NCBI GenBank assembly: GCA_934276635.1
Contig: CAKQTH010000002.1
Coordinates: forward strand, 11,822-75,821
Direction of reading: 5' to 3'
DNA: 64,000 nt
Source: an uncultured Alphaproteobacteria bacterium
Lineage (GTDB): Bacteria > Pseudomonadota > Alphaproteobacteria > RF32 > CAG-239
Part shown: positions 1-64,000 of the stretch, one piece after another
How positions within the stretch are numbered: the first letter of the stretch is position 1
How the letters are laid out: each line of letters opens with the position of its first letter
Translations under genes and position numbers: made by a program
The notes under the pieces: model-generated
Databases searched by the model: none
Seen by the model: only the letters and a program-made list of their open reading frames with translations
What the model was told of the DNA's origin: nothing

Positions 1-453
1 GCCACACCTGCAGCCGATGACTGGTCCTGGGATCAGCTTGATACAGATACTGCCGCAGAAAAACCGGCGACAGCTTCCAAAGAAGTTGAAACCGCTACCC
101 AGAATTCGGATAATGATGACGATTTTGCAGAAAGAGACAACAGCGAGCCTGAACCGACAAGTCTGGAAGAAACAGAAGATAACAGCTGGGGATACGGCGA
201 AAGTGAAGAAGAGCCGGCTCAAAATGATCAATCCGGCGAAGATGATCAGGACTGGGAATGGGAGTATGAAGAAACCCCGACTGAGGGCGCTTCCGAACAA
301 GCCGAACAGACTGACGAAAATTCCGGCGGCCAGGACTGGGAGTGGGAATATGAAGAGGTTCCGGAAAGTCAATCTGCAGAACAATCCGACGGAAACTCCG
401 ATGATCAGGATTGGGAGTGGGAATATGAAGAAGACAACGGCGAGAACAAATAA
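1..453 (+). CDS. C-terminal part of an acidic Trp-repeat protein (5' end lies outside the window)
   Basis: Frame 1 is open from base 1 to a TAA at 451-453. It encodes three copies of the motif DQDWEWEYEE. The copies differ at synonymous third-codon positions (gac/gat, gaa/gag), which indicates purifying selection in this frame. The ORF-track call 17..463 is in frame 2 and gives a basic low-complexity product, so it is probably the wrong frame. Confidence 0.6.
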   Translation, partial: ATPAADDWSWDQLDTDTAAEKPATASKEVETATQNSDNDDDFAERDNSEPEPTSLEETEDNSWGYGESEEEPAQNDQSGEDDQDWEWEYEETPTEGASEQAEQTDENSGGQDWEWEYEEVPESQSAEQSDGNSDDQDWEWEYEEDNGENK

Positions 454-477
454 TCTTTCATAAAAAAGGATACGCAT

Positions 478-1038
478 ATGGAAAATCAAAATAATCAGCA
501 GAATTTCAACGATACGCAGCTAAATGCCGCCGATGAAAATTCCAAACTTGCTCAGACACCGGCTCCAGCGCAGCAAAATACCGCTGCGGCAACTACCGAT
601 GATTTGTGGTATCTTGACAACTACATTATGCTTAAAGATTATTATGACCGCACGGTTTCGCGAATTGCGGCAAGATGCATCAGAATGGGCAATATTGCGA
701 TTGAGGAATATCCTTTTTACAGCTATATCCTTGATGTCTTAGACGAAATCAGCAACACCGGCGATTACATCTTAAAAACTCCGGCGCTTTATCCTTATGT
801 TGAAAAAAGAATCAAAGGCGGAATGAACTCTTTTCGCAACAATCTGCTGCAATATAAACAGGAGCTTGAAAACAACTCTTCTCCCGAGATGATAAAAGAA
901 GACCCGACGGAAGTAAATCGCGCACGACAGATTTTGGGTACGGTTGACAAGTCTGTCGACCCGACCGTCGGCGCCGGCATGAACGCCGATGAGCTGATTG
1001 AAAAGCTTATGGCAGAACAACTGAAGAAAAACCAATAG
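478..1038 (+). CDS. hypothetical cytoplasmic protein, 186 aa
   Basis: ATG preceded by an AAAAAGGA ribosome-binding site. Uniform coding-like composition. I recognise no family. Confidence 0.5.
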   Translation: MENQNNQQNFNDTQLNAADENSKLAQTPAPAQQNTAAATTDDLWYLDNYIMLKDYYDRTVSRIAARCIRMGNIAIEEYPFYSYILDVLDEISNTGDYILKTPALYPYVEKRIKGGMNSFRNNLLQYKQELENNSSPEMIKEDPTEVNRARQILGTVDKSVDPTVGAGMNADELIEKLMAEQLKKNQ

Positions 1039-1050
1039 AGGCATATAGCG

Positions 1051-2319
1051 ATGAAACTTAACAACAAAAAAATATTTCTTTGCATAACCTTCTTTGCCGC
1101 AACAATCGCGCTCAGCGGCTGCAAAATGATCTCAAGACAAAAGCCGCAGGAAACGACTGTCCCGAACGATTATTTTGCTGAAGCGCAAGAGCCGCAAGCC
1201 CCGATTTTGCGTACCTTAAACGGCGCCAATGAGCTAGATTTGGAAACTCCTCTGCGCTGCAATGTAAACTGGAAAACTCAGGAGATGGTTCTCACCCTGC
1301 CCTACAACAACTCGTTTTTTAAATTTGAACGCAACGGCTTGAACAACAAGCTACCCCGTTTTGAGGTTGTAAACTTTTCTTTCGATGAAATGCCGGCCGA
1401 ACAAGCTTTGTTAAAACTGACAAAAGAAGCAGGAATTACCCTGACGGCAAAAGATGCGCCGTATACCAAAATTTCCGGAACCGGAATCAGCGGCGAATTT
1501 TCGGCCGTTGTTGATATGATTGCGGAAAAAGCCGAATTTTATTACTCTTACGATTCGTCAAAAAAGGTTATGACACTCTCCCGCAAAACAAACTTTACGC
1601 TGTATGCCCCGCATTCCCGCACAATTTTGCTCAGTCTGCTTGATGTAATCAGAGGTTCCGGCATTACCGACATCACTACCGACTGGTCTGATTATTCGCT
1701 GACTTTTGATGCCGATTTCGAGTTGCAGCAAAAGATGGAAAATCTGGTACAAACTTTTGAAGATAATCCGACGATGATTGCTTATGATGTCAATGTATTC
1801 CGCATCTATCCGAACAACGACTGCAAAGAAATTGAGTGGAAAAAGATGCTGAAAGAATTTGACTTCGGCACAATCACAACCGCAAAAACCAGCGTTATCG
1901 GCCGAGTTTTGACTACAACAGACGAGCTGAATATTGAAACTCTGCGCGCGTTTTTGGGCGGCCAGGCCAGCGTTGTTCAAATTTCCGAAGGAAAATTTGT
2001 GGTTCCGAGCGAATGGTTTGCCCGCTTTGATGTCGGCAAATGCACCGACAAAGACATAAAAGAAGCCGATTTGTCAATCCTCGGCAGAGCTACTTTGCAA
2101 AAAGACAATCGAATCTTTTCCGAGATTACGCTTGAATCGTCTCAGGGACAGATTTCTCAATTTAATGTCAGAAGCCGTTTGGGCGACAACTTTGTGATTA
2201 TCGGTATTCCGAACGCAATTTTCGGCGAAAACGCTCCGAAATCGGAAACCGTGATATTTATGGTACCAAGAATTATTCGTACTTTGAAGACTTCCGAACC
2301 TATTAAAAATAAATTGTAA
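1051..2319 (+). CDS. lipoprotein with secretin-like N-domain and C-terminal secretin-like domain
   Basis: Signal peptide plus lipobox (MKLNNKKIFLCITFFAATIALSGC). The segment VNFSFDEMPAEQALLKLTKEAGITLTA resembles a secretin N0/STN domain. The C-terminal RLGDNFVIIGIPNAIFGEN...SETVIFMVPRIIR resembles the secretin motif (vPlLGdIPllGxLF ... ELlIFItPriv). Confidence 0.45.
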   Translation: MKLNNKKIFLCITFFAATIALSGCKMISRQKPQETTVPNDYFAEAQEPQAPILRTLNGANELDLETPLRCNVNWKTQEMVLTLPYNNSFFKFERNGLNNKLPRFEVVNFSFDEMPAEQALLKLTKEAGITLTAKDAPYTKISGTGISGEFSAVVDMIAEKAEFYYSYDSSKKVMTLSRKTNFTLYAPHSRTILLSLLDVIRGSGITDITTDWSDYSLTFDADFELQQKMENLVQTFEDNPTMIAYDVNVFRIYPNNDCKEIEWKKMLKEFDFGTITTAKTSVIGRVLTTTDELNIETLRAFLGGQASVVQISEGKFVVPSEWFARFDVGKCTDKDIKEADLSILGRATLQKDNRIFSEITLESSQGQISQFNVRSRLGDNFVIIGIPNAIFGENAPKSETVIFMVPRIIRTLKTSEPIKNKL

Positions 2320-2332
2320 GGACAAAATTGTT

Positions 2333-3007
2333 ATGAGTGAAGATATTAATAAAACGGGAAATAACGGGCAGGAAAACCCTAACCGCCCGAAAATGATAAA
2401 GGTAAAAAGGCTGAAGCCGAAAAATCCGAATGCGCCGCGTCCGGCATATCCGTCTTCCGCTCAACCTCAGGCCGAAAGACAGCCGGTTCAACAGAATCTG
2501 ACTGTTTCAAACGGTATTTCCGATTTTATTCCTGACGACCCGTTTGCGAATCGCGACAGCATTACAAATTCGCCACAATATGTTGAGCCTCAGTATGATC
2601 CGGCCGATGATTATGACACCGATAACGCCGTGATGCATATGTTGCACGCTCAGCCGGTAAAAGTTATTGTTTTGGCATCAATGTTGTTCTTTGCCTTCGG
2701 ATTCGGCATTGCAAAAATGCTTTCTCCGGCCGAAACCGCGGTCAGAGAAGGATTGCAGGGCGTTGTTGTAAATCCGGAAGTCCCGCGCGGGAGAGCCCGT
2801 TGCGGTTTGGTTGACAAGACGCAAGGCTGTGTACTTTATATTATGAATCCGCAAAGGCAAGACCTTAATGCCCGCGATTTTTATGATTTGGCCTCACAGT
2901 TGACCGGGAGACAGCGGTTTGTGATTGATACCGGAAATATGAGGTATTCGAATGTGAAAATCAAACCGGGAGCAATTGCTCAGATTAATATCCCGCCGTT
3001 GCAATAA
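2333..3007 (+). CDS. bitopic membrane protein, 224 aa (Pro/Gln-rich cytoplasmic N-terminus, one TM, periplasmic C-domain)
   Basis: ORF with a ribosome-binding site. Central hydrophobic helix VKVIVLASMLFFAFGFGIA. Lies 14 nt downstream of the secretin-like gene. Confidence 0.5.
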   Translation: MSEDINKTGNNGQENPNRPKMIKVKRLKPKNPNAPRPAYPSSAQPQAERQPVQQNLTVSNGISDFIPDDPFANRDSITNSPQYVEPQYDPADDYDTDNAVMHMLHAQPVKVIVLASMLFFAFGFGIAKMLSPAETAVREGLQGVVVNPEVPRGRARCGLVDKTQGCVLYIMNPQRQDLNARDFYDLASQLTGRQRFVIDTGNMRYSNVKIKPGAIAQINIPPLQ

Positions 3008-3010
3008 CAC

Positions 3011-3042
3011 AAAAAACTCCGATTTTATATCGGAGTTTTTTA
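3011..3042. terminator. bidirectional rho-independent terminator between convergent genes
   Basis: Hairpin ACTCCGAT-tttat-ATCGGAGT flanked by an A-run and a T-run. It lies just 3' of both the 2333-3007 (+) and 3043-4809 (-) CDS. Confidence 0.6.
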
Positions 3043-4809
3043 TTATTCTTTGTTGCCGACAACCGTACTTCGGTTTTTGTCCACAATCATTTTTGCCGGC
3101 AGCCCATTTTCTATTTTTTCTCTGATTTTCGCATAATCAACTTCTGACGCGTCTTCTTTCAGCACAAGGGAGTGATTCCACTGAAAACGCGCTTCGTTTT
3201 TGCGTCCGGCATACCAATATGCATCACCCAGATGGTCGCATATAAGAGCATTCCCCGGCTTCATATTCGCAGCTTTTTCAAGCAGTTGCACTGCGTTTTT
3301 ATAATCACCTTTTTTATAATACGCCCAGCCCATACTGTCTATAATATGAGCATCATACGAGGCCTGTTCATATGCTTTTGATATAATCGAAAAGGCTTCA
3401 TCAATATTCATATCGCGGTCAATCATCGCATAGCCGAGATAATTTTCCACCATATAATTATTGTTGCTGAGGACGAGGGCTTTTCTGAGATATTTTTCTG
3501 CATTAGTCCAATCATTTTCGCGCTCGCTCACAATTCCCAAAGCATAATACACACCCCAATTTTTGGCATATATCATCGGTGATTCTTCAAGCAAAGTCTT
3601 ATAATATTTCAGCGCGTCTTTGTTGTTTCCGCTCATTCTCAAAGCTTCTCCGAGATCAAAGTACAGGTCTGTATTATTCGGATATTTTTTTATCAGATGG
3701 CGGATAAGTTTTTCGGCCTCGGCGTATTTTTCTTGCATCATACGAGCGCGAAAGATTTTGATTTGCGCCGTATAATATTCCACACTGGACGGGCTGATTG
3801 TCTCGTATATTTTAACCGCCTCATCATACATCGACGAATTTTCCAAAATTTCGCCCTGCATAATTCGGAAAAATGCATTATTTTCATCGGCAAAACCGGC
3901 CAGGCTGACAAACACATATTCTATCTCGGAGCCGAGATTCGCCGCCCGCATAAACGCCGCGCCGTTAACAATCGCATCTGCCGTTGCAAAGCGCGGATTT
4001 ACCGGACTTTTTTCTTTTCCTTCTTCTTCTGTGATAATTTTTTTCGCATACGATTTTTGCAAATTTTCAGCGATACCTTCATATTTATAGCGATTTGCCA
4101 AAGCTATTGCCTTAGCTTTTTGACCGGTACGCATATAAAAAGAAATAATAACGCGGAAATACCTGAAATTCAGCTCATAAGGTGTTTCGGCAATAATCTT
4201 TTCATAGAAGTCTTCGGCTTTTTTGTCGTCGCCGAAATATTCATTAAGCATACCGAGATTCATATTATATATGGAAGAAAGCCAGTCTTTGTCTTTTAAC
4301 TTTTCAATTTCGGCAAAAGCCTCTTTCTGCTTGCCCTCACCTGCATATGCCCAGCTCAAAAGAATCGGGCGCAAAAACGAATCGTACGGTTCGCCGTTCA
4401 TTTGCTTTATATACACATCTGCGGATGCATAATCATTTTTGACCACACTGTCAACCGCCAAAATTGTGAACAAAAGATTGTTATTTACGCCGTTGTCCAT
4501 TGCTTTGCGGGCATACTCAGCCGCCTCGGATATCTGTCCTTGAGCCGTCAAAATAACATAAACCTGTTCAAGAAGAGCCGGATTGTCTGGGTTTTTACTC
4601 AACACATTTGCATAATATGCCGAAGCTGTTGAAAAATCGCGGCGCGAAAGAGCAATTCTGCCCGCCAGATAGCTCCCGTATTGGCTGTCAAAAACGATGT
4701 GATTGCCGTAAAAATCAGCATCATCTTGATTTTCAAACACAAAATTTGAGCACGAATTGAAAAACAATACACTTGCGACAATAGCAAGTATACCACCCGT
4801 TTTTATCAT
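3043..4809 (-). CDS. large TPR-repeat protein with N-terminal signal peptide or lipoprotein signal (pilotin/PilF/TadD-like architecture but much larger)
   Basis: Multiple TPR-like repeats (AxxYYxxG, WAYAG, etc.). The ORF extends to 4953, but the likely start is an internal ATG at 4809 (MIKTGGILAIVASVLFFNSC) or 4830; upstream residues are basic low-complexity. Confidence 0.6.
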   Translation of the reverse strand: MIKTGGILAIVASVLFFNSCSNFVFENQDDADFYGNHIVFDSQYGSYLAGRIALSRRDFSTASAYYANVLSKNPDNPALLEQVYVILTAQGQISEAAEYARKAMDNGVNNNLLFTILAVDSVVKNDYASADVYIKQMNGEPYDSFLRPILLSWAYAGEGKQKEAFAEIEKLKDKDWLSSIYNMNLGMLNEYFGDDKKAEDFYEKIIAETPYELNFRYFRVIISFYMRTGQKAKAIALANRYKYEGIAENLQKSYAKKIITEEEGKEKSPVNPRFATADAIVNGAAFMRAANLGSEIEYVFVSLAGFADENNAFFRIMQGEILENSSMYDEAVKIYETISPSSVEYYTAQIKIFRARMMQEKYAEAEKLIRHLIKKYPNNTDLYFDLGEALRMSGNNKDALKYYKTLLEESPMIYAKNWGVYYALGIVSERENDWTNAEKYLRKALVLSNNNYMVENYLGYAMIDRDMNIDEAFSIISKAYEQASYDAHIIDSMGWAYYKKGDYKNAVQLLEKAANMKPGNALICDHLGDAYWYAGRKNEARFQWNHSLVLKEDASEVDYAKIREKIENGLPAKMIVDKNRSTVVGNKE

Positions 4810-4951
4810 AATTATCAGACCTTTTTCCATCTTTTTCACAATTCTTTTCTTTATTTTACACCGAAATCTTTTTTTTACAACATCTATCGTATATATGTGT
4901 AAATAATTGCTTTGTGTTGCAAATAAAGTATTTTTGTAATAATCTTTTGCC

Positions 4952-5710
4952 ATGACTGAAAATTATGACATAAAAAGCATTTTGGAATGGTATGTTTTGG
5001 CCGGAGTTGAAGAAACCTGCGGCGATTTGCCCGAACTTGCAAAAAAAGCGGAACCTGTCGCTTTGCCGACGCCGGAACCGTTGGCTCCTGCCGCTTCGGC
5101 CACACATCTGGCAAAGAAAAATGCCGCAATGCTTTGTGATAATATCAAAACGCTCGAGGAGCTCAAATCGGTTGTAGAGTCTTTTGAAGGTTGCGCTCTC
5201 AAGGCTCATGCCTCAAATACGGTTTTCGGCTGCGGCAATCCGTTGGCCAAAGTTATGTTTGTGGGCGAGGCTCCCGGCGCAGATGAAGATCGTCTGGGCG
5301 AACCTTTTGTCGGCCGTTGCGGCCAACTTTTGGACAAGATGATATCCGCCATCGGCTTAAACCGCAAAGACTGCTTCATCAGCAATATTTTGCCATGGCG
5401 CCCGCCCGGGAACAGGACCCCGACCGAAGGAGAAGTTGCAATCTGCCTTCCGTTTATCAAAAAACAAATAGAGCTTGTTTCGCCGGACTATATTGTTGCG
5501 TTGGGCGGCAGTGCTGCAAATGCTTTGCTTGATAATGCCGAGCCGATTTCCAAAATGCGCGGAAAATGGCTTGAATATACAACTGCGAACGGCAAAAAAG
5601 TTGAAATATTGGCAACATTTCACCCTGCGTATCTGCTGCGCAACAGCCTACAAAAAGCAAAATCGTGGAGCGATTTTTTAAGACTGGAGAAAAAATTATA
5701 CAATAATTAA
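4952..5710 (+). CDS. udg: uracil-DNA glycosylase, family 4 (Fe-S type)
   Basis: Motifs GEAPGADED and FHPAYLLR. The size of about 250 aa is typical. Confidence 0.8.
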
Positions 5711-5787
5711 CAATTTGTGTGTTAGATTTTATCAAAATTGAGTTATTATTTTGAAATACATGTATTTATCAACTATAATGAGGATTT

Positions 5788-6555
5788 ATGATGAGCAAAA
5801 AATTTTTATTGGGAACCCTTTTGTCGGCAATGGCCGTTTTTACAATGAACGCAGCAAACGCCGCCGATGAAACTGAAGCTCCGAAAGTCAAAGAAATTCT
5901 GTTTAAGATTCACGACATAAAACCAAACAAAAACAAAGACGGGCTGGTAAAAAGCTGTAACTTTTTCGTAACTTTTTATAATCGTACGGACTTTGTTTTT
6001 GACGGCGCGACTCTTGATTTGTCATGGAAAGATGATACCGGAAACTATATTATAGAGCAAAATAAAAAGGCTCTTGCCGAATCTGATGACGAATATGCTG
6101 AAGATAACACAAAAAAGACTCCGGTTACCGAAGACAATTCCACCATCAAGTCAGAAGTTAAAAATGTCAGCACTTTCGTTGAAATGCCGGCATTAACTCC
6201 GTATACTCAGGGCACAGTTGCCGCTCGCCTGAATTCCGAAAAATGTTTTCTGCTGTTTGAAGAAACAAACTTCAGAGTTACATCTTGCAACCTGAAAAAT
6301 CAGGAAAATTCCGGCAACAGAACTCTTTCTAACTCAACCAACGAAAGAAGTGTTGAATCCTGCTCCAGAATGTTCAGATATGTATCGCCGAAAGATCCGG
6401 AATATTATCGCGAATTTAAGGCCGTATCAGTTGCCGAACAACAAAAATTGCTTCAAGATGCAACTCAGGAAGAAGTTGACAAGATTGAAACAAAATATCA
6501 GGGCGTTATCGCCAATATGGATTCGGCCAACAACATTTTGAGCAACATCCGCTAA
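5788..6555 (+). CDS. secreted hypothetical protein, 255 aa
   Basis: Signal peptide MMSKKFLLGTLLSAMAVFTMNAANA. Shares Cys-containing motifs with the next gene (CNFFVTFY...LDLSWKD vs CDISFVLF...LRVQWPK), so it is one of a paralog pair. Confidence 0.55.
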   Translation: MMSKKFLLGTLLSAMAVFTMNAANAADETEAPKVKEILFKIHDIKPNKNKDGLVKSCNFFVTFYNRTDFVFDGATLDLSWKDDTGNYIIEQNKKALAESDDEYAEDNTKKTPVTEDNSTIKSEVKNVSTFVEMPALTPYTQGTVAARLNSEKCFLLFEETNFRVTSCNLKNQENSGNRTLSNSTNERSVESCSRMFRYVSPKDPEYYREFKAVSVAEQQKLLQDATQEEVDKIETKYQGVIANMDSANNILSNIR

Positions 6556-6572
6556 TCAAAGGTTTAAAACAA

Positions 6573-7295
6573 ATGAAAATTCGGGCGCATATTTATCTCT
6601 TGGCTCTATCTTTTGGATTATCCTGCAATGCGTCAGCCCAGATGTTCGGTGATGATTTTGCGCCCAAAATAAACAATTCATTTCAAACAGAGCAGTTGCA
6701 AACCGAAAAGGCCGTTTCAAAAACCCAACCGGCAAATGACGGTTTCAGAAATTTGAAAGCATATTCGCGTCCCGCAACCTCAAGCACCACGAATACGGCA
6801 ATTTCTCGGGCTCAGCAACGCACACAGCCGCAGAACACGACTGCTGCGCAAAAGAGCTCTTCTGTTTCAACAACTGCGACCACAAAGGCCAAAAAGCCCA
6901 AAACTCCGCTCACGGTCAGAAAATTTCATATTACCGAGGACGGCAAAATAAATTTTGAAGAAGAAGAAAACATCTATCTTTATTATACCAACTTTAAGAT
7001 TACGCAGTTGTTGTCAGGACAGCCGCGCTGCGATATCAGCTTTGTTCTATTTACCAGCCTCAGCACCACGCTTTCAGACATAAGTCTGCGCGTTCAGTGG
7101 CCGAAGATTAACACCGGACTGCAGTTTCAAAATGTAAAACCGGGAGAGAAAAACTTTTACGACTATGCTTTTTACGGCGACGGGTGCTATTCGATGGACA
7201 AGCTTCCTAACATCGTGATTAACAGATGCCGAATCAAAGGGCGCACCCAAAAAGAATGCGCATCGTTATTCCGACTGCTCAGAAAAGGACAATAA
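6573..7295 (+). CDS. secreted hypothetical protein, 240 aa, paralogous to the preceding gene
   Basis: Signal peptide MKIRAHIYLLALSFGLSCNASA. Ser/Thr-rich linker. C-terminal domain similar to that of 5788-6555. Confidence 0.55.
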   Translation: MKIRAHIYLLALSFGLSCNASAQMFGDDFAPKINNSFQTEQLQTEKAVSKTQPANDGFRNLKAYSRPATSSTTNTAISRAQQRTQPQNTTAAQKSSSVSTTATTKAKKPKTPLTVRKFHITEDGKINFEEEENIYLYYTNFKITQLLSGQPRCDISFVLFTSLSTTLSDISLRVQWPKINTGLQFQNVKPGEKNFYDYAFYGDGCYSMDKLPNIVINRCRIKGRTQKECASLFRLLRKGQ

Positions 7296-7306
7296 TCTTT
7301 TGAATT

Positions 7307-7332
7307 AAGGAGGAAATTTTCCTCCTTTTTGT
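7307..7332 (+). terminator. rho-independent terminator
   Basis: AAGGAGG-aaatttt-CCTCCTT followed by a T-run, 12 nt after the stop at 7295. Confidence 0.65.
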
Positions 7333-7361
7333 TTGTCTGTGTTATCCGTAACACACGGCAT

Positions 7362-7396
7362 TAAACCACAAAAAAAGGCGCCATAGCGGCACCTTT
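7362..7396 (-). terminator. rho-independent terminator for rpsU
   Basis: On the minus-strand RNA, GGUGCC-gcuau-GGCGCC followed by a U7 run, immediately 3' of rpsU. Confidence 0.55.
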
Positions 7397-7416
7397 TTTA
7401 TAAATTCGAAACCAGA

Positions 7417-7623
7417 CTAGAATCCTTCTGTATCTAAGCGTTTGCGAAGTTGTTTTCTGGCGCGTCTGACAGCTTCTGCCTGACGACGAGCTTTCTTTTC
7501 GGAATTCTTTTCGTGACAACGACGAAGTTTCATCTCACGGAAAATACCTTCTCTCTGCATTTTCTTCTTCAGAATCTTCAACGACTGTGCAACATCATTT
7601 CCGATAACAGTAACTTGAACCAC
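7417..7623 (-). CDS. rpsU: 30S ribosomal protein S21
   Basis: 68 aa, very basic, with the typical S21 layout (MVQVTV...[16 protein letters not shown]...ARRQA). Confidence 0.85.
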
Positions 7624-7713
7624 TTAAATCACCTCTTTTCAAAAATTTTATCTGGTTATTAACAAAAACTGAGTGTTTGTAGCATACAAAATACATTTAT
7701 GCAACAAAAATTT

Positions 7714-7926
7714 TTATGCAATGATATTCGGCATAATTTTAGCTTCAACACTCTGAATTTCTTTCTTAATCGAGTTTTTATCAGAGTTGAGTTTGCGTGC
7801 GGTGGCAAAGTCAATCAAACGACTCGCAGCAGCCAGCATTTTCATATCATGATTAACCCTGCGTTCTGCCAACTTTAATTCACACAAATGTTGTTGCAAT
7901 TTCATCAAATCTTTATTATTAAACAT
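7714..7926 (-). CDS. small hypothetical protein, 70 aa (possibly a DUF465-like coiled coil)
   Basis: ORF between rpsU and pfk with coiled-coil-like composition. The family assignment is uncertain. Confidence 0.35.
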   Translation of the reverse strand: MFNNKDLMKLQQHLCELKLAERRVNHDMKMLAAASRLIDFATARKLNSDKNSIKKEIQSVEAKIMPNIIA

Positions 7927-8064
7927 ATAGTTACTCTTCGTCCGATTAAAAAAATTGTAAAAATGAATCTTTTTACTGGAAATTTTATATCAAAATATGT
8001 ATGAGAGTATAAAACAATTTATATCAGATTTCAACAGAGATTTTTTTGCAGGAGACTTTTTATT

Positions 8065-9150
8065 ATGACGCAAAATAAAAAAATCGGCATTTTAACCAGC
8101 GGCGGCGACTGTGCTGGCCTTAATGCCGTAATTCGTTCGGTTGTTAATTGCGCAACTTCACTCGGCTGGACCGTATACGGAATTTGTGACGGGACAGAGG
8201 GTCTTACCGACAATCCGATGAGATACGAGATTTTAACGCCGCAAAACTTTTCGGATATGCCATGGCCGCGAGTCGCAGGTTCTTATTTGGGCTCGTTGAA
8301 CAAAGGCGTAAAAGTCGAAGACAAAGAAATCATCTCCAAAAAATTCGGCGAAGGAGCACGCAAGCTCGGCCTCAGCGCCGTAGTGGTTGTCGGCGGCGAC
8401 GGCAGTATGAACATTTTGAGCAACTATTGCAAAATTGCCGGCGTTAATATGATCGGTATTCCGAAGACTATGGATAACGACACTCCAATTACCGAATTGT
8501 CGGTCGGTTTTATAAGCTCTTTCCAAACCTGCACCGATGCGGTCGATTCGCTCAATAACACAGCTCGTTCGCACCATAGAGCGATGATTCTTGAAGTTAT
8601 GGGCCGCGATGCCGGACACCTTGCTATACGCACCGCTCTGGCCGGTTTTGCCGATGTATGCTTGGTTCCGGAAATTCCGTATACGATTGACGGAATTATC
8701 AACAAGCTCAAAGAAATTAAGGCTACCGGCCGTACACACTCAGTTATTGTTGTTTCCGAGGGCGTAAAGACCGAAACCGGCGAGCTTACGGATAGCGGTA
8801 CCACCAACCTTTTGGGTGAAAGAGTAAATGGAGGAATCGGCGATTATCTCACTCATGCGATTTCCGAAAGATACAAAGATTTTCAAATCAGATCAACCAA
8901 ACTCGGACATGTTCAAAGAGGTACCGATCCGATTGCCGAAGACCGCCTTTTGGCAACACTTTTCGGGGCAAAAGCCGTAGAATTGCTGCAAGAAGGACAA
9001 AGCAACTGCATGGTATCTTGGAACAACGGAAAAGTTATTTCCGTGCCGTTGGAAGAAGTTGTAAAAGTCGGCACCGCAACTTTGGATATTAACAGCGATT
9101 ATGTATCCGCAGCCAGAGCTTTGGGTATGTATATCGGAGATTTTAAATAA
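8065..9150 (+). CDS. pfkA: 6-phosphofructokinase, PFK-A family; ATP versus PPi specificity is ambiguous
   Basis: GGDGS motif (ATP-type Gly) together with GIPKTMDNDT (the Lys usually seen in PPi-PFK), plus MGRDAGHLA. 361 aa. Confidence 0.8.
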   Translation: MTQNKKIGILTSGGDCAGLNAVIRSVVNCATSLGWTVYGICDGTEGLTDNPMRYEILTPQNFSDMPWPRVAGSYLGSLNKGVKVEDKEIISKKFGEGARKLGLSAVVVVGGDGSMNILSNYCKIAGVNMIGIPKTMDNDTPITELSVGFISSFQTCTDAVDSLNNTARSHHRAMILEVMGRDAGHLAIRTALAGFADVCLVPEIPYTIDGIINKLKEIKATGRTHSVIVVSEGVKTETGELTDSGTTNLLGERVNGGIGDYLTHAISERYKDFQIRSTKLGHVQRGTDPIAEDRLLATLFGAKAVELLQEGQSNCMVSWNNGKVISVPLEEVVKVGTATLDINSDYVSAARALGMYIGDFK

Positions 9151-9227
9151 TTTGGAAAAATGTGCTTGACATAATGCTCAAAAGTATGTATTTAACAAGC
9201 AACAAACTATGAATAAAGGAAAAAGAA

Positions 9228-9512
9228 ATGGCTAGAAGATGTGATATCAGCGGTACAGGCGTTATGAGCGGCAATAATGTAAGCCACGCAAATAATAGAA
9301 CTCGTCGTCGTTTTTTGCCGAATCTGCAGATTGTTTCTTTGTTGAGCGAATCTTTGAATAAGATTTTCAAATTGAAAGTTTGCTCCAAAACTTTGAGAAC
9401 AATTGAGCACAACGGCGGTCTCGATGCTTATTTGGAAAAAACACCTGACGCAAAACTTAGCGACGAAGCTAAAAGAATCAAAAAGTCAGTTGCTAAAAAG
9501 AAGAATGCTTAG
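9228..9512 (+). CDS. rpmB: 50S ribosomal protein L28
   Basis: MARRCDISGTGVMSGNNVSHANNRTRRRFLPNLQ is a canonical L28 N-terminus. Confidence 0.85.
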   Translation: MARRCDISGTGVMSGNNVSHANNRTRRRFLPNLQIVSLLSESLNKIFKLKVCSKTLRTIEHNGGLDAYLEKTPDAKLSDEAKRIKKSVAKKKNA

Positions 9513-9530
9513 TTATTCGCTGGACTAACA

Positions 9531-9560
9531 AAAAAACTCCGTTTTTACGGAGTTTTTTTG
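9531..9560 (+). terminator. rho-independent terminator after rpmB
   Basis: CTCCG-tttta-CGGAG followed by a T7 run. Confidence 0.65.
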
Positions 9561-9715
9561 CGTCTGTCACAATTTTTTTCTGTATTTTTTATAATCAACA
9601 TACATTTCTTTATCTGTTTCATATATTTTTATCTCTTCTTTTTTAATCATTTCGGCATTCCGTTTTGAAAAAATAAAAAAAGGCAGCACATTAGCACCGC
9701 CCTCTTTTTTATTGC

Positions 9716-11809
9716 TTATTGATCTAAGAAACTGCGCAACTTACGCGATCTGCTTGGGTGTTTAAGTTTGCGCAAAGCTTTCGCCTCAATCTGACGAATG
9801 CGCTCACGCGTAACATTAAACTGTTGTCCGACTTCTTCAAGCGTGTGATCGGTATTCATTCCGATACCGAAACGCATACGCAAAACGCGTTCTTCACGCG
9901 GCGTCAGCGATGACAAAATCTTAGTGCAGGTTTCTCGCAGATTTTTGTGAATAGCCGAATCCAGCGGCTGCAAAGCGCTCTCGTCCGCAATAAAATCGCC
10001 CAAAGAAGAATCGTCTTCATCTCCGACCGGAGCCTCCAAAGACACCGGCTCTTTGGCAATTTTCATCACTTTTCTGACCTTTTCAAGCGGCATAGACAAC
10101 CGTTTTGCCAATTCTTCCGGCACCGGCTCACGCCCCATTTCCGCAAGCATCTGACGCGATGTTCTGACCAATTTATTGATTGTTTCAATCATATGAACAG
10201 GGATGCGAATCGTTCTTGCCTGGTCGGCAATCGAGCGTGTAATCGCCTGACGAATCCACCATGTTGCATATGTCGAAAACTTATAACCGCGGCGATACTC
10301 AAATTTATCAACCGCCTTCATCAAACCGATATTGCCTTCCTGAATCAAATCAAGAAACTGCAATCCGCGGTTTGTGTATTTTTTCGCGATAGAAATAACC
10401 AGACGCAAGTTTGCCTCAATCATTTCTTTTTTCGCTCTTTCGGCTTCTCTTTCGCCCTTTTTAACTGTATCTACCATCTTGCGGTATTCAGAAATAGGCA
10501 GGCCGCATTCTTGCGCCATTTGAGCAATTTCTTCACGCAAAAGGACAACTTCGGCGCCGTATTTTTCAACAAAAGCCTGCCAATGCTTGTCTTTTTTGGC
10601 TGAAATCTGCTTTATCCAATCCGGTGCAAGTTCAGATTGTTGATAAGCCTCAAGAAAATCTTCACGCTTAATTTTGCAAGATGTTGCATATCTGAGGAGC
10701 TTTCCTTCAAGCCCCATCAAACGCTTATTAAGCTCATTGAGTTGTTCAACCAGCTGTTCGATTCTGATGGCATTAAGGTGAATTGAGCTCATCAACTCAA
10801 CCAATTCTTTTTTGAGGTCGCGATATTTTTTCTCGGTTGCGGACGAAACTTTTTTGCCGTGCAAAATTGCGTCCATACGCAGATTTTGAATCTTGCACAA
10901 ATTGTCATAATTTCCCGCAATCTGGTTCAAAATTTCGAGCACCGGTTCAAGCAGCGCCGTTTCCATTGCCGAAACCGAGGTAGACGAATGACCGCCGTTT
11001 TCATCATCGGGATTGTCGCCGTCTTCACCGTCAATGTGGTTTTCCGAATCATCGGATTCGACATCACTTTCAGCATCGTTCATTTCATCATCGACCGTAT
11101 CGTCCAAATCGATATCGTTTTCCAAATCGTCATCAATATCGTCCAGATTCTTTTTTTCGAGCTCTTCGGCAACTTTCGAAAGGTCGTCAACCGGTGCGGT
11201 GTCCTCATCATCATATACCATCGCCTCGGTATCATCGCCGTACATCATTTCCAAATCAATGATATCGCGCAGCTGCATTGTTCCATTTACAAGTTCATCG
11301 CGCCAATTTGCAATAGCTTTAATCGTCATCGGGCTTTGGCACAAACCATCTATCATAACGGTTTTGCCAGCCTCTATTCTTTTGGCAATTGCGATTTCGC
11401 CTTCGCGCGACAACAGCTCGACAGTGCCCATTTCTTTAAGGTACATTCTGACCGGATCGTCTGAGCGGCCTAAGTCTTTTTCGTCAAAGTTTCCGGCATC
11501 GTTATCATCATCTTCATCAACATCTTCATCAACGGCATCTGATTCTCCGTCATAAGAATCGACTTCGGATTCTGAAATAATGTTTATCCCCATATCTGAT
11601 ATGGAAGACATAATATCTTCTATTTTTTCGGAAGATTCTTTTTCGAGCGGAAGAGCCTTGTTTAGTTCTTCTACCGTGATATATCCGCGTTCCTTGCCCT
11701 TTTCGACCAGCCGCTTTACGGTTGCGCCGAGTGAATCGACAAGAACGCTTCCTACTGAATCTTCTTCATAGAAATCCTGATTTTCTTTATCTGACATAAT
11801 TTTTCCCAA
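9716..11809 (-). CDS. rpoD: RNA polymerase sigma-70 factor RpoD
   Basis: 697 aa with an acidic region-1.1 insertion. Conserved regions 2-4 are present ([53 protein letters not shown]). Confidence 0.95.
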
Positions 11810-11952
11810 AAAACCGGTTTAGTTCTCCGCAAGCTTGTGCGGAAAAAAATTTGCTAGCGCGCTTTTTATACTTATTTTTCTCGTATTTGTCAATAGTTGC
11901 AAGCAATATAATTGCAATTTTGGCGAATTTAAATGCCTGCTTTTTGATATTA

Positions 11953-13719
11953 TTATAAATCTTTGAGTTCCAACAGAGCCCGTTGTTCGTTTTTCAGCGT
12001 TTGAAAACGGGTATATATTTCGTCGGAAAATTCCCGCGCCAGAGCGTTTGCACACTCCCTGATATCTCTTTCGAGCTGTTCGAGCTGAACTTCCGTAATT
12101 TTGTCATCAAGCTCCGCTTTAAGCTTTTGCGGCATAAAGTTTTGTTTTTTTATCATATCGATTTCCCAGAGTTTGGAAACAACTTCTTCCTTTCCGTTTT
12201 CCGCCAAAAAATCGCAGATATTTTTGTCTTCTCCGTTTTCATAATATGAAAGCACCGCATCAAGAAGATTTTTAAGCTCTCCGTCTTTGATGTCAAACAT
12301 CATAATTTTTTCTTCATAATCGCCGATAAGCTTAGGCTCGCAAATCAGCGCCGCCAGAATAAACCGCAACACGACATCGTTTACGACTTTGCTGCTGGCC
12401 TTTTGTTTTTGAGGCCTTTGCGCAAATTTTTCTTTTTTCTGCCACGATATCTGCCCGAATTTTTCATACAGCCTTTTTTTCATCTCCTGCTGATAATATC
12501 CGCGGACTTTTTCGTCTTTTATTGCGGCAATTTCTTCCATAATGTTTTTTTCGAGCAGAGCTTTTTCTTCAGGCGTATTAACATTTACAGCATCAAGATT
12601 TTTCTTCCACAACAAATCAACAAGCGGAACCGGTGCGTCCAATATTTTTTCAAACGCATCGGCGCCTTTTGCTTTCAAAAATTCGTCCGGATCCATTTTG
12701 TCCGGCAAAAAGATATATTGCAGAGAATATCCGGCCTTCAAAATCGGCAATGCTCTGTCAATTGAACGAATCGCCGCCTTAATCCCCGCTCCGTCGCCGT
12801 CAAAGCACAACAGAGGCTGCGGATTAACCTTCCAAGCCTCAATAATCTGATTTTCGGTCAACGCGGTTCCGAGCGGCGCAACGGCATAATTAAAGCCGTA
12901 TTTGTTCATTGCAATCACATCCATATAGCCTTCGCTGACAATCAGCCTTTTTGCGGCATATGCATTGTCGCGCGCAAAGTTCATATTATACAAAACCCTG
13001 CGTTTATTAAATATCGGCGTTTCCGGAGAATTCAGATATTTCGGCTGCAAATCGCTCATAACGCGGCCGCCGAACGCAATCACCCTGCCCTGCCTGTCCA
13101 TAATCGGAATCATTACCCTGTCGCGGAAAAAATCGTGCGGACTGCGGGTTTTGTCTTCCGGAATTGTGACCAACCCGAGCTCAACAAGTTCATTAAGCTC
13201 AATACCTTTGCCCGAAAGATATGCTTTCAAAGCATTGTTTGACGGGGCATACCCCATTCGGAATTTTTTGATAATTTTTTCATCAAAACCGCGGCCGTAA
13301 AGATAATTGAGCGCATTTTGCCCTTCCGGCAAATACAGTGTTCGCTCAAAAAACTTTGCCGCAAATTCCATAATGTCATATAACGACGCCCGTTTTTGCG
13401 CTTCAGCCGCATTTTCTTTCGAAAGTTTCGGAAGCTCCATACCGACTTTTGAGGCAAGCTTGCGCACTGCCTCAATAAACGGAAGATTGTTGGCATCCAT
13501 TTCAAACTTTACGATATCTCCGTGCGCGCCGCAGCCGAAACAGTGATAAAATCCTTTTGCCTCATTGACCGTAAAAGACGGTGTTTTTTCATGATGAAAC
13601 GGGCACAGACCGAGCCACTCACGCCCTTTGTGCGTAAGTTTTACCTTAGATGAAACAACATCAACAATCGAGATGCGAGCCCTGAGCTCCTCCAAAAACT
13701 TTTGCAGATCCGTTTCCAT
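11953..13719 (-). CDS. dnaG: DNA primase
   Basis: Zinc-finger CPFHHEKTPSF...CFGCGAHGD, a TOPRIM domain (EGYMDVIA), and the dnaG-rpoD arrangement. Confidence 0.9.
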   Translation of the reverse strand: METDLQKFLEELRARISIVDVVSSKVKLTHKGREWLGLCPFHHEKTPSFTVNEAKGFYHCFGCGAHGDIVKFEMDANNLPFIEAVRKLASKVGMELPKLSKENAAEAQKRASLYDIMEFAAKFFERTLYLPEGQNALNYLYGRGFDEKIIKKFRMGYAPSNNALKAYLSGKGIELNELVELGLVTIPEDKTRSPHDFFRDRVMIPIMDRQGRVIAFGGRVMSDLQPKYLNSPETPIFNKRRVLYNMNFARDNAYAAKRLIVSEGYMDVIAMNKYGFNYAVAPLGTALTENQIIEAWKVNPQPLLCFDGDGAGIKAAIRSIDRALPILKAGYSLQYIFLPDKMDPDEFLKAKGADAFEKILDAPVPLVDLLWKKNLDAVNVNTPEEKALLEKNIMEEIAAIKDEKVRGYYQQEMKKRLYEKFGQISWQKKEKFAQRPQKQKASSKVVNDVVLRFILAALICEPKLIGDYEEKIMMFDIKDGELKNLLDAVLSYYENGEDKNICDFLAENGKEEVVSKLWEIDMIKKQNFMPQKLKAELDDKITEVQLEQLERDIRECANALAREFSDEIYTRFQTLKNEQRALLELKDL

Positions 13720-13752
13720 AATATCCTCAGTCTGAGCCTGTTATCTTTCAGC

Positions 13753-14205
13753 TTATGACAACAAAGCTTTGATTTGTCCCGATGCTTTGCCGAAATCCAT
13801 CTGACCGGCATATTTTTCACGCAGAGCGGACATAACTTTACCCATATCTTTCATTGAAGCAGCGCCGGTTTGCGCAATAATTTCCTTAATTGCGGCAACG
13901 GTTTCTTCTTCATTGAGCTGACGCGGCAAAAAGCGCTCGATAACCTCTATTTCAGACTTTTCTTTAGCCGCAAGCTCTTCTCTTCCGGCCTGTTCATAAA
14001 TCGCTATCGATTCGTTTCTTTGCTTAATCATCGACTGCATCATTGCCATCAAGTCGGCATCAGAAGCCTGTGCCTGGCCTTTTCCTCTGGCCTCAACATC
14101 TTTTTCTTTTTGACCTGCGATAATCAGGCGGACGGCCGAGACCGTCGCCATATCGCGTGACTTCATAGCCTCTTTCAAGGCATTTTGCAAATTTTCTCTT
14201 AACAT
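13753..14205 (-). CDS. GatB/YqeY domain protein
   Basis: 150 aa with a typical YqeY N-terminus (MLRENLQNALKEAMKSRD...). It lies upstream of dnaG, as is common. Confidence 0.7.
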   Translation of the reverse strand: MLRENLQNALKEAMKSRDMATVSAVRLIIAGQKEKDVEARGKGQAQASDADLMAMMQSMIKQRNESIAIYEQAGREELAAKEKSEIEVIERFLPRQLNEEETVAAIKEIIAQTGAASMKDMGKVMSALREKYAGQMDFGKASGQIKALLS

Positions 14206-14223
14206 AACAAATTCCTCTCTATA

Positions 14224-16122
14224 CTAATCTTGCAAGCCCATCAAACGATATTTTACGCGAACATCATAATCGCGGGCAAAATCATTCATAATGCGATTTG
14301 CCATATCCGCCGAATATGCGTATGCGGCATTGCTTTCAATCATTGCCATTTCATTGGCCGAAAGCTTCGGAGCCTCTGTTTTCGAGCTTGAGGCCTGAAC
14401 GATTGTCTGAGCCTTTCCGTTGGTCAAAACTTTCGGAGACATCAGCTGTTCATGAAACAGTTCCATTACATTTGCAACCGTCAAATCACCGGATTGTTCG
14501 CCGCGTGACAAAGGCTTTGTCTGAACATATTTCAAATTAAAGCGGGCTGCAATATCTTTAAGATTGTCACCGTTTTCCAAATCATGCATAACATCGTTTA
14601 CGATTTCCTGCGCAATAACGGCTCTTTCGTTTTCTGCCCACATTTTTTCAATCTGTCCGCGGACTTCATCAACCGTTTTCGGGCGGGAATCCTCGATATT
14701 CTTTACCGAGACAATAACAAATCCCTGCTCGGTTTCAAGCGCCTGCGAAACTTCGCCGATATTATACGAAAACATTGTGTCGATAAAATCAGGCGATTTT
14801 ACGATTTCATCGGTCGTTTTTGCGGTTTTTGCATATGTGCCGTCTTCTGCCAATCCTTTGACTTCATACAGTTTGTAGCCCATTTGTTTTGCCACATTTT
14901 CAAGGCTTTCGCCGGCACCGAATTTATCCTCAATATTTGCAACAAATGCATACATATTGTCATACAGTTTGTCTTCTTTGATTTTTGCAACAATATCACG
15001 GCGCGCCTGCTGCCGATCCATTTTGTGCATCGGAACGATTTTTGCGACCTTCACGATATGCCAGCCGTTTTCCGAGAATATCGGCTTAGAAAATCCGCCG
15101 GACGGAAGCGCAAAAACTTCATCTTTGAGCTCATCAATCAGCATATCTTTGCTGACCTTGCCGAAATCGGTATCTTCTTTGCTTTGCGAAAGCATATCTT
15201 TTGCAACCGCATAAAAATCTTTGCCGGATTTCAGCTCAAAATATGCCTTGTTTGCGGACTGTTCGTCATCAAACATCATCTGCAAAACCTCTCTGGTTTC
15301 CGGCGTTTCATAATCTGCAATATTATCCTGATAATATGTTTCAATCTCATCATCATCAACCGTAATGCTCTTCATCACATCATCGTTTGAAATAATGATA
15401 AAGTCGGCGTCTCTGCGTTCCGGTTCAACAAAATCGGGCGCAAAGTCGGAATAATATTGCTCAACTTCGTCATCAGAAATTTTGCGTTCAATCGGAAGTT
15501 TTTGTTCGTCGATTGTAACATATTCAAAAACTCTCTTTTGTCCGGTCATTTTTGCCAGATATTGACTCAAAATTTTCGGCGGATAAAAATTGTTCAAAGC
15601 AGCGCCGAGCAAAATCTGGCGTTCTATATCTCTTCTGATGGAGCGAATATATTCCGCATCACTCACACCCGATTTTGAAAGAAATGTTTTCATCAACTGT
15701 GGAGAATATTTTCCGTCAATCTGAAACTGCGGCAGCGAAAAAATAACACTTTGCACGATTGCGTCGCTGATGCTGATATCATACTTTTTTGCGGTCCTGT
15801 CCACAATCAGAGCCATAACTTCGCGGTTTGCAATTCTCTGAATCATTTCGGCGCGTACGCTGTCGTCCTCGTCAAAATCATCGCCAAAAAGGCCGCGCAC
15901 CGCGTTTTGCTCTCTTTGTAACAGATATTGAAATTCGCCTTGCGAAAGTTCCATATTATCAACCTTAATCACAGGGCGGTTTTTGCCCGCGCTGCTCAAA
16001 TATCCGGACACGCCGAACAATGACATAAAACTCAAAGCCGTCAAAGTTAAAATCGCTTTTGCCGCCCAACTCTTCTGAGCCTTTGCTAACATATTTATCA
16101 TTTTACAAACTTTCCACTTCAA
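14224..16122 (-). CDS. ppiD: periplasmic chaperone/peptidyl-prolyl isomerase PpiD (SurA-N plus parvulin domain)
   Basis: N-terminal membrane anchor, a SurA-like N-domain, and a PPIC rotamase motif (SGGFSKPIFSENGWHIVKV). 632 aa. The true start is probably an internal Met (MINM or MLAKAQ). Confidence 0.75.
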   Translation of the reverse strand: MKWKVCKMINMLAKAQKSWAAKAILTLTALSFMSLFGVSGYLSSAGKNRPVIKVDNMELSQGEFQYLLQREQNAVRGLFGDDFDEDDSVRAEMIQRIANREVMALIVDRTAKKYDISISDAIVQSVIFSLPQFQIDGKYSPQLMKTFLSKSGVSDAEYIRSIRRDIERQILLGAALNNFYPPKILSQYLAKMTGQKRVFEYVTIDEQKLPIERKISDDEVEQYYSDFAPDFVEPERRDADFIIISNDDVMKSITVDDDEIETYYQDNIADYETPETREVLQMMFDDEQSANKAYFELKSGKDFYAVAKDMLSQSKEDTDFGKVSKDMLIDELKDEVFALPSGGFSKPIFSENGWHIVKVAKIVPMHKMDRQQARRDIVAKIKEDKLYDNMYAFVANIEDKFGAGESLENVAKQMGYKLYEVKGLAEDGTYAKTAKTTDEIVKSPDFIDTMFSYNIGEVSQALETEQGFVIVSVKNIEDSRPKTVDEVRGQIEKMWAENERAVIAQEIVNDVMHDLENGDNLKDIAARFNLKYVQTKPLSRGEQSGDLTVANVMELFHEQLMSPKVLTNGKAQTIVQASSSKTEAPKLSANEMAMIESNAAYAYSADMANRIMNDFARDYDVRVKYRLMGLQD

Positions 16123-16254
16123 TTCGTTATAATAAAAAATTCTCCCTGCATTATAATTTGTTAAATAATTTATGCAATCTCTAAATATTGATGTTGAAAA
16201 GTTTTTTTCTATATGCTAAAAAGTGCGCATTACATTAACTTAGAGGAAACAATT

Positions 16255-17010
16255 ATGAGCAGAAAATTGTTGATTGCCGGAAACTGGAAAATGAACGGTC
16301 TTTCAAAAGACGGCGTTTTACTGGCAAAAAGCATTGCACAAGACAGCAAAAAAATCGCTGATTGCGACTTTTTGGTTTGTCCTCCGTTTACGCTTTTAAC
16401 ATTGATTAAAAAATCTTTGCGTGGTTCAAAGGTCGCTCTCGGCGCGCAAGATGTACATTTTGAGACCAAAGGCGCCCACACTGGGGATATCAGCCCGCTG
16501 ATGCTTAAAGACGCTGGCTGCAAATTTGTTATTGTCGGCCATTCCGAAAGAAGGGCCGATCATTTTGAAAGCAACGAACTTGTATGCAAAAAAGCAAAAG
16601 CAGCACAAGACGCGGGTTTGACCGCGATTGTCTGCATCGGCGAAACCGCAGCACAGAGAGAAGAAAGCAAAACCATTGAAGTTTGTACAACTCAGATTAT
16701 GAATTCCGTACCGGAAAAATCAACATACAGAAATATTGTGATTGCATATGAGCCGGTTTGGGCAATCGGTTCCGGAAAGACTCCGACTCCGGCCGAAGTT
16801 GAAGCCGTACACACTGCTGTCCGCAAGGCTTTGGCAAAAAGGCTCTCAAAGGCTCAGGCCGCAAAAATCCGCATTCTTTACGGCGGTTCCGTAAAGCCGA
16901 ACAACGCGAAAGACTTTTTGTCGCTTGAAGATGTTGACGGCGCGCTTGTCGGCGGTGCCAGCCTGAAAGCGGAAGATTTTCTTGCTATTGCGGCTAATGC
17001 TTGTTGTTAA
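16255..17010 (+). CDS. tpiA: triosephosphate isomerase
   Basis: AGNWKMNG, HSERR and GGASLK motifs. The start was moved to the ATG at 16255 (ribosome-binding site GAGGAAA); the upstream ORF-track extension is not conserved. Confidence 0.9.
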   Translation: MSRKLLIAGNWKMNGLSKDGVLLAKSIAQDSKKIADCDFLVCPPFTLLTLIKKSLRGSKVALGAQDVHFETKGAHTGDISPLMLKDAGCKFVIVGHSERRADHFESNELVCKKAKAAQDAGLTAIVCIGETAAQREESKTIEVCTTQIMNSVPEKSTYRNIVIAYEPVWAIGSGKTPTPAEVEAVHTAVRKALAKRLSKAQAAKIRILYGGSVKPNNAKDFLSLEDVDGALVGGASLKAEDFLAIAANACC

Positions 17011-17033
17011 ACATATATAATAAGGAAAATATC

Positions 17034-17441
17034 ATGGGAACAGTTTTGTTAGTACTTCACCTTTTGGCAGCTATCTTTTTGGTAGTTTTGATTTTGATGC
17101 AGCGTTCGGGCGGCGGCGCTTTGAGCGGACTCGGCGGCGGCAACGGCGCGAGCAGCTTTTTGAGCGCACGCGGCAAAGGCAACCTTTTGACCAGATTGAC
17201 CGCGATTTTTGCCGTAATTTTCTTTGCGACGAGTATTGCATTGTCAATTTATCACAAAGGTTCTGACACAAAGTCGGTTTCGCTTTTGGACACGGCTCCG
17301 GTTGCGGCCACAATTCCGGCTGCGGATATCAATGTTCCGGCTGAGGCTGAGGCTCCGGCCGAAGAAACAACTGCCGCCGAGGCTCCTGCCGCACCTGAGG
17401 CACCGGTTGCTGAAGCACCGGAAGTTCCGGCTGCCGAATAG
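17034..17441 (+). CDS. secG: preprotein translocase subunit SecG with an Ala/Pro/Glu-rich C-terminal tail
   Basis: MGTVLLVLHLLAAIFLVVLILMQRSGGG...LTRLTAIFAVIFF is typical SecG. The tpiA-secG adjacency is classic. Confidence 0.8.
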   Translation: MGTVLLVLHLLAAIFLVVLILMQRSGGGALSGLGGGNGASSFLSARGKGNLLTRLTAIFAVIFFATSIALSIYHKGSDTKSVSLLDTAPVAATIPAADINVPAEAEAPAEETTAAEAPAAPEAPVAEAPEVPAAE

Positions 17442-17443
17442 CG

Positions 17444-17980
17444 ATGTCAAACGACGCAAAATTTTTGTTATTGTCTTGCTGCGCACCCTGTTCGTGCGCA
17501 GTAATTCGTTGTTTGGCCGAACAAAACAAAGGTTTTGCTGTTGTTTTTTACAATCCGAACATCAGACCGCTGGCCGAATATGAAAAAAGACGCGACGAAA
17601 ATTTGCGCCTGTGTAAAATGTACGGCGTTCCGTTTATTGAGCTGGAATATGACAACAACCGCTGGTGCGAATTAACCAAGGGTCTTGAAAACGAGCCGGA
17701 GCGCGGAAAAAGGTGCAGTGTGTGCTTTTATATGCGGCTGAAAAGAGTTATGGAATACGCCAAGGAGAACGGATTTTGCGCGGTTGCGTCGGTTTTGGGC
17801 GTTTCAAGGTATAAAGATTTGAATCAGGTAAACGAGGCGGCGTTCAAAGCGTCTGCCGAAACCGGAATGCCCTATTTGGAGATTGAGGGGCGCAAAAACG
17901 GAATGCAGGATTTGCGCAACCGGCTAATCAAAGATCTGAACCTGTACAGCCAAACCTATTGCGGCTGTAAACCGAGATAA
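17444..17980 (+). CDS. queH: epoxyqueuosine reductase QueH (DUF208)
   Basis: LLLSCCAPCS motif near the N-terminus and a CxxC cluster. 178 aa. Confidence 0.7.
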   Translation: MSNDAKFLLLSCCAPCSCAVIRCLAEQNKGFAVVFYNPNIRPLAEYEKRRDENLRLCKMYGVPFIELEYDNNRWCELTKGLENEPERGKRCSVCFYMRLKRVMEYAKENGFCAVASVLGVSRYKDLNQVNEAAFKASAETGMPYLEIEGRKNGMQDLRNRLIKDLNLYSQTYCGCKPR

Positions 17981-18458
17981 CAAAACAGAGGCGAAAACCT
18001 CCGTCTTTTCTGCGGTGCATAAATCAGACAAACGACATCAGCATATATATAATAAAGAATCTGCCCCATTTATTCAGCCTTCCGAATTTTTTAATTTTTG
18101 CGGTCAGCGGCGTTAAGAAATAAGCAACAAAAAAAAAGCACTTTGGACACAAACAAATCTTCTCTGTAATCTCTTTCATTATCTATCCAGCCGATAATTG
18201 TTAATATCAATGGTGGTACAACCATTATCAACAAGAGAAACAGCATTGCTTCTTTTATAAAATATCCAGTTTTTTTTCAAATCCATTTTTTCTCCTTAAT
18301 ATTATCTTAGCCAAATAAGAATAAAAATCAATGAATCATTCTCCCTCAGCTCAAGGATTTTATTCATATTTTTCACTCAGAATCAGATGGTTTGGTAAAT
18401 TTTGTCGAAAAATCAATGTTTTGTCGAATAAAAATCTTAACGAAAGGTTAAAAAATCG

Positions 18459-18489
18459 TTGACAACACCTCACCGGGGGGGGGTAGAAT
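18459..18489 (+). promoter_or_regulatory. sigma-70-like promoter with a G9 homopolymer in the -35/-10 spacer (candidate phase-variable promoter)
   Basis: TTGACA (18459-18464), a 19-nt spacer that contains GGGGGGGGG (18475-18483), then TAGAAT (18484-18489). This lies 95 nt upstream of the autotransporter ATG. Confidence 0.55.
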
Positions 18490-18584
18490 ATATGTGTAAA
18501 TGGAATCGTAAAGGCCGTGTAACACATTGTTTTTATGCATTTATGATTCGGGGATAATTTTTAAGAGATTACAGGGGACGGAAT

Positions 18585-21500
18585 ATGAAAAATTATGTTT
18601 TCAAGAGAATTCTGTTAACAACAAGCGTGGCTTGCGGCGCGCTTTTTGTCTCGGGGAATGTAAATGCGGCAACCGTGTCTACATGGGAAGAATTTAAGGC
18701 GGCGATTGCGGCCGGAGAAAGCGAGATTGTGCTTGCGGACAACCTGACGGCGACCGATATAATCACAATTACAAGTCCGCTCAGCATCAAGAGCGCGGAC
18801 GGACAGGTTTATAAAATTTCTGCGGCTGACGGGCTGAAATTTTCCGACTCCTTTATCAAATATACCGGCACATCGTCTTCTCCGCTGCTTAATTTGAGCA
18901 ATGTGCAGATTTCAAACATTTACCGTTTTAACAACACCAACGCCGGAACATACGCTGGCGGCGTAATCAACAACTCGGGCAAAATCGGCACGATTGACGG
19001 TGTGTTTTCTGACAACAAAATGGAATATAATCTAGACAGCGGTGGGCATACCAGAGTGTACGGCGGTATAATCTATAACAGTTCGTCCGGCTCCATAGAT
19101 AAAATCGGCGGCACATTTTCCAGCAACGACTTTGTCAGCCGCGTTCCGTGGAGCAGCCTCAACTCCTGGGGCGGCATAATCAGCAACCAGGGCACTATCA
19201 ACGAAATTGATGCAAACTTTATCGGAAACACTATGTCGACAGAAGATTATAGAGATAACTATACTTATGGCGGAATAATACAATCGAGCGGAAAAATCGG
19301 CACAATCAGAGGATTGTTCAAAGACAATATATTAAAATATTACAACTACACCAGCTACTGGAATGAGCAAAGGGGTAGTTTGATGTATATACAAAACGGG
19401 GTAGACAATATCTATGCCGACTTTATAAACAACTCCCTATATAATGAAGCCAATGACACTCTGACACGTGTCCACGCATCTTTAAACTTAGGTTTTATAA
19501 CCTTGCAATATAACAATATAAACGATTTTGTATCGTCTTTTGCTGAAAATAAGATGAATGTAACACTTACCGGAAACGGTAACGGATTTGTCAGAATAAA
19601 TGATATATACCAGACAACCGCAAAAAATATTGTGTTTGATATGCATAACAACAAAGTTGATGCAACAGCTGAAGGTTATATATATTATGAAAGCTTCAAC
19701 ATGGAAGGGGATTCAACTGATGTTACATTTAATAATTCCAAATTCTATGAAAATGAAACAACATTAGAATCCACCACAAAAAACATTTATGCCTCCGGCT
19801 TAATGACTGTATCCAGCAGCGGTGCGAAAGCAACATTTAACAATGTGCTGTTTAAGGACAATATTACTACCGCAGTCGGGAATTCGACCATCAGCGGCGG
19901 CGGTATCAAAAACAACGGTACATTAAACATTAACACCGCGCTTTTTGAAAACAACCTGATTAATTCCACAAATGCGGCAAACGGCGGAGCAATTTCCAAC
20001 GCAAAAACCGCCTCGATTATTGCTGATTTTGTCGGCAACAAAGCTTTCGCCGGAACGGATACTTCCACCGACACCAACGCCGTGGCCAGAGGTGGCGCGG
20101 TTTACAACTCCGCAGCCGGAACAATCGAAAAGCTCAGCGGCGTATTCTCTGACAACAAAGCGTATGCGATCGGCAAAACAAAATCTTCCGCTCTCGGCGG
20201 CGCGGTCTATAACAAAGGAAACCTCACTCTTTCTAATATCGTGATGGCCGACAACAACGCGGTTGCCGAAACCGGAACAGCCGACGAAACAAACAAGCCG
20301 GAAGCGCTCGGCGGTGCGGTTTATAACCTCGGAGATTTGCATATCAACGGTTCTGACGGCTTTGAAAACATTATCTCCGGCAACAAGGCGACTACCAAAA
20401 TCGGCGAGACCGAAAACACCGTGCAAAACGGAATATACACCGCCGCGGCCGACAAGAATGTATTTGTTAATATGACGACCGATTCAAAACTGTTCGTCTA
20501 TGACACCATCGACGGCGTTGAGGCCGGATACAACCTAAAATTTGACGGCGATGAAACCGGCCAGGCGTTTATTTATAACAATATTATCAACGCCAACATC
20601 TTTTTGGACAATATGTATCTGAACATTGCTCAAGAAGAATATCTCGACAATGCGAAAACTCTGACGCTTTCTTCCGGTCATTTGGATTTGATGAACGGAA
20701 AAGTCGGAACAATCCGCCCGGCAATGACTTTGACCGGCAATGTTCTGCTCTCCGTTGATGTCGATTTGTCCAACAAAATTATGGACCGCTTTGCCGATGG
20801 CGCAACCGCTACGGCCGGAAAACTCACAATCTCGCAGATAAATCTTCTTTCTGACGCTCTGCAAGATGTTGTGTATGTTCCGTTTGCCGAAGACAGCTGG
20901 CGCGACAAAGTTGATACCACCGTTACCGACGCCGTATATTCGAGCATCTATAAATATACGGTTTCGTACGAGGCTGACGGCGACGAAAACGGCGAAAATC
21001 GCGGCTCGTTCAAATTTGTCCGCACTTCGGTCATAAACCCGAATATTGAGGCGTCTTCAATCGCGGGAATCATCAACGGGGCAATGACGCAAGGCTTGAT
21101 TTATCAAAAAGCCCTGCAAGGCACCGATAACGCCGCACTCATCGGCCTCGGTATGTCTTCCGGCGATGAAAAGAGCGAATACGCTATCGGACAAATGTGG
21201 ATAAGACCGTTCTTGAGCAAAGAAAATGTTGATCTCAAATATTCCAACACCGTCCGTGCACAGGCTCGTGGTATGGTCTTTGGTATCGACAGCAACGACA
21301 TTCATCTTGACAACGGCGGAGAGCTCACAATCAGCCTCTATGGCGCAGTCGTCGACTCCGACCAAAAGTTTGAGCAAAACAAAGTTAAACAAACCGGAGG
21401 CAACCTCGGCGGATCTATCGTGGCAACATACGGCGACTTCTTTGCCGCAGTCACCGCCAATATCGGTATGAGCGATAATGAAGTCAACACCGTCACCGGC

Positions 21501-21974
21501 AAAGACAACTTTAATATCTATCTCGGCGGTGCGGCGTTCAAAACCGGCTACAATATCAGCCTTAACGAAAGCAAAGACCTGGTTATTCAGCCGAACTTCC
21601 TGACTTCGTACACCGCGCTGAAAACCGAAAATTATCACACTTCGGCCGGCGTTCATGTAAAGTCTGATATGCTGCATGTGGTAGAAATCGCTCCGGGCTT
21701 TAAGCTCATCAAAGAATACGACCACGGATTTAAGGCATATGCTACCATGACGGCGGTTTGGAATGTTATAATCGACGGCGAGGTTCGCGCAAACAATGTG
21801 GTTCTGCCTGACTTGAGCGTCAAACCATACATTGAATACGGATTCGGTTTTGAAAAAGACTGGAGCCAAGAAGAATGGAACCCGGTTGACCTCACAACAT
21901 TCGCGCAAATCGTCAGACGCGACGGCGGACGCGAAGGTTGGGCAGGAACCGCGGGTATCAAATGGAGCTTCTGA
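18585..21974 (+). CDS. autotransporter adhesin with Pmp-type (GGA[IV]xN / FxxN) passenger repeats and a C-terminal beta-barrel
   Basis: Signal peptide MKNYVFKRILLTTSVACGALFVSGNVNA. Repeated GGAIYN/GGAVYN...F.GN motifs. The C-terminus ends in GIKWSF (aromatic terminal residue). 1129 aa. Confidence 0.8.
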   Translation: MKNYVFKRILLTTSVACGALFVSGNVNAATVSTWEEFKAAIAAGESEIVLADNLTATDIITITSPLSIKSADGQVYKISAADGLKFSDSFIKYTGTSSSPLLNLSNVQISNIYRFNNTNAGTYAGGVINNSGKIGTIDGVFSDNKMEYNLDSGGHTRVYGGIIYNSSSGSIDKIGGTFSSNDFVSRVPWSSLNSWGGIISNQGTINEIDANFIGNTMSTEDYRDNYTYGGIIQSSGKIGTIRGLFKDNILKYYNYTSYWNEQRGSLMYIQNGVDNIYADFINNSLYNEANDTLTRVHASLNLGFITLQYNNINDFVSSFAENKMNVTLTGNGNGFVRINDIYQTTAKNIVFDMHNNKVDATAEGYIYYESFNMEGDSTDVTFNNSKFYENETTLESTTKNIYASGLMTVSSSGAKATFNNVLFKDNITTAVGNSTISGGGIKNNGTLNINTALFENNLINSTNAANGGAISNAKTASIIADFVGNKAFAGTDTSTDTNAVARGGAVYNSAAGTIEKLSGVFSDNKAYAIGKTKSSALGGAVYNKGNLTLSNIVMADNNAVAETGTADETNKPEALGGAVYNLGDLHINGSDGFENIISGNKATTKIGETENTVQNGIYTAAADKNVFVNMTTDSKLFVYDTIDGVEAGYNLKFDGDETGQAFIYNNIINANIFLDNMYLNIAQEEYLDNAKTLTLSSGHLDLMNGKVGTIRPAMTLTGNVLLSVDVDLSNKIMDRFADGATATAGKLTISQINLLSDALQDVVYVPFAEDSWRDKVDTTVTDAVYSSIYKYTVSYEADGDENGENRGSFKFVRTSVINPNIEASSIAGIINGAMTQGLIYQKALQGTDNAALIGLGMSSGDEKSEYAIGQMWIRPFLSKENVDLKYSNTVRAQARGMVFGIDSNDIHLDNGGELTISLYGAVVDSDQKFEQNKVKQTGGNLGGSIVATYGDFFAAVTANIGMSDNEVNTVTGKDNFNIYLGGAAFKTGYNISLNESKDLVIQPNFLTSYTALKTENYHTSAGVHVKSDMLHVVEIAPGFKLIKEYDHGFKAYATMTAVWNVIIDGEVRANNVVLPDLSVKPYIEYGFGFEKDWSQEEWNPVDLTTFAQIVRRDGGREGWAGTAGIKWSF

Positions 21975-22017
21975 TAAGCTGTTAGTCCGGTGTAATTTTC
22001 CCCTGACACCGACAAAA

Positions 22018-22050
22018 AAGAGGTTGTTTTTCAGGCAACCTCTTTTCTTT
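22018..22050. terminator. bidirectional rho-independent terminator
   Basis: AAGAGGTTG-9 nt loop-CAACCTCTT, flanked by an A-run and a T-run, between convergent genes. Confidence 0.6.
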
Positions 22051-22067
22051 TTTCTGCTTTTTTTATT

Positions 22068-22550
22068 TTACACTACAAAAATTTTTGCAACGATATATGT
22101 GCAAACAGCGGCAAACAATCCAGCAAACACATCGTCGAGCATAACTCCGAGCGCGGAATGAAGCTTGCTGTCGGCCCATTTTACAGGTCCCATTTTTTTG
22201 ATATCAAACAAACGGAAAAAAGCAAATCCGACAAGGTATATATACCAATGCGACAAATTTGCGTACAAAAGCGGAGAAACCAGCACAAAGCTTAATGTCT
22301 GCCCCACAACTTCATCAACCACAACCCAGCCGGGGTCCTCTACCTTTTGATGTGTGACAACATAGTGCGTTGCCGGCCAGCCCAATACAAAAGCCGCCGC
22401 CGCAACCGCCAAAATTCCCCACAAGCCGAAAAAATACGCCGCCGCCGCGACCAACGGCAAGGTCATAAATGATCCCGCCGTCCCCGGTGCAAACGGAGCA
22501 AACCCGACCCCGAAATATGAGGCAATCGAATATGCAAGATTATGTTTCAT
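22068..22550 (-). CDS. pgpA: phosphatidylglycerophosphatase A
   Basis: 160 aa membrane protein with a PgpA-like sequence (FGVGFAPFAPGTAGS...). Confidence 0.7.
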   Translation of the reverse strand: MKHNLAYSIASYFGVGFAPFAPGTAGSFMTLPLVAAAAYFFGLWGILAVAAAAFVLGWPATHYVVTHQKVEDPGWVVVDEVVGQTLSFVLVSPLLYANLSHWYIYLVGFAFFRLFDIKKMGPVKWADSKLHSALGVMLDDVFAGLFAAVCTYIVAKIFVV

Positions 22551-22562
22551 CGCACTTATCCT

Positions 22563-25175
22563 TTACAATTTGAAATCAATAACGCCGTCATACGCATAGC
22601 GATATAACTTTTCGATTTCTTCAATCAGCGGATAGCGTGGGTTGGCCGAAGTGCATTGATCGTCAAACGCCAGCGTCGGCAATGTTTCCATCGCTTTTTC
22701 AAACGCATCTTTGTCAATGCCCCACTCCTTAATCGAAGCCGGAATATTAAGCTCTTTTTTGAGCTCCTCAACCTTTTGAATCAGGCTTTCTACCAGCTCG
22801 TCATCGGTCTTTCCTTTAAGCCCCATCGCCTCGGCAAAACTGGCATACGCGGCCTTTGCGTGCGGAAAACGATATTGCGGGAATACGCCCTGTTTTACCG
22901 GACAATCGGTTGCGTTATAGCGAATAACCTGGCAAATCAGCAACGCATTCGCAATTCCGTGCGGAACATGGAACGCGGCGCCAAGCTTGTGAGCCATCGA
23001 GTGGCAAACGCCCAAAAACGCATTGGCAAACGCCATACCGGCAATCGTCGCAGCGTGATGAACCCTCTCACGAGACAGAGCATCGGCGTTTTTATATGAC
23101 GATGGCAGATATTCCAAAATCAACTTGCCGGACTCGGTCGAAAGCCCGCGGGTGTATTCGGTAGACATTACCGAAACATAAGATTCCAACGCATGCGTCA
23201 AAACATCGATACCCGATGCGGCACACAGCCCGCGCGGCATTGTCAAAACCAAATCGGCATCAACAATCGCCATATTCGGGGTCAACGCATAGTCCGCAAT
23301 AGCATATTTAATTCCTGTCGTATCGTCGGTAATAATCGAGAACGGCGTAACTTCGGAACCAGTACCGGAAGTTGTCGGAATCGCAACCATTTCAGCCTTT
23401 TTGCCGAGCGGCGGAAATTCAAAAATTCTCTTTCTGATATCCATAAAGCGCATTGCCAAATCTTCAAATTTGAGCTCAGGATGCTCATACATCAGCCACA
23501 AAATTTTGGACGCATCAATCGGAGAACCGCCGCCCAAAGCAATAATCACATCAGGCTCAAAGCTGTTAAGCTGCTTGATTGCCACATTGATGGTGCTCAA
23601 ATCCGGATCCGGCTTAACATCAGAGAAAATGCGGTGTGCAATACCCATCTCGTCCAAAATATCCGTAATCTTTTTGGTATATCCCAAATCAAACAACGGC
23701 TTGTCGGTCACAATAAACGCCTTTTTCTTTCCGGCCAGTTCTTTCAGGGCAAATCCGAGCGAACCCGGTTTGAAATAAATTTTTGACGGGACTTTGAACC
23801 ACAACATATTTTCCTCTCTTTTTGCAACGGTTTTAGTATTAAGCAAGTGTTTTACGCCGACATTTTCACTGACGGAGTTTCCGCCCCACGAGCCGCAGCC
23901 CAAAGTCAGCGAAGGTTCAAGCCTGAAGTTATAAATATCGCCGATTGCGCCTTGCGATGACGGACAGTTAATCATAATTCTGCCGGTGTGCATTGTTGCG
24001 CCGAAAGTCTTGATTCTGTCTTCATTTGCCTGATTTGTATACAGAACTGAAGTGTGTCCGTTGCCGCCGAATGTTACCAAAGCTTTTGCTTTTGCAACTG
24101 CGGATTCAAAATCTTTTTCCTTATACATTGCCAAAACCGGAGAAAGCTTTTCAGCCGAGAAAGGCTCTTCTTTGCCGACTTTTTCGCACAGAGCAATCAA
24201 AACCTTTGTCTGCGGTGCAACTTCTATTCCGGCCATTTTGGCGATAGTCGCGGCTTTTTGCCCCACAATCGCGGAATTGAGCTTGCCGTCCGGCATAATC
24301 ACCTTGCCGAGAGCCTCTTTTTCTTTTGCGCTCAAAATATATGCGCCGCGTTTCAAAAATTCCGCCTTGACGGCATCATAAACCGCATCAACCACAACGA
24401 CCGACTGCTCAGAAGCACAAATCATACCATTATCAAAGGTTTTTGACATCAAAATTGAGCTGACGGCCATTTGCAAATCCGCAGTTTCATCAATCACTGC
24501 CGGAGTATTGCCAGCGCCGACGCCGAGAGCTGGATTTCCGGAAGAATAAGCCGATTTAACCATTCCCGGACCGCCGGTAGCCAAAATCAAATTGGTCTTT
24601 TCGTGCTGCATAAGGTATTGTGTTTGGAAGATTGACGGATTTTCAATCCAGCTGATGATATTTTCCGGAGCGCCGGCCTTTACTGCCTCTTCCAAAATGA
24701 TTTTTGCGGTTTCCACCGTGCATTTTTTGGCGCGCGGATGCGGAGAAAATACAATAGCATTTCTGGTTTTCAGCGCAATCAAGCTTTTGAAAATCACCGT
24801 AGAAGTCGGGTTTGTGGTCGGAATAACGCCGGCAATCACGCCTATCGGATCAGCAATTTTAATCACGCCGTTTTCTTTATCTTCGGCGACAATTCCGCAA
24901 GTTTTTGCGTTTTTATATTTGTTATAGATATATTCCGAGGCGAAATGGTTTTTAATCACCTTATCTTCAACAACGCCCATACCTGTTTCTTCTACCGCCA
25001 TTTTTGCGAGCGGAATACGCAGGGAGCTCATTTTGAGCGCAACGCGGCGAAAGATATGGTCAACTCGTTCCTGCGAATAGGTTGCATAAATTTTCTGAGC
25101 CGCCGAAACTTTTTCAAGCAAATTATCGATGTATTGTTTTTCTTTTTCCATAACATCTTGATTTTCTTCAGCCAT
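22563..25175 (-). CDS. adhE: bifunctional acetaldehyde-CoA/alcohol dehydrogenase
   Basis: N-terminal ALDH domain and a C-terminal Fe-ADH domain (GGGSPIDASK ...). About 870 aa. The start was moved to the ATG at 25175, which has a GGAGAA ribosome-binding site. Confidence 0.9.
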   Translation of the reverse strand: MAEENQDVMEKEKQYIDNLLEKVSAAQKIYATYSQERVDHIFRRVALKMSSLRIPLAKMAVEETGMGVVEDKVIKNHFASEYIYNKYKNAKTCGIVAEDKENGVIKIADPIGVIAGVIPTTNPTSTVIFKSLIALKTRNAIVFSPHPRAKKCTVETAKIILEEAVKAGAPENIISWIENPSIFQTQYLMQHEKTNLILATGGPGMVKSAYSSGNPALGVGAGNTPAVIDETADLQMAVSSILMSKTFDNGMICASEQSVVVVDAVYDAVKAEFLKRGAYILSAKEKEALGKVIMPDGKLNSAIVGQKAATIAKMAGIEVAPQTKVLIALCEKVGKEEPFSAEKLSPVLAMYKEKDFESAVAKAKALVTFGGNGHTSVLYTNQANEDRIKTFGATMHTGRIMINCPSSQGAIGDIYNFRLEPSLTLGCGSWGGNSVSENVGVKHLLNTKTVAKREENMLWFKVPSKIYFKPGSLGFALKELAGKKKAFIVTDKPLFDLGYTKKITDILDEMGIAHRIFSDVKPDPDLSTINVAIKQLNSFEPDVIIALGGGSPIDASKILWLMYEHPELKFEDLAMRFMDIRKRIFEFPPLGKKAEMVAIPTTSGTGSEVTPFSIITDDTTGIKYAIADYALTPNMAIVDADLVLTMPRGLCAASGIDVLTHALESYVSVMSTEYTRGLSTESGKLILEYLPSSYKNADALSRERVHHAATIAGMAFANAFLGVCHSMAHKLGAAFHVPHGIANALLICQVIRYNATDCPVKQGVFPQYRFPHAKAAYASFAEAMGLKGKTDDELVESLIQKVEELKKELNIPASIKEWGIDKDAFEKAMETLPTLAFDDQCTSANPRYPLIEEIEKLYRYAYDGVIDFKL

Positions 25176-25341
25176 AGTTTTCTCCATTATAAAAATTATT
25201 CGATGATAATATCGGGCGATTTTGCGCAAAATTCAAGCGTTTTATCAAAATATCAAATCAATATTTGTTACCATATATTTTAATTGCAATCTGCAAAATT
25301 TTTGCTAGAATTTACAGCAGGATAAATTATTGGAGTTTTTT

Positions 25342-25635
25342 ATGATGAAAAAAACATATTTGGCACTTTTTGCTGCGGCGTTTTTGCTCGGCGGCTGCTC
25401 TGAGCGAAACGAATTTTTACTGACTTGCAACACATTGGGTTTCAACGATTTACGCGATTTGACTTTTCAGGAATGCCGCTGCGTTGCCGACGAACTTGAG
25501 CAAAATCTTGCGGTTGAAGACTTTTCTGAGCTTAATAAGATATTGAAAAATCGCGAGCAGCCACAGATAAATTCAACTTCCGACATTGTTCTGCGCGATG
25601 CCGGACGCAAGTGCGTAAATCCCCTGAAACAATAG
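25342..25635 (+). CDS. small lipoprotein (4 Cys in the mature part)
   Basis: MMKKTYLALFAAAFLLGGCSE lipobox. A GGAG ribosome-binding site lies 5 nt upstream. Confidence 0.55.
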   Translation: MMKKTYLALFAAAFLLGGCSERNEFLLTCNTLGFNDLRDLTFQECRCVADELEQNLAVEDFSELNKILKNREQPQINSTSDIVLRDAGRKCVNPLKQ

Positions 25636-25725
25636 AAAAATCAACTGCGGCATAATTAATATTAGACAAATATTTTTTTTGTGCTAATATTATATCAGTA
25701 TTGTTTATCCGCAAAGGAAAAAATT

Positions 25726-27015
25726 ATGAATCAGGAAAATCTCGAAGTTGTGAAAAAGTTGATGCGATTTGCCAAAGGAAAGCTCGTAAGCGCCTACAAT
25801 TCCGAGCTTTTTCAAAACTTTAAGGCCGAATACACCGGCGCAAAACTGGTTGAAAAGCTGCGTGCCGGAAAGGTCGGCTTTGTCAATGGCGTAAATCAGG
25901 CAAAAGTGGTTTTCCGTCCTCGCTATAAATTGGCTAAAGCGCGTGCTATTGCGGCCGGTCAGCGATTTTTGAGCTTTACGAAAGAAAATCTGCAAGCAGC
26001 GAAAAATTCTGATTTATACAAAGATTTTCAAAATTCAAAATTGGTGCAAAATTGCCGAAAATACGGGCGAAAAGCGGTGCTTGCGGCGTCGATTTCGGGC
26101 GTGTTGCTCGGCGGCGGATATATCTTTAAGAAAAATTCCAACAACAAGAGAACTGCCGAATACAGGCAGGAGATTGTCACTCATACCCCGACCGTGGACG
26201 AGGCCATCAAACATAACGAAAATCTGCTGTTTGCCACCATCGTTCATTCCGAAAATTTCAGCAATGAGCCATACCGCGATTCCGCCGGAGTTCCGACCAT
26301 CGGCTATGGCACGACCGTTTATCCGAACGGAAAAAGAGTTACGATGGGCGACAATCCGATAAGCCGCACTCTTTCGCCGGAAATGGTGCAAAAAAACAAC
26401 GGCAGCTACAAAGACGCGATGTATGACAAGGCGCAGGGATATGTTATATCTCACCTTGAAAAAGAGGTGTATCCGGCGCTCAGAGAGATTAAAGACTTCA
26501 ACAAGCTCACGCAAAATCAACAGGTTGCGCTCGGGCTGTTTGTTTATAATATCGGAAAGTCGGGCTTTGAAAACTCGTCTGTTTTGCAAGAGCTTAATGC
26601 CGGAAATACCTTAGCCGCGTTTGATAACATACTCAAATATAACAAAGTGAAAGGCAAACGGGGAGGATTGGTATTTTCGAGAGGCCTGCAAAAGCGCCGC
26701 GCGTACGAATATATGATTGCGCAGGGCAATGTTTCTTTGGCCGATGTGATAAAAATGCCGATCGGAAGCTTGTATGTCGACTCAGCTTATGAGCTTATGT
26801 ATGGTGGGAAAACAGCGAAAGACTTTGCCGGCGAAAACATTGTAAAGCCGGATTCTTCCAAAGCGGCAGGATATGTTACCGCGCTGATGAGCGCGGCCGG
26901 CAATAAGGTTGAGCATTGCGTCACCAGCGCCTGCCGGCAGGATATCAAAGCAAAAACGGCGTCCGATGCCCAAAAAATTGAAGTTGCGATGCTTGACCGC
27001 GGCAACAGGCGTTGA
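25726..27015 (+). CDS. inner-membrane-anchored glycoside hydrolase family 24 (phage-type lysozyme) protein
   Basis: About 125 aa cytoplasmic N-domain, one TM (AVLAASISGVLLGGGYIF), then a GH24 signature: HSENFSNEPYRDSAGVPTIGYGTT ... LTQNQQVALGLFVYNIGKSGF ... KRGGLVFSRGLQKRRAYEYM. Confidence 0.65.
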   Translation: MNQENLEVVKKLMRFAKGKLVSAYNSELFQNFKAEYTGAKLVEKLRAGKVGFVNGVNQAKVVFRPRYKLAKARAIAAGQRFLSFTKENLQAAKNSDLYKDFQNSKLVQNCRKYGRKAVLAASISGVLLGGGYIFKKNSNNKRTAEYRQEIVTHTPTVDEAIKHNENLLFATIVHSENFSNEPYRDSAGVPTIGYGTTVYPNGKRVTMGDNPISRTLSPEMVQKNNGSYKDAMYDKAQGYVISHLEKEVYPALREIKDFNKLTQNQQVALGLFVYNIGKSGFENSSVLQELNAGNTLAAFDNILKYNKVKGKRGGLVFSRGLQKRRAYEYMIAQGNVSLADVIKMPIGSLYVDSAYELMYGGKTAKDFAGENIVKPDSSKAAGYVTALMSAAGNKVEHCVTSACRQDIKAKTASDAQKIEVAMLDRGNRR

Positions 27016-27063
27016 CATTTCGACCTATTGATACTTATATAATCAGCAGAAAGGGATTTTGTG

Positions 27064-27318
27064 ATGAATTACAAGATTAGCGATTTTTTGATTTGGTTGT
27101 CGGTATTGGTCGCAATGGGGCTGATAATGGCGTTTTCGTTTTATTTGTTTATATTTTTGCTGCCGATAATTTTGCTCGGGATTGTGGGCTATATGTGTTT
27201 TTATCTGTATTGTTACTATGTTGCGAAGCATTCAAAACGCGGGTGCGGAGTAAAAAAATCTGAAAAAAGTGAAAAAATTATCGATGTTGAGTATGAAATA
27301 CTGGACAATAAAAAATAA
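27064..27318 (+). CDS. small two-TM membrane protein with a charged C-terminal tail (holin-like topology)
   Basis: 84 aa with two hydrophobic helices and a KHSKRGCGVKKSEKSEK tail. Lies directly after the lysozyme gene. Confidence 0.4.
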   Translation: MNYKISDFLIWLSVLVAMGLIMAFSFYLFIFLLPIILLGIVGYMCFYLYCYYVAKHSKRGCGVKKSEKSEKIIDVEYEILDNKK

Positions 27319-27404
27319 TTGTATATAATAGGCGATGTTACGTGATGAGAGCGGCAGGGTGATATCTGCCGTTCGCTTTTCAAATAACAGTATATTTCAA
27401 AAAC

Positions 27405-27446
27405 AAAAAAGCCGCGGATGGGGTTTCCCGCCGCGGCTTTTTTGCC
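27405..27446. terminator. bidirectional rho-independent terminator
   Basis: GC-rich hairpin GCCGCGG-atggggtttcc-CCGCGGC flanked by A6 and T6 runs, between the convergent 27064-27318 (+) and 27457-30864 (-) genes. Confidence 0.7.
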
Positions 27447-27456
27447 TTGACTAAGC

Positions 27457-30400
27457 CTACCATTCCTGAGTATATTTCAACTTAGGATTGTTCAAACGCT
27501 TTATATAATTAGGGTTACTTCTTTCTACTCCTTGTTCTACTGTTCTAAGGCTTGAATATTGATTATATTCTGTATCAACCATATTTTCATTGAAATAACT
27601 ATTACTGTTGTTTGTCAAACCATTTCTATCGAAATAACAATATACAGTCGCATAACCTTCTATACTCCATTTATCAACCGGGAACAAATTCCAATATATT
27701 TTGTTATCTCCTTGTCCAAGCTGCGGTGCTTCTGATCCACCCATTCCCGGTGTTTTGCTTGAATCAAACAAGTGGCTCCACAACACTGACGGATAGATAA
27801 ATCCCATATAGGTATTCCAACCTACAAATTGTCCGCCTGTTGAATATTCATTTCCTTTGTTATTATTTTCTCCTACATTTCCTCCCAAATTAAGCTTAAT
27901 TGCCGACTTCAACCATGTATTTTGTTGGAATATTCTCGGAATTGTTATAGAACCTCCTCCTGCCGGAATCTCTTTTATATCACCTTTTATCAATCCTTTA
28001 CTGGTCATATCATAAATCTTTTTATCTGGAGATTTGGCACTAGTGTTTCCATACATTGGTGTCGATTCGTTCAAATATAATCTATTACCTGCATCTGCAC
28101 TGCTATCTTCTACCAGAGTACCGATTTGAGCCATACGCCAGCCGGCAGGAGTCAAAGTAATAACTTTTGCATACCCCGGAGGACACTGCGGCGCCGGGAC
28201 AACTCCTAAAAATGCTGATGCAAATATAGCATTTACTTCCTTCACTGAATTGTTCATACTAGTTATGTCTTTTTCTTTAGGTGTCGTTCCCTCACCATAG
28301 CTGTTATCCGTAACATAAATACCTTTATTAATAAAGTCAGGCAAAATATCGCTCAAACGAGCTCCACCGCGGGAGGTCAGCTTGATATCGTGCATAACCG
28401 AAGTATATGCCGGATCTACCATATAGTGGTCATAACGCACACCATGACCTATTGTTTTGTCTTTATATACTTCATTTGGATTTCTCTCATAAGATACTCC
28501 GTTTTTTACATCCTGGACATTATCTACAACAAACCTGTCCGCTTTAACATACCCCGTCCCCGCATCAGCAGCATTTTTACCGGTTGAATCAGCAGCATTT
28601 TTACCGGTTGAAGAGGCTATCTTGTCTAAATCATCAAATTGCTGTACATCTATTGAACCTCTGCGGATATATACACCAGCTTTGATAGTATTATTTGCTC
28701 TATCTTGTACATTAAAATTATCATCACCTTTTGAAACATCATCTGAGCCGCTTACCGCCAACACATTATTTTGCAAGACAACTTTTCCGCCATATGCATT
28801 ATCACCAGACTTATGATGAACAGTTTGAATATGTATATATTGATCACCCTGCAATTGAATATTATTCGATGCATTAAATTGCAAGAAACTACCTTTATCA
28901 TATTTAGGAGTGACATCTATGCCATTATTTGCTTCTACACTATCTCTAGACAATGTTATTGTTCCATCTACTCCCTTTGTTGAATCTGACGGGGAAACAT
29001 TCATTACAATATCTCCACCCTTTACCGTTGTATTAACATTACCAGCAGTAACTTTGTTTTCTATGTTAGCATCAGAAACAGTCATAGCTATACCGCCGAC
29101 ATTCTTAACCGCTTTGCCATCGTCTTTATAAATTCGACCTATATCCAATTGAGAGAGTGGTTTTTTTACTGTTGATCCTGACGATGATTGTCCTAACGTC
29201 CTCATTTGAATAGTACCTTGTAGCAAGTCGCCTACACTTTCTTGGTCATTGCCATAACCTTTTATTTGTCTGGCTTCTTCAAGCTTTCCGCTGGACGCCA
29301 CATTTATATATGCATACTGCGCCGGTAATTCTCCCGCTTTACTTTCACCTTTTCTTTTATACCCGATTTTAACACCGTTTTTATCTACATCTAAATTCCA
29401 GGTTTCTTGGCTATTGTCTAGATCGTTTCTGCCTGCGCGCAATGATTTTGTATCAAAATTATCAGATTTCAAATATCCTGTTTCCAGCTGTGTCGCAATT
29501 GTTCTACCTGATAAAATATTTGCATTTTTTGCATTATTTGCGGCAACTATATATGATGTATAAGCAGCATTGCCATCACTATCTTTTTTTCCTATACGAG
29601 CATATTTGTCTTTAAATCCGGACCCATCGTATGTGGCTTTATTATCTTGTGTACCGACATAATTTTTTGGATTCATTGCCACAAGTTGATTTTTAATAGT
29701 CGTTCCATCTTCTTTGATACTAACCTTAGCATCGTCACTATTGCCAAAGAAACGAACAGCTCTTGCATCACCAGATTCTTCTGCGCCTATATTTGCAGAA
29801 ATTAAATTATTAGCATATGTCAAAGTATTACTATTTACGGCAAACTTATCCTTACTATCGCCGGTTCTGCTGAATGTCATGCCACTGTTATCAACAACCA
29901 GTCCGGCTCCGGCAACCGCTGTAGTATTTCCTTCTCCTGTAGTAGAGGTATACGGATTGTATTTAAATTCTGTTTCATCGACACTCAGTTTTTTCCGAGC
30001 GGCTTCCAATGATCCGCCTAACCAAGTATTTTTAACAGCGCCTTTACTGCTGACATACAAAGCATAACCTTCTGCATCGGCAGTTATATCATCATCTTGA
30101 TTATCTTTTTTATTTCCATCTCTTCCTTCTTGATGGCCAATCAAAAGTTGGCGAACGCCTTCGATGCTTTTTGCGCCATCATCACCCCACATATACAAGT
30201 TTGTCTGCATGGTGTTGTTTTCAACATCATCTTCAACGCGATATAAAAACTTGCTGGTATCAATCTGTGCCGACGCCCCGACCGCATTCTGCGATGCCAC
30301 AACAACCGAGTTATCAGAAATACCATTTAGCTCTATATCTGCAGGATCTGTCTGCCATGTACCCTGAACGCCGAGCACTTCACCGTTGTCAACAATTGCT

Positions 30401-30864
30401 CCGTTCCCGCCAATCATTGTCGCAATTCTTGATGTGCGTTGCGCCGTAATCTTGTCATCTGTAACATTTGCGCCAACATATCCGGTAATAACAGGGGCTT
30501 TCGGGTTATCCGTTTCTTTTACGACATAAGAAAATTTATATTCTTCCCCAAGCGGGCCATAAACTTTTTCCCCTTCAACAGCTCCTTCAGGCAAATATTT
30601 TGCCAATTTGTCCGCCGTTAAAGTGTATTTGCCATCATGTCCATCGCCTTTCAAGGTATCATAATTATCGCTGATATAGGCATCAAGCGCGGAGCTGAGC
30701 ATTCTCATATGGCTCGCCGCGTTGATATCTTGCAGCTCGGTCATTCTTTCCGCTGATTTTTTATAAACAACAGGAGTAACCAGCGAAATTAACCCCAACA
30801 TTGCTATCGCCTCAATCATCAAGCTACCAGCCTGATTTATCTTTTTCATATCAAAGTTTTTCAT
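27457..30864 (-). CDS. giant (1135 aa) protein with a type IV prepilin-type N-terminal cleavage/methylation signal; modular pilin-like adhesin candidate
   Basis: N-terminus MKNFDMKKINQAG|SLMIEAIAMLGLISLVTPVVY: a basic leader, Gly at -1, Glu at +5, a hydrophobic stretch of about 20 aa, then an amphipathic helix, as in pilin alpha-1. The rest is G/N/D/K/T-rich predicted beta-rich sequence containing a perfect 8-aa tandem repeat. Confidence 0.6.
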   Translation of the reverse strand: MKNFDMKKINQAGSLMIEAIAMLGLISLVTPVVYKKSAERMTELQDINAASHMRMLSSALDAYISDNYDTLKGDGHDGKYTLTADKLAKYLPEGAVEGEKVYGPLGEEYKFSYVVKETDNPKAPVITGYVGANVTDDKITAQRTSRIATMIGGNGAIVDNGEVLGVQGTWQTDPADIELNGISDNSVVVASQNAVGASAQIDTSKFLYRVEDDVENNTMQTNLYMWGDDGAKSIEGVRQLLIGHQEGRDGNKKDNQDDDITADAEGYALYVSSKGAVKNTWLGGSLEAARKKLSVDETEFKYNPYTSTTGEGNTTAVAGAGLVVDNSGMTFSRTGDSKDKFAVNSNTLTYANNLISANIGAEESGDARAVRFFGNSDDAKVSIKEDGTTIKNQLVAMNPKNYVGTQDNKATYDGSGFKDKYARIGKKDSDGNAAYTSYIVAANNAKNANILSGRTIATQLETGYLKSDNFDTKSLRAGRNDLDNSQETWNLDVDKNGVKIGYKRKGESKAGELPAQYAYINVASSGKLEEARQIKGYGNDQESVGDLLQGTIQMRTLGQSSSGSTVKKPLSQLDIGRIYKDDGKAVKNVGGIAMTVSDANIENKVTAGNVNTTVKGGDIVMNVSPSDSTKGVDGTITLSRDSVEANNGIDVTPKYDKGSFLQFNASNNIQLQGDQYIHIQTVHHKSGDNAYGGKVVLQNNVLAVSGSDDVSKGDDNFNVQDRANNTIKAGVYIRRGSIDVQQFDDLDKIASSTGKNAADSTGKNAADAGTGYVKADRFVVDNVQDVKNGVSYERNPNEVYKDKTIGHGVRYDHYMVDPAYTSVMHDIKLTSRGGARLSDILPDFINKGIYVTDNSYGEGTTPKEKDITSMNNSVKEVNAIFASAFLGVVPAPQCPPGYAKVITLTPAGWRMAQIGTLVEDSSADAGNRLYLNESTPMYGNTSAKSPDKKIYDMTSKGLIKGDIKEIPAGGGSITIPRIFQQNTWLKSAIKLNLGGNVGENNNKGNEYSTGGQFVGWNTYMGFIYPSVLWSHLFDSSKTPGMGGSEAPQLGQGDNKIYWNLFPVDKWSIEGYATVYCYFDRNGLTNNSNSYFNENMVDTEYNQYSSLRTVEQGVERSNPNYIKRLNNPKLKYTQEW
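28564..28611 (-). repeat. perfect 24-bp tandem duplication inside the giant pilin-like CDS (encodes STGKNAAD x2)
   Basis: atcagcagcatttttaccggttga occurs twice back to back, at 28564-28587 and 28588-28611. Confidence 0.9.
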
Positions 30865-30875
30865 CGCTTTTCTCC

Positions 30876-31745
30876 TTATCTTACAACACTCATAACAATT
30901 AAACAGTTACTGGAATCTTTGTGGCAGTTGCTATCAGACGCGAACAATCCATTTTGGGAAATCGCCTTCGGAATCGGCACAAGTTTGTCTTGAAACCCGC
31001 TGATAAAATACTCAAAATTGTTAACCATCAACGAGTTACCTGCTGAATCTTTATATAATTTTTCATCAATCACTTGATCTTTATATTTGCCGGCAGGAAC
31101 CACATACCCCATCTTTACGCCCTGAGTCGAAGTTTTTTTGATGGCTTTTATCAAATCTTCATTCGGAGCCTCTAAGGTAGAGCCTTCAGCTCCTCTGGCT
31201 CTCCAACGCACAGGAATCGGCATTGTGGTCACAACATACAGCCTTGCATAGTTTTTGTTCGGAATAGGGTTCCCGTTTTCATCAACTTTGATTGAACCGT
31301 CTTCATTTTTCTGAGTTGCTCCTTCAGAACCCTGACAAAGCTTTATATCCGCGGTCAATTCAAGCCGATTAAAAACCGTAGGGTCATGCATATCGCGGCT
31401 TTTGATGCAATATAGCTTTGAAACTTCGCCGACCTCAGGCCTAAATCCTTCCAAAACGGTTTCAGATAAAATTCCACCTTCTGGTTTACCTGTATCTGGA
31501 TTCTCTTTAGGATTAAGTTCCGCCTTTGTTATCGTCCCCAAATACATTGTCCCGTCTTGCCCATTTTTCGCCAGCTTGTATTGCTTCTTAGTATATTTTG
31601 TGACTGCCTCATGCTGAATCAAAAGCTTTGAAATGACAGCCTGCGCCTGCGGCGTTACATACAAATCGCGCGAATCGGATCGCACGCTCAAATTATATGA
31701 AAACAGCGCCACAACAAATGTTGCCAATATTACCCAGATATACAT
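30876..31745 (-). CDS. membrane-anchored 289-aa protein co-operonic with the giant pilin-like gene (possible minor pilin or assembly partner without a canonical leader)
   Basis: The ATG has a GGGGGAAGAG ribosome-binding site and in-frame stops upstream. N-terminal hydrophobic helix MYIWVILATFVVALFSY followed by a helical segment. The stop lies 9 nt before the GGAGA ribosome-binding site and ATG of the downstream gene. Confidence 0.5.
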   Translation of the reverse strand: MYIWVILATFVVALFSYNLSVRSDSRDLYVTPQAQAVISKLLIQHEAVTKYTKKQYKLAKNGQDGTMYLGTITKAELNPKENPDTGKPEGGILSETVLEGFRPEVGEVSKLYCIKSRDMHDPTVFNRLELTADIKLCQGSEGATQKNEDGSIKVDENGNPIPNKNYARLYVVTTMPIPVRWRARGAEGSTLEAPNEDLIKAIKKTSTQGVKMGYVVPAGKYKDQVIDEKLYKDSAGNSLMVNNFEYFISGFQDKLVPIPKAISQNGLFASDSNCHKDSSNCLIVMSVVR

Positions 31746-31911
31746 ACTCTTCCCCCTATTTGTAACCTATTACAAATCCTATCATATTTTTTTTGAGCTT
31801 GCAAATTTTTAAGCCGATTTCAGGCAAAAATTCACATTTCTGTAACAATGTACAAAATTTACTGTCTTTTATTGAAAAAATGGTTAAATATATGTGCAAA
31901 AGGATAATGTT

Positions 31912-33894
31912 ATGGATAAAAAATTTCAAATTGTCAGCCCGTTTGAACCCGCCGGAGACCAAATCGAGGCAATTGAAGAACTATCCGCCGGCGTCGAAAA
32001 AGGCCTGAAAAATCAGGTGTTGCTCGGCGTTACCGGCTCCGGCAAAACCTTTACCATGGCAAAAATTATCGAAAAGTGCCAAAGACCCGCGCTGATTATG
32101 GCTCCGAACAAAATTCTGGCCGCTCAGCTGTACGCCGAAATGAAAGAATTTTTCCCTTATAACAAGGTGGAATATTTTGTTTCGTATTACGACTATTATC
32201 AGCCGGAAGCCTATATTCCCAAAACCGACACATATATCGAAAAAGACTCGGCCATAAACGAACAAATCGATATGATGCGCCACGGGGCGACCCGCAATGT
32301 TTTGGAAGAAAACGATGTGATTATCGTTGCCTCGGTCTCGTGCATTTACGGTTTGGGCAGTATGGAATCGTATTCATCGATGACTTTGCCGCTAAAAGTT
32401 GGCGATTGCGTTGAAATTTCAGAGATTGCCAAAAGGCTCGCAGAACTGCAATACGCCCGCAACCAGCTGAATTTTGCCCGCTCGACTTTCCGCATCAACG
32501 GCGATGTTTTGGATATTTTTCCGGCGCACTATGAAGACCGAGCCTGGCGAATTTCCTTTTTTGGCGATGAAATTGAAAGCATTTGCGAATTTGACTCTCT
32601 GAGCGGAAAAAAGACCGCGGACTTGAACGAAGTCGTCGTTTATCCTGCCAATCACTATGTTACGCCGCGCCCTGCCCTTTCGCAGGCTATGGAACACATC
32701 AAGCAAGATTTGGACGAGCGGCTGACCTTTTTCAAAGAGCACGGAAAACTGCTCGAGGCTCAACGGCTTGAACAGCGCACCAGATTTGATTTAGAGATGA
32801 TGGAAGCGACCGGACATTGCAAAGGAATCGAAAATTATTCGCGATATCTGACCGGCCGCAGCGAGGGCGAACCTCCTCCGACTCTATTTGAATATTTTCC
32901 GAAAAATTCGCTTGTTTTTATTGATGAAAGCCATATTTCCATACCGCAAATCGGGGCGATGTACCGCGGCGACCAAAACCGCAAGTCCACGCTTTCGGAA
33001 TACGGATTCCGCCTGCCGTCGTGTCGCGACAACCGCCCGCTCAAGTTTGAAGAGTGGAACGCCATGCGCGGACAAACAATTTTTGTTTCGGCGACTCCGG
33101 GACCGTGGGAGATGGAACAAACCAAAGGCGAGTTTGTCGAACAGGTTATTCGTCCGACCGGACTGACCGACCCGCTTTGCATCGTTAAAGGCGCGCAAAA
33201 TCAGATTGACGACCTTATGGAAGAATGCCGAAAAACCATTGCCAAAGGCGAACGCGTTTTGGTAACGACACTGACAAAAAAAATGGCGGAAGACCTGACC
33301 GAATACCTGTCCGAAAACGGCATCAAAGTCCGCTATATGCACTCTGATATCGACACTTTGGAGCGCATTGAAATTATCCGCGACCTGCGCCTCGGTGTGT
33401 TTGATGTTTTGGTCGGAATCAACCTGTTGCGTGAGGGTTTGGATATTCCGGAATGCTCTCTTGTCGCAATTTTGGACGCCGACAAAGAGGGTTTTCTGCG
33501 GTCTACACGCTCGCTTATTCAGACTATCGGACGAGCCGCGCGAAACGCTCAAGGACGCGTGATTATGTATGCCGACAAAATCACCGATTCGATTGATGCC
33601 GCGCTCAAAGAAACCGCCCGCCGCCGAGAAAAGCAACAAAAATATAATATTGAGCACAATATCACGCCGCAAACCATCAAAAAGAGCATTTCTTCAACCC
33701 TAAAGGCGATGAGCGAAACCGATTTTGTTAAAGACGACGCACCGAAAGATGTTGATTTGCGCAATGTTGACAAGCAGATTAAGGACCTGACGAAAAAGAT
33801 GAAGGCCGCCGCTGAAGAGCTTGATTTTGAAAATGCCGTAAAATATCGCGACAAAATTAAAAAACTTGAAGAATTTCGCTTGAAAAATTCTTGA
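31912..33894 (+). CDS. uvrB: excinuclease ABC subunit B
   Basis: GVTGSGKTF Walker A, helicase motifs and a C-terminal UvrB/UvrC interaction helix. The start was moved to the ATG at 31912 ([17 protein letters not shown]), which has an AAGGA ribosome-binding site. Confidence 0.95.
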
Positions 33895-33913
33895 TAAACG
33901 GAGCAAAAAAACT

Positions 33914-34354
33914 ATGAAAATCACTATTATTGCAATCGGAAAATGCAAAAAAAATTCGCCGGAATACGCCTTGATTGAAGAATATAAAAAGCGCTCAAAT
34001 TGGGAAATTATCATCAAAGAAAAAGACAATTCAAACCAAAAAGACGAGGCGGAATTTTTGCAATCATCAATCCCGTCCGGCGCAAAAGTCGTGGTGCTTG
34101 ACGAACGCGGAGAAAACATAAAATCGCTTGATTTTGCCGCAAAACTCGAGGCGTGGGAAAATTCCGGCTGCCAAAATATCTGCTTTTTAATCGGCGGGGC
34201 GGACGGACATCTTGAATCCACCCGCAAACGCGCTGATTTGCTGCTTTCGTTCGGAAAAATGACCCTGCCGCATATGTTGATGCGTGCGGTTTTGAGCGAA
34301 CAAATTTATCGGGCGCAGACGATTATTCATCACCACCCGTACCACCGCGAATAA
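33914..34354 (+). CDS. rlmH: 23S rRNA (pseudouridine1915-N3)-methyltransferase RlmH
   Basis: 146 aa SPOUT-family protein (MKITIIAIGK...GGADGH). Confidence 0.8.
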   Translation: MKITIIAIGKCKKNSPEYALIEEYKKRSNWEIIIKEKDNSNQKDEAEFLQSSIPSGAKVVVLDERGENIKSLDFAAKLEAWENSGCQNICFLIGGADGHLESTRKRADLLLSFGKMTLPHMLMRAVLSEQIYRAQTIIHHHPYHRE

Positions 34355-34383
34355 GCAGATATCTTACCAAAATTTTCAAACAA

Positions 34384-34414
34384 AAACCACCGAGGGGAGT
34401 CGGTGGTTTTTTTG
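34384..34414 (+). terminator. rho-independent terminator after rlmH
   Basis: ACCACCG-aggggag-TCGGTGGT followed by a T7 run. Confidence 0.7.
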
Positions 34415-34448
34415 TGTTTTTCTCCGGTGAACGAAAAGAGAAAAACAG

Positions 34449-34944
34449 CTAGAAAGAAATGATAATGGTGTTATCTTTTTCTTCATGAACATCAGCGACG
34501 GCTTCTGCCAGGGCATAAAATGTTCGGTGTCCGGTCGGCATGGTTGTCATTCCGATGGTCGATGAGCCGGAGTCTGAAGTTGAGCCAGACCCGTTGCCGG
34601 TTGAAGAACCCGTACAGGAATTTGAACCTGTATCAGGTTTTGTCTCTTCCCCGCCGCTTGAACTCTGGTTGCCGTTGTTTGAATCAGAACCGCCGTTGTC
34701 AGGGGTCTTACCTAAAGTTGTTCCAGCTTTGCCAGTCCTCAGAAAAAGGATTGAATTTAGCATTTTTAAGAAAAGTTGATAAATCGAGTTCTACATTTTC
34801 TCCGGTATCTTCACCAAAATAAGAAACAGAGTTAATCTTATTGGAGTCTTACCAAGATGATGTCCCTATCAATATAGCCGCGTTCGCGTTGACGCAGATG
34901 GCAAGAGCGGTGGAAAGGGAGAGGAAAAAGGGTTTACTTTTCAT
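34449..34944 (-). pseudogene. fragmented small secreted/lipoprotein-like gene: a signal-peptide ORF (34849-34944), then a stop, an 85-nt gap and a +1-frame Gly/Ser-rich ORF (34449-34763)
   Basis: [22 protein letters not shown] is a signal peptide ending in a stop after 31 codons. The downstream 104-aa ORF is low-complexity G/S/T/N-rich and ends in ...IIISF. A G9 tract lies 39 nt upstream of the ATG. Confidence 0.3.
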
Positions 34945-34982
34945 AATACATATTCCTTTATAAAAATATTTAAAAACATCTA

Positions 34983-34991
34983 CCCCCCCCC
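34983..34991 (-). repeat. G9 homopolymer (C9 on the plus strand) followed by TAGA, upstream of the fragmented lipoprotein-like ORF
   Basis: Read directly from the sequence: the minus strand reads ...ctctcGGGGGGGGGtagatgttttt... Confidence 0.9.
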
Positions 34992-35164
34992 GAGAGTTTT
35001 CTCGGAGAGGGGTACATATTTTGCCGAACACATCACTGTTTCGACATTGCCTTATATTATGACTTTCTCGCAAAAGTCAACGATAAGCCACGCAAACCGC
35101 AGGTTTTTACAAAAAAGAGGCGGGTTTTCACCTGCCTCTGAAAACATATTTACGGATATGTCCT

Positions 35165-36523
35165 CTATAAGGGAATAGAAATGAGTACCCTCAAGCCTCC
35201 CATAGAACTATCGGAAAGCTCAATCTTTCCGCCGTGTGATGTAATAATGTCCTTAGCAATCGCAAGTCCGAGCCCGACGCCGCCGGTTTCTTTGTTGCGG
35301 GAGCCTTCAATGCGATAAAACGCCTTGAAAACATCTTCGCGTTTGTCTGCCGGAATTCCCGGCCCGTCATCTTCAATCGCAACCTCAAGTTTGTTATTGT
35401 TGCTCTCAAGCGATACGGCGATTGTTTTGCCATAATTAAACGCATTTGAAATGACATTCGTCAGCGCGCGTTTCAAAGCCTGTTCACGCCCCTGAATAGC
35501 GCTGACCTGATCGTTGGTCGAATATCTTATCATCGCCTTGGTGTTTCTGAACTTGTTGATAATGCTCAAAATCAGTTCGTTCATATCAACAAAGGTTGCC
35601 TTTTCGCCGCCTTCACCGCTGACAAACGACAGATACCCGTCAAGCATCTTTTCCATTTCGGAAATATCATTCAAAAACTCTTCTTTTTCTTCCATTTTCG
35701 GCATCATTGCAATCTGAAGTTTCATTCTGGTCAGCGGAGTGCGCAAATCGTGCGAAACACCGGCAAGCATCTGCGTTCTTTCACTGATTTGGCGCTGAAT
35801 ACGCTCTTTCATTTTGATAAACGCATATCCGGCGCGGCGAACCTCAATCGAGCCGTACGGCTTGAACTTTTTGTTGTCGATTCCTTTACCGAAATCCTCT
35901 GCGGCCTGAGCCAACTGAGCAATGGAACGAACCTGAATCCTCAGGAAAAGCGCAGCCACAATAAACAGCAGCAGCGATGTTCCAATCATCCATGCCACAA
36001 ACCCGAAAATCGAGGTGCTGAAGATGTTTTTCGGAGAAGTCAAAAACTCAAACAATCCGTCTTTTGTATCCAAATATACAAACAACTCCGTGCGGTCTTC
36101 ATTCAAATAAATCGTGCTGATTGCGTCCGGAAATTCTTTTTTGAGCGAATTTTCCAAAAATCCGGTAACCATCTTGCTGTTTTTGTTTTGGCGGTTCAAA
36201 ACCGAATGACGCGCATCGTTGTCATAAAATTTTACCTGCATATCATACAGTTTATCCGACAATTTTGCAATTTTATCAAAATTTTCGGGACTGTTTTCGG
36301 CCAGTTCAACCACAAATGCCATATTGGAAGTTAGGTTGTTCGAAAGCTTTCTGCCGACTTTGCCCCAGCTGCCGTCAAAAAATGCGACAATGGACACAAT
36401 TTGAACCACAATCAGCGGAATAAATATCAAAAGCATTGTTCTGAAAAACAATGTTTTCGGCATAAATTTCAATTTGAGATATCTCAAAGCATTTTCTGCT
36501 TTTTCGGGCATTTTAAAATGCAT
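35165..36523 (-). CDS. sensor histidine kinase (EnvZ-like; HAMP plus HisKA plus HATPase)
   Basis: Two TMs, an H-box (SHDLRTPLTRM) and G-boxes (DDGPGIP, GGVGLGLAI). Lies downstream of an OmpR-family regulator. Confidence 0.85.
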   Translation of the reverse strand: MHFKMPEKAENALRYLKLKFMPKTLFFRTMLLIFIPLIVVQIVSIVAFFDGSWGKVGRKLSNNLTSNMAFVVELAENSPENFDKIAKLSDKLYDMQVKFYDNDARHSVLNRQNKNSKMVTGFLENSLKKEFPDAISTIYLNEDRTELFVYLDTKDGLFEFLTSPKNIFSTSIFGFVAWMIGTSLLLFIVAALFLRIQVRSIAQLAQAAEDFGKGIDNKKFKPYGSIEVRRAGYAFIKMKERIQRQISERTQMLAGVSHDLRTPLTRMKLQIAMMPKMEEKEEFLNDISEMEKMLDGYLSFVSGEGGEKATFVDMNELILSIINKFRNTKAMIRYSTNDQVSAIQGREQALKRALTNVISNAFNYGKTIAVSLESNNNKLEVAIEDDGPGIPADKREDVFKAFYRIEGSRNKETGGVGLGLAIAKDIITSHGGKIELSDSSMGGLRVLISIPL

Positions 36524-36545
36524 TTATATTCTCCTTTAACAAAAA

Positions 36546-37238
36546 TTAATCAGGCAAAAGCATATAACCTTTGCCTCGTACGGTTTGCAAATAGCGCGGA
36601 TTTTTCGAATCTGCCTCAATTTTGCGGCGCAAGCGCGTAATCTGCACATCAATAGACCGCGGGCTTTGATTTCCACCCAAAATTTCCGCCAGCTTTTCGC
36701 GCGAAAAAATCCGGCCGGAAGTCTGTCCCAAAGTACACAAAAGAGCCTGTTCGACTGGCGTGATATGAACAACATTGCCGTCAGAATCCAAAAGCTCTTT
36801 TTTTGACATATTATACGAACATCTGCCCAAACTAATTTTTTCCGACTGCTGCGGTTTTTCACCTTTCGGAGCACGACGCAGAATATTTTTAATGCGCAAA
36901 ATCAGCTCCTTAGGCTCAAACGGTTTCGGAATATAGTCATCAGCGCCGCATTCCAGCCCGCTGATACGATCCGCGGTTTCGCCCATTGCCGTAAGCATAA
37001 TCGCCGGGACATCACTTTCTTTGCGCAGTTTGGTCAAAAACTCTATTCCGCTTTCATTCGGCATCATAACATCGACAATCAGCAAATCAAAGCTGTATTC
37101 CTTGAGCATATCGCGTGCCGACTGGGCATCTTTTGCGCTTGAGGCAAAAAAACCTTCGTCCCGCAAAAATCTTTGCAGGAGCGAGCGCAGCCTTGTATCA
37201 TCATCAACTACAAGAATATGAGCTTTTGAATCCGGCAT
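36546..37238 (-). CDS. OmpR-family response regulator
   Basis: Receiver domain (VVDDD...DLLIVDVMMP) and a winged-helix domain (LTAMGETADRISGLECGADDYIPKPFEPKEL). Confidence 0.9.
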   Translation of the reverse strand: MPDSKAHILVVDDDTRLRSLLQRFLRDEGFFASSAKDAQSARDMLKEYSFDLLIVDVMMPNESGIEFLTKLRKESDVPAIMLTAMGETADRISGLECGADDYIPKPFEPKELILRIKNILRRAPKGEKPQQSEKISLGRCSYNMSKKELLDSDGNVVHITPVEQALLCTLGQTSGRIFSREKLAEILGGNQSPRSIDVQITRLRRKIEADSKNPRYLQTVRGKGYMLLPD

Positions 37239-37246
37239 TTCTTCAC

Positions 37247-37972
37247 CTATTTTGCAGATGCTTTCTTAGTTGTTGATTTTTTTGCCGCAGGCTTCTTTGC
37301 AGCCTTTTTAGCGGAAGCGCTCTTTTTTGCCGGAGTTTTCTTTGCTGCCGCTTTTGCAGTTTTCTTTACGGTCTTTTTTGCAACAGCTTCGGCTGTTGTT
37401 TTTTTCTCGGCCTTTTTCTTTTTTTCCAGACTCTTAATATATTCAAGGCTCTTTTCAAAATATTGATATCCGGTAATAAATGTCAGCACGCCGGCAACCC
37501 AAAGCAAAATCTCTCCGACCCCGCCCCAATACCAAAATCCGCGGAGCAGCATCATTGCCAAAGCCGTCATCTGAAATCCGGTCTTCCACTTTGCAAGGCG
37601 GGTAACCGGCATTCCGACATTAACCTCGCGCAAAAATTCGCGCAGTCCGGAAACCAATATCTCGCGGCAAAGAATTACAAACACCGGAACATAGCTGAGT
37701 TTGCATGTAATCATATCCGGCTTAATCAAAATAACCACCAAAGCGGAGGCCACCAAAAGTTTGTCGGCAATCGGGTCAAGCAAGCGTCCGAAAGCGGAAG
37801 TTTGATTATACAAACGGGCAAGATACCCGTCAAAATAATCGGTTATGGAAGCGGCAATAAAAAGAATTGCGGCAAAATAGCCGTACCACGGCCAGCTGCA
37901 ATACACCGACAAGAAAATAAGCGGAATTACGGCAATTCTTGAAATTGTCAATATATTAGGAAGATTATACAC
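37247..37972 (-). CDS. pgsA: CDP-alcohol phosphatidyltransferase (PgsA-like) with a roughly 55-aa Lys/Ala-rich histone H1-like C-terminal tail
   Basis: DGYLAR...G...D..AD motif. The uvrC-pgsA adjacency is conserved. The tail reads KKKKAEKKTTAEAVAKKTVKKTAKAAAKKTPAKKSASAKKAAKKPAAKK. Confidence 0.75.
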   Translation of the reverse strand: MYNLPNILTISRIAVIPLIFLSVYCSWPWYGYFAAILFIAASITDYFDGYLARLYNQTSAFGRLLDPIADKLLVASALVVILIKPDMITCKLSYVPVFVILCREILVSGLREFLREVNVGMPVTRLAKWKTGFQMTALAMMLLRGFWYWGGVGEILLWVAGVLTFITGYQYFEKSLEYIKSLEKKKKAEKKTTAEAVAKKTVKKTAKAAAKKTPAKKSASAKKAAKKPAAKKSTTKKASAK

Positions 37973-38033
37973 GACAGACTCCTTTGGTTGTTAGCTGTTT
38001 ATTTCAAATATGGCTCATATTATGACATTTTTT

Positions 38034-39836
38034 TTATTTATTAAAGTAGTTATGTATTTTTTCCGCTGTTTTTTTGCTGATGCCTTCAACTTTTTGCAAA
38101 TCTTTTACATCGGCCGAGGCAATTTGTTCGACCGAGCCGAAATAATTGAGCAGGTCTTTTTTGCGTTTTGCGCCTATTCCCTCAATTTCATCAATTTTGG
38201 ATTTATATACCGAATGAGCCCTTCTGCGGCGATGAGAACCGATTGCAAACCTGTGCGCCTCGTCCCGAAGATTTTGCATATAAAACGCGGCCGCTGAACG
38301 ATAAGGCAATGAAAATTCTTCTTTTCCTTTGATATAATAGTGTTCTTTTCCTGCGTTTCTGTCCGGTCCTTTGGCGATTGCCACAATCACAATCTGTGAC
38401 AAGTCATAATCTTTCAGTGCCTCGTGCACGGCATCAAGCTGTCCTCTTCCGCCGTCAAGCACGATTAAATCAGGTCTGTTTTGCGGCGTCATTTTTTCAA
38501 ATCTGCGCAACAAAACTTCTTTCATCATCGCAAAGTCGTCATTTGTAATTTTTTCATTTTTGATATTAAAAACCCGATACTGCGACTTGTTAAACCCGTT
38601 TTTGTCGGCCACAACCATCGCCCCGACCGCATACGAGCCCTGAAAATGAGAGTTGTCATAAATCTCTATTCTGTTCGGAATATCTTTTAGTCCGAATTTT
38701 TCTTTTATCTCTTGCAAAATCGTCAGATTTGAGGCATTTTCGGCAATTTTCTTTTCAAGCGATGACAGTGCGTTTTCTTTCGAGCGCATCAAAAGGTTAA
38801 ATTTCTTTCCTTTGGTATATGTGCAGATTTTTGTTCCCAATGCCTCGCTCAAAAAATCAGCCGACGGCAGCTCGCTCGGAACGACAATCTCTTGCGGAGT
38901 ATCGTTGTCGGCATAAAAACGGCTGATAAACGCTTCCAAAATTTCATCATCGGACATATCTTCCGTTTGTTTCGGAAAATACGGCAGATTTCCCATATTT
39001 TGCCCGCTGCGCACAAAAAATATCTGTATGCAAACCTGCGAGCCCAGCCGCGCGATACCGATAAAATCAGCCGATTTAATATCCGCATAGTCGACCGCGT
39101 TGCCCTGCTGAACAGAGGTCAGCGCGCGGATTCTGTCGCGCAGAACCATCGCCGTTTCAAAATCCAGATTTTCACTGGCAATTTCCATTTTCTGCGCCAA
39201 ATCTTTTTGCAAATTCGTACTTTTTCCTTCAATAAAATTGATGGCGTCATGCACCAGTTTTGCATAGTCTTTTTCAGATATATCTCCGCAGCACGGTGCG
39301 CTACATCTTTTTATCTGATAAAGCAGACAAGGTCTGCTCCTCGTTTTGAAATTTGCATCGCTGCACGAGCGCAGCAAAAACGACTTTTGCATAATTTTTA
39401 GGGTTTCATTCAGCGCTCTTGCGTCGGCAAATGGCCCGAAATATTTGTTGTGCGGATTTCTTTTTCCTCTGAATTTTCGCAGCATCGGAAAATCTGTCTG
39501 TAAATCCAGCTCAAGCGACGGAAAACTCTTGTCGTCTTTTAGCAAGATATTGTATTTCGGCTCAAATTTTTTGATATATTCATTTTCGAGCAAAAGCGCC
39601 TGAGCTTCGTTTTCAACAACCACAAACTCCATTTTGCAAATTTGCGCGACCATCTGCTGCAAACGAACCGGAAGTTTATTCAAACGGGAATATGCAACGA
39701 TTCTTTTTTTGATATTTTTTGCTTTGCCGACATAAAGAACTACCTCGTTTTCATCAATCATTCGATAAACGCCGGGTCGTTCGGGAGCGTTTTTGATATT
39801 TTGGCGCAAAACTTCAAGTCCGAGCCGAATATTCAT
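38034..39836 (-). CDS. uvrC: excinuclease ABC subunit C
   Basis: GIY-YIG N-terminus (GVYRMIDENEVVLYVGKAKNIKKR), a UvrBC-interaction region and a C-terminal HhH. 600 aa. Confidence 0.95.
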   Translation of the reverse strand: MNIRLGLEVLRQNIKNAPERPGVYRMIDENEVVLYVGKAKNIKKRIVAYSRLNKLPVRLQQMVAQICKMEFVVVENEAQALLLENEYIKKFEPKYNILLKDDKSFPSLELDLQTDFPMLRKFRGKRNPHNKYFGPFADARALNETLKIMQKSFLLRSCSDANFKTRSRPCLLYQIKRCSAPCCGDISEKDYAKLVHDAINFIEGKSTNLQKDLAQKMEIASENLDFETAMVLRDRIRALTSVQQGNAVDYADIKSADFIGIARLGSQVCIQIFFVRSGQNMGNLPYFPKQTEDMSDDEILEAFISRFYADNDTPQEIVVPSELPSADFLSEALGTKICTYTKGKKFNLLMRSKENALSSLEKKIAENASNLTILQEIKEKFGLKDIPNRIEIYDNSHFQGSYAVGAMVVADKNGFNKSQYRVFNIKNEKITNDDFAMMKEVLLRRFEKMTPQNRPDLIVLDGGRGQLDAVHEALKDYDLSQIVIVAIAKGPDRNAGKEHYYIKGKEEFSLPYRSAAAFYMQNLRDEAHRFAIGSHRRRRAHSVYKSKIDEIEGIGAKRKKDLLNYFGSVEQIASADVKDLQKVEGISKKTAEKIHNYFNK

Positions 39837-39839
39837 ATT

Positions 39840-40160
39840 TTATCCCACAGCAAGCATATAAATAAATGAAATAGCCAGAATATTGGCCACAAAAAACATT
39901 GCGCTGTATCCGAGAACTCTGAGCAAATTGTCCTGCCAGTCGATATCATCGCTGTTTTCTTTGTATGTCCGCTTAAACGAAAATACATATATGGCAACCA
40001 GTGCAAACACCATTGTATAAAAATGATAATTGCAATATATGGCCTTTATCTGTTCCGGCTTAAGCTCAGCGCCGAAATACAGGCCGAGTACAATCCCGAC
40101 CAAAACCTGCGGTGCCAAAATCAATCCTGAAGAAAAAAGTGCAATTATGCCTTTTATCAT
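39840..40160 (-). CDS. small membrane protein, 106 aa
   Basis: Three hydrophobic helices. The stop overlaps the upstream gene by 4 nt, which suggests an operon. Confidence 0.45.
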   Translation of the reverse strand: MIKGIIALFSSGLILAPQVLVGIVLGLYFGAELKPEQIKAIYCNYHFYTMVFALVAIYVFSFKRTYKENSDDIDWQDNLLRVLGYSAMFFVANILAISFIYMLAVG

Positions 40161-41155
40161 TGCTGTTCCGCCTTTCTCTTATATTTCCAATGTTTTTTCA
40201 AAATATTGCGATAGTGTATACCGAGCGCGGCTTCATATGTAAACAGCATAATTGACGACACCAACAGCGGCAACAGATAATATATCACACGATAAGCTAT
40301 AAGCGCGCCGAAAACCTGAACAGTGGAGGTCTGTCCGGCCGGAAGAATATACAAAAACAATCCTTCAAAAATTCCGAGTCCGCCCGGAACCTGGCTAAAA
40401 ACGCCAAGAACCTGCGCAATAATAAACACGCCGATAAATGTATCAAACGGAATGTCAACAAATCCGGTCAACGAAAAATAAAGCACCAACGACGCCATCA
40501 GAATATCGGCCGCCCCGACAAACACCTGCTCCAGCGCCATTTTGATATTCGGCATCGTAAAATCTATCCCTTTTATCATAATCGGCTTTTTATAAAAAAT
40601 ACTGGCACCGAGATAAAGCGTCAAACCGATGGCAGAGCAAATTGTGGTAATGGTTGTCGCCACCTTGGAAACTCCGCCTTCGCCGAACGCATGATCAGGG
40701 GTCAGAATATATCCAACCACAATCAAAAAGAAACAGGCGACAAGATATGTAAAACCAGAAAATGTAACCATTCTGACAATTTCGGTAGCATGAAAGCGCC
40801 ATCTGGTATAAAGCCGATAGCGGATTGCCCCGCCGGAAACAATGGCGTGTCCGGCATTATTGCTGACCGAAAATCCTATAAATCCGGCAAAAATCCACTT
40901 CCACGGCGCGAGCTTTTTGCCGATATAACGGATTGCCAAAAAGTCATACGACGACAAAGCGACATATCCGCAAAACGAGGCTATGCATGCATACATCAGG
41001 TTTTTGTGCGGAATGCTGAACAAAGCTTGTTTAATTTCGGCAAACTGATATTTTGAAAGTTGATGATACAGGGCATATGCCGCCACTGCAAAAAAGAACA
41101 CTCCCGCCCACGATACCAATTTCTTAAAAAAACGCTTTACTTTCACTTTTTTCAC
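40157..41155 (-). CDS. MprF-like flippase-domain membrane protein (UPF0104 / lysyl-phosphatidylglycerol synthase TM region family)
   Basis: 332 aa with about 8 TMs. The N-terminus KKLVSWAGVFFFAVAAYALYHQL...IASFCGYVALSSYDFLAIRYIGKKL is typical of this family. Confidence 0.55.
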   Translation of the reverse strand: MKKVKVKRFFKKLVSWAGVFFFAVAAYALYHQLSKYQFAEIKQALFSIPHKNLMYACIASFCGYVALSSYDFLAIRYIGKKLAPWKWIFAGFIGFSVSNNAGHAIVSGGAIRYRLYTRWRFHATEIVRMVTFSGFTYLVACFFLIVVGYILTPDHAFGEGGVSKVATTITTICSAIGLTLYLGASIFYKKPIMIKGIDFTMPNIKMALEQVFVGAADILMASLVLYFSLTGFVDIPFDTFIGVFIIAQVLGVFSQVPGGLGIFEGLFLYILPAGQTSTVQVFGALIAYRVIYYLLPLLVSSIMLFTYEAALGIHYRNILKKHWKYKRKAEQQ

Positions 41156-41212
41156 CTATTTTAATTGCAACATTTTCGACTTTCGCCACCATATCGGCAA
41201 AAGCTTAATATT

Positions 41213-42400
41213 TTATTTCTTTTTCATATTATCGTCCACATAGCGGCGAATATTATTGCTGAAGGTTTTGCGGGCATATTGCGTCAGCTCAGACGGCGTC
41301 GGCTTAAAGTTTTCAGCCTGCGGCTGAGCCTGCATAATTTCTTCGGGTTTCAGCTTGGATTCCAGCTCATCGCGGCGGGAAGACGCTGTTTTGTCACCCA
41401 TCACCGATGCCACGCTGTACATTACATACGCCGTATACTGGTCGGTCAGAATAGATCTTTCCTGCGCCAAAAGATCGGCCGTCAGCATAATTGCGGAAAG
41501 ATTTCCCTGATTTGCCGACCACATCAGATATTTTCGGGCATTGGCATAGTTTTTCGCAATCCCGATGCCGTGCAGATACATATATCCCATAATATATTGC
41601 GCCTCATCAAAATCTTTGTCGGCAACTTCTTTTATCAGGACTGCGGCCTTATTTTCGTCTTTTTTGATACCGAATCCTCTGTAATACGCATACCCGAGCA
41701 TATATTTTGCAATCGGGCTGCCTGCTTCCGCCGCCTGTTTGAACAGTTGCACCGCGTGAGGCGCGTTTGATGAGGCGTTTCTGCCTGAAAGATATATAAA
41801 TCCGAGATTGAGCGCCGCTTCCGAATTTCCGACCGCCGCAGCTTTTTCAAACAGTTCTATTGCTTTTTGATAATTTACTGGAACGCCGATTCCGTTAAAA
41901 TAAAGGCTGCCGAGATTATTCAGGGCAATCGGGTCGTTTTGCGTCGCCGCCATCTGATAATATTTGAACGCTTTGTCATAATCGACTTCAACGCCTTTTT
42001 TGCCGTAAAGATACATATATCCGAGAGCTTTTTGGGTTTTCAAATCTCCAGCTTCGGCTTTTTTCGACAATCTGTCAACAAAACTTTCTTGAGTTTCTTC
42101 AGTCTCTTTTTTTACATCGGCAACTTCTTCGGCCGGCGCTTCGTCGCTTGACCAAAATCCGAAATTAAAGAAAGAAAAAAAGCCTTTTTTATCCTTATTT
42201 TCATCAACTTTTTCTTCTTCCTGCTCCGTTGTTTCTTCTCCCAAAAGAGCAGACGCCGCATTTGTATTTTCGTCGGTCGGGCGCCTGCCGATATCCTGTC
42301 CGATATCAAGCACGACCTGAGCGTTGGCATATCCGGCTCCGAGCATTATCACAGCTGCAAGAATAAGCAAATTTTTCATTTTTTTCGTCCCATATTTCAT
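41213..42400 (-). CDS. secreted Sel1-like repeat (SLR/TPR) protein
   Basis: Signal peptide. Repeated motifs A.LG..Y..G.GV..D...A...F.KAA (e.g. ALNNLGSLYFNGIGVPVNYQKAIELFEKAA). Confidence 0.75.
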   Translation of the reverse strand: MKYGTKKMKNLLILAAVIMLGAGYANAQVVLDIGQDIGRRPTDENTNAASALLGEETTEQEEEKVDENKDKKGFFSFFNFGFWSSDEAPAEEVADVKKETEETQESFVDRLSKKAEAGDLKTQKALGYMYLYGKKGVEVDYDKAFKYYQMAATQNDPIALNNLGSLYFNGIGVPVNYQKAIELFEKAAAVGNSEAALNLGFIYLSGRNASSNAPHAVQLFKQAAEAGSPIAKYMLGYAYYRGFGIKKDENKAAVLIKEVADKDFDEAQYIMGYMYLHGIGIAKNYANARKYLMWSANQGNLSAIMLTADLLAQERSILTDQYTAYVMYSVASVMGDKTASSRRDELESKLKPEEIMQAQPQAENFKPTPSELTQYARKTFSNNIRRYVDDNMKKK

Positions 42401-42503
42401 ATTTTTATGTTTTGCGTGATAATATTATAAAAAAATATTGCTTGCAAGATTAAAATATCTAAATAGTATAAGCGCGAAACAAGATTTTTTTAAGGGGTGA
42501 AAA

Positions 42504-44315
42504 ATGGCAGAGGCGCCGATTTTTACAATCAAAAATGCAAGCGTTACTTTCGGCATAAAGCAGTTGTTTTGCAATATTGAAATGTATATCAACCGAGGCG
42601 ACAAAATTGCGCTTGTCGGGCGCAACGGCTCGGGAAAGTCCACTCTGCTCAAAGTTATCGCCCGCAAGATAGAAGCCGATGATGCCGTATATTTTGTTCA
42701 GCCGGCAACCAAAATTTCTTATATGCCGCAGGAACAGGATTTTTCGCAATACGCAACTTTACGCGATGTGGTGATCTCGGGACTCAAAGACAAAAATCCC
42801 GAAAATGAATATAAGGCGGATATTCTGATTGAACAGCTTGAAATTCTGCAAAAGCAATCTCCGAAAACCGCATCGGGCGGAGAGCTCAAAAAAGCTGCTT
42901 TGGCAAAGGCTCTTATCAGCGAGCCGGATATTCTGCTGCTTGACGAGCCGACAAACCATTTGGATATCAAAACTATTGAAAAACTTGAAAAATTTATTAT
43001 CGATTTTCCGGGAGCCGTAATTCTTATAAGCCACGACCGCACATTTTTGGAACATACTTCAAAAACGACCATTTGGCTTGACCGCGGAACTCTGCGCCGC
43101 AACAATAAAGGCTTTGCATTTTTTGAACAATGGCAGGAACAGGTAATCGAACAAGAAATTATCGAGCAAAAATACCTTAATAAAAAACTTGAAGAAGAAA
43201 CCGAATGGCTACACAAAGGCGTTACTGCGCGCCGCAAGCGCAATCAGGGAAGACTGCGCCGTTTGATTGCCCTGCGTGCCGAAAGAAAAGAGCAAATCAA
43301 GCAAATCGGCTCGGTTAATCTGGAAGTTCAGGAAGGAGCTCTGCGCTCCAAAATGGTGGTTGAGGCAAAACACATTTCAAAAGCTTTCGGCAACCGCGAT
43401 ATTGTCAAAGATTTTTCGATTCGCATCATTAAAGGAAACAAAATCGGCATTGTCGGCCCGAACGGAGCCGGCAAAACAACTTTGGTCAAAATGCTCTGCA
43501 AAAAACTTGAACCGGACAGCGGTTCGGTCAGAATGGCAAAAAATCTGGAAGAAGCATATTTTGAACAAAACAGAATCTCTCTCGACCCGAAAAAAACTTT
43601 GTGGAAAACGCTTTGCGCCGAAGGAGACCACATTTGGGTACGCGGGCATTTCCGCCATGTCGTCGCTTATCTGAAAGACTTTTTGTTTAAGCCGGAACAG
43701 GCACAGTGTCCAGTTTCGGCACTTTCGGGCGGAGAAAAGAATCGGCTAATGCTGGCATTGATTTTGGCTCGTCCGTCAAACTTTTTGGTTTTGGACGAAC
43801 CGACCAACGATTTGGATATGGACACTCTCGACCTTTTGCAAGAGGTTTTGAGCGAATATGAAGGAACCGTGCTGATTGTCAGCCACGACCGCGATTTTTT
43901 GGACAAGGTCACAACCTCGCTGATTTATATGTCGGGCAACGGCATAACCGAAGAATTTGTCGGCTCATATTCCGAACTTTTGGCAAAGCAACAGGAAAAA
44001 GAGGAACGACAGGCCCTGTCGCAAAAAAGCAAACCTGCGCCAAAAAAAGAATCAACGGAACAACCGCAAAAGAAAAAAACAAAACTTTCTTATAACGAAC
44101 AGCGGCTGCTTGAAGTTTTGCCAAAGCAAATCAGCGATGCCGAAGGAAAAATCAAAAAAATCGAATCGGAACTTTCGGACCCGATGCTGTATACAAACGA
44201 TCCGGCAAAATTCAGCGCGCTGACAGATGAGCTTTCATCGCTCAAAGACAAGGTTGACGAATACGAAACAAAATGGCTCGAAATCAATATGATAGCCGAG
44301 CAGATAAACAGTTAA
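42504..44315 (+). CDS. ABC-F family ATPase (Uup-like; two ABC domains plus a C-terminal coiled coil)
   Basis: Two Walker A sites (GRNGSGKST, GPNGAGKTT) and two LSGGE signature motifs, with no TMs. 603 aa. Confidence 0.85.
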   Translation: MAEAPIFTIKNASVTFGIKQLFCNIEMYINRGDKIALVGRNGSGKSTLLKVIARKIEADDAVYFVQPATKISYMPQEQDFSQYATLRDVVISGLKDKNPENEYKADILIEQLEILQKQSPKTASGGELKKAALAKALISEPDILLLDEPTNHLDIKTIEKLEKFIIDFPGAVILISHDRTFLEHTSKTTIWLDRGTLRRNNKGFAFFEQWQEQVIEQEIIEQKYLNKKLEEETEWLHKGVTARRKRNQGRLRRLIALRAERKEQIKQIGSVNLEVQEGALRSKMVVEAKHISKAFGNRDIVKDFSIRIIKGNKIGIVGPNGAGKTTLVKMLCKKLEPDSGSVRMAKNLEEAYFEQNRISLDPKKTLWKTLCAEGDHIWVRGHFRHVVAYLKDFLFKPEQAQCPVSALSGGEKNRLMLALILARPSNFLVLDEPTNDLDMDTLDLLQEVLSEYEGTVLIVSHDRDFLDKVTTSLIYMSGNGITEEFVGSYSELLAKQQEKEERQALSQKSKPAPKKESTEQPQKKKTKLSYNEQRLLEVLPKQISDAEGKIKKIESELSDPMLYTNDPAKFSALTDELSSLKDKVDEYETKWLEINMIAEQINS

Positions 44316-44387
44316 TATTTTTAATAACATTTTAACTTATTTGCGTTATTCAATATACGATTCGAATAAAATCCTAGGAGAATATTT

Positions 44388-44975
44388 ATGAACAAAAAAT
44401 TTTTAGCTACTGCTTCAGCCTTAGCTTTGATTTTGGGTTTTTCATCGGTTGCCAATGCAGGTTGTGACGGAATTTATCTGGCAGGCCGCGGCGGTGTCGT
44501 AAAACACAAAATTGATGCAAGTATTTTGAACGCAGGGAAAAAGATGGACGACAACCAGTTGATGCTTTCAGGCGCGCTCGGTTATCGTTACGGCTATTTC
44601 CGTACAGAACTCGAATATGTATGGCGCGATTCTTCTTCTGTCAGAGTTGATGAGGCTCGTGATGAATTTGAAAGCTCGTCATATATGTGGAATGTATATT
44701 GGGATTTGTCTCCGTACACATGGTTCACTCCGTATTTTTCTGCCGGTATCGGATTTTCAAAACTTGAATTTTCGGCACACTCCGGCGGCTTGGCTCCGTT
44801 CACAAAATCATGGGATACAACAAAATTCACATGGTCTTTGGGCGGCGGTATTTCAGCTCAGGTTACAAACCGCTTTAATATTGATGTCGGGTACAGATAT
44901 TATAACCTCGGCAGCATCAAAGGCGCTGATATCGATGCATATGAAATCTACGGCGGTCTCCGCTATGTATTTTAG
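44388..44975 (+). CDS. small outer-membrane beta-barrel protein (OmpA-like / Omp25-type)
   Basis: Signal peptide MNKKFLATASALALILGFSSVANA. Alternating hydrophobic beta pattern. C-terminal ...YGGLRYVF. Confidence 0.65.
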   Translation: MNKKFLATASALALILGFSSVANAGCDGIYLAGRGGVVKHKIDASILNAGKKMDDNQLMLSGALGYRYGYFRTELEYVWRDSSSVRVDEARDEFESSSYMWNVYWDLSPYTWFTPYFSAGIGFSKLEFSAHSGGLAPFTKSWDTTKFTWSLGGGISAQVTNRFNIDVGYRYYNLGSIKGADIDAYEIYGGLRYVF

Positions 44976-45000
44976 GCATTTTTCTTTCGAGGAAGAGAAA

Positions 45001-45028
45001 GGGTCTGCATTTTGCAGACTCTTTTTTT
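45001..45028 (+). terminator. rho-independent terminator
   Basis: GGTCTGCA-ttt-TGCAGACT followed by a T7 run. Confidence 0.65.
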
Positions 45029-45117
45029 GTTTATAACAGACGGTTTAATTTTTGTTGACATAAAAGGCAAATTGTGCAATACTGACAATGTTATTAAATT
45101 ATTGTTTTTATTAAAAT

Positions 45118-45423
45118 TTGTCTATTATGTTGAATTTTTTGTTTGGCTTTTTCGCCATTTGTTTTTTATACGGTGTACTTAAAGTCATTCTCCATACTTC
45201 TTTGATATCTTCTATCCTCGGTTTTCTGGGTGATATTATCGGAAGTTTGGTTTGCGGCGGTTTTGTATTGGGCTCGATTTGTTGGGGAATTATAGCATTC
45301 TTTCAGCACACTTGGGTTCCTATGCTTTTCGGCCACAATGCATTTCTTATCGGTGCACTTTGCGGAATGGCCATTGTGATAATATTTTCGACAGTTAATT
45401 TTGTTAAAAATGTTTTCGCTTGA
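45118..45423 (+). CDS. small hydrophobic membrane protein, 101 aa
   Basis: Three predicted TM helices. No family recognised. Confidence 0.35.
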   Translation: MSIMLNFLFGFFAICFLYGVLKVILHTSLISSILGFLGDIIGSLVCGGFVLGSICWGIIAFFQHTWVPMLFGHNAFLIGALCGMAIVIIFSTVNFVKNVFA

Positions 45424-45535
45424 GAGTTAGATTTTCAAATCTAACTCTTTTTTTGTAAATCTTAATCGAATATTTAATATTGTGTGGTATCACAAGGTCA
45501 AAACTGTGTAACAAATCTTTTTAAGAGGAATCGTA

Positions 45536-46273
45536 ATGGAAACTCAAGCTTTGGCAGATGCCGCAAATCAACTTTCAATGTGGGATATGGTCTGGGATTC
45601 GGATATGGTCACCAAAGTGGTGATGATCGGGCTTATCGCCGCCTCTCTTTGGTCTTGGGCAATCATATTCGAAAAAATTTCCATACTTCGTCAGGTTAAA
45701 AATCTTTCCAAAAATTTTGAAGAAAAATTTTGGTCAGGCGGCTCGCTCGACAGACTGTTCGAAACAATCGGCAACCACCCGCGCGACCCGATGTCTTCTA
45801 TGTTTGTGGCCGCAATGAAAGAGTGGAAACGCACAAATATCATGAAGTCTAAAACAGACCGCGGACTGCGCGGAGTTTCGCTCCAACAGCGCATAGAAAA
45901 AGCAATGATGGTTTCTATGGATAAGGAACTTGACGAGCTTGATACCCGTTTGGGATTTTTGGCTTCCACCGGCTCGATTGCTCCGCTGGTAGGCCTGTTC
46001 GGAACGGTTTGGGGCATCATCAACAGCTTTAATGCCATCGCCGTTTCGCAAAGCAACTCGCTGGCCGCCATGGCTCCGGGTATTGCCGAGGCTCTGTTTA
46101 CGACCGCATTCGGATTAATTGCCGCGATTCCGGCCGTTGTCGCCTACAATATGTTCACCAGCGACATTGACCGTTATGCCAAAAAGCTCGAAAACTTTAT
46201 GGCAGAATTTTCAAGCATTCTGTCGCGCGAAATTGACGACACAACCATAAAGGCCGAAATGGCGGGAGAATAG
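45536..46273 (+). CDS. tolQ: MotA/TolQ/ExbB family proton channel
   Basis: Three TMs and the conserved LGLLGTVWGI-type motif (GLFGTVWGIINSF). Confidence 0.8.
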   Translation: METQALADAANQLSMWDMVWDSDMVTKVVMIGLIAASLWSWAIIFEKISILRQVKNLSKNFEEKFWSGGSLDRLFETIGNHPRDPMSSMFVAAMKEWKRTNIMKSKTDRGLRGVSLQQRIEKAMMVSMDKELDELDTRLGFLASTGSIAPLVGLFGTVWGIINSFNAIAVSQSNSLAAMAPGIAEALFTTAFGLIAAIPAVVAYNMFTSDIDRYAKKLENFMAEFSSILSREIDDTTIKAEMAGE

Positions 46274-46276
46274 CCG

Positions 46277-46702
46277 ATGCTGCAAAGAATAAACCGCCGT
46301 GCATATCGCCGCAAAGCAGATATCAACATCACAAATCTGATGGATATTATGATGGTTCTGCTGGTGGTGTTTATGGTCGCCGCGCCGCTGATGACCTCCG
46401 GCATTGCGCTGAATCTGCCGAAAGTCGGCGGAAAAGCCATTGAGGGGGGAGAAACCTCAATTAATGTCAGTGTTGACAAAGAAGGTTATTATTACATCGG
46501 CGAAACGCAAATTCCGCAAGAAAAAATCGTGGCAAAATTACAGGCCATCAGAGGCGAAAATTCTGAGCTCAGCGTTACGATTTCCGGCGATACCGGCGCT
46601 GAATACGGCAGGGTTATCGGCCTTATGGCTTTGCTTAAAGAAGCAGGATTCGAAAAAGTCGGGCTGAAAACTTTGAGCCGCCCCGCAACAAGGAAAAAAT
46701 AG
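46277..46702 (+). CDS. tolR: TolR/ExbD family protein
   Basis: N-terminal TM (INITNLMDIMMVLLVVFMV) and a conserved periplasmic domain. Confidence 0.8.
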   Translation: MLQRINRRAYRRKADINITNLMDIMMVLLVVFMVAAPLMTSGIALNLPKVGGKAIEGGETSINVSVDKEGYYYIGETQIPQEKIVAKLQAIRGENSELSVTISGDTGAEYGRVIGLMALLKEAGFEKVGLKTLSRPATRKK

Positions 46703-46707
46703 CCGCT

Positions 46708-47697
46708 ATGAAACGCTCATATCTGTACAGATCAATCGCTCTTCATCTGGCCGCCCTCTTGGTGGTTCTGATTGATTTGCCCGATTTCGGTAGGCACAAG
46801 CTTGAAATTGGACAGACTCCGATTATTGTCGATTTGAGCAAAGTAAAAATTTCAGAGATGACCAACCTGCCGCCAAAGGCAGAAATCGGCGAAAAAACAC
46901 AAAAAGCGACTGCTGTAAAACCGGTTGAAAGATACACTACAGAAGAAAAGCATGAGCCGGCTCCTTCTGTTGAAGAAAAACCGCAAAAACTTGCCGGCGA
47001 CAATTTGATTGAAGACGCAAAAGAGCCGCAAAAAAAGCCTGCCGCTCCGACTAAAAAGCCGGTGCAAAAGCCTCTGCCGCCAAAGCCTTCACGCAAGCCG
47101 ACGCCGCCATCGCAGCCGAAACCGAAGCCGACTCCGGCACCGAAACCACAAGCTAAGCCTGAGCTCTCAAAAGACAGGACCCCGCCCGTAAAAGCGGCCG
47201 AAAGCAAAACACCGCAGCCGAACACCATTACCAATCCGCTGAAAAGCCTGATGGATTCGGTTGATGCTCTCAAGGCTCAAGCCGGAGAAGAGAATCGCTC
47301 GGCGACCATTGCCAAAGGCGAAAATGTGGCTAATATGGGCATTGAAGGCGGCACCGACGGCTCTTATTATTCTGAACTTTCAATTTCTGAAACCGACGCG
47401 ATTGCAAGCCGTTTACGCCAATGCTGGAATTTTGATGCCGGAACTCTCGGCATTAAGGAAATGATTGTGGAAATCAGGGCATATCTCAATCAGGATGGCA
47501 GCGTGCGCGATGTCAAAATTTTGGATACTTCGCGTTATAACAGCGATTCGCACTTCAGAGCCGTTGCCGAAAGCGCCCGCCGCGCCGTATATACCTGCCA
47601 ACCATATACGATTTTTGCCGAAAAATATGCCAATCATTATGATTCGTGGAAAACGATGAAACTCCGCTTTAATCCGCTGAGCGGAAATATCAACTAA
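46708..47697 (+). CDS. TolA/TonB-family protein (N-terminal TM, Pro/Lys-rich spacer, C-terminal TolA/TonB-like domain)
   Basis: TM at the N-terminus, (K/P)-rich repeats PKPSRKPTPPSQPKPKPTPAPKPQAKP, and a globular C-domain. No tolB or pal follows it. Confidence 0.6.
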   Translation: MKRSYLYRSIALHLAALLVVLIDLPDFGRHKLEIGQTPIIVDLSKVKISEMTNLPPKAEIGEKTQKATAVKPVERYTTEEKHEPAPSVEEKPQKLAGDNLIEDAKEPQKKPAAPTKKPVQKPLPPKPSRKPTPPSQPKPKPTPAPKPQAKPELSKDRTPPVKAAESKTPQPNTITNPLKSLMDSVDALKAQAGEENRSATIAKGENVANMGIEGGTDGSYYSELSISETDAIASRLRQCWNFDAGTLGIKEMIVEIRAYLNQDGSVRDVKILDTSRYNSDSHFRAVAESARRAVYTCQPYTIFAEKYANHYDSWKTMKLRFNPLSGNIN

Positions 47698-48491
47698 ATC
47701 TTTATCTGCTCAATTTTTGTTGCCAGTCCGGTTTTGTCGTCCGTTTCAACAAAAATTGCAAACAATGTGCCGTTTCCGTTGGCCGGAGCAAGCCTGTCGC
47801 CGTTGAATTTTCTGAGCAGGCGGCTTATCGGGGCTTTGGTGTCAAAACCAAGTACCGAATTATAATCCCCGCACATTCCGACATCAGTAATATATGCCGT
47901 TCCGTTCGGCAAAATCCGTGCATCTGCAGTCGGGACATGCGTGTGCGTTCCGGCCACAACCGAAACTCGGCCGTCAAGATAATATCCGACAGAAAGTTTT
48001 TCGGAAGTCGCCTCGGCGTGTATATCAACCAAAATGGCGCTGATATTGCCTCCGAGCCGATATTGAGCCAGCAGTTTGTCGGCTGCTGCCGCCGGACAAT
48101 CAACCGCCTCCATAAACAAGCGGCCCAAAAGCTGCATAATCAGAATTTTTTTGCCGTTCGGGAGCTCGATTTCACAAGAGCCGCGGCCGGGAAGCCCCGC
48201 CGGATAATTCAGCGGGCGGACAATAACTTTACACTCGTCAAGATACGGAACAATTTCGCGTTTGTCCCATGTATGATTTCCCATCACCAGCGCATCTGCC
48301 CCGTGGTCAAGCATTTCTCTGCAAATTTGCGGTGTTGCGCCAAAACCATGCGCCGCGTTTTCCACATTGACCGCAATCACATCGGCTTTATATTCAGAAC
48401 GCAAAAAATTAAGATTTTTAAGAACGGCATCTCTGCCAGCGCGTCCGACGACATCTCCGCAATATATAATTTTCAAAGCTTTTTCCTTCAC
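47694..48491 (-). CDS. YmdB-family metallophosphoesterase (TIGR00282)
   Basis: The N-terminus IIYCGDVVGRAGRDAV...VIAVNVENAAHGFG is typical of this family. Confidence 0.75.
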   Translation of the reverse strand: MKEKALKIIYCGDVVGRAGRDAVLKNLNFLRSEYKADVIAVNVENAAHGFGATPQICREMLDHGADALVMGNHTWDKREIVPYLDECKVIVRPLNYPAGLPGRGSCEIELPNGKKILIMQLLGRLFMEAVDCPAAAADKLLAQYRLGGNISAILVDIHAEATSEKLSVGYYLDGRVSVVAGTHTHVPTADARILPNGTAYITDVGMCGDYNSVLGFDTKAPISRLLRKFNGDRLAPANGNGTLFAIFVETDDKTGLATKIEQIKI

Positions 48492-48496
48492 AAAAA

Positions 48497-48692
48497 ATCC
48501 CGATATCTCAGATGTCGGGGTTTATAAGGAGGAGCCGTCCGGCCGTATTATTCGATTATACTTCGAACCGCTGTGTCAAGGTGGGCATCATATAACAAGA
48601 CCACGATCTTGTCAGAGACAATTCCCTAAATAATAAATGTTGGCTCGGAAGACTTGCGGAAACACGAACCGGACAGCCTATCCTCCATATAT
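48497..48692 (-). ncRNA. ssrS: 6S RNA (SsrS) candidate with intrinsic terminator, immediately downstream of zapA
   Basis: Conserved zapA-ssrS synteny. Minus-strand terminal arms GGAGGAUAGGCUGUCCGG ... CCGGACGGCUCCUCC can form a closing stem. Internal segments CCGCAAGUCUUCCGAGCCAACAUUUAUUAU and CACCUUGACAC resemble E. coli 6S (CGCAAG...CCUGAGCCGAUAUUUCAUA; CACCUUGAAC). A terminator hairpin CCCGA...UCGGG followed by a U6 run is at 48497-48527. Confidence 0.55.
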
Positions 48693-48699
48693 ACTTATA

Positions 48700-49068
48700 T
48701 TATAACATTTCCAGTTGTTTTGCAAGCAAATTCAACCGTTCTTCAAATTTTTCCAATTTTACGGAAATTTCAGCATCAAGCGGCGCCAAATCGGGCTTTT
48801 TCTCTACGATTTTTTCAACAACTTTCGGTTCTTGCGGGGCTGTTTGTTCGGCACCTTGCGGGTGTTTGCGCAGCTCCGAAATTTCGTCGGCGAGCAAAAG
48901 ACCTATCATCGCCAGCAGCATATTTTCATTGATATGTCCGCCGCCAGCCGTCAGCATCTTAGCTTTTTCATCTAAGATACGCGAAAGCTGGATAATACGC
49001 ACTTCATCGCCGGCATCGCAGGCAATGGCATATTCTCTTGAATTAATCGTTATCGTTACCTGAGCCAT
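48700..49068 (-). CDS. zapA: cell division protein ZapA
   Basis: MAQVTITINSREYAIACDAGDEVRIIQLSRILDEKAK is a typical ZapA N-terminus. Confidence 0.8.
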   Translation of the reverse strand: MAQVTITINSREYAIACDAGDEVRIIQLSRILDEKAKMLTAGGGHINENMLLAMIGLLLADEISELRKHPQGAEQTAPQEPKVVEKIVEKKPDLAPLDAEISVKLEKFEERLNLLAKQLEML

Positions 49069-49303
49069 TTTCCACCAAAATCTTGTTTAAGCGATTGACA
49101 ATTTTTTCCATTCCGTCAGATGCAAAATCAGACGCTTCTTTAAGCTTTTTCACTTTTTTTGAAAGTTCGGCAATCCGCTGATCGGAAGTCGACTGCCGTT
49201 GTTTCATCTGTTCTTTTTTATGATTCATCAGCCGCTCGAGATTCGCCATTGAGCTTTCAATTTTGGCAAACGAGGCCTTGGTATTTACAAATTCATCATC
49301 CAT
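49043..49303 (-). CDS. small coiled-coil protein, DUF4164/ZauP-like (ZapA-upstream protein of alphaproteobacteria)
   Basis: 86 aa coiled coil whose 3' end overlaps the zapA start by 26 nt. This arrangement is conserved in alphaproteobacteria. Confidence 0.5.
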   Translation of the reverse strand: MDDEFVNTKASFAKIESSMANLERLMNHKKEQMKQRQSTSDQRIAELSKKVKKLKEASDFASDGMEKIVNRLNKILVENGSGNDND

Positions 49304-49375
49304 TGCAAAAAATTCTTTCTTTTTAAAGATATTGCTCTATATTTGACATTATAAAAAGATATAACATTTTTACAA

Positions 49376-49936
49376 GTGAAAAAACATAATATGCAAAAAA
49401 TTATCATACAAATAAACAATTCCGATTTTAATATTTGCGAATACGAAGATATTGAATGCTTTGTTTTGGGGCAAAATCTTTCAACCGAGCAAAAAAGAGA
49501 CCTCGCGTCTGCTCTGCAAAAAAAAGAAAAAATCGTTCTTTCGGAGGGGAAAAACGCCACGGAAGAATGCAAACTTTTGAAAACCGACGGCATAATTCTT
49601 GACCTGAGCGATTCCGAACATATCAAAAAAGATTTTGACGCGGCAAAAAAAATTGTCGGCAATCAGGCCGTTATCGGAACTATTGTCCGCTGTCGCCGGC
49701 ACGAGGCAATGATTGCGGCAGAATGCGAGCCCGATTTTGTGGCATTTAAGGTTTGGGAAAACATAAGCGAAAAACAGGCGGAAGTTTTTGACTGGTATCA
49801 GGAGTTTTTTCTTATCCAAAGCGCCGCCGTTTTATGCTCCGAAGAATTATGCAAACAAAAAATCAATACCGATATCCTGATTATTAATGAAAAAAAATAT
49901 AAGATTTTGGTTGCAATAAACAAAAAAGCAGAGTAA
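49376..49936 (+). CDS. hypothetical protein, 186 aa; weak resemblance to the thiamine-phosphate synthase (ThiE/TenI) fold
   Basis: TDGIILDLSD and AVIGTIVRCRRHEAMIAAECEPDFVAFK loosely match ThiE motifs (ADGVHLGQ.D; IGvS.H...A...GADYi.fGP). The match is weak. Confidence 0.35.
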   Translation: MKKHNMQKIIIQINNSDFNICEYEDIECFVLGQNLSTEQKRDLASALQKKEKIVLSEGKNATEECKLLKTDGIILDLSDSEHIKKDFDAAKKIVGNQAVIGTIVRCRRHEAMIAAECEPDFVAFKVWENISEKQAEVFDWYQEFFLIQSAAVLCSEELCKQKINTDILIINEKKYKILVAINKKAE

Positions 49937-49985
49937 AAAATTCTAAAATAATCTGTTTTAACATTGTGAATATGGAGAAATACAA

Positions 49986-50549
49986 ATGAAACAATTAGCT
50001 GGTTCTATCCGTATCGGATGGGTAATCGAATACAAGGGAAAACCGTGGACGGTTGTTAAAGCTCAACATATTAAACCGGGTAAAGGCGGCGCTTTTATGC
50101 AGGTTGAACTCAAAGCCGTTGAAGAAGGGACAAAAACGAACGAAAGATTCAGAACTGAAGACAGTGTTGAAAAATTGATGGTAGAATCCAAAGACTGCCA
50201 GTTTTTGTTTGAAGACAGCACCGGTCTGACCTTTATGGAAAGCGAAACTTTTGAACAGTTTACAATGCCTTCCGATATCCTGGGCGACTCTCGTCCGTTT
50301 TTGACCGACGGTATGGAAGTTAAGATTGACTATATCGACGGCAAACCGATTTCGGTAGAACTTCCGCTTCAGGTTGTTTGCGAAGTTGTTGAAACAGAAC
50401 CTGTCGTTAAGGGCCAGACTGTTTCTTCGTCTTATAAACCGGCAATTATCGACAACGGTATGCGCATTATGGTTCCGCCGTTTGTAGGCGTCGGCGACAA
50501 AATCGTGGTCGGAACAGCAGAATCCAACTATGTTGAAAGAGCAAAATAA
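49986..50549 (+). CDS. efp: elongation factor P
   Basis: 187 aa with the KPGKGGAF loop motif. Confidence 0.9.
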   Translation: MKQLAGSIRIGWVIEYKGKPWTVVKAQHIKPGKGGAFMQVELKAVEEGTKTNERFRTEDSVEKLMVESKDCQFLFEDSTGLTFMESETFEQFTMPSDILGDSRPFLTDGMEVKIDYIDGKPISVELPLQVVCEVVETEPVVKGQTVSSSYKPAIIDNGMRIMVPPFVGVGDKIVVGTAESNYVERAK

Positions 50550-51337
50550 TGGCTTATCTTTCCCCTGCGTTGACCAATTTGGTTAATCTTGTCAAAAAGT
50601 CCGCTTCCGGAATCGGCCGCGACTTTAACGAGATTGAACAGTTGCAGTCATCAATAAGAGACTATCGCAGATTTATTGCAACCTCTTATAACAAAATAGA
50701 GAGCTCTCTGCGTGCGGATATTCAGGCTCTTTACCCGAGCTATCCGGTTTTGGGATATCAGGACAGAGCACAAACCGACACCTATCTTTGCATCTCGCCT
50801 ATTGAAGGGCTGACAAACTTTTCTCACGGCAATCCAAATTTTGCAATTTGTGTTGCCGCGGTAGAAAAAGGCGTTCCGGTTATGGGAATTGTCTATAACC
50901 CGATTTCTGACGAGTTGTTTTTTGCCGAAAAAGGCAAAGGCGCGTTCAAAGAAGGTTTCCGCAATCATGAGCGTTTGCGCGTTTCTTCCCGCAAAGACTT
51001 TACTCACGCCGTTGTCGCGGTCACCCACCAGACTCCGGCGATTATGGAGGTTTTGAGCGAAGAATTTACGCATATCCGCATCAGCGGTTCGGCCGCGCTT
51101 GATATGGCATATCTTGCTGCCGGAAAATTTGATGCGATTATTTGCGACAAAGCGGAATTTAATGATATTGCAGCAGGCCTTTTGCTGGTGAAAGAAGCCG
51201 GCGGTTCGGTTCTTGACGCACATCAAAAAGACCCCCGCTCCGAAGACATAACCAAAACGCTCAAAGCCGAGACCATTATTGCGACCAACTTTGAGCTCAG
51301 CCAAAAATTCTTTGCCCTGATGAAAAAGGCCGTATAA
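50549..51337 (+). CDS. suhB: inositol monophosphatase family protein (SuhB-like)
   Basis: About 262 aa, IMPase family. The start overlaps the efp stop. Confidence 0.7.
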   Translation: MAYLSPALTNLVNLVKKSASGIGRDFNEIEQLQSSIRDYRRFIATSYNKIESSLRADIQALYPSYPVLGYQDRAQTDTYLCISPIEGLTNFSHGNPNFAICVAAVEKGVPVMGIVYNPISDELFFAEKGKGAFKEGFRNHERLRVSSRKDFTHAVVAVTHQTPAIMEVLSEEFTHIRISGSAALDMAYLAAGKFDAIICDKAEFNDIAAGLLLVKEAGGSVLDAHQKDPRSEDITKTLKAETIIATNFELSQKFFALMKKAV

Positions 51338-51431
51338 AGAATTTTTAAAAAATATAAAATAATGCTTGCTTAATTTTTTACTATTTGTTATAAGGGTGAA
51401 AAATTTTGTGAAGTTTGTTTGGAGAAAAGAA

Positions 51432-51662
51432 ATGAAAAAAGGTATTCACCCTGATTATCACGAGATTACATATGTGATGACAGATGGTACAGAAGTTAAA
51501 ACCAGATCCACTTGGGGCAAAGAAGGCTCTAAGATGAATTTGGAAATTGATCCGAAATCTCATCCGGCTTGGACAGGCATCCATCGTATGGTAGATTCCG
51601 GCGGTCAGGTTTCTAAATTTAACAACAAGTTTGCCGCATTTGGAATTAAGTCCGGCAACTAG
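51432..51662 (+). CDS. rpmE: 50S ribosomal protein L31
   Basis: [22 protein letters not shown]... The start was moved to the ATG at 51432, which has a GGAGAAAAG ribosome-binding site. The ORF-track N-extension is spurious. Confidence 0.85.
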
Positions 51663-51684
51663 TATTCGGGATTTTATTTAAAAA

Positions 51685-51717
51685 CCTGCAATTATTATTA
51701 AAATTGCGGGTTTTTTT
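51685..51717 (+). terminator. rho-independent terminator after rpmE
   Basis: CCTGCAATT-8 nt-AATTGCGGG followed by a T7 run. Confidence 0.65.
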
Positions 51718-51810
51718 GTTTTTTACATGCAAATAGTTCTTGTATAATCTGCAAACATTTTCTATTGTAGATGCATTAAAGATTTTAATTTTTTAAGGAA
51801 GGATAAAAAT

Positions 51811-52680
51811 ATGACTGCTCCTTTGATGCCAAAAGCAACCGCTGTATGGCTTGTTGAAAACACTACTCTGACATTTCGTCAAATCGCAACTTTTTGCGAA
51901 CTGCACGAGCTTGAAATTCAGGCGATTGCGGACGGCGATGTCGCATACAACATTATCGGTATCAGCCCGATTGCAAACAATCAGCTGACTGCTGAAGAGA
52001 TTCGCCGCTGTGAAGCCGACGAAGCCTCCGATTTGGTTGCCAATGAGCAAGAAAACAATGTTAAAATCAGAAACTTTAAGACCAAAAAGCTTTTGTCGCC
52101 GACTCAAAGAAACGACAAACCGAGCGCCATTTTGTGGATTATCAGAAATTGTCCTGAAATTATGGATTCGCAAATCTGTAAACTCATCGGCACCACAAAA
52201 CCGACCATTACGGCTATCCGCAACGGCTCTCACCGCAATATGGCAGAAATTAAGCCGAAGAACCCGATTGCCATCGGACTTTGCAACGAAAAAGATTTGG
52301 ACAGCGCTTTGACGATTTCAAAATCCCGTCTGAATCCGAAAGTCAAGAAAACCACAAAGAAAAAGAAATCTGCTGCGAAAAAGACCGCAGCAAAAAAGAG
52401 TGTTGTAAAAGCAGCGAAAAAAGTTTCTGCAAAGAAAACTGCCGTAAAGAAAACAACAGCGAAAAAGGCCGAAAAGAAAGCTCCGAAAAAAGCAGCCAAA
52501 AAATCGGCTAAAAAAGCTCCTGCAAAGAAGGTCTCAGTAAAGAAAGCTACAAAACCGGCCGCTAAAAAGGCACCGGCAAAGAAAGCTACAAAGAAGACCT
52601 CGGCAAAGAAGGTTGCAAAAAAGACCTCGGCAAAAAAATCAAGCGCTAAAAAAACAACTGCAAAAAAAGCTGCAAAATAG
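51811..52680 (+). CDS. DUF1013-like alphaproteobacterial protein fused to a roughly 120-aa Lys/Ala-rich histone H1-like C-terminal tail
   Basis: The N-terminus MTAPLMPKATAVWLVENTTLTFRQIATFCELHELEIQAIADGDVA matches the conserved DUF1013 start as I recall it. The C-terminus is made of AKKxxAKK repeats. Confidence 0.45.
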   Translation: MTAPLMPKATAVWLVENTTLTFRQIATFCELHELEIQAIADGDVAYNIIGISPIANNQLTAEEIRRCEADEASDLVANEQENNVKIRNFKTKKLLSPTQRNDKPSAILWIIRNCPEIMDSQICKLIGTTKPTITAIRNGSHRNMAEIKPKNPIAIGLCNEKDLDSALTISKSRLNPKVKKTTKKKKSAAKKTAAKKSVVKAAKKVSAKKTAVKKTTAKKAEKKAPKKAAKKSAKKAPAKKVSVKKATKPAAKKAPAKKATKKTSAKKVAKKTSAKKSSAKKTTAKKAAK

Positions 52681-52705
52681 CCGCCTGAGCACAAAAAACA
52701 AAAAA

Positions 52706-52733
52706 GAATCGGATTATCTCCGATTCTTTTTTT
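52706..52733. terminator. bidirectional rho-independent terminator
   Basis: AGAATCGGA-ttatc-TCCGATTCT flanked by an A-run and a T-run, between convergent genes. Confidence 0.7.
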
Positions 52734-52744
52734 ATGCCTCTTGC

Positions 52745-53995
52745 CTAGTCTTTCAGCTCAATCACCCGGCATTGCTGATATAACACATGCCCGATGGTCG
52801 AAACTTTGCTGCCGTATGAAATTAGGTCAATCACCCGCGAATCGTTATCATACTGCGTATGCGCCGCAACCGGATTGACAACGCTGACCCCGAACGCGGA
52901 AATCGGATTTTCGATATTAAGGCTGACATTCGTCACATTCACGCACATTCTCGAATCGATATAATTGTCCACAAAATCTTGCGGAATGTCATAACTCAGA
53001 ATATCGTTCGGGTCAGAAAATGCAACAATATCAATACTCTTGAAAACGCGATTGTTATAATATTTTCCTCCCTTTGTGCAATATTGTTTATACTGATTTA
53101 CAATTTTCGGCGTTTTTCGTCCGATTTGAAGCATCGGAAGCTGGTTCGCCAACATATAAACCGTCAGTTCCTTGTTTTTCATCGAATTAATGATTTTCTG
53201 ACTGTCTGCACTTTTGACTATTTTAGCGTCGGCTTTGGAAACGGAATCTACCACATCTGCCAAAGTATCAATCAAAATCCGGCTGCCCAGACTGTGGGTT
53301 ATAAACACCATATCATTGTCGGCAAAATCTTTGATTTGATTATAGGCGGAAACATTGCAAACCTTTTTTTCGCTGAACGGAAGCTCGTCAAACTCCGAGC
53401 TCAGCATCCAGCAAATTGCCTGTTTGCTTGAGTCCAAAATATAGTCGCCGTTGTCAACCAGATACATCATCGGGTCAGGCACCGTATCATCAAAAAACTT
53501 TTTGATTCCGTTATTAAATCCGGCGCGTTTATAGCTGTATAAGCCGGAATAATCATAGGCTAAAATTTGTTTTTCGGGTGAAGTGATTATCGACCAGGTC
53601 AGCTCATAAAACAGCAAAGTTTTCTTTCTGTCCGCCGTTTGCATTTGCGTAACCCGCAAATTTCCGATATCGGTTTTGCGGTCTTTCGGGCTGATAAGCG
53701 TAATATTTTTAGAGCGTCTGGAAAACACCGTCAGGTTCAAATCTTTTGCCAGATTTTCTTGGATTCGTCCGGAATAGCCGGCATAATGCGTTCCGACACC
53801 ATGAATCATCAAAACTTTGACGATTTTATCCTGCTCAAGATATGTGGCAATGCCTTCAAACGACCGGCCTCTGATTTCGCACTGTTTCAGGCTTTTTTCT
53901 TCTTCACTGCGATCAAGCAGAGCCTCGACCATACCTCTTCCGAACGAACTGCACGCCGCCAAAAAAAAGACCGTCAAAAGCAATATTTTTTTCAT
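52745..53995 (-). CDS. lipoprotein, putative alpha/beta-hydrolase (lipase/esterase-like)
   Basis: Lipobox MKKILLLTVFFLAACSS. Nucleophile-elbow-like FITHSLGSRIL. 416 aa. Confidence 0.5.
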   Translation of the reverse strand: MKKILLLTVFFLAACSSFGRGMVEALLDRSEEEKSLKQCEIRGRSFEGIATYLEQDKIVKVLMIHGVGTHYAGYSGRIQENLAKDLNLTVFSRRSKNITLISPKDRKTDIGNLRVTQMQTADRKKTLLFYELTWSIITSPEKQILAYDYSGLYSYKRAGFNNGIKKFFDDTVPDPMMYLVDNGDYILDSSKQAICWMLSSEFDELPFSEKKVCNVSAYNQIKDFADNDMVFITHSLGSRILIDTLADVVDSVSKADAKIVKSADSQKIINSMKNKELTVYMLANQLPMLQIGRKTPKIVNQYKQYCTKGGKYYNNRVFKSIDIVAFSDPNDILSYDIPQDFVDNYIDSRMCVNVTNVSLNIENPISAFGVSVVNPVAAHTQYDNDSRVIDLISYGSKVSTIGHVLYQQCRVIELKD

Positions 53996-54002
53996 ATTAT
54001 CC

Positions 54003-54923
54003 TCATTTTGTTATTGCGGCAGGCTTTGCGCTCAGCTTTGCCTTTTGCATATTTTCCAATTTTGCAAGCATCAGCCGGCCCGATTTTGCAAACATATTTT
54101 TGAGCAGATTTTGAGCCTCTTTTTGTTCGCTTTGCGAATTGTCAAAAACCGTAACTCTGCTCTGCCCGTCTTTAAATATTTCCATTTCATCGGCAGATTT
54201 CAACACAAACGAGACCTCAAGCTGCAAACGGCTGGAATCTTTTCCGACTTTTTCGATTTTTGCCTTAGATACTTTCGGATAAATCAGATAATCGGCAATG
54301 CTTTTGTCGTCCGTAATGAAAAAATATGCGCTTTTACCGAGCTGATGCTTTATCAGTCTGGAATGATTTTCGGACATTGCTCCGTTATAAAACTCTGTCG
54401 GCGCAATATACACAAGCCCCATATCCTCGGCCGAGACCTTCGGTGCTTCCGGCTCTTTTTCATCAGCCTTGAGCTGAGATTGCATATTGTTTTCATCAAT
54501 AACGGTTTCTATCACCGCATCGGTCGGATTTTCTTCTTTTCTGTCCTTCAAAAAGTTTGCGATTCCGTCTTCCAGATTATACGATTTTATGTTGCCGCTG
54601 ACCGAAACACAAATTTTTCCGTCATCTTCCGAGATTGTCTGCACCGATATTTCTTCCAAAAACTCATCAATCAGGCTGTATACCATCACATTAAAATCGT
54701 GCTGATTGAGGTTATTTTTATATTTTACGACCTGAGGCAGACTTTCTACCCCGACAAAACTTGCTTTGTCGGTCACTCTTGCTCTGAGCGACGCTTTTGT
54801 CTCGTTATTTTTTTGCTCTTCGCAAGCGTTTCCTTCAACTTTTATATCACTATCCGTTCTGCTTTGCGCCAACACCGAAGTTGAGAGCAAAATCAGAGCC
54901 ATACATAAACCGATATTTTTCAT
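54003..54923 (-). CDS. secreted hypothetical protein, 306 aa
   Basis: Signal peptide MKNIGLCMALILLSTSVLAQS. An 8-nt gap to the downstream lipoprotein gene suggests an operon. The antisense 355-aa ORF (53817-54884) has non-protein-like composition. Confidence 0.55.
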   Translation of the reverse strand: MKNIGLCMALILLSTSVLAQSRTDSDIKVEGNACEEQKNNETKASLRARVTDKASFVGVESLPQVVKYKNNLNQHDFNVMVYSLIDEFLEEISVQTISEDDGKICVSVSGNIKSYNLEDGIANFLKDRKEENPTDAVIETVIDENNMQSQLKADEKEPEAPKVSAEDMGLVYIAPTEFYNGAMSENHSRLIKHQLGKSAYFFITDDKSIADYLIYPKVSKAKIEKVGKDSSRLQLEVSFVLKSADEMEIFKDGQSRVTVFDNSQSEQKEAQNLLKNMFAKSGRLMLAKLENMQKAKLSAKPAAITK

Positions 54924-55057
54924 CTGACTAACTCTTATTATTGTTTTTGTTTATCCTATATAATTATTTATATAATTGCAAACCTTATTTATCAATTGAT
55001 TTCAATTTGCTTTTTGTTATAATTGCCCGCAGACGCAACAAATGATGAGGACTTTCG

Positions 55058-55495
55058 ATGCTTTTGACTTTTTCGGCTGTTTTACTTGTTTTTTTGGCGA
55101 TTATACCGCCGCTTCAGCGCAACCCGTTTTATCTGATAAATTCCGCCGTCGTAATCGGCATTGCTTGGTTTTTGGAAACATATTGTTTCAGGGCAACTCC
55201 GTTTGCTCCGAAAACTTTTATGCTTTTGGTCGTTGTTCAGTTTGTCACCATCAACATCACGACTTTTGTTGCATATTATATCGACAAGCGGGCGGCAATC
55301 CGCGGTTCATACCGAATTTCGGAAAAAAATCTGCATATGCTTGAGTTTTTGGGAGGTTCCTTCGGCGCCCTGCTCGGACAGAAATTTTTGCGCCACAAAA
55401 GCAAAAAGCGATCATATCAATTTATGTTTCATCTGATTGTTATTGCACAATTTGCCGCCGTATTTGCAATTTTAAGATTCTTGCATTTTATTTAA
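55058..55495 (+). CDS. DUF1294 family membrane protein
   Basis: 145 aa with three TMs and the GGSFGALLGQKFLRHKSKK motif. Confidence 0.6.
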   Translation: MLLTFSAVLLVFLAIIPPLQRNPFYLINSAVVIGIAWFLETYCFRATPFAPKTFMLLVVVQFVTINITTFVAYYIDKRAAIRGSYRISEKNLHMLEFLGGSFGALLGQKFLRHKSKKRSYQFMFHLIVIAQFAAVFAILRFLHFI

Positions 55496-55562
55496 ATTTA
55501 TCTTGCATACACGCAATTTATCTGTATTATGCGGATATGCGTTTTTTATATGGAATATTTGA

Positions 55563-57341
55563 ATGACTAAAGAAAAAAATTCTAAACTTAATTCTCCGGA
55601 AATGAGCTTTCATAAACACTATCAAATTATGTGGCCGTATGTCAAACCGTACACAATCCGCGCCTTGCTCGCTATCTTGATTTGTATCCCTATCGGCGCG
55701 CTCGACTCGGTGGTCGCTCTTTCGCTCAAACCTTATATGGATGTTGTTTTGGTTAACAAAAGCGAAGGCTCCCCGGCCTATATTCCGTTGCTTATTGTCG
55801 GATTTACCAGCGTACAGGGATTTTTGAATTATCTGGCAACATATCTGAACACATGGGTCGGCACAAAAATCAATCACGATTTGAAACGCGCGATGTATAA
55901 AAAGCTGCTGTTTTTGGAAACCAGATTTTTTGACACATGTGATTCCGGAACAATTTTGCAAAGATTTTCGTCGGATACGGATATTGCCTGCTCCGGTCTG
56001 CTTGACAACCTGAAACTTTTTGTTTCGCGCCTGTTTTCGTCTTTGTCGCTGATTTGCGTTTTGATATACAACTCGTGGCAGCTGTCGATTATCGCGATTG
56101 TGGTGCTGCTGTTTGCACTGCTCCCGCTTTCAACAGTCAAAAGACGGATAAAAAATGTGGTGCTGCGCAATGTTGAAGAAGCCAGCAAAATCTCCACAAA
56201 TTATAACGAAACTTTCGGCGGAAACAAAACAATTTCGGCATATAACCTGCAAAAACACATGTACAATCAGTTTAACGATACTCTCAATCAAATTTTCAAA
56301 TTAATAATGAAAGTTGTACAAAGAACTGGCTGGATGACACCATTGATGCACATCATTGTTTCTATCGGTATCGGTGCGGTTATCGGTTACGGCAGCTATC
56401 TTATCGTAAACGGAACCATAACCAGCGGCAGCTTTGTTTCGTTTATCACCGCGCTGATTTTGCTGTATACCCCGATTAAGGGCATCGGCAAAAACTTCAA
56501 CAATGTTCAGGTTTCTTTTTTGGCTATCGAGCGCGTGGCCGAAATTCTGGCGATTGAACCGTCAATCAAAGACATTGCCAATCCGCAAAAAATGAACGGC
56601 GTAAACAAAGATATCGTATTTGACAATGTTTGGTTTGAATATAACGAAAATTGTCCGGTATTAAAAGGAATCTCGTTTACGGCAAAAGCCGGACAGACAA
56701 CTGCTTTGGTCGGGAACTCCGGCGGCGGAAAATCTACTATTGTAAATCTTCTGCCTCGTTTTTATGACACCAAAAGCGGCGAGATTTATATCGACGGCAC
56801 GGATATCAAAAGCTTTTCGCTGGAAGATTTGCGCAACAATATCGCTGTTGTTTTTCAGGATAACTTTTTGTTTTCGGGCACAATTCGCCAAAACCTTTTG
56901 TTCGGCAAAGAAAATGCTACCGATGAAGAGCTGCATCATGCCCTGAAAATGGCATATTTAGATGAATTTGTGAGCGAACTAGAACACGGAATCGACACCC
57001 AAATCGGCGAACGCGGAACATTGCTTTCAGGCGGTCAGCGCCAAAGATTGGCTATCGCACGCGCTTTTTTGAAAGACTCTCCGATTGTGATTTTGGACGA
57101 AGCAACCTCGGCGCTTGACAACAAAACGGAAGCCCTTGTTCAAAAGGCCATCGACAATCTGATGAAAAACAAGACCGTATTTGTGATTGCACACCGCCTG
57201 TCAACCATTCAAAACGCGGACAACATTCTTGTTTTGAACGATGGACAAATCGTTGAACAGGGAACGCATGAAGACTTGTTGAAAGTTGAAAACGGAATTT
57301 ATCGCTCGCTTTATAACGCACAATTCAAAAACGCGGCATAA
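55563..57341 (+). CDS. ABC transporter, fused permease/ATPase (MsbA-like exporter)
   Basis: Six N-terminal TMs, Walker A GNSGGGKST, signature LSGGQRQRLAIARA, Walker B ILDEATSALD. Confidence 0.9.
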   Translation: MTKEKNSKLNSPEMSFHKHYQIMWPYVKPYTIRALLAILICIPIGALDSVVALSLKPYMDVVLVNKSEGSPAYIPLLIVGFTSVQGFLNYLATYLNTWVGTKINHDLKRAMYKKLLFLETRFFDTCDSGTILQRFSSDTDIACSGLLDNLKLFVSRLFSSLSLICVLIYNSWQLSIIAIVVLLFALLPLSTVKRRIKNVVLRNVEEASKISTNYNETFGGNKTISAYNLQKHMYNQFNDTLNQIFKLIMKVVQRTGWMTPLMHIIVSIGIGAVIGYGSYLIVNGTITSGSFVSFITALILLYTPIKGIGKNFNNVQVSFLAIERVAEILAIEPSIKDIANPQKMNGVNKDIVFDNVWFEYNENCPVLKGISFTAKAGQTTALVGNSGGGKSTIVNLLPRFYDTKSGEIYIDGTDIKSFSLEDLRNNIAVVFQDNFLFSGTIRQNLLFGKENATDEELHHALKMAYLDEFVSELEHGIDTQIGERGTLLSGGQRQRLAIARAFLKDSPIVILDEATSALDNKTEALVQKAIDNLMKNKTVFVIAHRLSTIQNADNILVLNDGQIVEQGTHEDLLKVENGIYRSLYNAQFKNAA

Positions 57342-57986
57342 TCAACCTATTAACGAATTTATTTCTGCGCGAACCAGCTCCAGACCGATACCTTTTTCGG
57401 AGCTGGTAGCCAGAATTTTCGGATACGCCGCCGCGTGTTTTGAAAGCTCAAGCTTTGTTTTTTGCATAACCTCATCAAGTGCTTTTTTGCTGATTTTATC
57501 AATTTTTGTAAGCACAATCTGATATATTACCGCGGCCTTGTCCAACATCTCCATAATTTGCTCATCAACTTTTTTCAGCCCGTGGCGTGAATCAATCAGC
57601 AGAAAAACTCTTTTAAGGCTTGCTCTGCCCTGAAGATAGGCCATAATCAGCTTTTGCCACTGTTTTACAACACTGTCCGGAGCCTGTGCAAAACCGTATC
57701 CCGGAAGATCCACCAGATAAATCTGTTTGTTCAGCAAAAAATAGTTCAGTTGCTGAGTTCTCCCCGGAGTATTCGAAGTTTTTGCCAGTTTTTTCTGATA
57801 GAATATCGCATTGATAATGCTTGATTTTCCGACATTTGAGCGGCCGGCAAAGGCCACTTCGGCAAATTCATCGCCCGGCAGTTGCTCAAGTTTTGCTACC
57901 CCGAGCACAAACTCACAGTTTTTGCGAAAAAGAGCATTTGCTTCATCTATCTGCACCGGCAAAAATTCTTCGGTTTCAAACTCCAT
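57342..57986 (-). CDS. engB: ribosome biogenesis GTP-binding protein YihA/EngB
   Basis: G1 motif GRSNVGKSS and DLPGYGFA. Part of the conserved yidC-engB arrangement. Confidence 0.85.
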   Translation of the reverse strand: MEFETEEFLPVQIDEANALFRKNCEFVLGVAKLEQLPGDEFAEVAFAGRSNVGKSSIINAIFYQKKLAKTSNTPGRTQQLNYFLLNKQIYLVDLPGYGFAQAPDSVVKQWQKLIMAYLQGRASLKRVFLLIDSRHGLKKVDEQIMEMLDKAAVIYQIVLTKIDKISKKALDEVMQKTKLELSKHAAAYPKILATSSEKGIGLELVRAEINSLIG

Positions 57987-59692
57987 TAATCAACTCCGTT
58001 TTTATACATAATCGCCTTTTGCTGGATAATCCCGAGCAGATTGCTCAGCGTCCAATAAATCACCAATCCGGACGCAAAATGCCCGAGCATAAAGGTAAAG
58101 ATTATCGGCATCAAAACAAACATTCTGGCCTGATCTTTGTTTGTCGGAGCAGGATTCAGCTTTTGTTGAATAAACATCGTGATACCCATAAAAATCGGCC
58201 ATAATCCGATGTTGAAAAACGACGGAATATAAATATGCAACAACTCTGAAAGAACCAACGGATCCGGCGCGGACAAGTCTTTTATCCAGCCGATAAACGG
58301 AGCGTGGCGGATTTCAATCGAAATATTGAGCACCTTATACAGCGAAAAGAACACCGGAATTTGAATAAACATCGGCAGACAGCCGGAAGCCGGATTAATC
58401 TTTTCTTTTTTATAAAGAGCCATTGTTTCCTGTTGCAGGCGGATTTTGTCGTCTTTGTATCTTTCTTGCAGAGCCTGAATTTTCGGCTGAAACTTGCGCA
58501 TTTTCGACATACTTTCAAACGACTTGTTCGCCACCGGAAACATACACAACCTGAGCAACGCCGCAAACAGCAAAATCGCCCAACCCATATTGCCGATAAG
58601 GTGATACAAAAAGTCAAGAATATAGAAAAACGGCTTGGTCAGAAAATAATACCAACCGAAATCAACCGCCAGATCAAACTTTTCAATGCCGTTGTCTTCA
58701 ACATATTTATCCAAAAGTTTGATTTCTTTGGCTCCGGCAAACAGCGAAAATGTGTTCATTGCCGACGAACCGGCCGCAATTTTTTGCCCGTTTCCGCGAT
58801 AATCGGCCTGATATACATTTTCCGAAACTCTGCGGAAAGATGCGGTACTCTTCAAATTTCTGTCCGCAATCAGCGCGCTGAACCAATAGTGGTCGCTAAA
58901 GCCTGCCCAGCTTCTTTTCCCTTCATAAACCTTGCTTTTGTCGCCTTCTTTTAAGTCGGCATATTTAATTTCTTCAAGCTTGTCTTCAAAAACGCCGATC
59001 ATACCTTCATGCACAACTCTGGCTGTTGAAACAATGTCTTTGTTGTTTTTTGTAATCAGCGCGTACGGATAAAGCTCAATCTCCCGTTCCGTATTATTTT
59101 CAACCATTTGCTCAATGCGGAACATATAATTTTCATCTAAATAAACCTTGTTGACAAACCGCAGTCCTTGTTCGTTATTCCACTCAAAAGCAATCGGCGT
59201 TTGCGGAGTCAGTTTGTCGCCTTTTGCCGTCCATACGGAATTTTCATCAGGAGTTTTGATGTTTTTGTCGGCAGAAAGCCAGCCGAATTGCGCATAGTAC
59301 GGATTTTTTGTTCCGGACGGCGCAAACAGCTCGACCAACGGACTGTTTTCTTCAATTGTCTGCTTATATTTTGCCAGATACAAATTGTCAAAACGCATAC
59401 CTTTAAGACGAACGGAACCGGTCAAATCGGCATTTTCTATTGCGATACGGCTGTCATTAATCAAAATTTCATCAGTATTTTTCGGCTCAACGGAAGCAAC
59501 CTGTGCTGTTTTTTTGTCTTCAGCAGATGTTGCTTCCTGCATTGCCTCATTATTTTCCCCATTCGGCGCCTCTACTGTCGGAACCGTCGATGATTGCTCC
59601 GGCAGGCTGTTGCCGAAATATCTTCCGGCAAAAAAGATTACCATCGCGGACAAAAAAACCGCAATATACAAATTTTTCAATTCACTTTTCAT
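57986..59692 (-). CDS. yidC: membrane protein insertase YidC
   Basis: 568 aa with a large periplasmic domain and the conserved C-terminal five-TM core (PLQQKMNPAPTNKDQARMF-type motif). Confidence 0.9.
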   Translation of the reverse strand: MKSELKNLYIAVFLSAMVIFFAGRYFGNSLPEQSSTVPTVEAPNGENNEAMQEATSAEDKKTAQVASVEPKNTDEILINDSRIAIENADLTGSVRLKGMRFDNLYLAKYKQTIEENSPLVELFAPSGTKNPYYAQFGWLSADKNIKTPDENSVWTAKGDKLTPQTPIAFEWNNEQGLRFVNKVYLDENYMFRIEQMVENNTEREIELYPYALITKNNKDIVSTARVVHEGMIGVFEDKLEEIKYADLKEGDKSKVYEGKRSWAGFSDHYWFSALIADRNLKSTASFRRVSENVYQADYRGNGQKIAAGSSAMNTFSLFAGAKEIKLLDKYVEDNGIEKFDLAVDFGWYYFLTKPFFYILDFLYHLIGNMGWAILLFAALLRLCMFPVANKSFESMSKMRKFQPKIQALQERYKDDKIRLQQETMALYKKEKINPASGCLPMFIQIPVFFSLYKVLNISIEIRHAPFIGWIKDLSAPDPLVLSELLHIYIPSFFNIGLWPIFMGITMFIQQKLNPAPTNKDQARMFVLMPIIFTFMLGHFASGLVIYWTLSNLLGIIQQKAIMYKNGVD

Positions 59693-59746
59693 TTTTCAAA
59701 CTCCGTTTTTTCTTTTTTAATCGAAAAAATAAACTTGTGCAAGCAT

Positions 59747-59995
59747 TTATGCAGATTTTTTCCGTTCTGTTTTCGGTGGTACCGGATCATATCCGGAGCC
59801 TCCCCACGGGTGGCACCGTAAAAGTCTTTTTGTCCCGAGATATATTCCCTTAAAAATTCCGTGAATTTCAATCGCCTCAAGCATATATTGCGAACAAGTC
59901 GGGCGATATCGGCAGACTCCGCCAAACATCGGCGATATAAACTTTTGATATCCTCTGATAAGGATAAAAAGAAAGGTTTTACAAGGGTTTTGCAT
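59747..59995 (-). CDS. yidD: membrane protein insertion efficiency factor YidD
   Basis: [26 protein letters not shown] motif. The start was set at the internal ATG (MQNPCK...), which overlaps the 3' end of rnpA by 17 nt. Confidence 0.75.
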
Positions 59996-60344
59996 TATTT
60001 TGAAACTCTTTTTTCGCAGCCTTGAGCCCGCGGATAAGATTTTGTTTAAGCGTGTCAAACGGGCAATACGATGTGTTATATCTTCCGACCAAAACATATT
60101 CAAAATTGTCCATTGCGTATTTTGAAAAAACTTCTGCCACGGCGGCGCGCATTCTGCGGCGGGCTTTGTTTCTGATATGAGCCTTGCCGATTTTTTTGCT
60201 TGTGGTATAGCCGACTTTCGGAGCAGAATTTTCCGCGCATAAACTTTGAGCCGCCTGCAGGATAACGGTAGGCATTACCGCTGTAAATCCTTTGGCGACT
60301 CTAACAAAATCTTTTCTTTTTTTAAGAATCTCGATTTTAGTCAT
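59979..60344 (-). CDS. rnpA: ribonuclease P protein component
   Basis: 121 aa basic protein ([17 protein letters not shown]), between rpmH and yidD. Confidence 0.85.
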
Positions 60345-60357
60345 GAAATTTCAGCAA

Positions 60358-60492
60358 TTATGCAGAAATGTTTTTACGACCTCTGGCACGACGAGCAGAC
60401 AAAACTTTGCGTCCGCCTGCGGTAGCCATACGAGCGCGGAATCCGTGACGACGAGCTCTTACCAGTTTAGAAGGTTGATATGTGCGTTTCAT
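60358..60492 (-). CDS. rpmH: 50S ribosomal protein L34
   Basis: Hand-translated from the minus strand: [44 protein letters not shown]. It is absent from the ORF track because it is under 60 aa. Confidence 0.9.
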
Positions 60493-60648
60493 TTGTTTTC
60501 TCCGGTTAATTATTATTATTTAAAACCCCGAATATCACACAGGGTTCTCGGTTATTACACTGAGCTTATATAAGTTTTTTTTCGCTTCGTCAACTGTTTT
60601 TTACGAAAAAAAGCTCCCTGATTTTTCAGGGAGCAGAAACTTGCGGTT

Positions 60649-61380
60649 TTATTTGCGGTCGCCGAACAGGCGCAGCAAATATAAGAACAGGTTTACAAAA
60701 TCAAGATACAATTCCAGAGCGCCTGAAATTGCGGCTTTGTGAGCGAGTTCTTCATCGCCGGCAACATACATCTGGCGAATTTTTTGCGTATCATAAGCGG
60801 TCAGTCCGACAAAAATCGCAACACCGATAACCGAAATTGCAAAGTACACTGCCGAGCCGCCCCAAAAGATGTTTACGATGCTGGCAATAATCAGTCCCCA
60901 CAAGCCCATATAAAGAAATGTGCCCATTCCGGTCAAATCGCGTTTGGTTGTATATCCGTATATGCTGAGCGAGCCGAACATTGCGGCAGAAATCAAGAAC
61001 ACGCGGGTGATGCTTGCGCCGGTGTACAAAAGCATAGCCGGAGCGATAGATGCGCCCATCAAAACCGAAAACAGCCAGAAGCATGTCTGGACGGCAAAAA
61101 TCGAGCCGCTGCGCAGATATCTTCCGAAAACAAAGACCATAACCAGCGGAGAAAGCAGCACAATCCAGCCCAAAGGCGAAAGCGATGCGCCATATTCTGA
61201 AATATTAAAAAACGCTGCGATTAAGCCGGTTGAAATCAAAGTATAAACCGTAAGAGCAGAAGCAATCAATCCGCCGGCCATATAGTTATAAACTTTGAGC
61301 ATATATTTGCGCAATCCCTCATCAATCACGGGTTTTGCATCAGCAGTAACAATTTGTTCTTTTAACATTTTATTCTCCAT
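60649..61380 (-). CDS. Bax inhibitor-1/YccA family membrane protein
   Basis: Seven TMs and a typical BI-1 sequence (KYMLKVYNYMAGGLIASAL...). The ORF-track start at 61428 is a TTG; the ATG at 61380 (MENKM) or 61368 is more likely the real start. Confidence 0.7.
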   Translation of the reverse strand: MENKMLKEQIVTADAKPVIDEGLRKYMLKVYNYMAGGLIASALTVYTLISTGLIAAFFNISEYGASLSPLGWIVLLSPLVMVFVFGRYLRSGSIFAVQTCFWLFSVLMGASIAPAMLLYTGASITRVFLISAAMFGSLSIYGYTTKRDLTGMGTFLYMGLWGLIIASIVNIFWGGSAVYFAISVIGVAIFVGLTAYDTQKIRQMYVAGDEELAHKAAISGALELYLDFVNLFLYLLRLFGDRK

Positions 61381-61733
61381 AAAAATAGTACCTGTAAAAA
61401 ATATAGGGTATTTTTTTTGCGAAATCAAGTCGTATTTAGGATTTGCATAAGATTTTGCGCAGTGCGGACGCTTGCAAACAAAAATCGACCGGAGGGGAAG
61501 ACGCAGGAATTGTAATTATATGTGTATTAGGAGAACGTAATTATTTTTCCCTGCGCCCGCCTCTCCGGCCGACTATGTTTTTTTAATGTTTTATTTTAGC
61601 GTTTTTCCTTTCTTTTTTGTCTTTTCAAACAATAGGATTTTCACCCTCATACCTTTCGGAAGTTCCACCCGGCAGTCGGATATCTCACCCCTCCCCGCCG
61701 GGCGGAACTTCTTTTCTAAGCATCATATTTTAT

Positions 61734-63794
61734 TTAAAATGATTGTCCAAATGTTTTCTTCCCTTTACGATATCTTTGCAGGCCATTCTTCATAAAGTAT
61801 ATCGACCTGATTTTGCATGTTGTTCCGCTGCTATTTTCGTTTACATCAGAAACTTGCCATTTTCCGTTATAGTAATACAGTTTATATCTTGTGTATTCAT
61901 CACCTTTGTTTGTTCCAACGCCCCAATAACAGTTAGTCGTCGTAAACTGGTCTCCTCCGGCTTTCTTCAGTGCTTCATTAATTGACGTAATATTTTCCGC
62001 AATTTTTTCCAGCATCTCTTTGGTCGGCAGAGCATGTAATGCAGTCGCGTTACAATCAGCTATCCTTTGGACAATTGAACATGCCGAATTGTTAATCTTT
62101 GCCTTATAACAGTTCCTATCATAATCTGTTTCTCCGGCACCATTTATATAATTTCCCTTGTTGCCGTTGCATTCCGGATCGTCTTTCAGCGACACCGCGT
62201 GGTCATAATAGCCGAAGCTTCCGCCATTTGTATAAGGACCGTTCAGCTTGACCCCGGCCATATTACCTCCCAAATCAACCTTGGATTGATTTGACGGCCA
62301 ATAGAAAATGAGGCCATTGTCATCAGTATGCGGGGAGTTCGTGCTGGTTCCATACATATAGTACCAAGTAGAAGATGAACCTTTACCCTTTTTTATACAC
62401 CTTACATATCCATAATCACCAGCTGTCTCAATATACCATAGGCCTCTGCTTGTGGTAATCTCCTTTACTCCTCCAATATTTGCTTCATGATAACTGCTAT
62501 TTATTTCTTTGCACTTTTTCGGACGATAGCAAACTGCTCCGTTTTTGTTTTCATCAACACAAATTGCGGCTTTGTGGTTGGGATTTCCGTCATATGAAGA
62601 ATTCTTACAATCGCCTTCCGCCACATAATATTCAGTCGGACAAGTTGCTTTCTCTTTATAACAAGTTTTTGAGGTATCGTTGGTGGCGGTTGTTGTGTCA
62701 CAGGTTTTTCCGCTCGGGCACGAACCAAGTATATATCCGGTCGGACATACCGCTTTTTCCTTCTTATAACAGGTTAATGTTCCCGTATCTTCCGTAACTT
62801 TTACACATACATTTTCCGCATCTCCGCAACTGCTGCTGAAAGTATAATTTGCATTATATCCGCTACATGTCTTAGAACATTTTACACTATATGTTGTATT
62901 TGTATCCGTTTCACAAAGCTTCGGCCTGCCTTTTATATTAAAACATGTATCTTTCGTCCAGCCGTTCAGACATTTATAATCATCATACAAATCTCCGCAC
63001 TGGTTGCCGTCAACCGCAAAATTTCCGGTAAGATTATTCGAAGCATATTTATATCTGGCCGGGCATTTACATGTTCTGCAGGTTAGCTCTTTTTGCTGTG
63101 AATGCGTATATGCTTTATCTTCAAGCAATGGTGCTTTACATTCACCTGCCTGATAACTGTTGCCGGTGTCACAGGTTACTGTTGTATACAGTGTTTCTCC
63201 CGCATTATCGCCGTATTTATATGTGCATGCTCCGGTATAAGTAAATCCCGGTGTTTCCTTTTTGTATTTATATGTGCTGTCGCAATCACAATCTTTATAC
63301 AAAACCTTATTTGCATTATTTGCATTTGCCCCATACAGCATCGTGCAGATTCCGCCGTCTGCAACCGGAGTTTGGCCAGCACTGCATACACTTGAATTTG
63401 TCTCTCCGTCTTCTCGTGTTATTTTGGATAAAGTATATTTATAATCACTTTTGCAAGTTGCGCGGTAGAGCTTTTTGCCGTCTATTTTTGTGCATTCTTC
63501 AATATCATACGCTGCCTCGTTTGTCGGTCTTTCTGTCAGCATATAATAGTTCGGATTACAGGTACATTTTACAAATTTCTCACCTTTTGAGACGCAGGTA
63601 TCGTATACGATTTCTTTAACTCCATCGCACGATTTTTCTTTGTATCCCAAACTATTGCAATCTTTTGTTTCGATGCTCGGTTTGTCGCACCCGCCGACGA
63701 TAAAACATACATCAGCGTTACTCGGCTCTACCCCCCCCCACCATGAGGCTACGAAAAGGGTTAGAAACCACACCGTCAGATTTGATTTTCTCAT
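61734..63794 (-). CDS. large secreted Cys/Tyr-rich protein (686 aa) with an in-frame G9 tract in its signal peptide; the C-terminal region resembles DUF1566 (Lcl C-terminal-like)
   Basis: Signal peptide MRKSNLTVWFLTLFVASWWGGVEPSNA|D with an AAAGGGAG ribosome-binding site. At least 50 Cys, many in CxC, CDCD or CKC motifs. The C-terminal LHALPTKEML...YWGVG...YYNGKWQV...CKIRSI is reminiscent of DUF1566. Confidence 0.65.
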   Translation of the reverse strand: MRKSNLTVWFLTLFVASWWGGVEPSNADVCFIVGGCDKPSIETKDCNSLGYKEKSCDGVKEIVYDTCVSKGEKFVKCTCNPNYYMLTERPTNEAAYDIEECTKIDGKKLYRATCKSDYKYTLSKITREDGETNSSVCSAGQTPVADGGICTMLYGANANNANKVLYKDCDCDSTYKYKKETPGFTYTGACTYKYGDNAGETLYTTVTCDTGNSYQAGECKAPLLEDKAYTHSQQKELTCRTCKCPARYKYASNNLTGNFAVDGNQCGDLYDDYKCLNGWTKDTCFNIKGRPKLCETDTNTTYSVKCSKTCSGYNANYTFSSSCGDAENVCVKVTEDTGTLTCYKKEKAVCPTGYILGSCPSGKTCDTTTATNDTSKTCYKEKATCPTEYYVAEGDCKNSSYDGNPNHKAAICVDENKNGAVCYRPKKCKEINSSYHEANIGGVKEITTSRGLWYIETAGDYGYVRCIKKGKGSSSTWYYMYGTSTNSPHTDDNGLIFYWPSNQSKVDLGGNMAGVKLNGPYTNGGSFGYYDHAVSLKDDPECNGNKGNYINGAGETDYDRNCYKAKINNSACSIVQRIADCNATALHALPTKEMLEKIAENITSINEALKKAGGDQFTTTNCYWGVGTNKGDEYTRYKLYYYNGKWQVSDVNENSSGTTCKIRSIYFMKNGLQRYRKGKKTFGQSF
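63731..63739 (-). repeat. G9 homopolymer (C9 on the plus strand) inside codons 18-21 of the Cys-rich protein's signal peptide, followed by TAGA
   Basis: The coding strand reads TGG TGG GGG GGG GTA GAG (W W G G V E). Confidence 0.9.
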
Positions 63795-63850
63795 ATCTAC
63801 GCTCCCTTTCTACGCATATAAATTATCAACCTCTCTTCTAAAAGGCTGTA

Positions 63851-64000
63851 TTCAGTTTACCTGATTTATTTTATTGTTTCAACTCTTTTTTCTTTTTGTT
63901 TTTGCGCTTTAATTTTCTTTATATATTGTTGCACATTTTTGTTGTGTTCATCAAGAGTTTTTGCAAAATTATGCCCGCCGCTGCCGGTCGCCACAAAATA
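63851..64000 (-). CDS. possible 3' end of a CDS running off the window edge (low confidence)
   Basis: The minus-strand frame is open from 64000 to a TGA at 63851-63853 and encodes ...YFVATGSGGHNFAKTLDEHNKNVQQYIKKIKAQKQKEKRVETIKINQVN. It is short, AT-rich and could equally be non-coding. Confidence 0.15.

Follow-up and report, generated by a model that had tools for sequence, protein, structure and literature searches.

Does an operon that couples a 1135-aa protein bearing a prepilin-type N terminus to a smaller membrane protein contribute to a pilus and, if so, in what capacity? We consider it probable that both products are accessory subunits of a type IVb (R64/thin-pilus-like) pilus made by a gut alphaproteobacterium. 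In the 64-kb window (the whole stretch of DNA analyzed here), the genes and their flanking signals are arranged as follows:

27457 to 30864, minus strand: giant pilin gene, 1135 aa, ATG start (ORF map)
30865 to 30875, minus strand: partner-giant junction, 11 nt, with GGAGA at 30871-30875
30876 to 31745, minus strand: partner gene, 289 aa, ATG start, 11 nt upstream of the giant gene
31746 to 31893, minus strand: 148-nt intergenic region shared with divergent uvrB (sequence and ORF map), presumed to be the operon promoter region
27414 to 27431, minus strand: terminator-like hairpin with a T-run after it, 26 nt past the giant stop, a pattern match only

The coordinates and lengths of both ORFs were as described in the original prediction. 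A purine-rich ribosome-binding site (GGGGGAAGAG, 31747-31756) lies immediately 5' of the partner ATG. At the junction, GGAGA abuts the partner TAA (30876-30878) and stands 6 nt ahead of the giant ATG (30864); given this contact and the 11-nt gap, the earlier placement of the TAA 9 nt before the ribosome-binding site is therefore wrong. The operon promoter is assigned from position only, because the sole promoter-like match in the region (31929-31901, 9/12) was no better than those in shuffled sequence. Terminator-like matches in the region were no more numerous than in shuffles, and the hairpin is presumed to mark the end of the operon.

The case for a pilin begins at the N terminus of the giant protein, which reads MKNFDMKKINQAG/SLMIE followed by AIAMLGLISLVTPVVYKK, that is, a basic leader, Gly13, Glu18 (position +5), and an uncharged stretch.

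30826 to 30864, minus strand: leader peptide, residues 1-13, which a prepilin peptidase would be expected to cut after Gly13
30763 to 30825, minus strand: mature N terminus SLMIE and hydrophobic alpha1-N, residues 14-34, with invariant residues and forming part of helix 2-66

In the AlphaFold model, residues 2-66 form one helix. Among 158 distinct homologue N termini, leaders were mostly 12-13 aa long and Gly(-1) and Glu(+5) were each present in 157, while E18, A21, M22, L23, L25, T30, P31, and Y34 were invariant across the giant family. Since Gly(-1) and Glu(+5) are near-universal among homologues whose overall identity falls to ~28%, the class III signal is not a chance resemblance. The class III (prepilin) signal originally proposed thus stands, but its description as canonical does not, as it is of the type IVb style, with Ser, Thr, or Gly at +1, rather than the type IVa/T2SS motif. 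The giant protein had no match to any Pfam or NCBIfam model, N_methyl and TIGR02532 included, and N_methyl and Shufflon_N were absent even at E<=1. A relaxed class III pattern scan of ~1.9 Mb in six frames recovered little besides these giants and bona fide small pilins, the exceptions being a handful of spurious antisense ORFs. A downstream start lacking G-SLMIE was also considered and is excluded, because all relatives keep the leader and motif at the protein level and a ribosome-binding site precedes Met1.

Homology beyond the signal indicates which kind of pilin this may be.

30145 to 30825, minus strand: PilV-like type IVb minor-pilin module, residues 14 to ~240, consisting of the alpha1 helix and a beta-sheet head

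Residues 6-275 share homology with PilV, which serves as the tip adhesin in type IVb pili of the R64/IncI type, as seen by BLASTP against PilV of plasmid NZ_CP022492 (E 6e-12, 285 columns) and by hhalign of the giant-family profile against PilV (98% probability), and the module contains the motifs YLP.G and R.SRIA.MIG.NG...G.QG.W. The N terminus of one homologue (P0077), which clears the Pfam Shufflon_N threshold, gave 2183 plasmid-record matches (best E, 2e-9), with a pilV annotation on all of those listed. Judged by sequence, the first ~230 residues are a genuine type IVb minor-pilin (PilV-like) module. The same homology supports the earlier view of the giant as a modular pilin-like protein, probably a pilus-tip adhesin, and we infer both its tip location and its adhesin role.

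The remainder of the giant protein, in which G/N/D/K/S/T residues are abundant (G, 10-11%; N, 9%; D, 7-9% in the body), divides into a variable and a conserved part.

28705 to 30144, minus strand: hypervariable, Cys-free, G/N/D/S/T-rich beta region, residues 241-720
28564 to 28611, minus strand: perfect 24-nt tandem duplication (STGKNAAD twice), residues 752-767, in the linker that leads into the C-terminal domain
27460 to 28704, minus strand: conserved C-terminal domain of ~415 aa, residues 721-1135
28315 to 28434, minus strand: most conserved motif outside alpha1 by family conservation, residues 811-850 (YDHYMVDPAYTSVMHDIKLTSRGGARLSDILPDFINKGIY)

The hypervariable region is presumed to be a stalk or specificity region. 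C894 and C1076 in the C-terminal domain are the only cysteines of the giant protein, and both are invariant in the family. Nearly every position in residues 811-850 is invariant or at least 90% conserved, and residues 817-840 were modeled with a pLDDT of <50 only. A phmmer search against 1.84 billion representatives returned 378 matches to the C-terminal domain; in the best 150 of these, the domain lay at the C-terminal end of proteins of 900-1470 aa, with shorter ones being fragment-like. The domain, which had no Pfam, NCBIfam, or PDB sequence match, thus appears to occur almost only in the giant-pilin family.

By analogy with TcpB and CofB, which are among the top structural neighbors of the giant protein, the giant might instead act mainly in priming assembly (and perhaps retraction), with its C-terminal domain capturing a secreted protein for export or display rather than a receptor. 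TcpB starts both assembly and retraction (PMC5207764), and CofB-CofJ and TcpB-TcpF binding is described in PMC6048534 and PMC9565799. Such a role would suit the strong conservation of the C-terminal domain, as for a protein-protein interface, and the conserved ~240-aa Sec-signal protein whose gene comes immediately after the giant gene in ~27 of 84 loci. However, this downstream gene is absent from the window, and the C-terminal domain shows neither sequence nor significant fold similarity to those of TcpB and CofB, and we regard this explanation as unlikely.

The partner begins Met1-Tyr-Ile-Trp (MYIW is invariant) and continues with a hydrophobic helix (residues 2-19), a second helix (residues 23-60), and a beta-sheet domain in which two pairs of cysteines (C113/C137 and C274/C281) are conserved. 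It is bitopic and lacks both a leader and Glu5; members of its family span 218-334 aa. The nearest solved structure to its pilin-like model is PilM of the R64-type pilus (3EOI), with which it has no detectable sequence relationship. The original term, membrane-anchored partner, is amended in that the partner is itself a leaderless protein with a predicted pilin-like, PilM-like fold.

Hundreds of uncultured Alphaproteobacteria from gut and rumen carry the giant family, with proteins of ~900-1470 aa. The same partner-giant order, with gaps of -28 to +29 nt, was found in 57 of 72 related loci, and the pair is also kept in three distant loci; in relatives it stands in housekeeping surroundings. 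Pfam scans of window ORFs of at least 150 aa and of the neighboring 85-aa ORF gave no PilB/PilC/PilD-type match; several scanned ORFs had no Pfam match of any kind, and a few (e.g., 16-463 and 33700-34227) have no identification. In tblastn with R64-type machinery proteins, PilV alone matched in the whole window. As originally stated for the peptidase, assembly ATPase, and platform genes, and here also for a secretin and an ordinary pilin, none was detectable in the window by these searches. No support was obtained for the earlier idea of a connection with a secretin-like cluster at 1-4953: 3043-4953 encodes a TPR lipoprotein, and the other ORFs there had no Secretin match at E<=10. Genes immediately upstream of the window weakly resemble a VirB6-like membrane-protein array.

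Related contigs, by comparison, bear out the proposal that the machinery is encoded elsewhere. In L077, a giant gene lies 2.2 kb from a 237-aa ORF that contains the two Asp motifs of A24 peptidases and for which all plasmid matches listed carry the annotation "A24 family peptidase." In L014, L020, and L076, the giant gene has PilS/BfpA-like pilins with G/RSMIEMLGVLAIIGVL no more than 10 kb away, L076 with two copies, one of them 0.8 kb upstream of the partner; such pilins also lie partly at the edges of L040 and L015. A further contig, L095, encodes two ATPases, one PilQ-type (E 4e-45) and one PilT-like, together with a PilR-type platform (E 2e-28); its sole tie to the clade is an A24 peptidase 76% identical to that of L077. 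These genes also bear on whether the giant could belong to another type IV filament, as a GspK-like T2SS pseudopilin or a Tad (type IVc) pseudopilin. Tad pili are common in Alphaproteobacteria, and the L077 peptidase is short, as in the TadV/PilU type, yet the homology of the giant is specifically to PilV of R64-type pili, the neighboring pilins (200-250 aa) match BfpA, TcpA, and PilS rather than Flp, and, of the queries used, R64-type PilQ and PilR gave the best matches to the L095 ATPase and platform. The giant protein also had no T2SSK, TadE, or Flp family match in Pfam or NCBIfam, and we consider this assignment highly improbable.

Alternatively, the class III signal may serve as an anchor only, inserting the giant (perhaps with cleavage) so that it is tethered in the inner membrane or envelope as a periplasmic or surface protein and never polymerized, with the partner as a membrane co-anchor. 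Nonfilament proteins with class III signals, such as archaeal sugar-binding proteins, would provide the precedent (PMC3047682). The housekeeping surroundings, the lack of a machinery gene in the window and, for most of the 84 loci, next to the pair, and the fact that the C terminus is the most conserved part rather than a variable tip are all consistent with this explanation. In type IV pilins, however, Glu(+5) matters for subunit-subunit packing in filaments, and it is effectively invariant here; moreover, the complete PilV head domain is conserved beyond the helix, in several genomes the pair has ordinary PilS-like pilins, with signals of the same style, for neighbors, and a related contig carries the ATPase/platform cluster. 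We therefore see little likelihood of an anchor without a filament.

Under the pilus model that we favor, the giant protein would be a PilV-type minor pilin with ~900 extra residues grafted on, made as a prepilin, inserted into the inner membrane via hydrophobic alpha1-N, and cut after Gly13 by an A24 prepilin peptidase whose gene lies elsewhere. The pilin module, which includes Glu5, would then dock into the filament, where the giant would most probably take the first (tip) position, like PilV, TcpB, and CofB. As a tip subunit, it would place the variable beta-rich stalk and the disulfide-bonded, conserved C-terminal domain at the pilus tip, where they may serve in adhesion or in capture of a ligand or partner. 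The cotranslated, leaderless partner of the PilM type would need no peptidase and probably works together with the giant during priming or in the tip complex. Counted against the model are that the giant of the window has no Pfam or NCBIfam match, that no machinery gene was detectable in the window, that the PilV compared differs in Glu5 and in where the variable part lies, that the machinery evidence comes from relatives rather than from the window, with L095 linked to the clade by its peptidase only, and that a mature giant of ~120 kDa must cross an outer-membrane channel.

Among known systems, PilV (Shufflon_N, PF04917; including PilV2 of P. aeruginosa PAPI-1 and Burkholderia Tfp7) shares with the giant a homologous N-terminal region of ~230 residues, a short Gly-ended leader, hydrophobic alpha1, the motifs YLP.G and IG..GG...G..G.W, a C-terminal extension (predicted for the giant) exposed on the pilus, and an associated PilM-type protein. 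Indeed, pilV adjoins pilM in PAPI-1 and Tfp7, and the peptidase of PilV-type systems may likewise be encoded away from the gene (PMC3984277). Unlike PilV, which is carried on plasmids or ICEs within a pil operon, the giant is chromosomal with housekeeping synteny, neither shufflon repeats nor a recombinase was found for its gene, its variability is central and its C terminus conserved (the reverse of PilV), and the giant of the window falls below the Pfam Shufflon_N threshold. The PilV compared lacks Glu5, which is invariant in the giant family. As PilV measures about 440 aa against 1135 aa (a 2.6-fold difference), most of the giant protein is without a known counterpart.

TcpB (V. cholerae) and CofB (ETEC) resemble the giant in having a pilin module followed by beta-rich domains and in having Glu5, and tip location and an initiator role are expected in both cases; these large type IVb minor pilins, like modular pilins, occupy the pilus tip and start assembly (PMC8179133, PMC5207764, and PMC6048534). 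They differ in size (390-520 aa), in sharing no sequence similarity with the giant, in being encoded inside the tcp and cof operons, and in having C-terminal domains with known folds and ligands (TcpF and CofJ), whereas that of the giant matches nothing. The modular pilins of Raynaud et al. [quoted passage not shown] The signature on which that survey was based, IPR012902 (N_methyl), is not matched by the giant family. The most extreme example in the survey, singled out for its number of extra domains, has 860 residues, compared with ~900-1470 aa in the giant family, whose grafted part contains no known domain.

PilM (PF07419) and the partner both have a hydrophobic helix from Met1, no leader, and a periplasmic alpha-beta domain, with the partner being twice as long (218-334 versus ~145 aa) and having two conserved disulfide pairs in addition. 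The type IVa tip adhesins PilY1/PilC (~1000-1200 aa), a family with no Pfam match in the giant protein, are similar to the giant in size, presumed tip placement, and modular build. PilY1/PilC, however, are not pilins; they carry a Sec signal, have a beta-propeller at the C terminus, and are borne by a complex of minor pilins, whereas in the giant the pilin and the adhesin-sized protein are one and the same. The giant operon is a very large version of the known modular pilin/pilus-tip adhesin theme rather than a new kind of system.

The two reading frames placed here by the original prediction were both confirmed, with products of 1135 aa (the giant pilin) and 289 aa (the partner).

27457-30864, minus strand, giant gene, ORF of 1135 aa
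30876-31745, minus strand, partner gene, ORF of 289 aa

Their junction reads ...AGA TAA GGAGA AAAGCG ATG, an 11-nt gap in which GGAGA abuts the partner stop codon and lies 6 nt 5' of the giant ATG, a slightly different spacing from the 9 nt between stop codon and ribosome-binding site (RBS) given earlier. The partner gene is preceded by a 148-nt intergenic region that it has in common with the divergent uvrB and that contains a purine-rich RBS, and the giant stop codon is followed 26 nt on by a hairpin with a T-run behind it. Taken together, the RBSs, the 11-nt junction, the intergenic region shared with uvrB, and the 3' hairpin indicate the anatomy of a two-gene operon, with a promoter and terminator that are putative, at the level of sequence pattern only.

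The giant opens as MKNFDMKKINQAG|SLMIEAIAMLGLISLVTPVVYKK, where MKNFDMKKINQAG is a short, positively charged leader with Gly at -1. The segment that follows, SLMIE plus AIAMLGLISLVTPVVY, contains Glu(+5), about 20 hydrophobic residues (alpha1-N), and an amphipathic alpha1-C; residues 2-66 form one helix in the predicted model, and a globular alpha-beta pilin head is packed on alpha1-C. Gly(-1) and Glu(+5) were each present in 157 of 158 distinct family N-termini, in which leaders are mostly 11-16 aa long (12-13 being the commonest length) and position +1 is occupied by Ser, Gly, or Thr, not Phe or Met. No Pfam or NCBIfam model matched the giant at E<=1, N_methyl (PF07963) and TIGR02532 included. 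The N_methyl model often misses type IVb pilins. Homology was instead found to PilV, a component of R64/IncI-type type IVb (thin) pili. One homologue of the giant, P0077, passes Pfam Shufflon_N (PF04917; the PilV constant region) over residues 107-258, and its first 267 residues match 2183 plasmid records, all annotated pilV among the matches listed (best E 2e-9). Residues 6-275 of the window giant align directly to plasmid PilV (BLASTP E 6e-12), and comparison of the giant family profile with PilV by hhalign gave 98% probability (E 2e-13). On the basis of the P0077 match and this direct homology, the N-terminal ~230 residues of the giant are identified from sequence as a PilV-type type IVb minor-pilin module. 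The pilin-type N-terminus with a class III signal that was originally predicted is thus borne out by the two conserved positions and by the relationship to PilV.

We propose that the giant is a prepilin, predicted to be cut after Gly13 by an A24 peptidase, and that its PilV-like module with Glu5 would enter a type IVb filament, most probably as a priming or tip subunit. PilV, TcpB, and CofB appear as priming or tip subunits in earlier reports (PMC5207764, PMC6048534, and PMC9045228). The variable stalk and conserved C-terminal domain would thereby be displayed by the filament, perhaps as an adhesin, and the leaderless PilM-like partner would work with the giant at priming or at the tip. Alternatively, the class III signal, conserved as it is, may serve the giant only as an anchor; the alignment to PilV runs beyond the hydrophobic helix and spans the head domain. 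The same signal might also mark a member of a type II secretion (T2SS) or Tad filament, and here the GspK (T2SSK) and TadE-Flp profiles, like PilY1-PilC, found no match in the giant at E<=1. In a third alternative, the giant would act as an initiator, as TcpB and CofB do, and would dock a secreted protein. A Foldseek search of the full 1135-aa model against the PDB placed TcpB on top at E 0.08, with no significant match, the low-confidence middle of the model limiting the search. A gene for a conserved ~240-aa protein with a Sec signal lies directly downstream of the giant gene in ~27 of 84 loci, in one sub-lineage (for example, L001 13206-13931; in L004 it lies on the other side, at 8076-8846), and its product could play the part of CofJ or TcpF as a secreted partner; the window lacks this gene.

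The body of the giant is rich in G/N/D/S/T/K, with C894 and C1076 as its sole cysteines. Alignment of 55 family members resolved three parts: a conserved N-terminal part of ~240 residues, a hypervariable middle of ~480, and a conserved C-terminal part of ~415. Identity in the middle is 29-66% even between close relatives that do not differ at all over their first 40 residues. In the C-terminal region both cysteines are invariant, as nearly is a 40-residue motif, YD.YMVNPAYTSVMHDIKLTTRGGARLSDILPDFINKGIY. The giant is poorly modelled beyond the pilin module, where weak likenesses to phage spike and fibre proteins hint at an elongated beta structure, though not significantly. Profiles of the giant and partner families alike matched no PDB sequence, and an internal-repeat build of the giant was rejected after self-BLAST returned no repeats. 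A perfect 24-nt tandem duplication at window 28564-28611, encoding STGKNAAD twice (residues 752-767), is a recent in-frame slippage in the linker ahead of the conserved C-terminal domain. One relative, P0123 (966 aa; L086 538-3438), joins a Sec signal and BspA-type LRR repeats in frame to the family C-terminal domain, with 38% identity to residues 729-1135 of the window giant, and a PASTA-like ORF lies upstream of its gene. This fusion may be either true domain shuffling or a chimeric metagenome assembly, and because the contig may be chimeric, it is not relied upon here.

The partner cannot carry a leader, since no start codon occurs in the 21 nt that separate its ATG from an in-frame stop further 5'. 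A homologue is found directly upstream of the giant gene in 57 related loci (gap, -28 to +29 nt), and the products open with an invariant M-Y-(I/L/V)-W followed by a hydrophobic helix. Two conserved pairs of cysteines point to a domain in the periplasm or outside the cell. The partner could not be tied to PilM by sequence: hhalign gave a probability of 0.1%, and none of 45 partner-family members matched PilM (PF07419) in Pfam. Comparison of the partner with PilV, and of the giant with PilM, by hhalign likewise yielded nothing, as did Pfam and NCBIfam scans of the partner, and the partner and giant match each other weakly, over 58 columns (56% probability, E 1e-4), at the alpha1-C/YLPYGF region of the giant. 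Because the PilM link is absent from sequence and the giant link is weak, the partner is described as pilin-fold and PilM-like by predicted structure and topology only.

The original prediction held that the assembly machinery was missing from the window and encoded elsewhere, possibly together with a secretin-like cluster at 1-4953. No PilB/C/D-type gene was indeed found among the window ORFs scanned, and the window likewise showed no major pilin gene. Apart from PilV, none of the R64-type PilL-PilU proteins had a tblastn match in the window or in 84 loci; the strict Walker-A motif G.TGSGK[ST]T was not found, and a looser version retrieved only UvrB and other unrelated ATPases. Pilus genes are nevertheless encoded in related contigs. 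At locus L077, a motif scan revealed a 237-aa ORF (15709-16422) with both A24 aspartate motifs, 2.2 kb from the giant gene and adjoining groES/groEL, whose listed plasmid matches are annotated "A24 family peptidase." Used as a probe, this peptidase led to 14 metagenome loci. Locus L095 encodes a peptidase 76% identical to it, together with an ATPase of the T2SSE family (E 4e-45 to R64-type PilQ), a platform protein of the T2SSF family (E 2e-28 to PilR), and a PilT-like ATPase. Other probe-recovered loci encode a pilin of 200-250 aa with G|RSMIEMLGVLAIIGVL, and this pilin matches PilS, BfpA, and TcpA. A pilin probe (tblastn plus a relaxed class III scan) located ordinary pilins no more than 10 kb from the giant gene in three loci (L014, L020, and L076). 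L076 encodes two such pilins, the gene for one lying 0.8 kb upstream of the partner gene, and L040 and L015 contain partial copies at their edges. The pilins near the giant gene carry Arg at +1. With A24 peptidase, pilins, ATPase, and platform protein present in related loci, the clade has dispersed type IVb pilus parts, and such a pilus is predicted for the window organism itself.

In most of the recovered loci (L077, L090-L094, L096, L097, L100, and L102), the clade's A24 prepilin-peptidase gene adjoins groES-groEL, and in some a PilS-like pilin gene follows just past groEL. Inside the ATPase/platform cluster of L095, a 205-aa product (5884-6501) has the basic N-terminus ...NYNG|LALIISLLFALIAL, without Glu5, and is perhaps one more component of pilin-like or PilM-like type.

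The supposed link to a secretin cluster found no support, and the cluster itself was rejected: the ORFs at 478-3007 have no Secretin or type IV pilus family match at E<=10, and 3043-4953 encodes a TPR protein. Just upstream of the window start, in the same organism (L087 1-10000), genes for five polytopic membrane proteins (716+, 440, 240, 527, and 732 aa) are arrayed on one strand. The C-terminal tails of these proteins are rich in Gly/Ala and none of the five matches Pfam; the 440-aa member weakly matches VirB6 in NCBIfam (PRK13852, E 0.014). Next come an HTH regulator, a highly acidic protein of 569 aa, and the window ORFs 478-1038, 1051-2319 (a lipoprotein), and 2333-3007. Judged by sequence, this array and window 478-3007 are possibly a VirB6/TrbL-like (type IV secretion) array rather than a secretin cluster.

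The window is otherwise an alphaproteobacterial housekeeping stretch (RpoD, DnaG, TIM, PFK, AdhE, UvrB/C, YidC, and TrcR), and the setting is chromosomal in the window and the loci examined (uvrB, adhE, rpoD, dnaG, and fliLM); the giant gene does not lie in a pilL-pilV operon on a conjugative plasmid or ICE. Window 27000-32000 holds no family of inverted repeats, sfx or other, and the neighbours include no recombinase, so that a shufflon or any other inversion of DNA was rejected. The 1129-aa product of 18585-21974 (plus strand) resembles an autotransporter-like adhesin: it has a Sec signal, long Gly/Asn/Thr-rich beta-helix-style repeats, and at its C-terminus the kind of ending (...AGIKWSF) that is typical of outer-membrane barrels, and it has no Pfam match. 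Convergent with the giant gene are 25681-27015 (plus strand), encoding 444 aa with an N-terminal region, a TM segment, a Phage_lysozyme domain (PF00959, E 1e-21), and a weak SpmX-like match, and then 27061-27318 (plus strand), encoding an 85-aa two-TM protein. A lytic transglycosylase is present in R64-type pil operons.

A first search returned 102 homologues of the giant (944-1411 aa), all from metagenomes or metagenome-assembled genomes (MAGs), without names and with almost no Pfam matches. With the C-terminal domain as query, phmmer found 378 clusters at 50% identity; in the best 150 of these the domain lies at the C-terminal end of 900-1470-aa proteins, and shorter matches look like fragments. 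In the one-genome-per-species GTDB data, 320 stretches encode a giant relative, representing at least about 160 genes, since two search patterns can match one gene twice. Nearly all of the best 80 GTDB relatives come from gut, rumen, or faecal MAGs, labelled Alphaproteobacteria, "uncultured Azospirillum," Azospirillaceae, or Candidatus Scatocola. Since 2.9 million viral contigs yielded no relative, an origin from phage was discarded. The best relative of the giant in the GTDB set is only 38% identical, whereas metagenome protein collections hold an identical copy and others at 58-77% identity; the species or genus of the window thus seems to be absent from that genome set.

A broader scenario is, in our estimation, rather improbable as a whole: that the pair forms a hitherto unrecognised complex at the tip of a type IVb pilus, chromosomal and dispersed, that is common to a gut and rumen alphaproteobacterial lineage; that the partner is a natural leaderless pilin that caps or primes the filament with no need for a prepilin peptidase; that the C-terminal domain of the giant and its unmodelled, hyperconserved motif are a new ligand-binding or oligomerisation module deciding host colonisation or cell-cell contact; and that the middle is under diversifying selection.

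Compared with known systems, the giant shares with PilV a homologous constant N-terminal region, but PilV's shufflon is absent from its gene, which is chromosomal and apart from pil genes, whereas pilV belongs to a plasmid or ICE pil operon. Because these two defining features fail, the giant is PilV-related and not a PilV. In the R64-type operons of PAPI-1 and Burkholderia Tfp7, pilV adjoins pilM and an own peptidase is absent (PMC3984277), an adjacency that the giant-partner pair parallels.

Modular pilins are the accepted account of how simple type IV filaments acquire new functions, and the giant family leaves the view of how these pili work unchanged. It extends the modular-pilin idea in size (a pilin of ~120 kDa), in taxon (the little-known uncultured gut and rumen Alphaproteobacteria), and in genome organisation (a predicted tip module as an isolated two-gene operon, with the other type IVb apparatus scattered). 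The family is large (378 clusters, up to 320 matching GTDB stretches), yet, being unnamed and having no Pfam model, is invisible to signature-based surveys. For these bacteria it is a candidate factor in colonisation or contact, and it brings a new conserved ~415-aa domain and a possible leaderless pilin-fold subunit. Modular pilins are known and widespread; an architecture survey of them (PMC8179133) relied on the N_methyl signature and singled out an 860-residue protein as the most extreme. Relative to those surveyed pilins, the giant family is larger, is without the N_methyl signature, and combines a family-specific C-terminal domain with a leaderless partner of predicted pilin fold.

Follow-up and report, generated by a model that had tools for sequence, protein, structure and literature searches.

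Intragenic poly-G contingency genes occur in Campylobacter, Helicobacter, and Neisseria. An SSR survey has been carried out for Neisseria meningitidis (PMC5084427). Poly-G/poly-C tracts also belong to the phase-variable promoters of outer membrane protein genes, as described for tpr and tp0126 of Treponema pallidum and for porA and opc of N. meningitidis, and a tract of nine Gs (G9) is the commonest length at tprL (PMC7864442). In the mRNA leader of Helicobacter pylori tlpB, a variable G-repeat is targeted in trans by the C/U-rich small RNA RepG (PMC8295292).

We examined a G9 run and the reading frames that follow it in a 64-kb stretch of DNA (the window, by which we mean the whole stretch analysed; G+C content, 43%) and set the locus against these systems. 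As in T. pallidum and N. meningitidis, 8 to 10 Gs lie a short distance upstream of genes for exported proteins, the length varies, and G9 is the commonest. Unlike the tracts of porA and tp0126, the run studied here is downstream of a consensus promoter, within the predicted transcript, where it would form one arm of a hairpin, and the gene behind it is apparently dead. It also differs from the intragenic contingency genes in lying outside the open reading frame (ORF), whose frame it cannot alter, and in its host, an uncultured gut alphaproteobacterium. The likeness to tlpB and RepG is that a leader G-repeat of variable length is predicted to pair with a C/U-rich RNA segment; in contrast to that system, the partner, CCCCUCUCC, is a cis element of the same leader, 14 nt upstream. 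With its nonsense codon, internal deletion, promoter damage, separately decaying sister copy, and intact paralogues, the locus resembles ordinary pseudogenes of paralogous families of surface or secreted proteins. The best explanation of the whole, to which we give a probability of about 85%, is a fixed pseudogene of a secreted-protein cassette that carries a conserved G9 leader hairpin. Such a pseudogene is undescribed but conceptually ordinary.

On the minus strand, the feature is flanked on one side by rlmH (33914 to 34354, plus strand, ending in TAA), which converges on it, and on the other by an EnvZ-like histidine kinase gene (35165 to 36523, minus strand). The elements named in the original prediction are all present on the minus strand. 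The G9 run (34991 to 34983) is followed by TAGATG, and 38 nt separate its last G from the ATG (34944 to 34942) of a signal-peptide ORF of 31 codons (34944 to 34849; TAA at 34851 to 34849). A Sec signal peptide at the start of this ORF was judged plausible by inspection, and a ribosome-binding site, AAGGA (34958 to 34954), precedes it inside the A/U-rich stretch of the predicted leader. A Gly/Ser-rich ORF of 104 codons (34763 to 34449, ending in ...TIIISF) begins in a different frame 85 nt past the TAA. The first reading had missed that the G run is one arm of a strong predicted hairpin and that the signal-peptide frame stays open for 46 further codons past this TAA, encoding DSNKINSVSYFGEDTGENVELDLSTFLKNAKFNPFSEDWQSWNNFR before it stops. 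This stretch, codons 33 to 78 (34708 to 34848, minus strand, with the second stop, a TAA, at 34710 to 34708), continues a conserved N-terminal region. The C-terminal fragment, in the shifted frame, occupies 34449 to 34715 on the same strand and comprises a Gly/Ser linker and the conserved last 33 residues, with a TAG at 34451 to 34449. A longer ORF starting at TTG 35073 and running through the G run in the frame of MKSK was considered and rejected; it buries the signal peptide and has no ribosome-binding site.

Searches with the frame-corrected translation as the query found five proteins, and a profile search found one further intact member. The intact homologues are single-frame proteins of 244 to 337 aa encoded in metagenome-assembled genomes (MAGs) of closely related gut Alphaproteobacteria, and both window fragments match intact P0001 and P0003 to P0006 in collinear order. 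P0001 (244 aa) is the syntenic intact orthologue, encoded in contig L091 at the same position between the histidine kinase gene and rlmH. In tblastn alignments, its residues 1 to 77 fall on 34944 to 34714 with 84% identity, running across the first stop, and its residues 184 to 239 on 34715 to 34467. Residues 5 to 92 of P0002 fall on 34715 to 34452 (95%), residues 200 to 278 of P0003 match the C-terminal fragment (82%), and the C-terminal parts of P0001 to P0005 were all placed on 34715 to 34452. The intact proteins are ordered as signal peptide, conserved N-terminal stretch, variable central domain of about 110 to 190 aa, Gly/Ser linker, and C-terminus, the last 33 residues of which are invariant (TTTMPTGHRTFYAPAEAAADVHEGKDNTVIISF, ending in IISF). 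On these alignments, the two ORFs are the collinear ends of one gene. The suggestion that the region holds a broken, decaying gene is thus borne out, one gene having been left in two pieces relative to intact single-frame proteins, and the orthologues encode one protein in a single frame rather than two conserved small genes.

Four lesions in the window copy are indicated by comparison with the intact members. The first is a GAA-to-TAA change at codon 32, where the ...ASSWEDSNKINS of intact P0001 corresponds to ...TSSW*DSNKINS in the window, the change turning SSWEDSNK into SSW*DSNK (the asterisk marks the stop). TAA is a normal stop in this genome, as rlmH ends in it. The motif GGTAAGA recurs at both stops of the N-terminal frame; we set this aside as a coincidence of the GAA-to-TAA change and normal L-G-K-T codons. 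The second lesion is the out-of-frame loss of the central domain, with the junction at 34714 to 34733 (minus strand). This deletion, of about 0.3 kb, removed about 106 codons relative to P0001 and about 132 relative to P0003 (overall, about 105 to 130), and residues 78 to 183 of P0001 and 68 to 199 of P0003 have no counterpart in the window. Because the central domain was lost out of frame, the gene now appears as two frames. The third is an extra 12-nt deletion of TTTGGACGAATA, flanked by TTT, between 34717 and 34716. A strain represented by contig L111 has the same stop and large deletion but retains these 12 nt; the large deletion is ancestral, and the 12-nt deletion came later.

The fourth lesion affects the promoter. 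Intact promoters of the form TTGACT-N17-TATAAT are present in L091, L093, L094 to L096, and L010. In the window copy (damaged promoter, 35051 to 35080, minus strand), a -35 hexamer TTGACT (35080 to 35075) and a residual ATAATATAAG (35060 to 35051) remain, and 4 nt have been lost from the spacer between 35061 and 35060, so that the window reads TTGACTTTTGCGAGAAAGTC^ATAATATAAGG. The same-species contigs L001, L002, and L009 share this 4-nt deletion. The promoter was assigned by consensus match, together with the point at which paralogue homology begins. A sigma-70 scan of the window copy gave no match because the promoter is damaged, and the promoter became visible only once intact copies were aligned. 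The residual TATAAG, 18 nt from the -35 hexamer, might permit weak transcription.

The window sequence is 100% identical over 1.4 kb in three contigs from independent samples, and four more contigs with about 99% identity, from different samples and assemblers, share the stop and the large deletion. These two lesions are thus found in every covering contig (L001 to L004, L009, L010, and L111, from independent metagenomes), and in L003 and L004 identity with the window is 100% as far as 35300. Gene callers placed no gene between rlmH and the kinase gene in L001 to L004. Since the stop and the large deletion recur in all covering contigs, the pseudogene is best regarded as fixed. The comparisons show the region to be, as far as sequence can tell, a fixed pseudogene of the secreted-protein cassette family, with the G run in none of the four lesions. 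For annotation, neither ORF should be called as a gene, and the frame break should not be recorded as a slippage switch.

The G run itself belongs to the leader. The predicted 5' leader (34945 to 35045, minus strand) consists of a small stem-loop, a large hairpin, and the A/U-rich stretch with AAGGA, and it is nearly identical across all family copies. The 106-nt leader folds at -45.8 kcal/mol, compared to -20.6 ± 3 kcal/mol in shuffled sequences (z = -8.4). The large hairpin (34981 to 35014, minus strand) is an intrinsic-terminator-like 15-bp structure, TACCCCTCTCCGAGAAAACTCTCGGGGGGGGGTA followed by GATGTTTTT, in which the G9 run supplies the 3' arm; a terminator scan gave 15 pairs, 9 of them G-C, with a 4-nt loop and then GATGTTTTTA. 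The stem arms are TACCCCTCTCCGAGA-AAAC-TCTCGGGGGGGGGTA, with an A-rich stretch on one side and a U-rich stretch on the other. The G run pairs with its C/U-rich 5' arm through two G-U pairs among the others, so that the stem forms on the sense strand only, pointing to a role at the RNA level. The U-run is set off from the core stem by GAUG, which makes the terminator efficiency uncertain. An Rfam scan of 34300 to 35300 gave nothing above the gathering score, the best candidates being terminator-like leaders at the rlmH terminator, and pattern scans for the leader in JGI metagenome contigs gave no matches.

In a fold series from G5 to G12, G9 was the optimum, giving a perfect stem at -34.6 kcal/mol, with G8 and G10 at about -30.5 kcal/mol. 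Natural variants keep the stem: the C-to-T change in the 5' arm of L115 to L119 still pairs with G, and L095 has changes in the loop only. The copies are too similar for covariation to support the hairpin, offering one G-C to G-U change besides the loop changes. The 64-kb window has three copies of the 12-mer GGGGGGGGGTAG, and 100 dinucleotide-preserving shuffles produced none, indicating that the G run is beyond chance. Across the family, these alignments show the G9 run as the 3' arm of a predicted 15-bp hairpin conserved before every copy. In intact copies, a consensus promoter lies about 60 nt upstream, and the hairpin, placed in the RNA leader after the promoter and before the ribosome-binding site, would serve either as a terminator-like attenuator or as an element that affects stability. 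G9 would predominate because that length completes the stem, and slippage to G8 or G10, at a cost of about 4 kcal/mol, would at most tune expression and would not act as a switch. A regulatory role of this kind is plausible; the hairpin of the window copy would be a fossil.

The most serious alternative is that the leader G run is a working contingency tract, in which slippage among G8, G9, and G10 alters read-through of the hairpin or re-phases a 25-codon upstream ORF, giving heritable expression states, with the window copy as a decayed member of a phase-variable family. We regard this as possible but doubtful. Nine Gs exceed the length at which slippage occurs (about 7 or more G/C), and all three lengths were seen before family copies: over 19 family contigs, the tract was G9 in 17, G8 in one (L093), and G10 in one (L117). 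L117 differs in this respect from four contigs of the same locus with G9 (L115, L116, L118, and L119). G8 would fuse the upstream ORF to the main ORF, and G10 would stop it at the TAG. Poly-G tracts elsewhere in the lineage occupy classical switch positions (a promoter spacer, signal-peptide codons, and an acetyltransferase gene), and the lineage is enriched in runs of G9 or longer relative to other species of the group. However, the predominance of G9 extends to 6/6 contigs at the locus of the pseudogene, whose expression should not be under selection, and the hairpin remains very stable at G8 and G10, so that no on/off effect is predicted. Substitutions in the upstream ORF are all nonsynonymous, with no sign of a conserved peptide. 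The lengths themselves come from consensus assemblies, which are blind to heterogeneity within a population, and some of the differences may be technical.

The G tract is outside the ORF and outside any recognisable promoter spacer. We rejected, for this locus, a promoter whose spacer would contain the G run, because no -35-like hexamer is present 16 to 19 nt upstream of TAGATG. The original prediction had offered either a decaying contingency gene or a gene whose expression and frame depend on tract length or slippage. Of this, the decaying gene stands, and the dependence of frame on the tract falls away: the run is upstream of the start, the break is the ancestral deletion of about 0.3 kb, and an ordinary nonsense codon and a damaged promoter also disable the copy. 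The contingency idea fits the organism, but support for it at this tract is weaker, and no means of switching is apparent.

The upstream ORF, MSKQQCVRQNMCPSPRKLSGGGRCF followed by a stop, is found at 35047 to 34970 (minus strand) of the window and in the leaders of L091, L093, and L117. Its ATG is 7 to 8 nt after TATAAT, and it may be leaderless. With G8 (L093), it is fused in frame to the main ORF; with G10 (L117), it stops at the TAG, and in the window copy, it stops at codon 5. The peptide does not look conserved among copies. In L002, AGAG stands in place of the T after the G run.

Other poly-G tracts of the lineage appear to be more convincing switches than the one at 34983 to 34991. The density of runs of G9 or longer is about 3 per 64 kb here, versus 2 in about 750 kb of the group's other species. 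The G9 tract at 18475 to 18483 (plus strand) lies, like those of porA and tp0126, between two promoter hexamers, here a perfect -35 (TTGACA) and TAGAAT with a 19-nt spacer, about 100 nt before a gene for a secreted protein of 1,129 aa (18585 to 21974, plus strand). Besides its signal peptide, the protein contains GGA[VI]xN-type repeats and has ...KWSF at its C-terminus, and by inspection, it was judged to be autotransporter-like. In contig L098, the tract is G10 (20-nt spacer) and the DNA is otherwise identical; L100 ends 6 nt before the tract. The tract looks like a classical promoter-spacer phase switch, and both states seen are predicted to be weak or off.

Two further tracts are intragenic, and in this, the lineage is like the known contingency systems, with G8 to G10 tracts within a secreted-protein gene and an acetyltransferase gene. 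The former is a G9 run at 63739 to 63731 (minus strand), within the signal-peptide codons (..SWWGGVEPSNA) of a Cys-rich secreted protein of 686 aa (61734 to 63794, minus strand). G8 would lead to an immediate TAG and G10 to a stop four codons later; the tract is G9 (ON) in both other covering contigs. Neither the 1,129-aa nor the 686-aa protein had a Pfam match. Many assemblies break just past the 686-aa gene, and L103 and L108 have different neighbours upstream of it. The second intragenic tract is in a hexapeptide-repeat acetyltransferase gene that adjoins a family copy (positions 2323 to 2331 of L094 and 2324 to 2331 of L096, and in L115 to L119, with 2329 to 2337 in L117). The gene is intact (196 aa) with ctgct-G9 or ctgcta-G8 and split (37/44 + 82 aa, or 117 aa) with ctgct-G8 or ctgcta-G9, and ON and OFF alleles were found in different samples.

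Every independent G8 to G10 tract of the lineage is followed by TAG, in the contexts TAGAAT, TAGATG, TAGAGC, and TAGCTA (18475 to 18486, 34980 to 34991, and 63728 to 63739 of the window, and about 2323 to 2340 of L094, L096, and L115 to L119). In the two coding tracts, a shift into one of the other frames runs directly into this TAG. Other species have two tracts of G9 or longer, and TAG follows neither. An A9 run at 18129 to 18137 is A8 in 3 of 6 otherwise identical contigs, indicating that assemblies here often disagree in homopolymer length, in part perhaps for technical reasons.

This human-gut alphaproteobacterial lineage thus appears to use poly-G tracts at genes for exported proteins and at a putative acetyltransferase gene. 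If confirmed at the read level, this would extend homopolymer phase variation to a little-studied commensal group and provide concrete loci for strain-level surface variation in metagenomes. A more speculative and rather unlikely extension is that the lineage runs a poly-G contingency system of its own, with G8 to G10 followed by TAG in promoter spacers, signal-peptide codons, and an enzyme gene, a cassette with a self-contained, slippage-tunable attenuator whose G-repeat and C/U-rich arm pair in cis, as a cis counterpart of RepG/tlpB, and dead copies shuffled between loci by recombination.

The alignments show the family to be a lineage-restricted, multicopy cassette, which by prediction comprises a consensus promoter, a leader of about 105 nt, the ORF, and a terminator, and whose product is a small predicted secreted protein of an orphan family. 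A profile search of 1.84 billion representative proteins gave only five clusters, all from this lineage, and no distant family, and P0006 had no match in Pfam. Copies, intact or broken, are present at three loci: between the kinase gene and rlmH (P0001 in L091 and the window pseudogene), in the BOF/LpxI region (P0003 and P0006), and between the Hexapep and MlaC genes (P0004, P0005, and P0007). Homology among the aligned paralogues sets in about 10 nt before the -35 hexamer and, at two of the three loci, ends after the terminator hairpin, about 70 nt past the stop. A terminator scan placed this 3' hairpin at 34382 to 34411 of the window, where it also serves as the terminator of the convergent rlmH, which ends just before it. 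The same hairpin is found behind the family gene at the unrelated MlaC locus (L094, L096, L115, and L117) and is absent after the family gene at the BOF locus. The ends of the cassette are nearly identical between copies, and the core is about 55 to 68% identical at the protein level. The family can be described as mobile-looking, an orphan multicopy cassette for secreted proteins whose ends are homogenised and whose core varies.

A sister copy of the short allele is present at the Hexapep/MlaC locus in L115 to L119. It has the same deletion junction and promoter deletion as the window copy, extra frameshifts of its own, and no TAA at codon 32, suggesting that the short allele arose long ago, has passed from one locus or lineage to another, and is undergoing independent decay.

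These features also bear on whether the dead copy is a silent donor for gene conversion with expressed paralogues, as in silent-cassette antigenic variation, which we consider improbable. Near-identical 5' ends (promoter, leader, and signal peptide) and 3' ends (last 33 codons and terminator) around a variable core would suit such exchange. The window copy combines an N-terminal part that most resembles P0001 with a linker nearest to those of P0002 and P0003, which makes it a mosaic, and the short allele with its promoter deletion recurs at the second locus in L115 to L119. In L010, the body of the pseudogene is attached to the sequence context found upstream of the paralogue at the BOF locus. 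However, the part that would be worth donating, the variable central domain, is missing from this copy, in which further lesions are accumulating. The L010 junction lies within a repeat of more than 150 nt, where an assembly chimera is possible, and no recombinant expressed gene with window-specific sequence was found.

Against the fixed pseudogene, the remaining alternatives carry little weight. An assembly or sequencing artefact in the window is very improbable; three assemblies do break 57 nt after rlmH (L005 to L007), indicating a region that is hard to assemble, but the identity over 1.4 kb in three independent contigs and the stop and large deletion in four more argue against it. Programmed recoding, by which stop read-through and ribosomal frameshifting would yield a full protein from the N-terminal frame that is open for 46 codons past the first stop, is hardly credible: the homologues are single-frame and have their roughly 105 to 130 extra codons exactly at the frame junction, this junction is a deletion scar with no slippery site, TAA is an ordinary stop in neighbouring rlmH, and the related short allele in L115 to L119 breaks its frame elsewhere. 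Nor is there any real prospect that the region holds two unrelated small genes, for a 31-aa secreted peptide and a 104-aa Gly/Ser-rich protein, as the original prediction had allowed; both ORFs start with ATG, but both match one protein collinearly in five intact homologues, the first 16 codons of the 104-aa ORF are N-terminal-domain sequence read out of frame, no Shine-Dalgarno sequence precedes that ORF, and neither was called in L001 to L004.

The exact RlmH protein was found on gut-metagenome contigs from the Hadza and other cohorts, and its nearest relatives among species-representative genomes (73 to 80% identity) almost all carry the label of uncultured gut or rumen Alphaproteobacteria MAGs. 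Contigs with the exact RlmH differ in their neighbours. L010 (1415 to 2527) has a BOF gene upstream of the pseudogene, and L009 (1 to 2487) has a tRNA-U5 methyltransferase gene in place of uvrB. These changes and the ends of L005 to L007 are either real cassette rearrangements or chimeras formed across the repeat, which exceeds 150 nt. A CDP-alcohol phosphatidyltransferase (PgsA-like; 37247 to 37972, minus strand) has a Lys/Ala-rich, histone-H1-like C-terminal tail, and its length varies by strain, being 241, 246, and 255 aa in L001, L002, and L091, respectively.

Follow-up and report, generated by a model that had tools for sequence, protein, structure and literature searches.

The gene analysed here, which lies in a 64,000-nt stretch of DNA (hereafter the window), probably belongs to a phase-variable, multi-copy family of Sec-exported, disulfide-rich proteins that are independently switched by poly-G tracts, a reading to which we give a probability of roughly 70%. 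In the mechanism proposed, the gene would be one copy of a small family that, in this uncultured alphaproteobacterium of the gut, occupies four or more loci in each genome. Each copy would begin with a shared 5' cassette (ribosome-binding site, signal peptide, poly-G tract and ...SNA/DVCF, the slash marking the predicted cleavage site), followed by a conserved Cys-rich N-terminal region and then by C-terminal heads that differ between copies, the head of the window copy presumably being related to the lectin-like DUF1566/Lcl_C domain. The tract inside the signal-peptide coding region would act as a switch by slipped-strand mispairing: at the in-frame length (G9 in the window allele, G8 in alleles with the TCTATG context) the full pre-protein would be made and exported, and the gain or loss of one G would bring a TAG or TAA into frame within 20-25 codons, with no export as the result. 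If the loci switch independently, a population would show varied combinations of heads, which might serve bet-hedging or antigenic variation by the same logic as the Neisseria opa genes.

The gene, its export signal and the G9 tract

The earlier note, made from the sequence by a model, had described a Cys/Tyr-rich secreted protein of 686 aa with a good ribosome-binding site and a signal peptide, and this description was borne out. The mature part of the protein (residues 28-686) contains 44 Cys (6.7%) and 54 Tyr (8.2%), and the N-terminus shows by inspection the layout of a Sec/SPase I signal peptide, MRK being followed by the hydrophobic core SNLTVWFLTLFVASWWGGV and by EPS-N-A/DV. The 9-residue Kyte-Doolittle mean of this segment reaches up to 2.4, and hydropathy revealed no further hydrophobic segment in the protein. 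The GGGAG ribosome-binding site is also conserved among the paralogous 5' cassettes, and the ...A/DVCF junction recurs in the homologue P0008, which carries an unrelated, tract-free signal peptide ending in ARA/DVCF. The promoter candidate is tentative because sigma-70-type matches in the region were no more numerous than in shuffled sequence. The 686-aa protein is 100% identical to P0018 and ~99% identical to P0001, both from human-gut metagenomes. Coordinates of the features are collected in Table 1.

Table 1. Features of the gene and of its upstream region, in window coordinates.
Feature	Position	Strand	Basis
Cys/Tyr-rich exported protein gene, complete, 686 aa (start ATG 63794-63792 and stop codon 61734-61736 by sequence reading)	61734..63794	(-)	ORF list and sequence
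Candidate sigma-70-type promoter, TTGAAA-17-TAAACT; consensus match only, tentative	63854..63882	(-)	promoter scan
Shine-Dalgarno-like GGGAG, 7 nt upstream of ATG	63802..63806	(-)	direct sequence reading
Coding region of the signal peptide, residues 1-27, MRKSNLTVWFLTLFVASWWGGVEPSNA; SPase I cleavage predicted before D28	63714..63794	(-)	inspection and hydropathy
G9 homopolymer (C9 on the plus strand), proposed slipped-strand switch; G9 is the in-frame (ON) length	63731..63739	(-)	sequence, homologous tracts
Stops in both alternative frames: TAG 63730-63728 (G8), TAA 63720-63718 (G10 or G7)	63718..63730	(-)	simulated tract lengths
Conserved N-terminal Cys-rich region, residues 28-245, family-wide	63060..63713	(-)	alignments A1, A6
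Middle Cys-rich modules, residues 246-427, two CPTGY...C...CYK-type units, partly shared in the family	62514..63059	(-)	alignment A1
C-terminal head domain, residues 428-686	61737..62513	(-)	alignments A1, A2, A4
DUF1566/Lcl_C-like segment, residues 588-664, ALPTKEML...CYWGVG...CKIRS	61803..62033	(-)	hhalign, phmmer, AlphaFold2

With regard to localization, C30 is preceded by A-D-V and then, further upstream, by the polar EPSN, which departs from the SPase II lipobox [LVI][ASTVI][GAS]C. The exported protein may reach the cell surface or the medium; periplasmic retention is also possible, since neither a lipobox nor a beta-barrel nor a known secretion motif was found in the 686-aa protein.

On the coding strand the sequence at the tract reads TCA TGG TGG GGG GGG GTA, corresponding to W18, W19, G20, G21 and V22. 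The G9 run thus lies in the signal-peptide codons, as had been noted before, with the correction that it occupies codons 19-22 and not 18-21, the end having been off by one. Simulated slippage of the window allele yielded 686 aa for G9, 21 aa for G8 and 25 aa for G10. The premature stop predicted earlier for a slippage of +1 or -1 was therefore recovered, although the truncation falls inside the signal peptide and not after it. Loss of the reading frame upon a change of one unit in either direction is a property of contingency genes that is seen here both in the simulation and in natural OFF alleles, which stop at 20/24 codons.

The G9 run at 63731-63739 is not due to chance. The window's G/C homopolymers comprise 103 runs of length 4, two of 5, one of 6, none of 7-8 and three of 9, compared with ~0.07 runs of at least 9 expected from a first-order Markov model (0.022 for G plus 0.047 for C) or ~0.14 from an iid model, and the runs of 9 are ~40-fold enriched. 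A long 5' homopolymer above composition expectation, likewise a property of contingency genes, is therefore present. Moreover, GGG is the rarest Gly codon (8.4%).

Tract lengths at the cassette-carrying loci

For the comparison of tract lengths, 18 cassette-carrying loci were tabulated, all of them from consensus metagenome assemblies. Related gut metagenome contigs carry the cassette at the head of four or more paralogous loci, which lie in four genomic contexts (yceG, nrdDG, rpoC and eno), the tract being G7, G8 or G9, and different tract states coexist in one sample. Alleles in the ON state are of the types TCATGGT-G9 (window, L001-L003, L011 and L012), TCTAT-G8 (L009, L010 and L158) and ACTATGT-G9 (L013), whereas alleles in the OFF state carry either G7 with a signal-peptide ORF of 20 aa (L004, L005, L159 and L160) or G9 with one of 24 aa (L006, L007, L008 and L014). 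For each allele one length only is in frame and other lengths lead to a stop within 20-25 codons, and the ON and OFF states fit this frame rule exactly across the tabulated loci. The OFF alleles L004-L008, L014, L159 and L160 terminate at the same stops as those reached by simulated slippage of the window allele.

The earlier note had suggested the gene as a candidate for phase variation and had pointed to possible paralogues with polymorphic tracts. Such paralogues exist, albeit outside the 64-kb window, and the tract lengths of paralogues and orthologues as well as the near-isogenic pairs support the suggestion. The length polymorphism between near-identical sequences that is characteristic of contingency genes was found for L014 and L158 (8157 bp with one mismatch and one gap, G9 OFF as compared to G8 ON), for L006 and L159 (7878 bp with no mismatches and one gap, G9 as compared to G7) and for L006 and L160 (5797 bp with no mismatches and one gap). 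The window's own allele was G9/ON in 6/6 contigs with the exact 5' cassette, i.e., the window, L001-L003, L011 and L012. Tract-length switching may be frequent and reversible within the population, and the window's own copy may be subject to it as well.

It could be argued that the tract merely reflects unusual Gly-Gly coding and that the out-of-frame copies are dead paralogues fixed in strains, with no reversible switch. The distribution of states lends this some support: the copies at the rpoC and eno loci were OFF in 7/7 contigs and that at the yceG locus was invariably ON, and because the window allele was also always ON, locus-specific fixed states are possible. In addition, a second G9 run, of the promoter type (18475-18483), has the same length in the window and in L161 and L162; judged from these three assemblies, not every G9 run of this organism is polymorphic. 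Nevertheless, we regard this explanation as unlikely. The ORFs of 560-770 codons 3' of the tract are uninterrupted in the OFF copies and intact in all tabulated loci. Furthermore, one allele occurs as G8 (ON) and as G9 (OFF) with a single mismatch in 8.1 kb and another as G7 and as G9 with none in 7.9 kb, the latter indicating repeated tract mutation that was faster than the accumulation of any other mutation. Both the absence of runs of 7-8 next to the enrichment of runs of 9 and the retention of the tract, with G9 in frame, in the distant homologue P0005/L013 (43-54% protein identity) also argue against it.

Since homopolymers are error-prone and several contigs were assembled at low coverage (3-12x), the length differences could also have arisen as errors of sequencing or assembly at a run of G, with all copies truly in frame. 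This is very improbable, as the lengths recur across independent samples and assemblers (G7 in L159 and L160; G9 in L007 and L008; G8 in L009, L010 and L158). Tract length is independent of the assembler, MEGAHIT and SPAdes contigs each showing several lengths, and the high-coverage contigs (68x: L009 and L158) resemble those of low coverage. Moreover, a difference of two nucleotides (G7 as compared to G9) is atypical of a single-base consensus error, and the run at 18475, taken as a control, did not vary in length. Phase variation by tract length remains the preferred reading of these data.

Modular architecture and the DUF1566-like head

The family is small, with 13 matches among 1.84 billion representative proteins. 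The lineage was recovered from metagenomes of Hadza and other human-gut type and did not occur among the GTDB species representatives searched. A spirochaete, first considered on account of the poly-G tracts, the Hadza samples and the low GC, was rejected as the host, since YidC from the window shares 58-65% identity with many MAGs of gut Alphaproteobacteria (labelled 'Candidatus Scatocola', 'Azospirillum sp.' or 'CAG:495') and had no closer match. Of the 54 pattern matches that the family profile produced in GTDB representative genomes none was a relative, and the 63 matches of the 16-mer just 3' of the tract in JGI metagenome contigs were all due to chance, none being preceded by the cassette. 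Searches with the whole 686-aa protein detected no Pfam family at E ≤ 1 (hmmscan) and no NCBIfam match; in particular, Pfam gave no match of any kind that would place it in the Opa/OMP beta-barrel family. A single-sequence search against PDB sequences returned nothing credible (best E = 0.3, a spurious asparaginase), PDB searches with the A1 and A4 profiles returned no match, and the AlphaFold2 model of the full protein, based on a 13-sequence alignment, had a mean pLDDT of 50.6.

Residues 28-245 contain 22 invariant columns (Cys/Gly/Tyr/Phe/Leu/Ser/Val) in alignments A1 and A6 and matched nothing in Pfam, NCBIfam or PDB sequences; a profile search with this region returned only P0015 and linked it to no annotated family. 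The sole internal repeat detected in the N-terminal 400 residues is the weak pair of CPTGY units (residues 346-381 and 382-427, z = 3.2). The head of residues 428-686 is common only to P0002, P0005 and P0023, the other members carrying unrelated C-terminal domains, and Pfam searches with six other family members gave nothing credible. The previous statement that the protein has no clear homologue holds for the N-terminal ~400 residues. The extracellular fold may be new, as had also been suggested, the confidence of the AlphaFold2 models (mean pLDDT ~51) being low.

The resemblance of the C-terminus to DUF1566 had likewise been anticipated, and it was confirmed at the profile level, below the Pfam threshold. 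Because an earlier profile included P0017, itself a DUF1566 protein, and was treated as circular, an independent comparison by hhalign was used instead, in which profile A4, representing the C-terminal domain and containing no DUF1566 sequence, was aligned to a profile of 35 PF07603 proteins (A3). This gave homology to bona fide DUF1566 domains over 75 columns (residues 588-664) with a probability of 97.0% and E = 1.1e-10. Additionally, residues 531-664 matched P0017 in phmmer (E = 1.2e-5), and P0017 passes the Pfam Lcl_C threshold. The match covers the C-terminal half of the domain only; the head itself stays below the PF07603 gathering threshold of Pfam, and the closest homologue, P0005, is likewise without an Lcl_C match. 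When the C-terminal domain was modelled with AlphaFold2 from a 115-sequence alignment, the mean pLDDT was 51.0, with residues 588-655 alone at 74-87. Foldseek searches of this low-confidence model against the PDB returned nothing below E = 0.45; 8q4e_A, the C-terminal domain of Lcl with its C-type-lectin-like fold, ranked 15th without significance (E = 1.8, TM 0.28).

In Legionella pneumophila, the DUF1566 domain of Lcl is the C-type-lectin-like head of a secreted, surface-associated adhesin and binds sulphated glycosaminoglycans (PMC11162425). Residues 588-664 of the present protein align to the C-terminal half of the PF07603 domain including LP..E.L, YW and C.(I/V)R, and no more than roughly half of that domain can be recognised. 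The two proteins differ in that the present head contains 7 Cys whereas the C-terminal domain of Lcl is without disulfides (PMC11162425), and in that the stalk is Cys-rich here and collagen-like in Lcl. The heads may bind host, glycan or phage ligands.

A conserved N-terminus joined to unrelated, swappable C-termini is also the arrangement of polymorphic toxins or bacteriocins, in which case phase variation would control antagonism and the proteins would not be adhesin-like binding proteins. Downstream of the rpoC-locus copies are small unannotated ORFs (122 and 97 aa), which are possible immunity genes. However, the downstream neighbours vary by locus (Bax1-I, LysR, an opposite-strand gene) and include no consistent immunity-like partner, no head contains a toxin or immunity Pfam domain, and the heads are Cys-rich, the only recognisable one being lectin-like. 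We therefore consider a toxin function quite improbable and favour a putative binding role for the heads; members of the family are probably displayed by the bacteria to their host, to phages or to cells nearby.

Relation to known contingency loci

Most of what is known of homopolymer contingency loci comes from a few cultured pathogens of the genera Neisseria, Haemophilus, Campylobacter, Helicobacter and Treponema, and the present family would extend the same strategy to a commensal lineage of the gut that is represented here by metagenome-assembled contigs alone. In mechanism there is nothing new; these would be Opa-like contingency genes in an unstudied lineage. With regard to tract type, there is a likeness to Campylobacter jejuni and Helicobacter pylori, whose low-GC genomes contain strongly over-represented G8-G11 tracts in the 5' part of surface-structure genes, with some further tracts in promoters, and which are without mismatch repair; lineage and protein family differ.

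The genetic logic is that of the opa genes of Neisseria, a multi-copy family distributed round the chromosome in which each copy carries a repeat tract within the signal-peptide coding region. There, a change in repeat number decides whether the mature protein is in frame, the copies switch independently so that expression is combinatorial, and the paralogues swap segments by recombination. Eleven phase-variable opa genes are described (PMC11868660). The likeness to the present family, which is also multi-copy with the tract in the signal-peptide region, is one of genetic logic only: the Opa repeat consists of CTCTT pentamers as compared to a homopolymer here, Opa is an 8-stranded outer-membrane beta-barrel as compared to a 659-aa Cys-rich, soluble-type modular protein, and the host is a betaproteobacterial pathogen as compared to an uncultured gut alphaproteobacterium.

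It is possible, if doubtful when all of its parts are taken jointly, that the gut alphaproteobacterial lineage possesses a previously unrecognised system of antigenic or functional variation. In such a system a single recombining 5' cassette, made up of promoter, signal peptide and poly-G switch, would be common to at least four chromosomal loci, a novel disulfide-rich stalk would bear interchangeable heads, one of them lectin-like, the loci would switch independently, and homologous recombination would exchange segments and rearrange the chromosome where they lie. The arrangements nrdG|P0001|bax1 and yceG|P0004|lysR may be recombinants or, alternatively, assembly chimeras. The G9-TAGA motif that recurs in coding and promoter tracts would then point to a common origin or to a common sequence requirement.

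A further parallel is the sialidase gene nanH3 of Gardnerella, whose poly-C tract (8-14 C) is placed ~100 nt from the start of the ORF, at the signal-peptide region; a single length is in frame, and annotation of the out-of-frame alleles omits the signal peptide (10.1101/2020.09.16.300947). The gene differs from the present family in being a single gene of a Gram-positive bacterium with a known enzyme domain, and its within-colony length variation was shown by experiment, whereas length variation here is known from consensus assemblies. Tract length can be read from existing metagenomic reads, and it could thus be asked whether ON and OFF states track host, diet or immune status. Shared with nanH3 are the homopolymer in the signal-peptide region, the one in-frame length and the mis-annotation of OFF alleles, which through lost signal peptides and false N-termini leaves the family under-recognised as secreted: gene callers mis-started P0007, P0009, P0024 and P0025, giving them frame-shifted N-termini, and called P0010, P0011 and P0027 from an MCFIVGG start, which is an artefact of the OFF allele.

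The gene and its poly-G tract

The gene for the 686-aa exported protein carries GGGAG 7 nt 5' of its ATG, and residues 1-27 (MRKSNLTVWFLTLFVASWWGGVEPSNA) are organised into n, h and c regions like a Sec signal peptide, S-N-A preceding the predicted cut. Hydropathy analysis identified this peptide as the sole hydrophobic segment of the protein, whose mature part contains 44 Cys and 54 Tyr, and neither a lipobox, a beta-barrel nor any further sorting signal could be discerned. The earlier description of the gene (ORF, ribosome-binding site, signal peptide, Cys content, G9) was correct, two details aside: the run assigned to codons 18-21 is in place but ends in codon 22, and slippage does truncate the protein, although inside the signal peptide and not after it (simulated slippage of the window allele gave 21 aa with G8 and 25 aa with G10).

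Table. Coordinates of features (window positions unless a metagenome contig, L, is named)
Feature	Position	Strand	Remarks
ORF, 686 aa	61734-63794	-	ORF list and sequence
G9 run in the signal peptide	63731-63739	-	spans W19-G20-G21-V22 (TGG TGG GGG GGG GTA)
Shared 5' segment, ~666 bp	63160-63825
GC-rich inverted repeat GAAGTTCCGCCCGGC...GCCGGGTGGAACTTC	61659-61711	-	immediately 3' of the stop codon; no T-run after it
Recurring intergenic stretch, ~100-140 bp	about 61489-61627		3' of the stop codon
Near-consensus promoter TTGACA-N19-TAGAAT	18459-18489	+	second G9 in spacer
Second G9	18475-18483		in the spacer of the promoter, which lies ~95 nt upstream of the 1129-aa ORF
ORF, 1129 aa	18585-21974		signal-peptide protein
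Third G9	34983-34991	-	~40 nt upstream of ATG 34943 (-)
Promoter TTGACA-N9-G9-TAGACT, rpoC locus	L006 195-230; L159 290-325		18-nt spacer
Long G tracts with TAGA	18475-18487; 34979-34991; 63727-63739; L006 213-225; L159 308-320

The neighbours are ordinary housekeeping genes, namely Bax1-I, rpmH, rnpA, yidD, yidC and an EngB-like GTPase gene downstream and yceG/mltG upstream. The YidC of the window shares 58-65% identity with dozens of uncultured gut Alphaproteobacteria MAGs (human, ruminant, chicken), none being closer, which places the window in a gut alphaproteobacterial lineage for which the searched collection contains no close species representative; an initially assumed spirochaete origin was rejected. 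Copies of the recurring intergenic stretch with 87-91% identity are found 3' of the paralogues of L009, L011 and L012; this stretch and the inverted repeat may represent a terminator or else a short element repeated between genes.

G/C runs in the 64-kb window numbered 103 at length 4, two at length 5, one at length 6, none at lengths 7-8 and three at length 9, whereas about 0.07 runs of nine or more were expected under a first-order Markov model. Selection for long tracts yields empty lengths followed by a spike at a single length. Among the Gly codons, GGG was the rarest of all (8.4%).

Tract length and reading frame across loci

Comparison with the DNA of 17 further loci revealed the same 5' cassette of ribosome-binding site, signal peptide and tract in 17/17, with G7, G8 or G9; the paralogues with polymorphic tracts for which a search had been suggested were found outside the window. 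As seen from L013, the tract persists in proteins that have diverged to 43-54% identity.

Table. Tract length and reading frame by sequence context
Context	In-frame length	ON	OFF
TCTATG	G8	L009, L010, L158	G7, TAG stop after 20 codons: L004, L005, L159, L160; G9, TAA stop after 24 codons: L006, L007, L008, L014
TCATGGT (window type)	G9	window, L001-L003, L011, L012	none seen
ACTATGT (distant homologue P0005)	G9	L013	none seen

The strongest evidence for a switch comes from near-isogenic contig pairs drawn from different samples: L014 (G9, OFF) and L158 (G8, ON) differ over 8157 aligned bp by one mismatch and one gap, and L006 (G9) aligns with L159 and L160 (both G7) over 7878 and 5797 bp, respectively, with 0 mismatches and one gap each. 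Since these pairs differ essentially only at the tract, the tract mutates faster than all else in these regions; steps between G9 and G7 must pass through the ON length. At the protein level, the N-termini of homologues P0007 and P0009 resemble a frame-shifted signal peptide, and P0010 and P0011 begin at MCFIVGG, directly past the tract. Moreover, one 90% cluster holds P0022 (ON) together with P0003, P0020 and P0021 (OFF calls) and another holds P0010 and P0025, both OFF and called in different frames, so that the cluster members confirm the ON/OFF pattern.

The copy at yceG was always ON, those at rpoC and eno always OFF (G7 or G9), and that at nrdG either ON or OFF. The phase variation proposed in the earlier note is supported by polymorphism in related cassette loci, whereas the window allele and all contigs with its exact cassette were G9/ON. 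All tract lengths were read from consensus assemblies, and we infer heterogeneity within populations and reversibility of switching. Assembly error as the origin of the length differences is unlikely: identical lengths recur across independent samples, every assembler gives several different lengths, and the control G9 at 18475 is the same in three assemblies.

We propose that slipped-strand mispairing at the poly-G tract during replication shifts the frame between signal peptide and mature protein. With the switch ON, Sec would export the pre-protein, cleavage would occur just ahead of D28 and the 44 Cys would be oxidised in the periplasm, and with the switch OFF only a 20-25-residue peptide would be produced; with heads differing by locus, the population would sample combinations. 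The switch mechanism is textbook. Neisseria opa is closest in genetic logic (multi-copy, repeat within the signal-peptide coding region, independent switching), and among the closest in tract type and position are the Campylobacter/Helicobacter poly-G genes and Gardnerella nanH3, with poly-C adjoining the signal peptide and the same annotation artefacts (10.1101/2020.09.16.300947). By sequence, the window protein belongs to none of these protein families. By the standards of metagenome data, the evidence from these comparisons is exceptionally clean; the family is unannotated and the lineage uncultured.

The protein family and its C-terminal head

When 5.8 billion clusters were searched through a word index, 13 family proteins were retrieved, each from a gut-type metagenome (Hadza or other); HMMER, run exhaustively on 1.84 billion representatives, likewise yielded only 13. 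No Pfam domain was found in these 13 proteins and no Pfam match in the window protein, and neither profile searches with the N-terminal region nor searches of PDB sequences gave further relatives. The family is previously undescribed and the lineage unstudied; the switch belongs to a known kind. In the family alignment the Cys framework is invariant over residues ~28-245, Cys-rich modules up to residue ~427 are only partly common to the members, and beyond ~427 at least six unrelated C-terminal domains occur, that of the window type being common only to P0002, P0005 and P0023. The signal peptides of P0008 (...LALAYGYAQTARA/DVCF) and P0012-P0014 (...FLSLWCSPSDA/GVCF) are devoid of the Gly-Gly/poly-G site; these proteins would be natural 'locked-ON' versions.

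Residues 531-664 were linked by phmmer (E = 1.2e-5) to P0017, a 235-aa lipoprotein-like protein which passes the Lcl_C/DUF1566 threshold. A first DUF1566 profile search was set aside as circular because its profile contained P0017. Independent comparison by hhalign of alignment A4 (four window-type heads only) with A3 (35 PF07603 proteins) gave 97.0% probability and E = 1.1e-10 over 75 columns, residues 588-664, including the motifs LP..E.L, YW and C.(I/V)R. Hence, the DUF1566-like C-terminus suggested earlier holds for the final third of this head. In Legionella Lcl, the DUF1566 domain is the C-type-lectin-like, glycosaminoglycan-binding head of a type II-secreted, surface-associated adhesin (PMC11162425). 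AlphaFold2 reached a pLDDT of 50.6 on the full protein and of 51.0 on the head, where residues 588-655 alone scored 74-87, and Foldseek with this low-confidence head model found no significant match (Lcl-CTD 8q4e, E = 1.8). The N-terminal Cys-rich region may have a new fold. Judging from its lectin-like head, its export signal and the usual preference of phase variation for exposed structures, the protein is most likely a variable binding or adhesin-like exoprotein, selected by host immunity, phage or changing ligands.

Genome organisation and further poly-G tracts

The cassette occurs in four contexts, with X as the family copy: yceG / X / bax1-rpmH (the window's arrangement), nrdD-nrdG / X / lysR, rpoC / 778-aa gene / X, and eno / X. 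Several of them co-occur in one sample with differing states, an arrangement typical of combinatorial contingency families. The P0001-type gene at yceG and the P0004-type gene at nrdG are 98-100% identical over the shared 5' segment, and all four flank combinations were seen: yceG/P0001/bax1 (window, L002, L003), nrdG/P0004/lysR (L011), nrdG/P0001/bax1 (L001) and yceG/P0004/lysR (L012). Either homologous recombination between paralogues rearranges the chromosome or assemblers cross the repeat. Additionally, a small patch (FTYTGAC versus FSYSGTC) distinguishes the window from L001-L003, and the difference matches the paralogue, which points to gene conversion.

The second G9, with its spacer 2 nt over optimal, looks like a transcriptional poly-G switch; it was invariant in two other assemblies, 100% identical over 4.7-6.4 kb. 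The 1129-aa protein following it has GGA(V/I)xN-type repeats, a C-terminal ...KWSF and no Pfam match, and looks autotransporter/Pmp-like. The third G9 precedes a short signal-peptide ORF ending after ~31 codons, past which a Ser/Gly/Thr-rich coding sequence continues in other frames. This may be a secreted-protein gene that has decayed or shifted frame, its tract being of the promoter type. At the rpoC locus of related strains, a promoter tract, G9 in both L006 and L159, precedes the 778-aa protein, which lacks a Pfam domain and lies directly upstream of the family copy; it is a candidate for another promoter-type poly-G switch.

TAGA follows every long G tract found, namely the three of the window and the promoter tract at the rpoC locus, in the variants TAGAAT, TAGATG, TAGAGC and TAGACT; its frequency is 0.0013 per position and it follows only 2/106 shorter G runs. 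In promoter tracts it may be the -10 box, and in the coding cassette its TAG serves as stop codon in the OFF frame.
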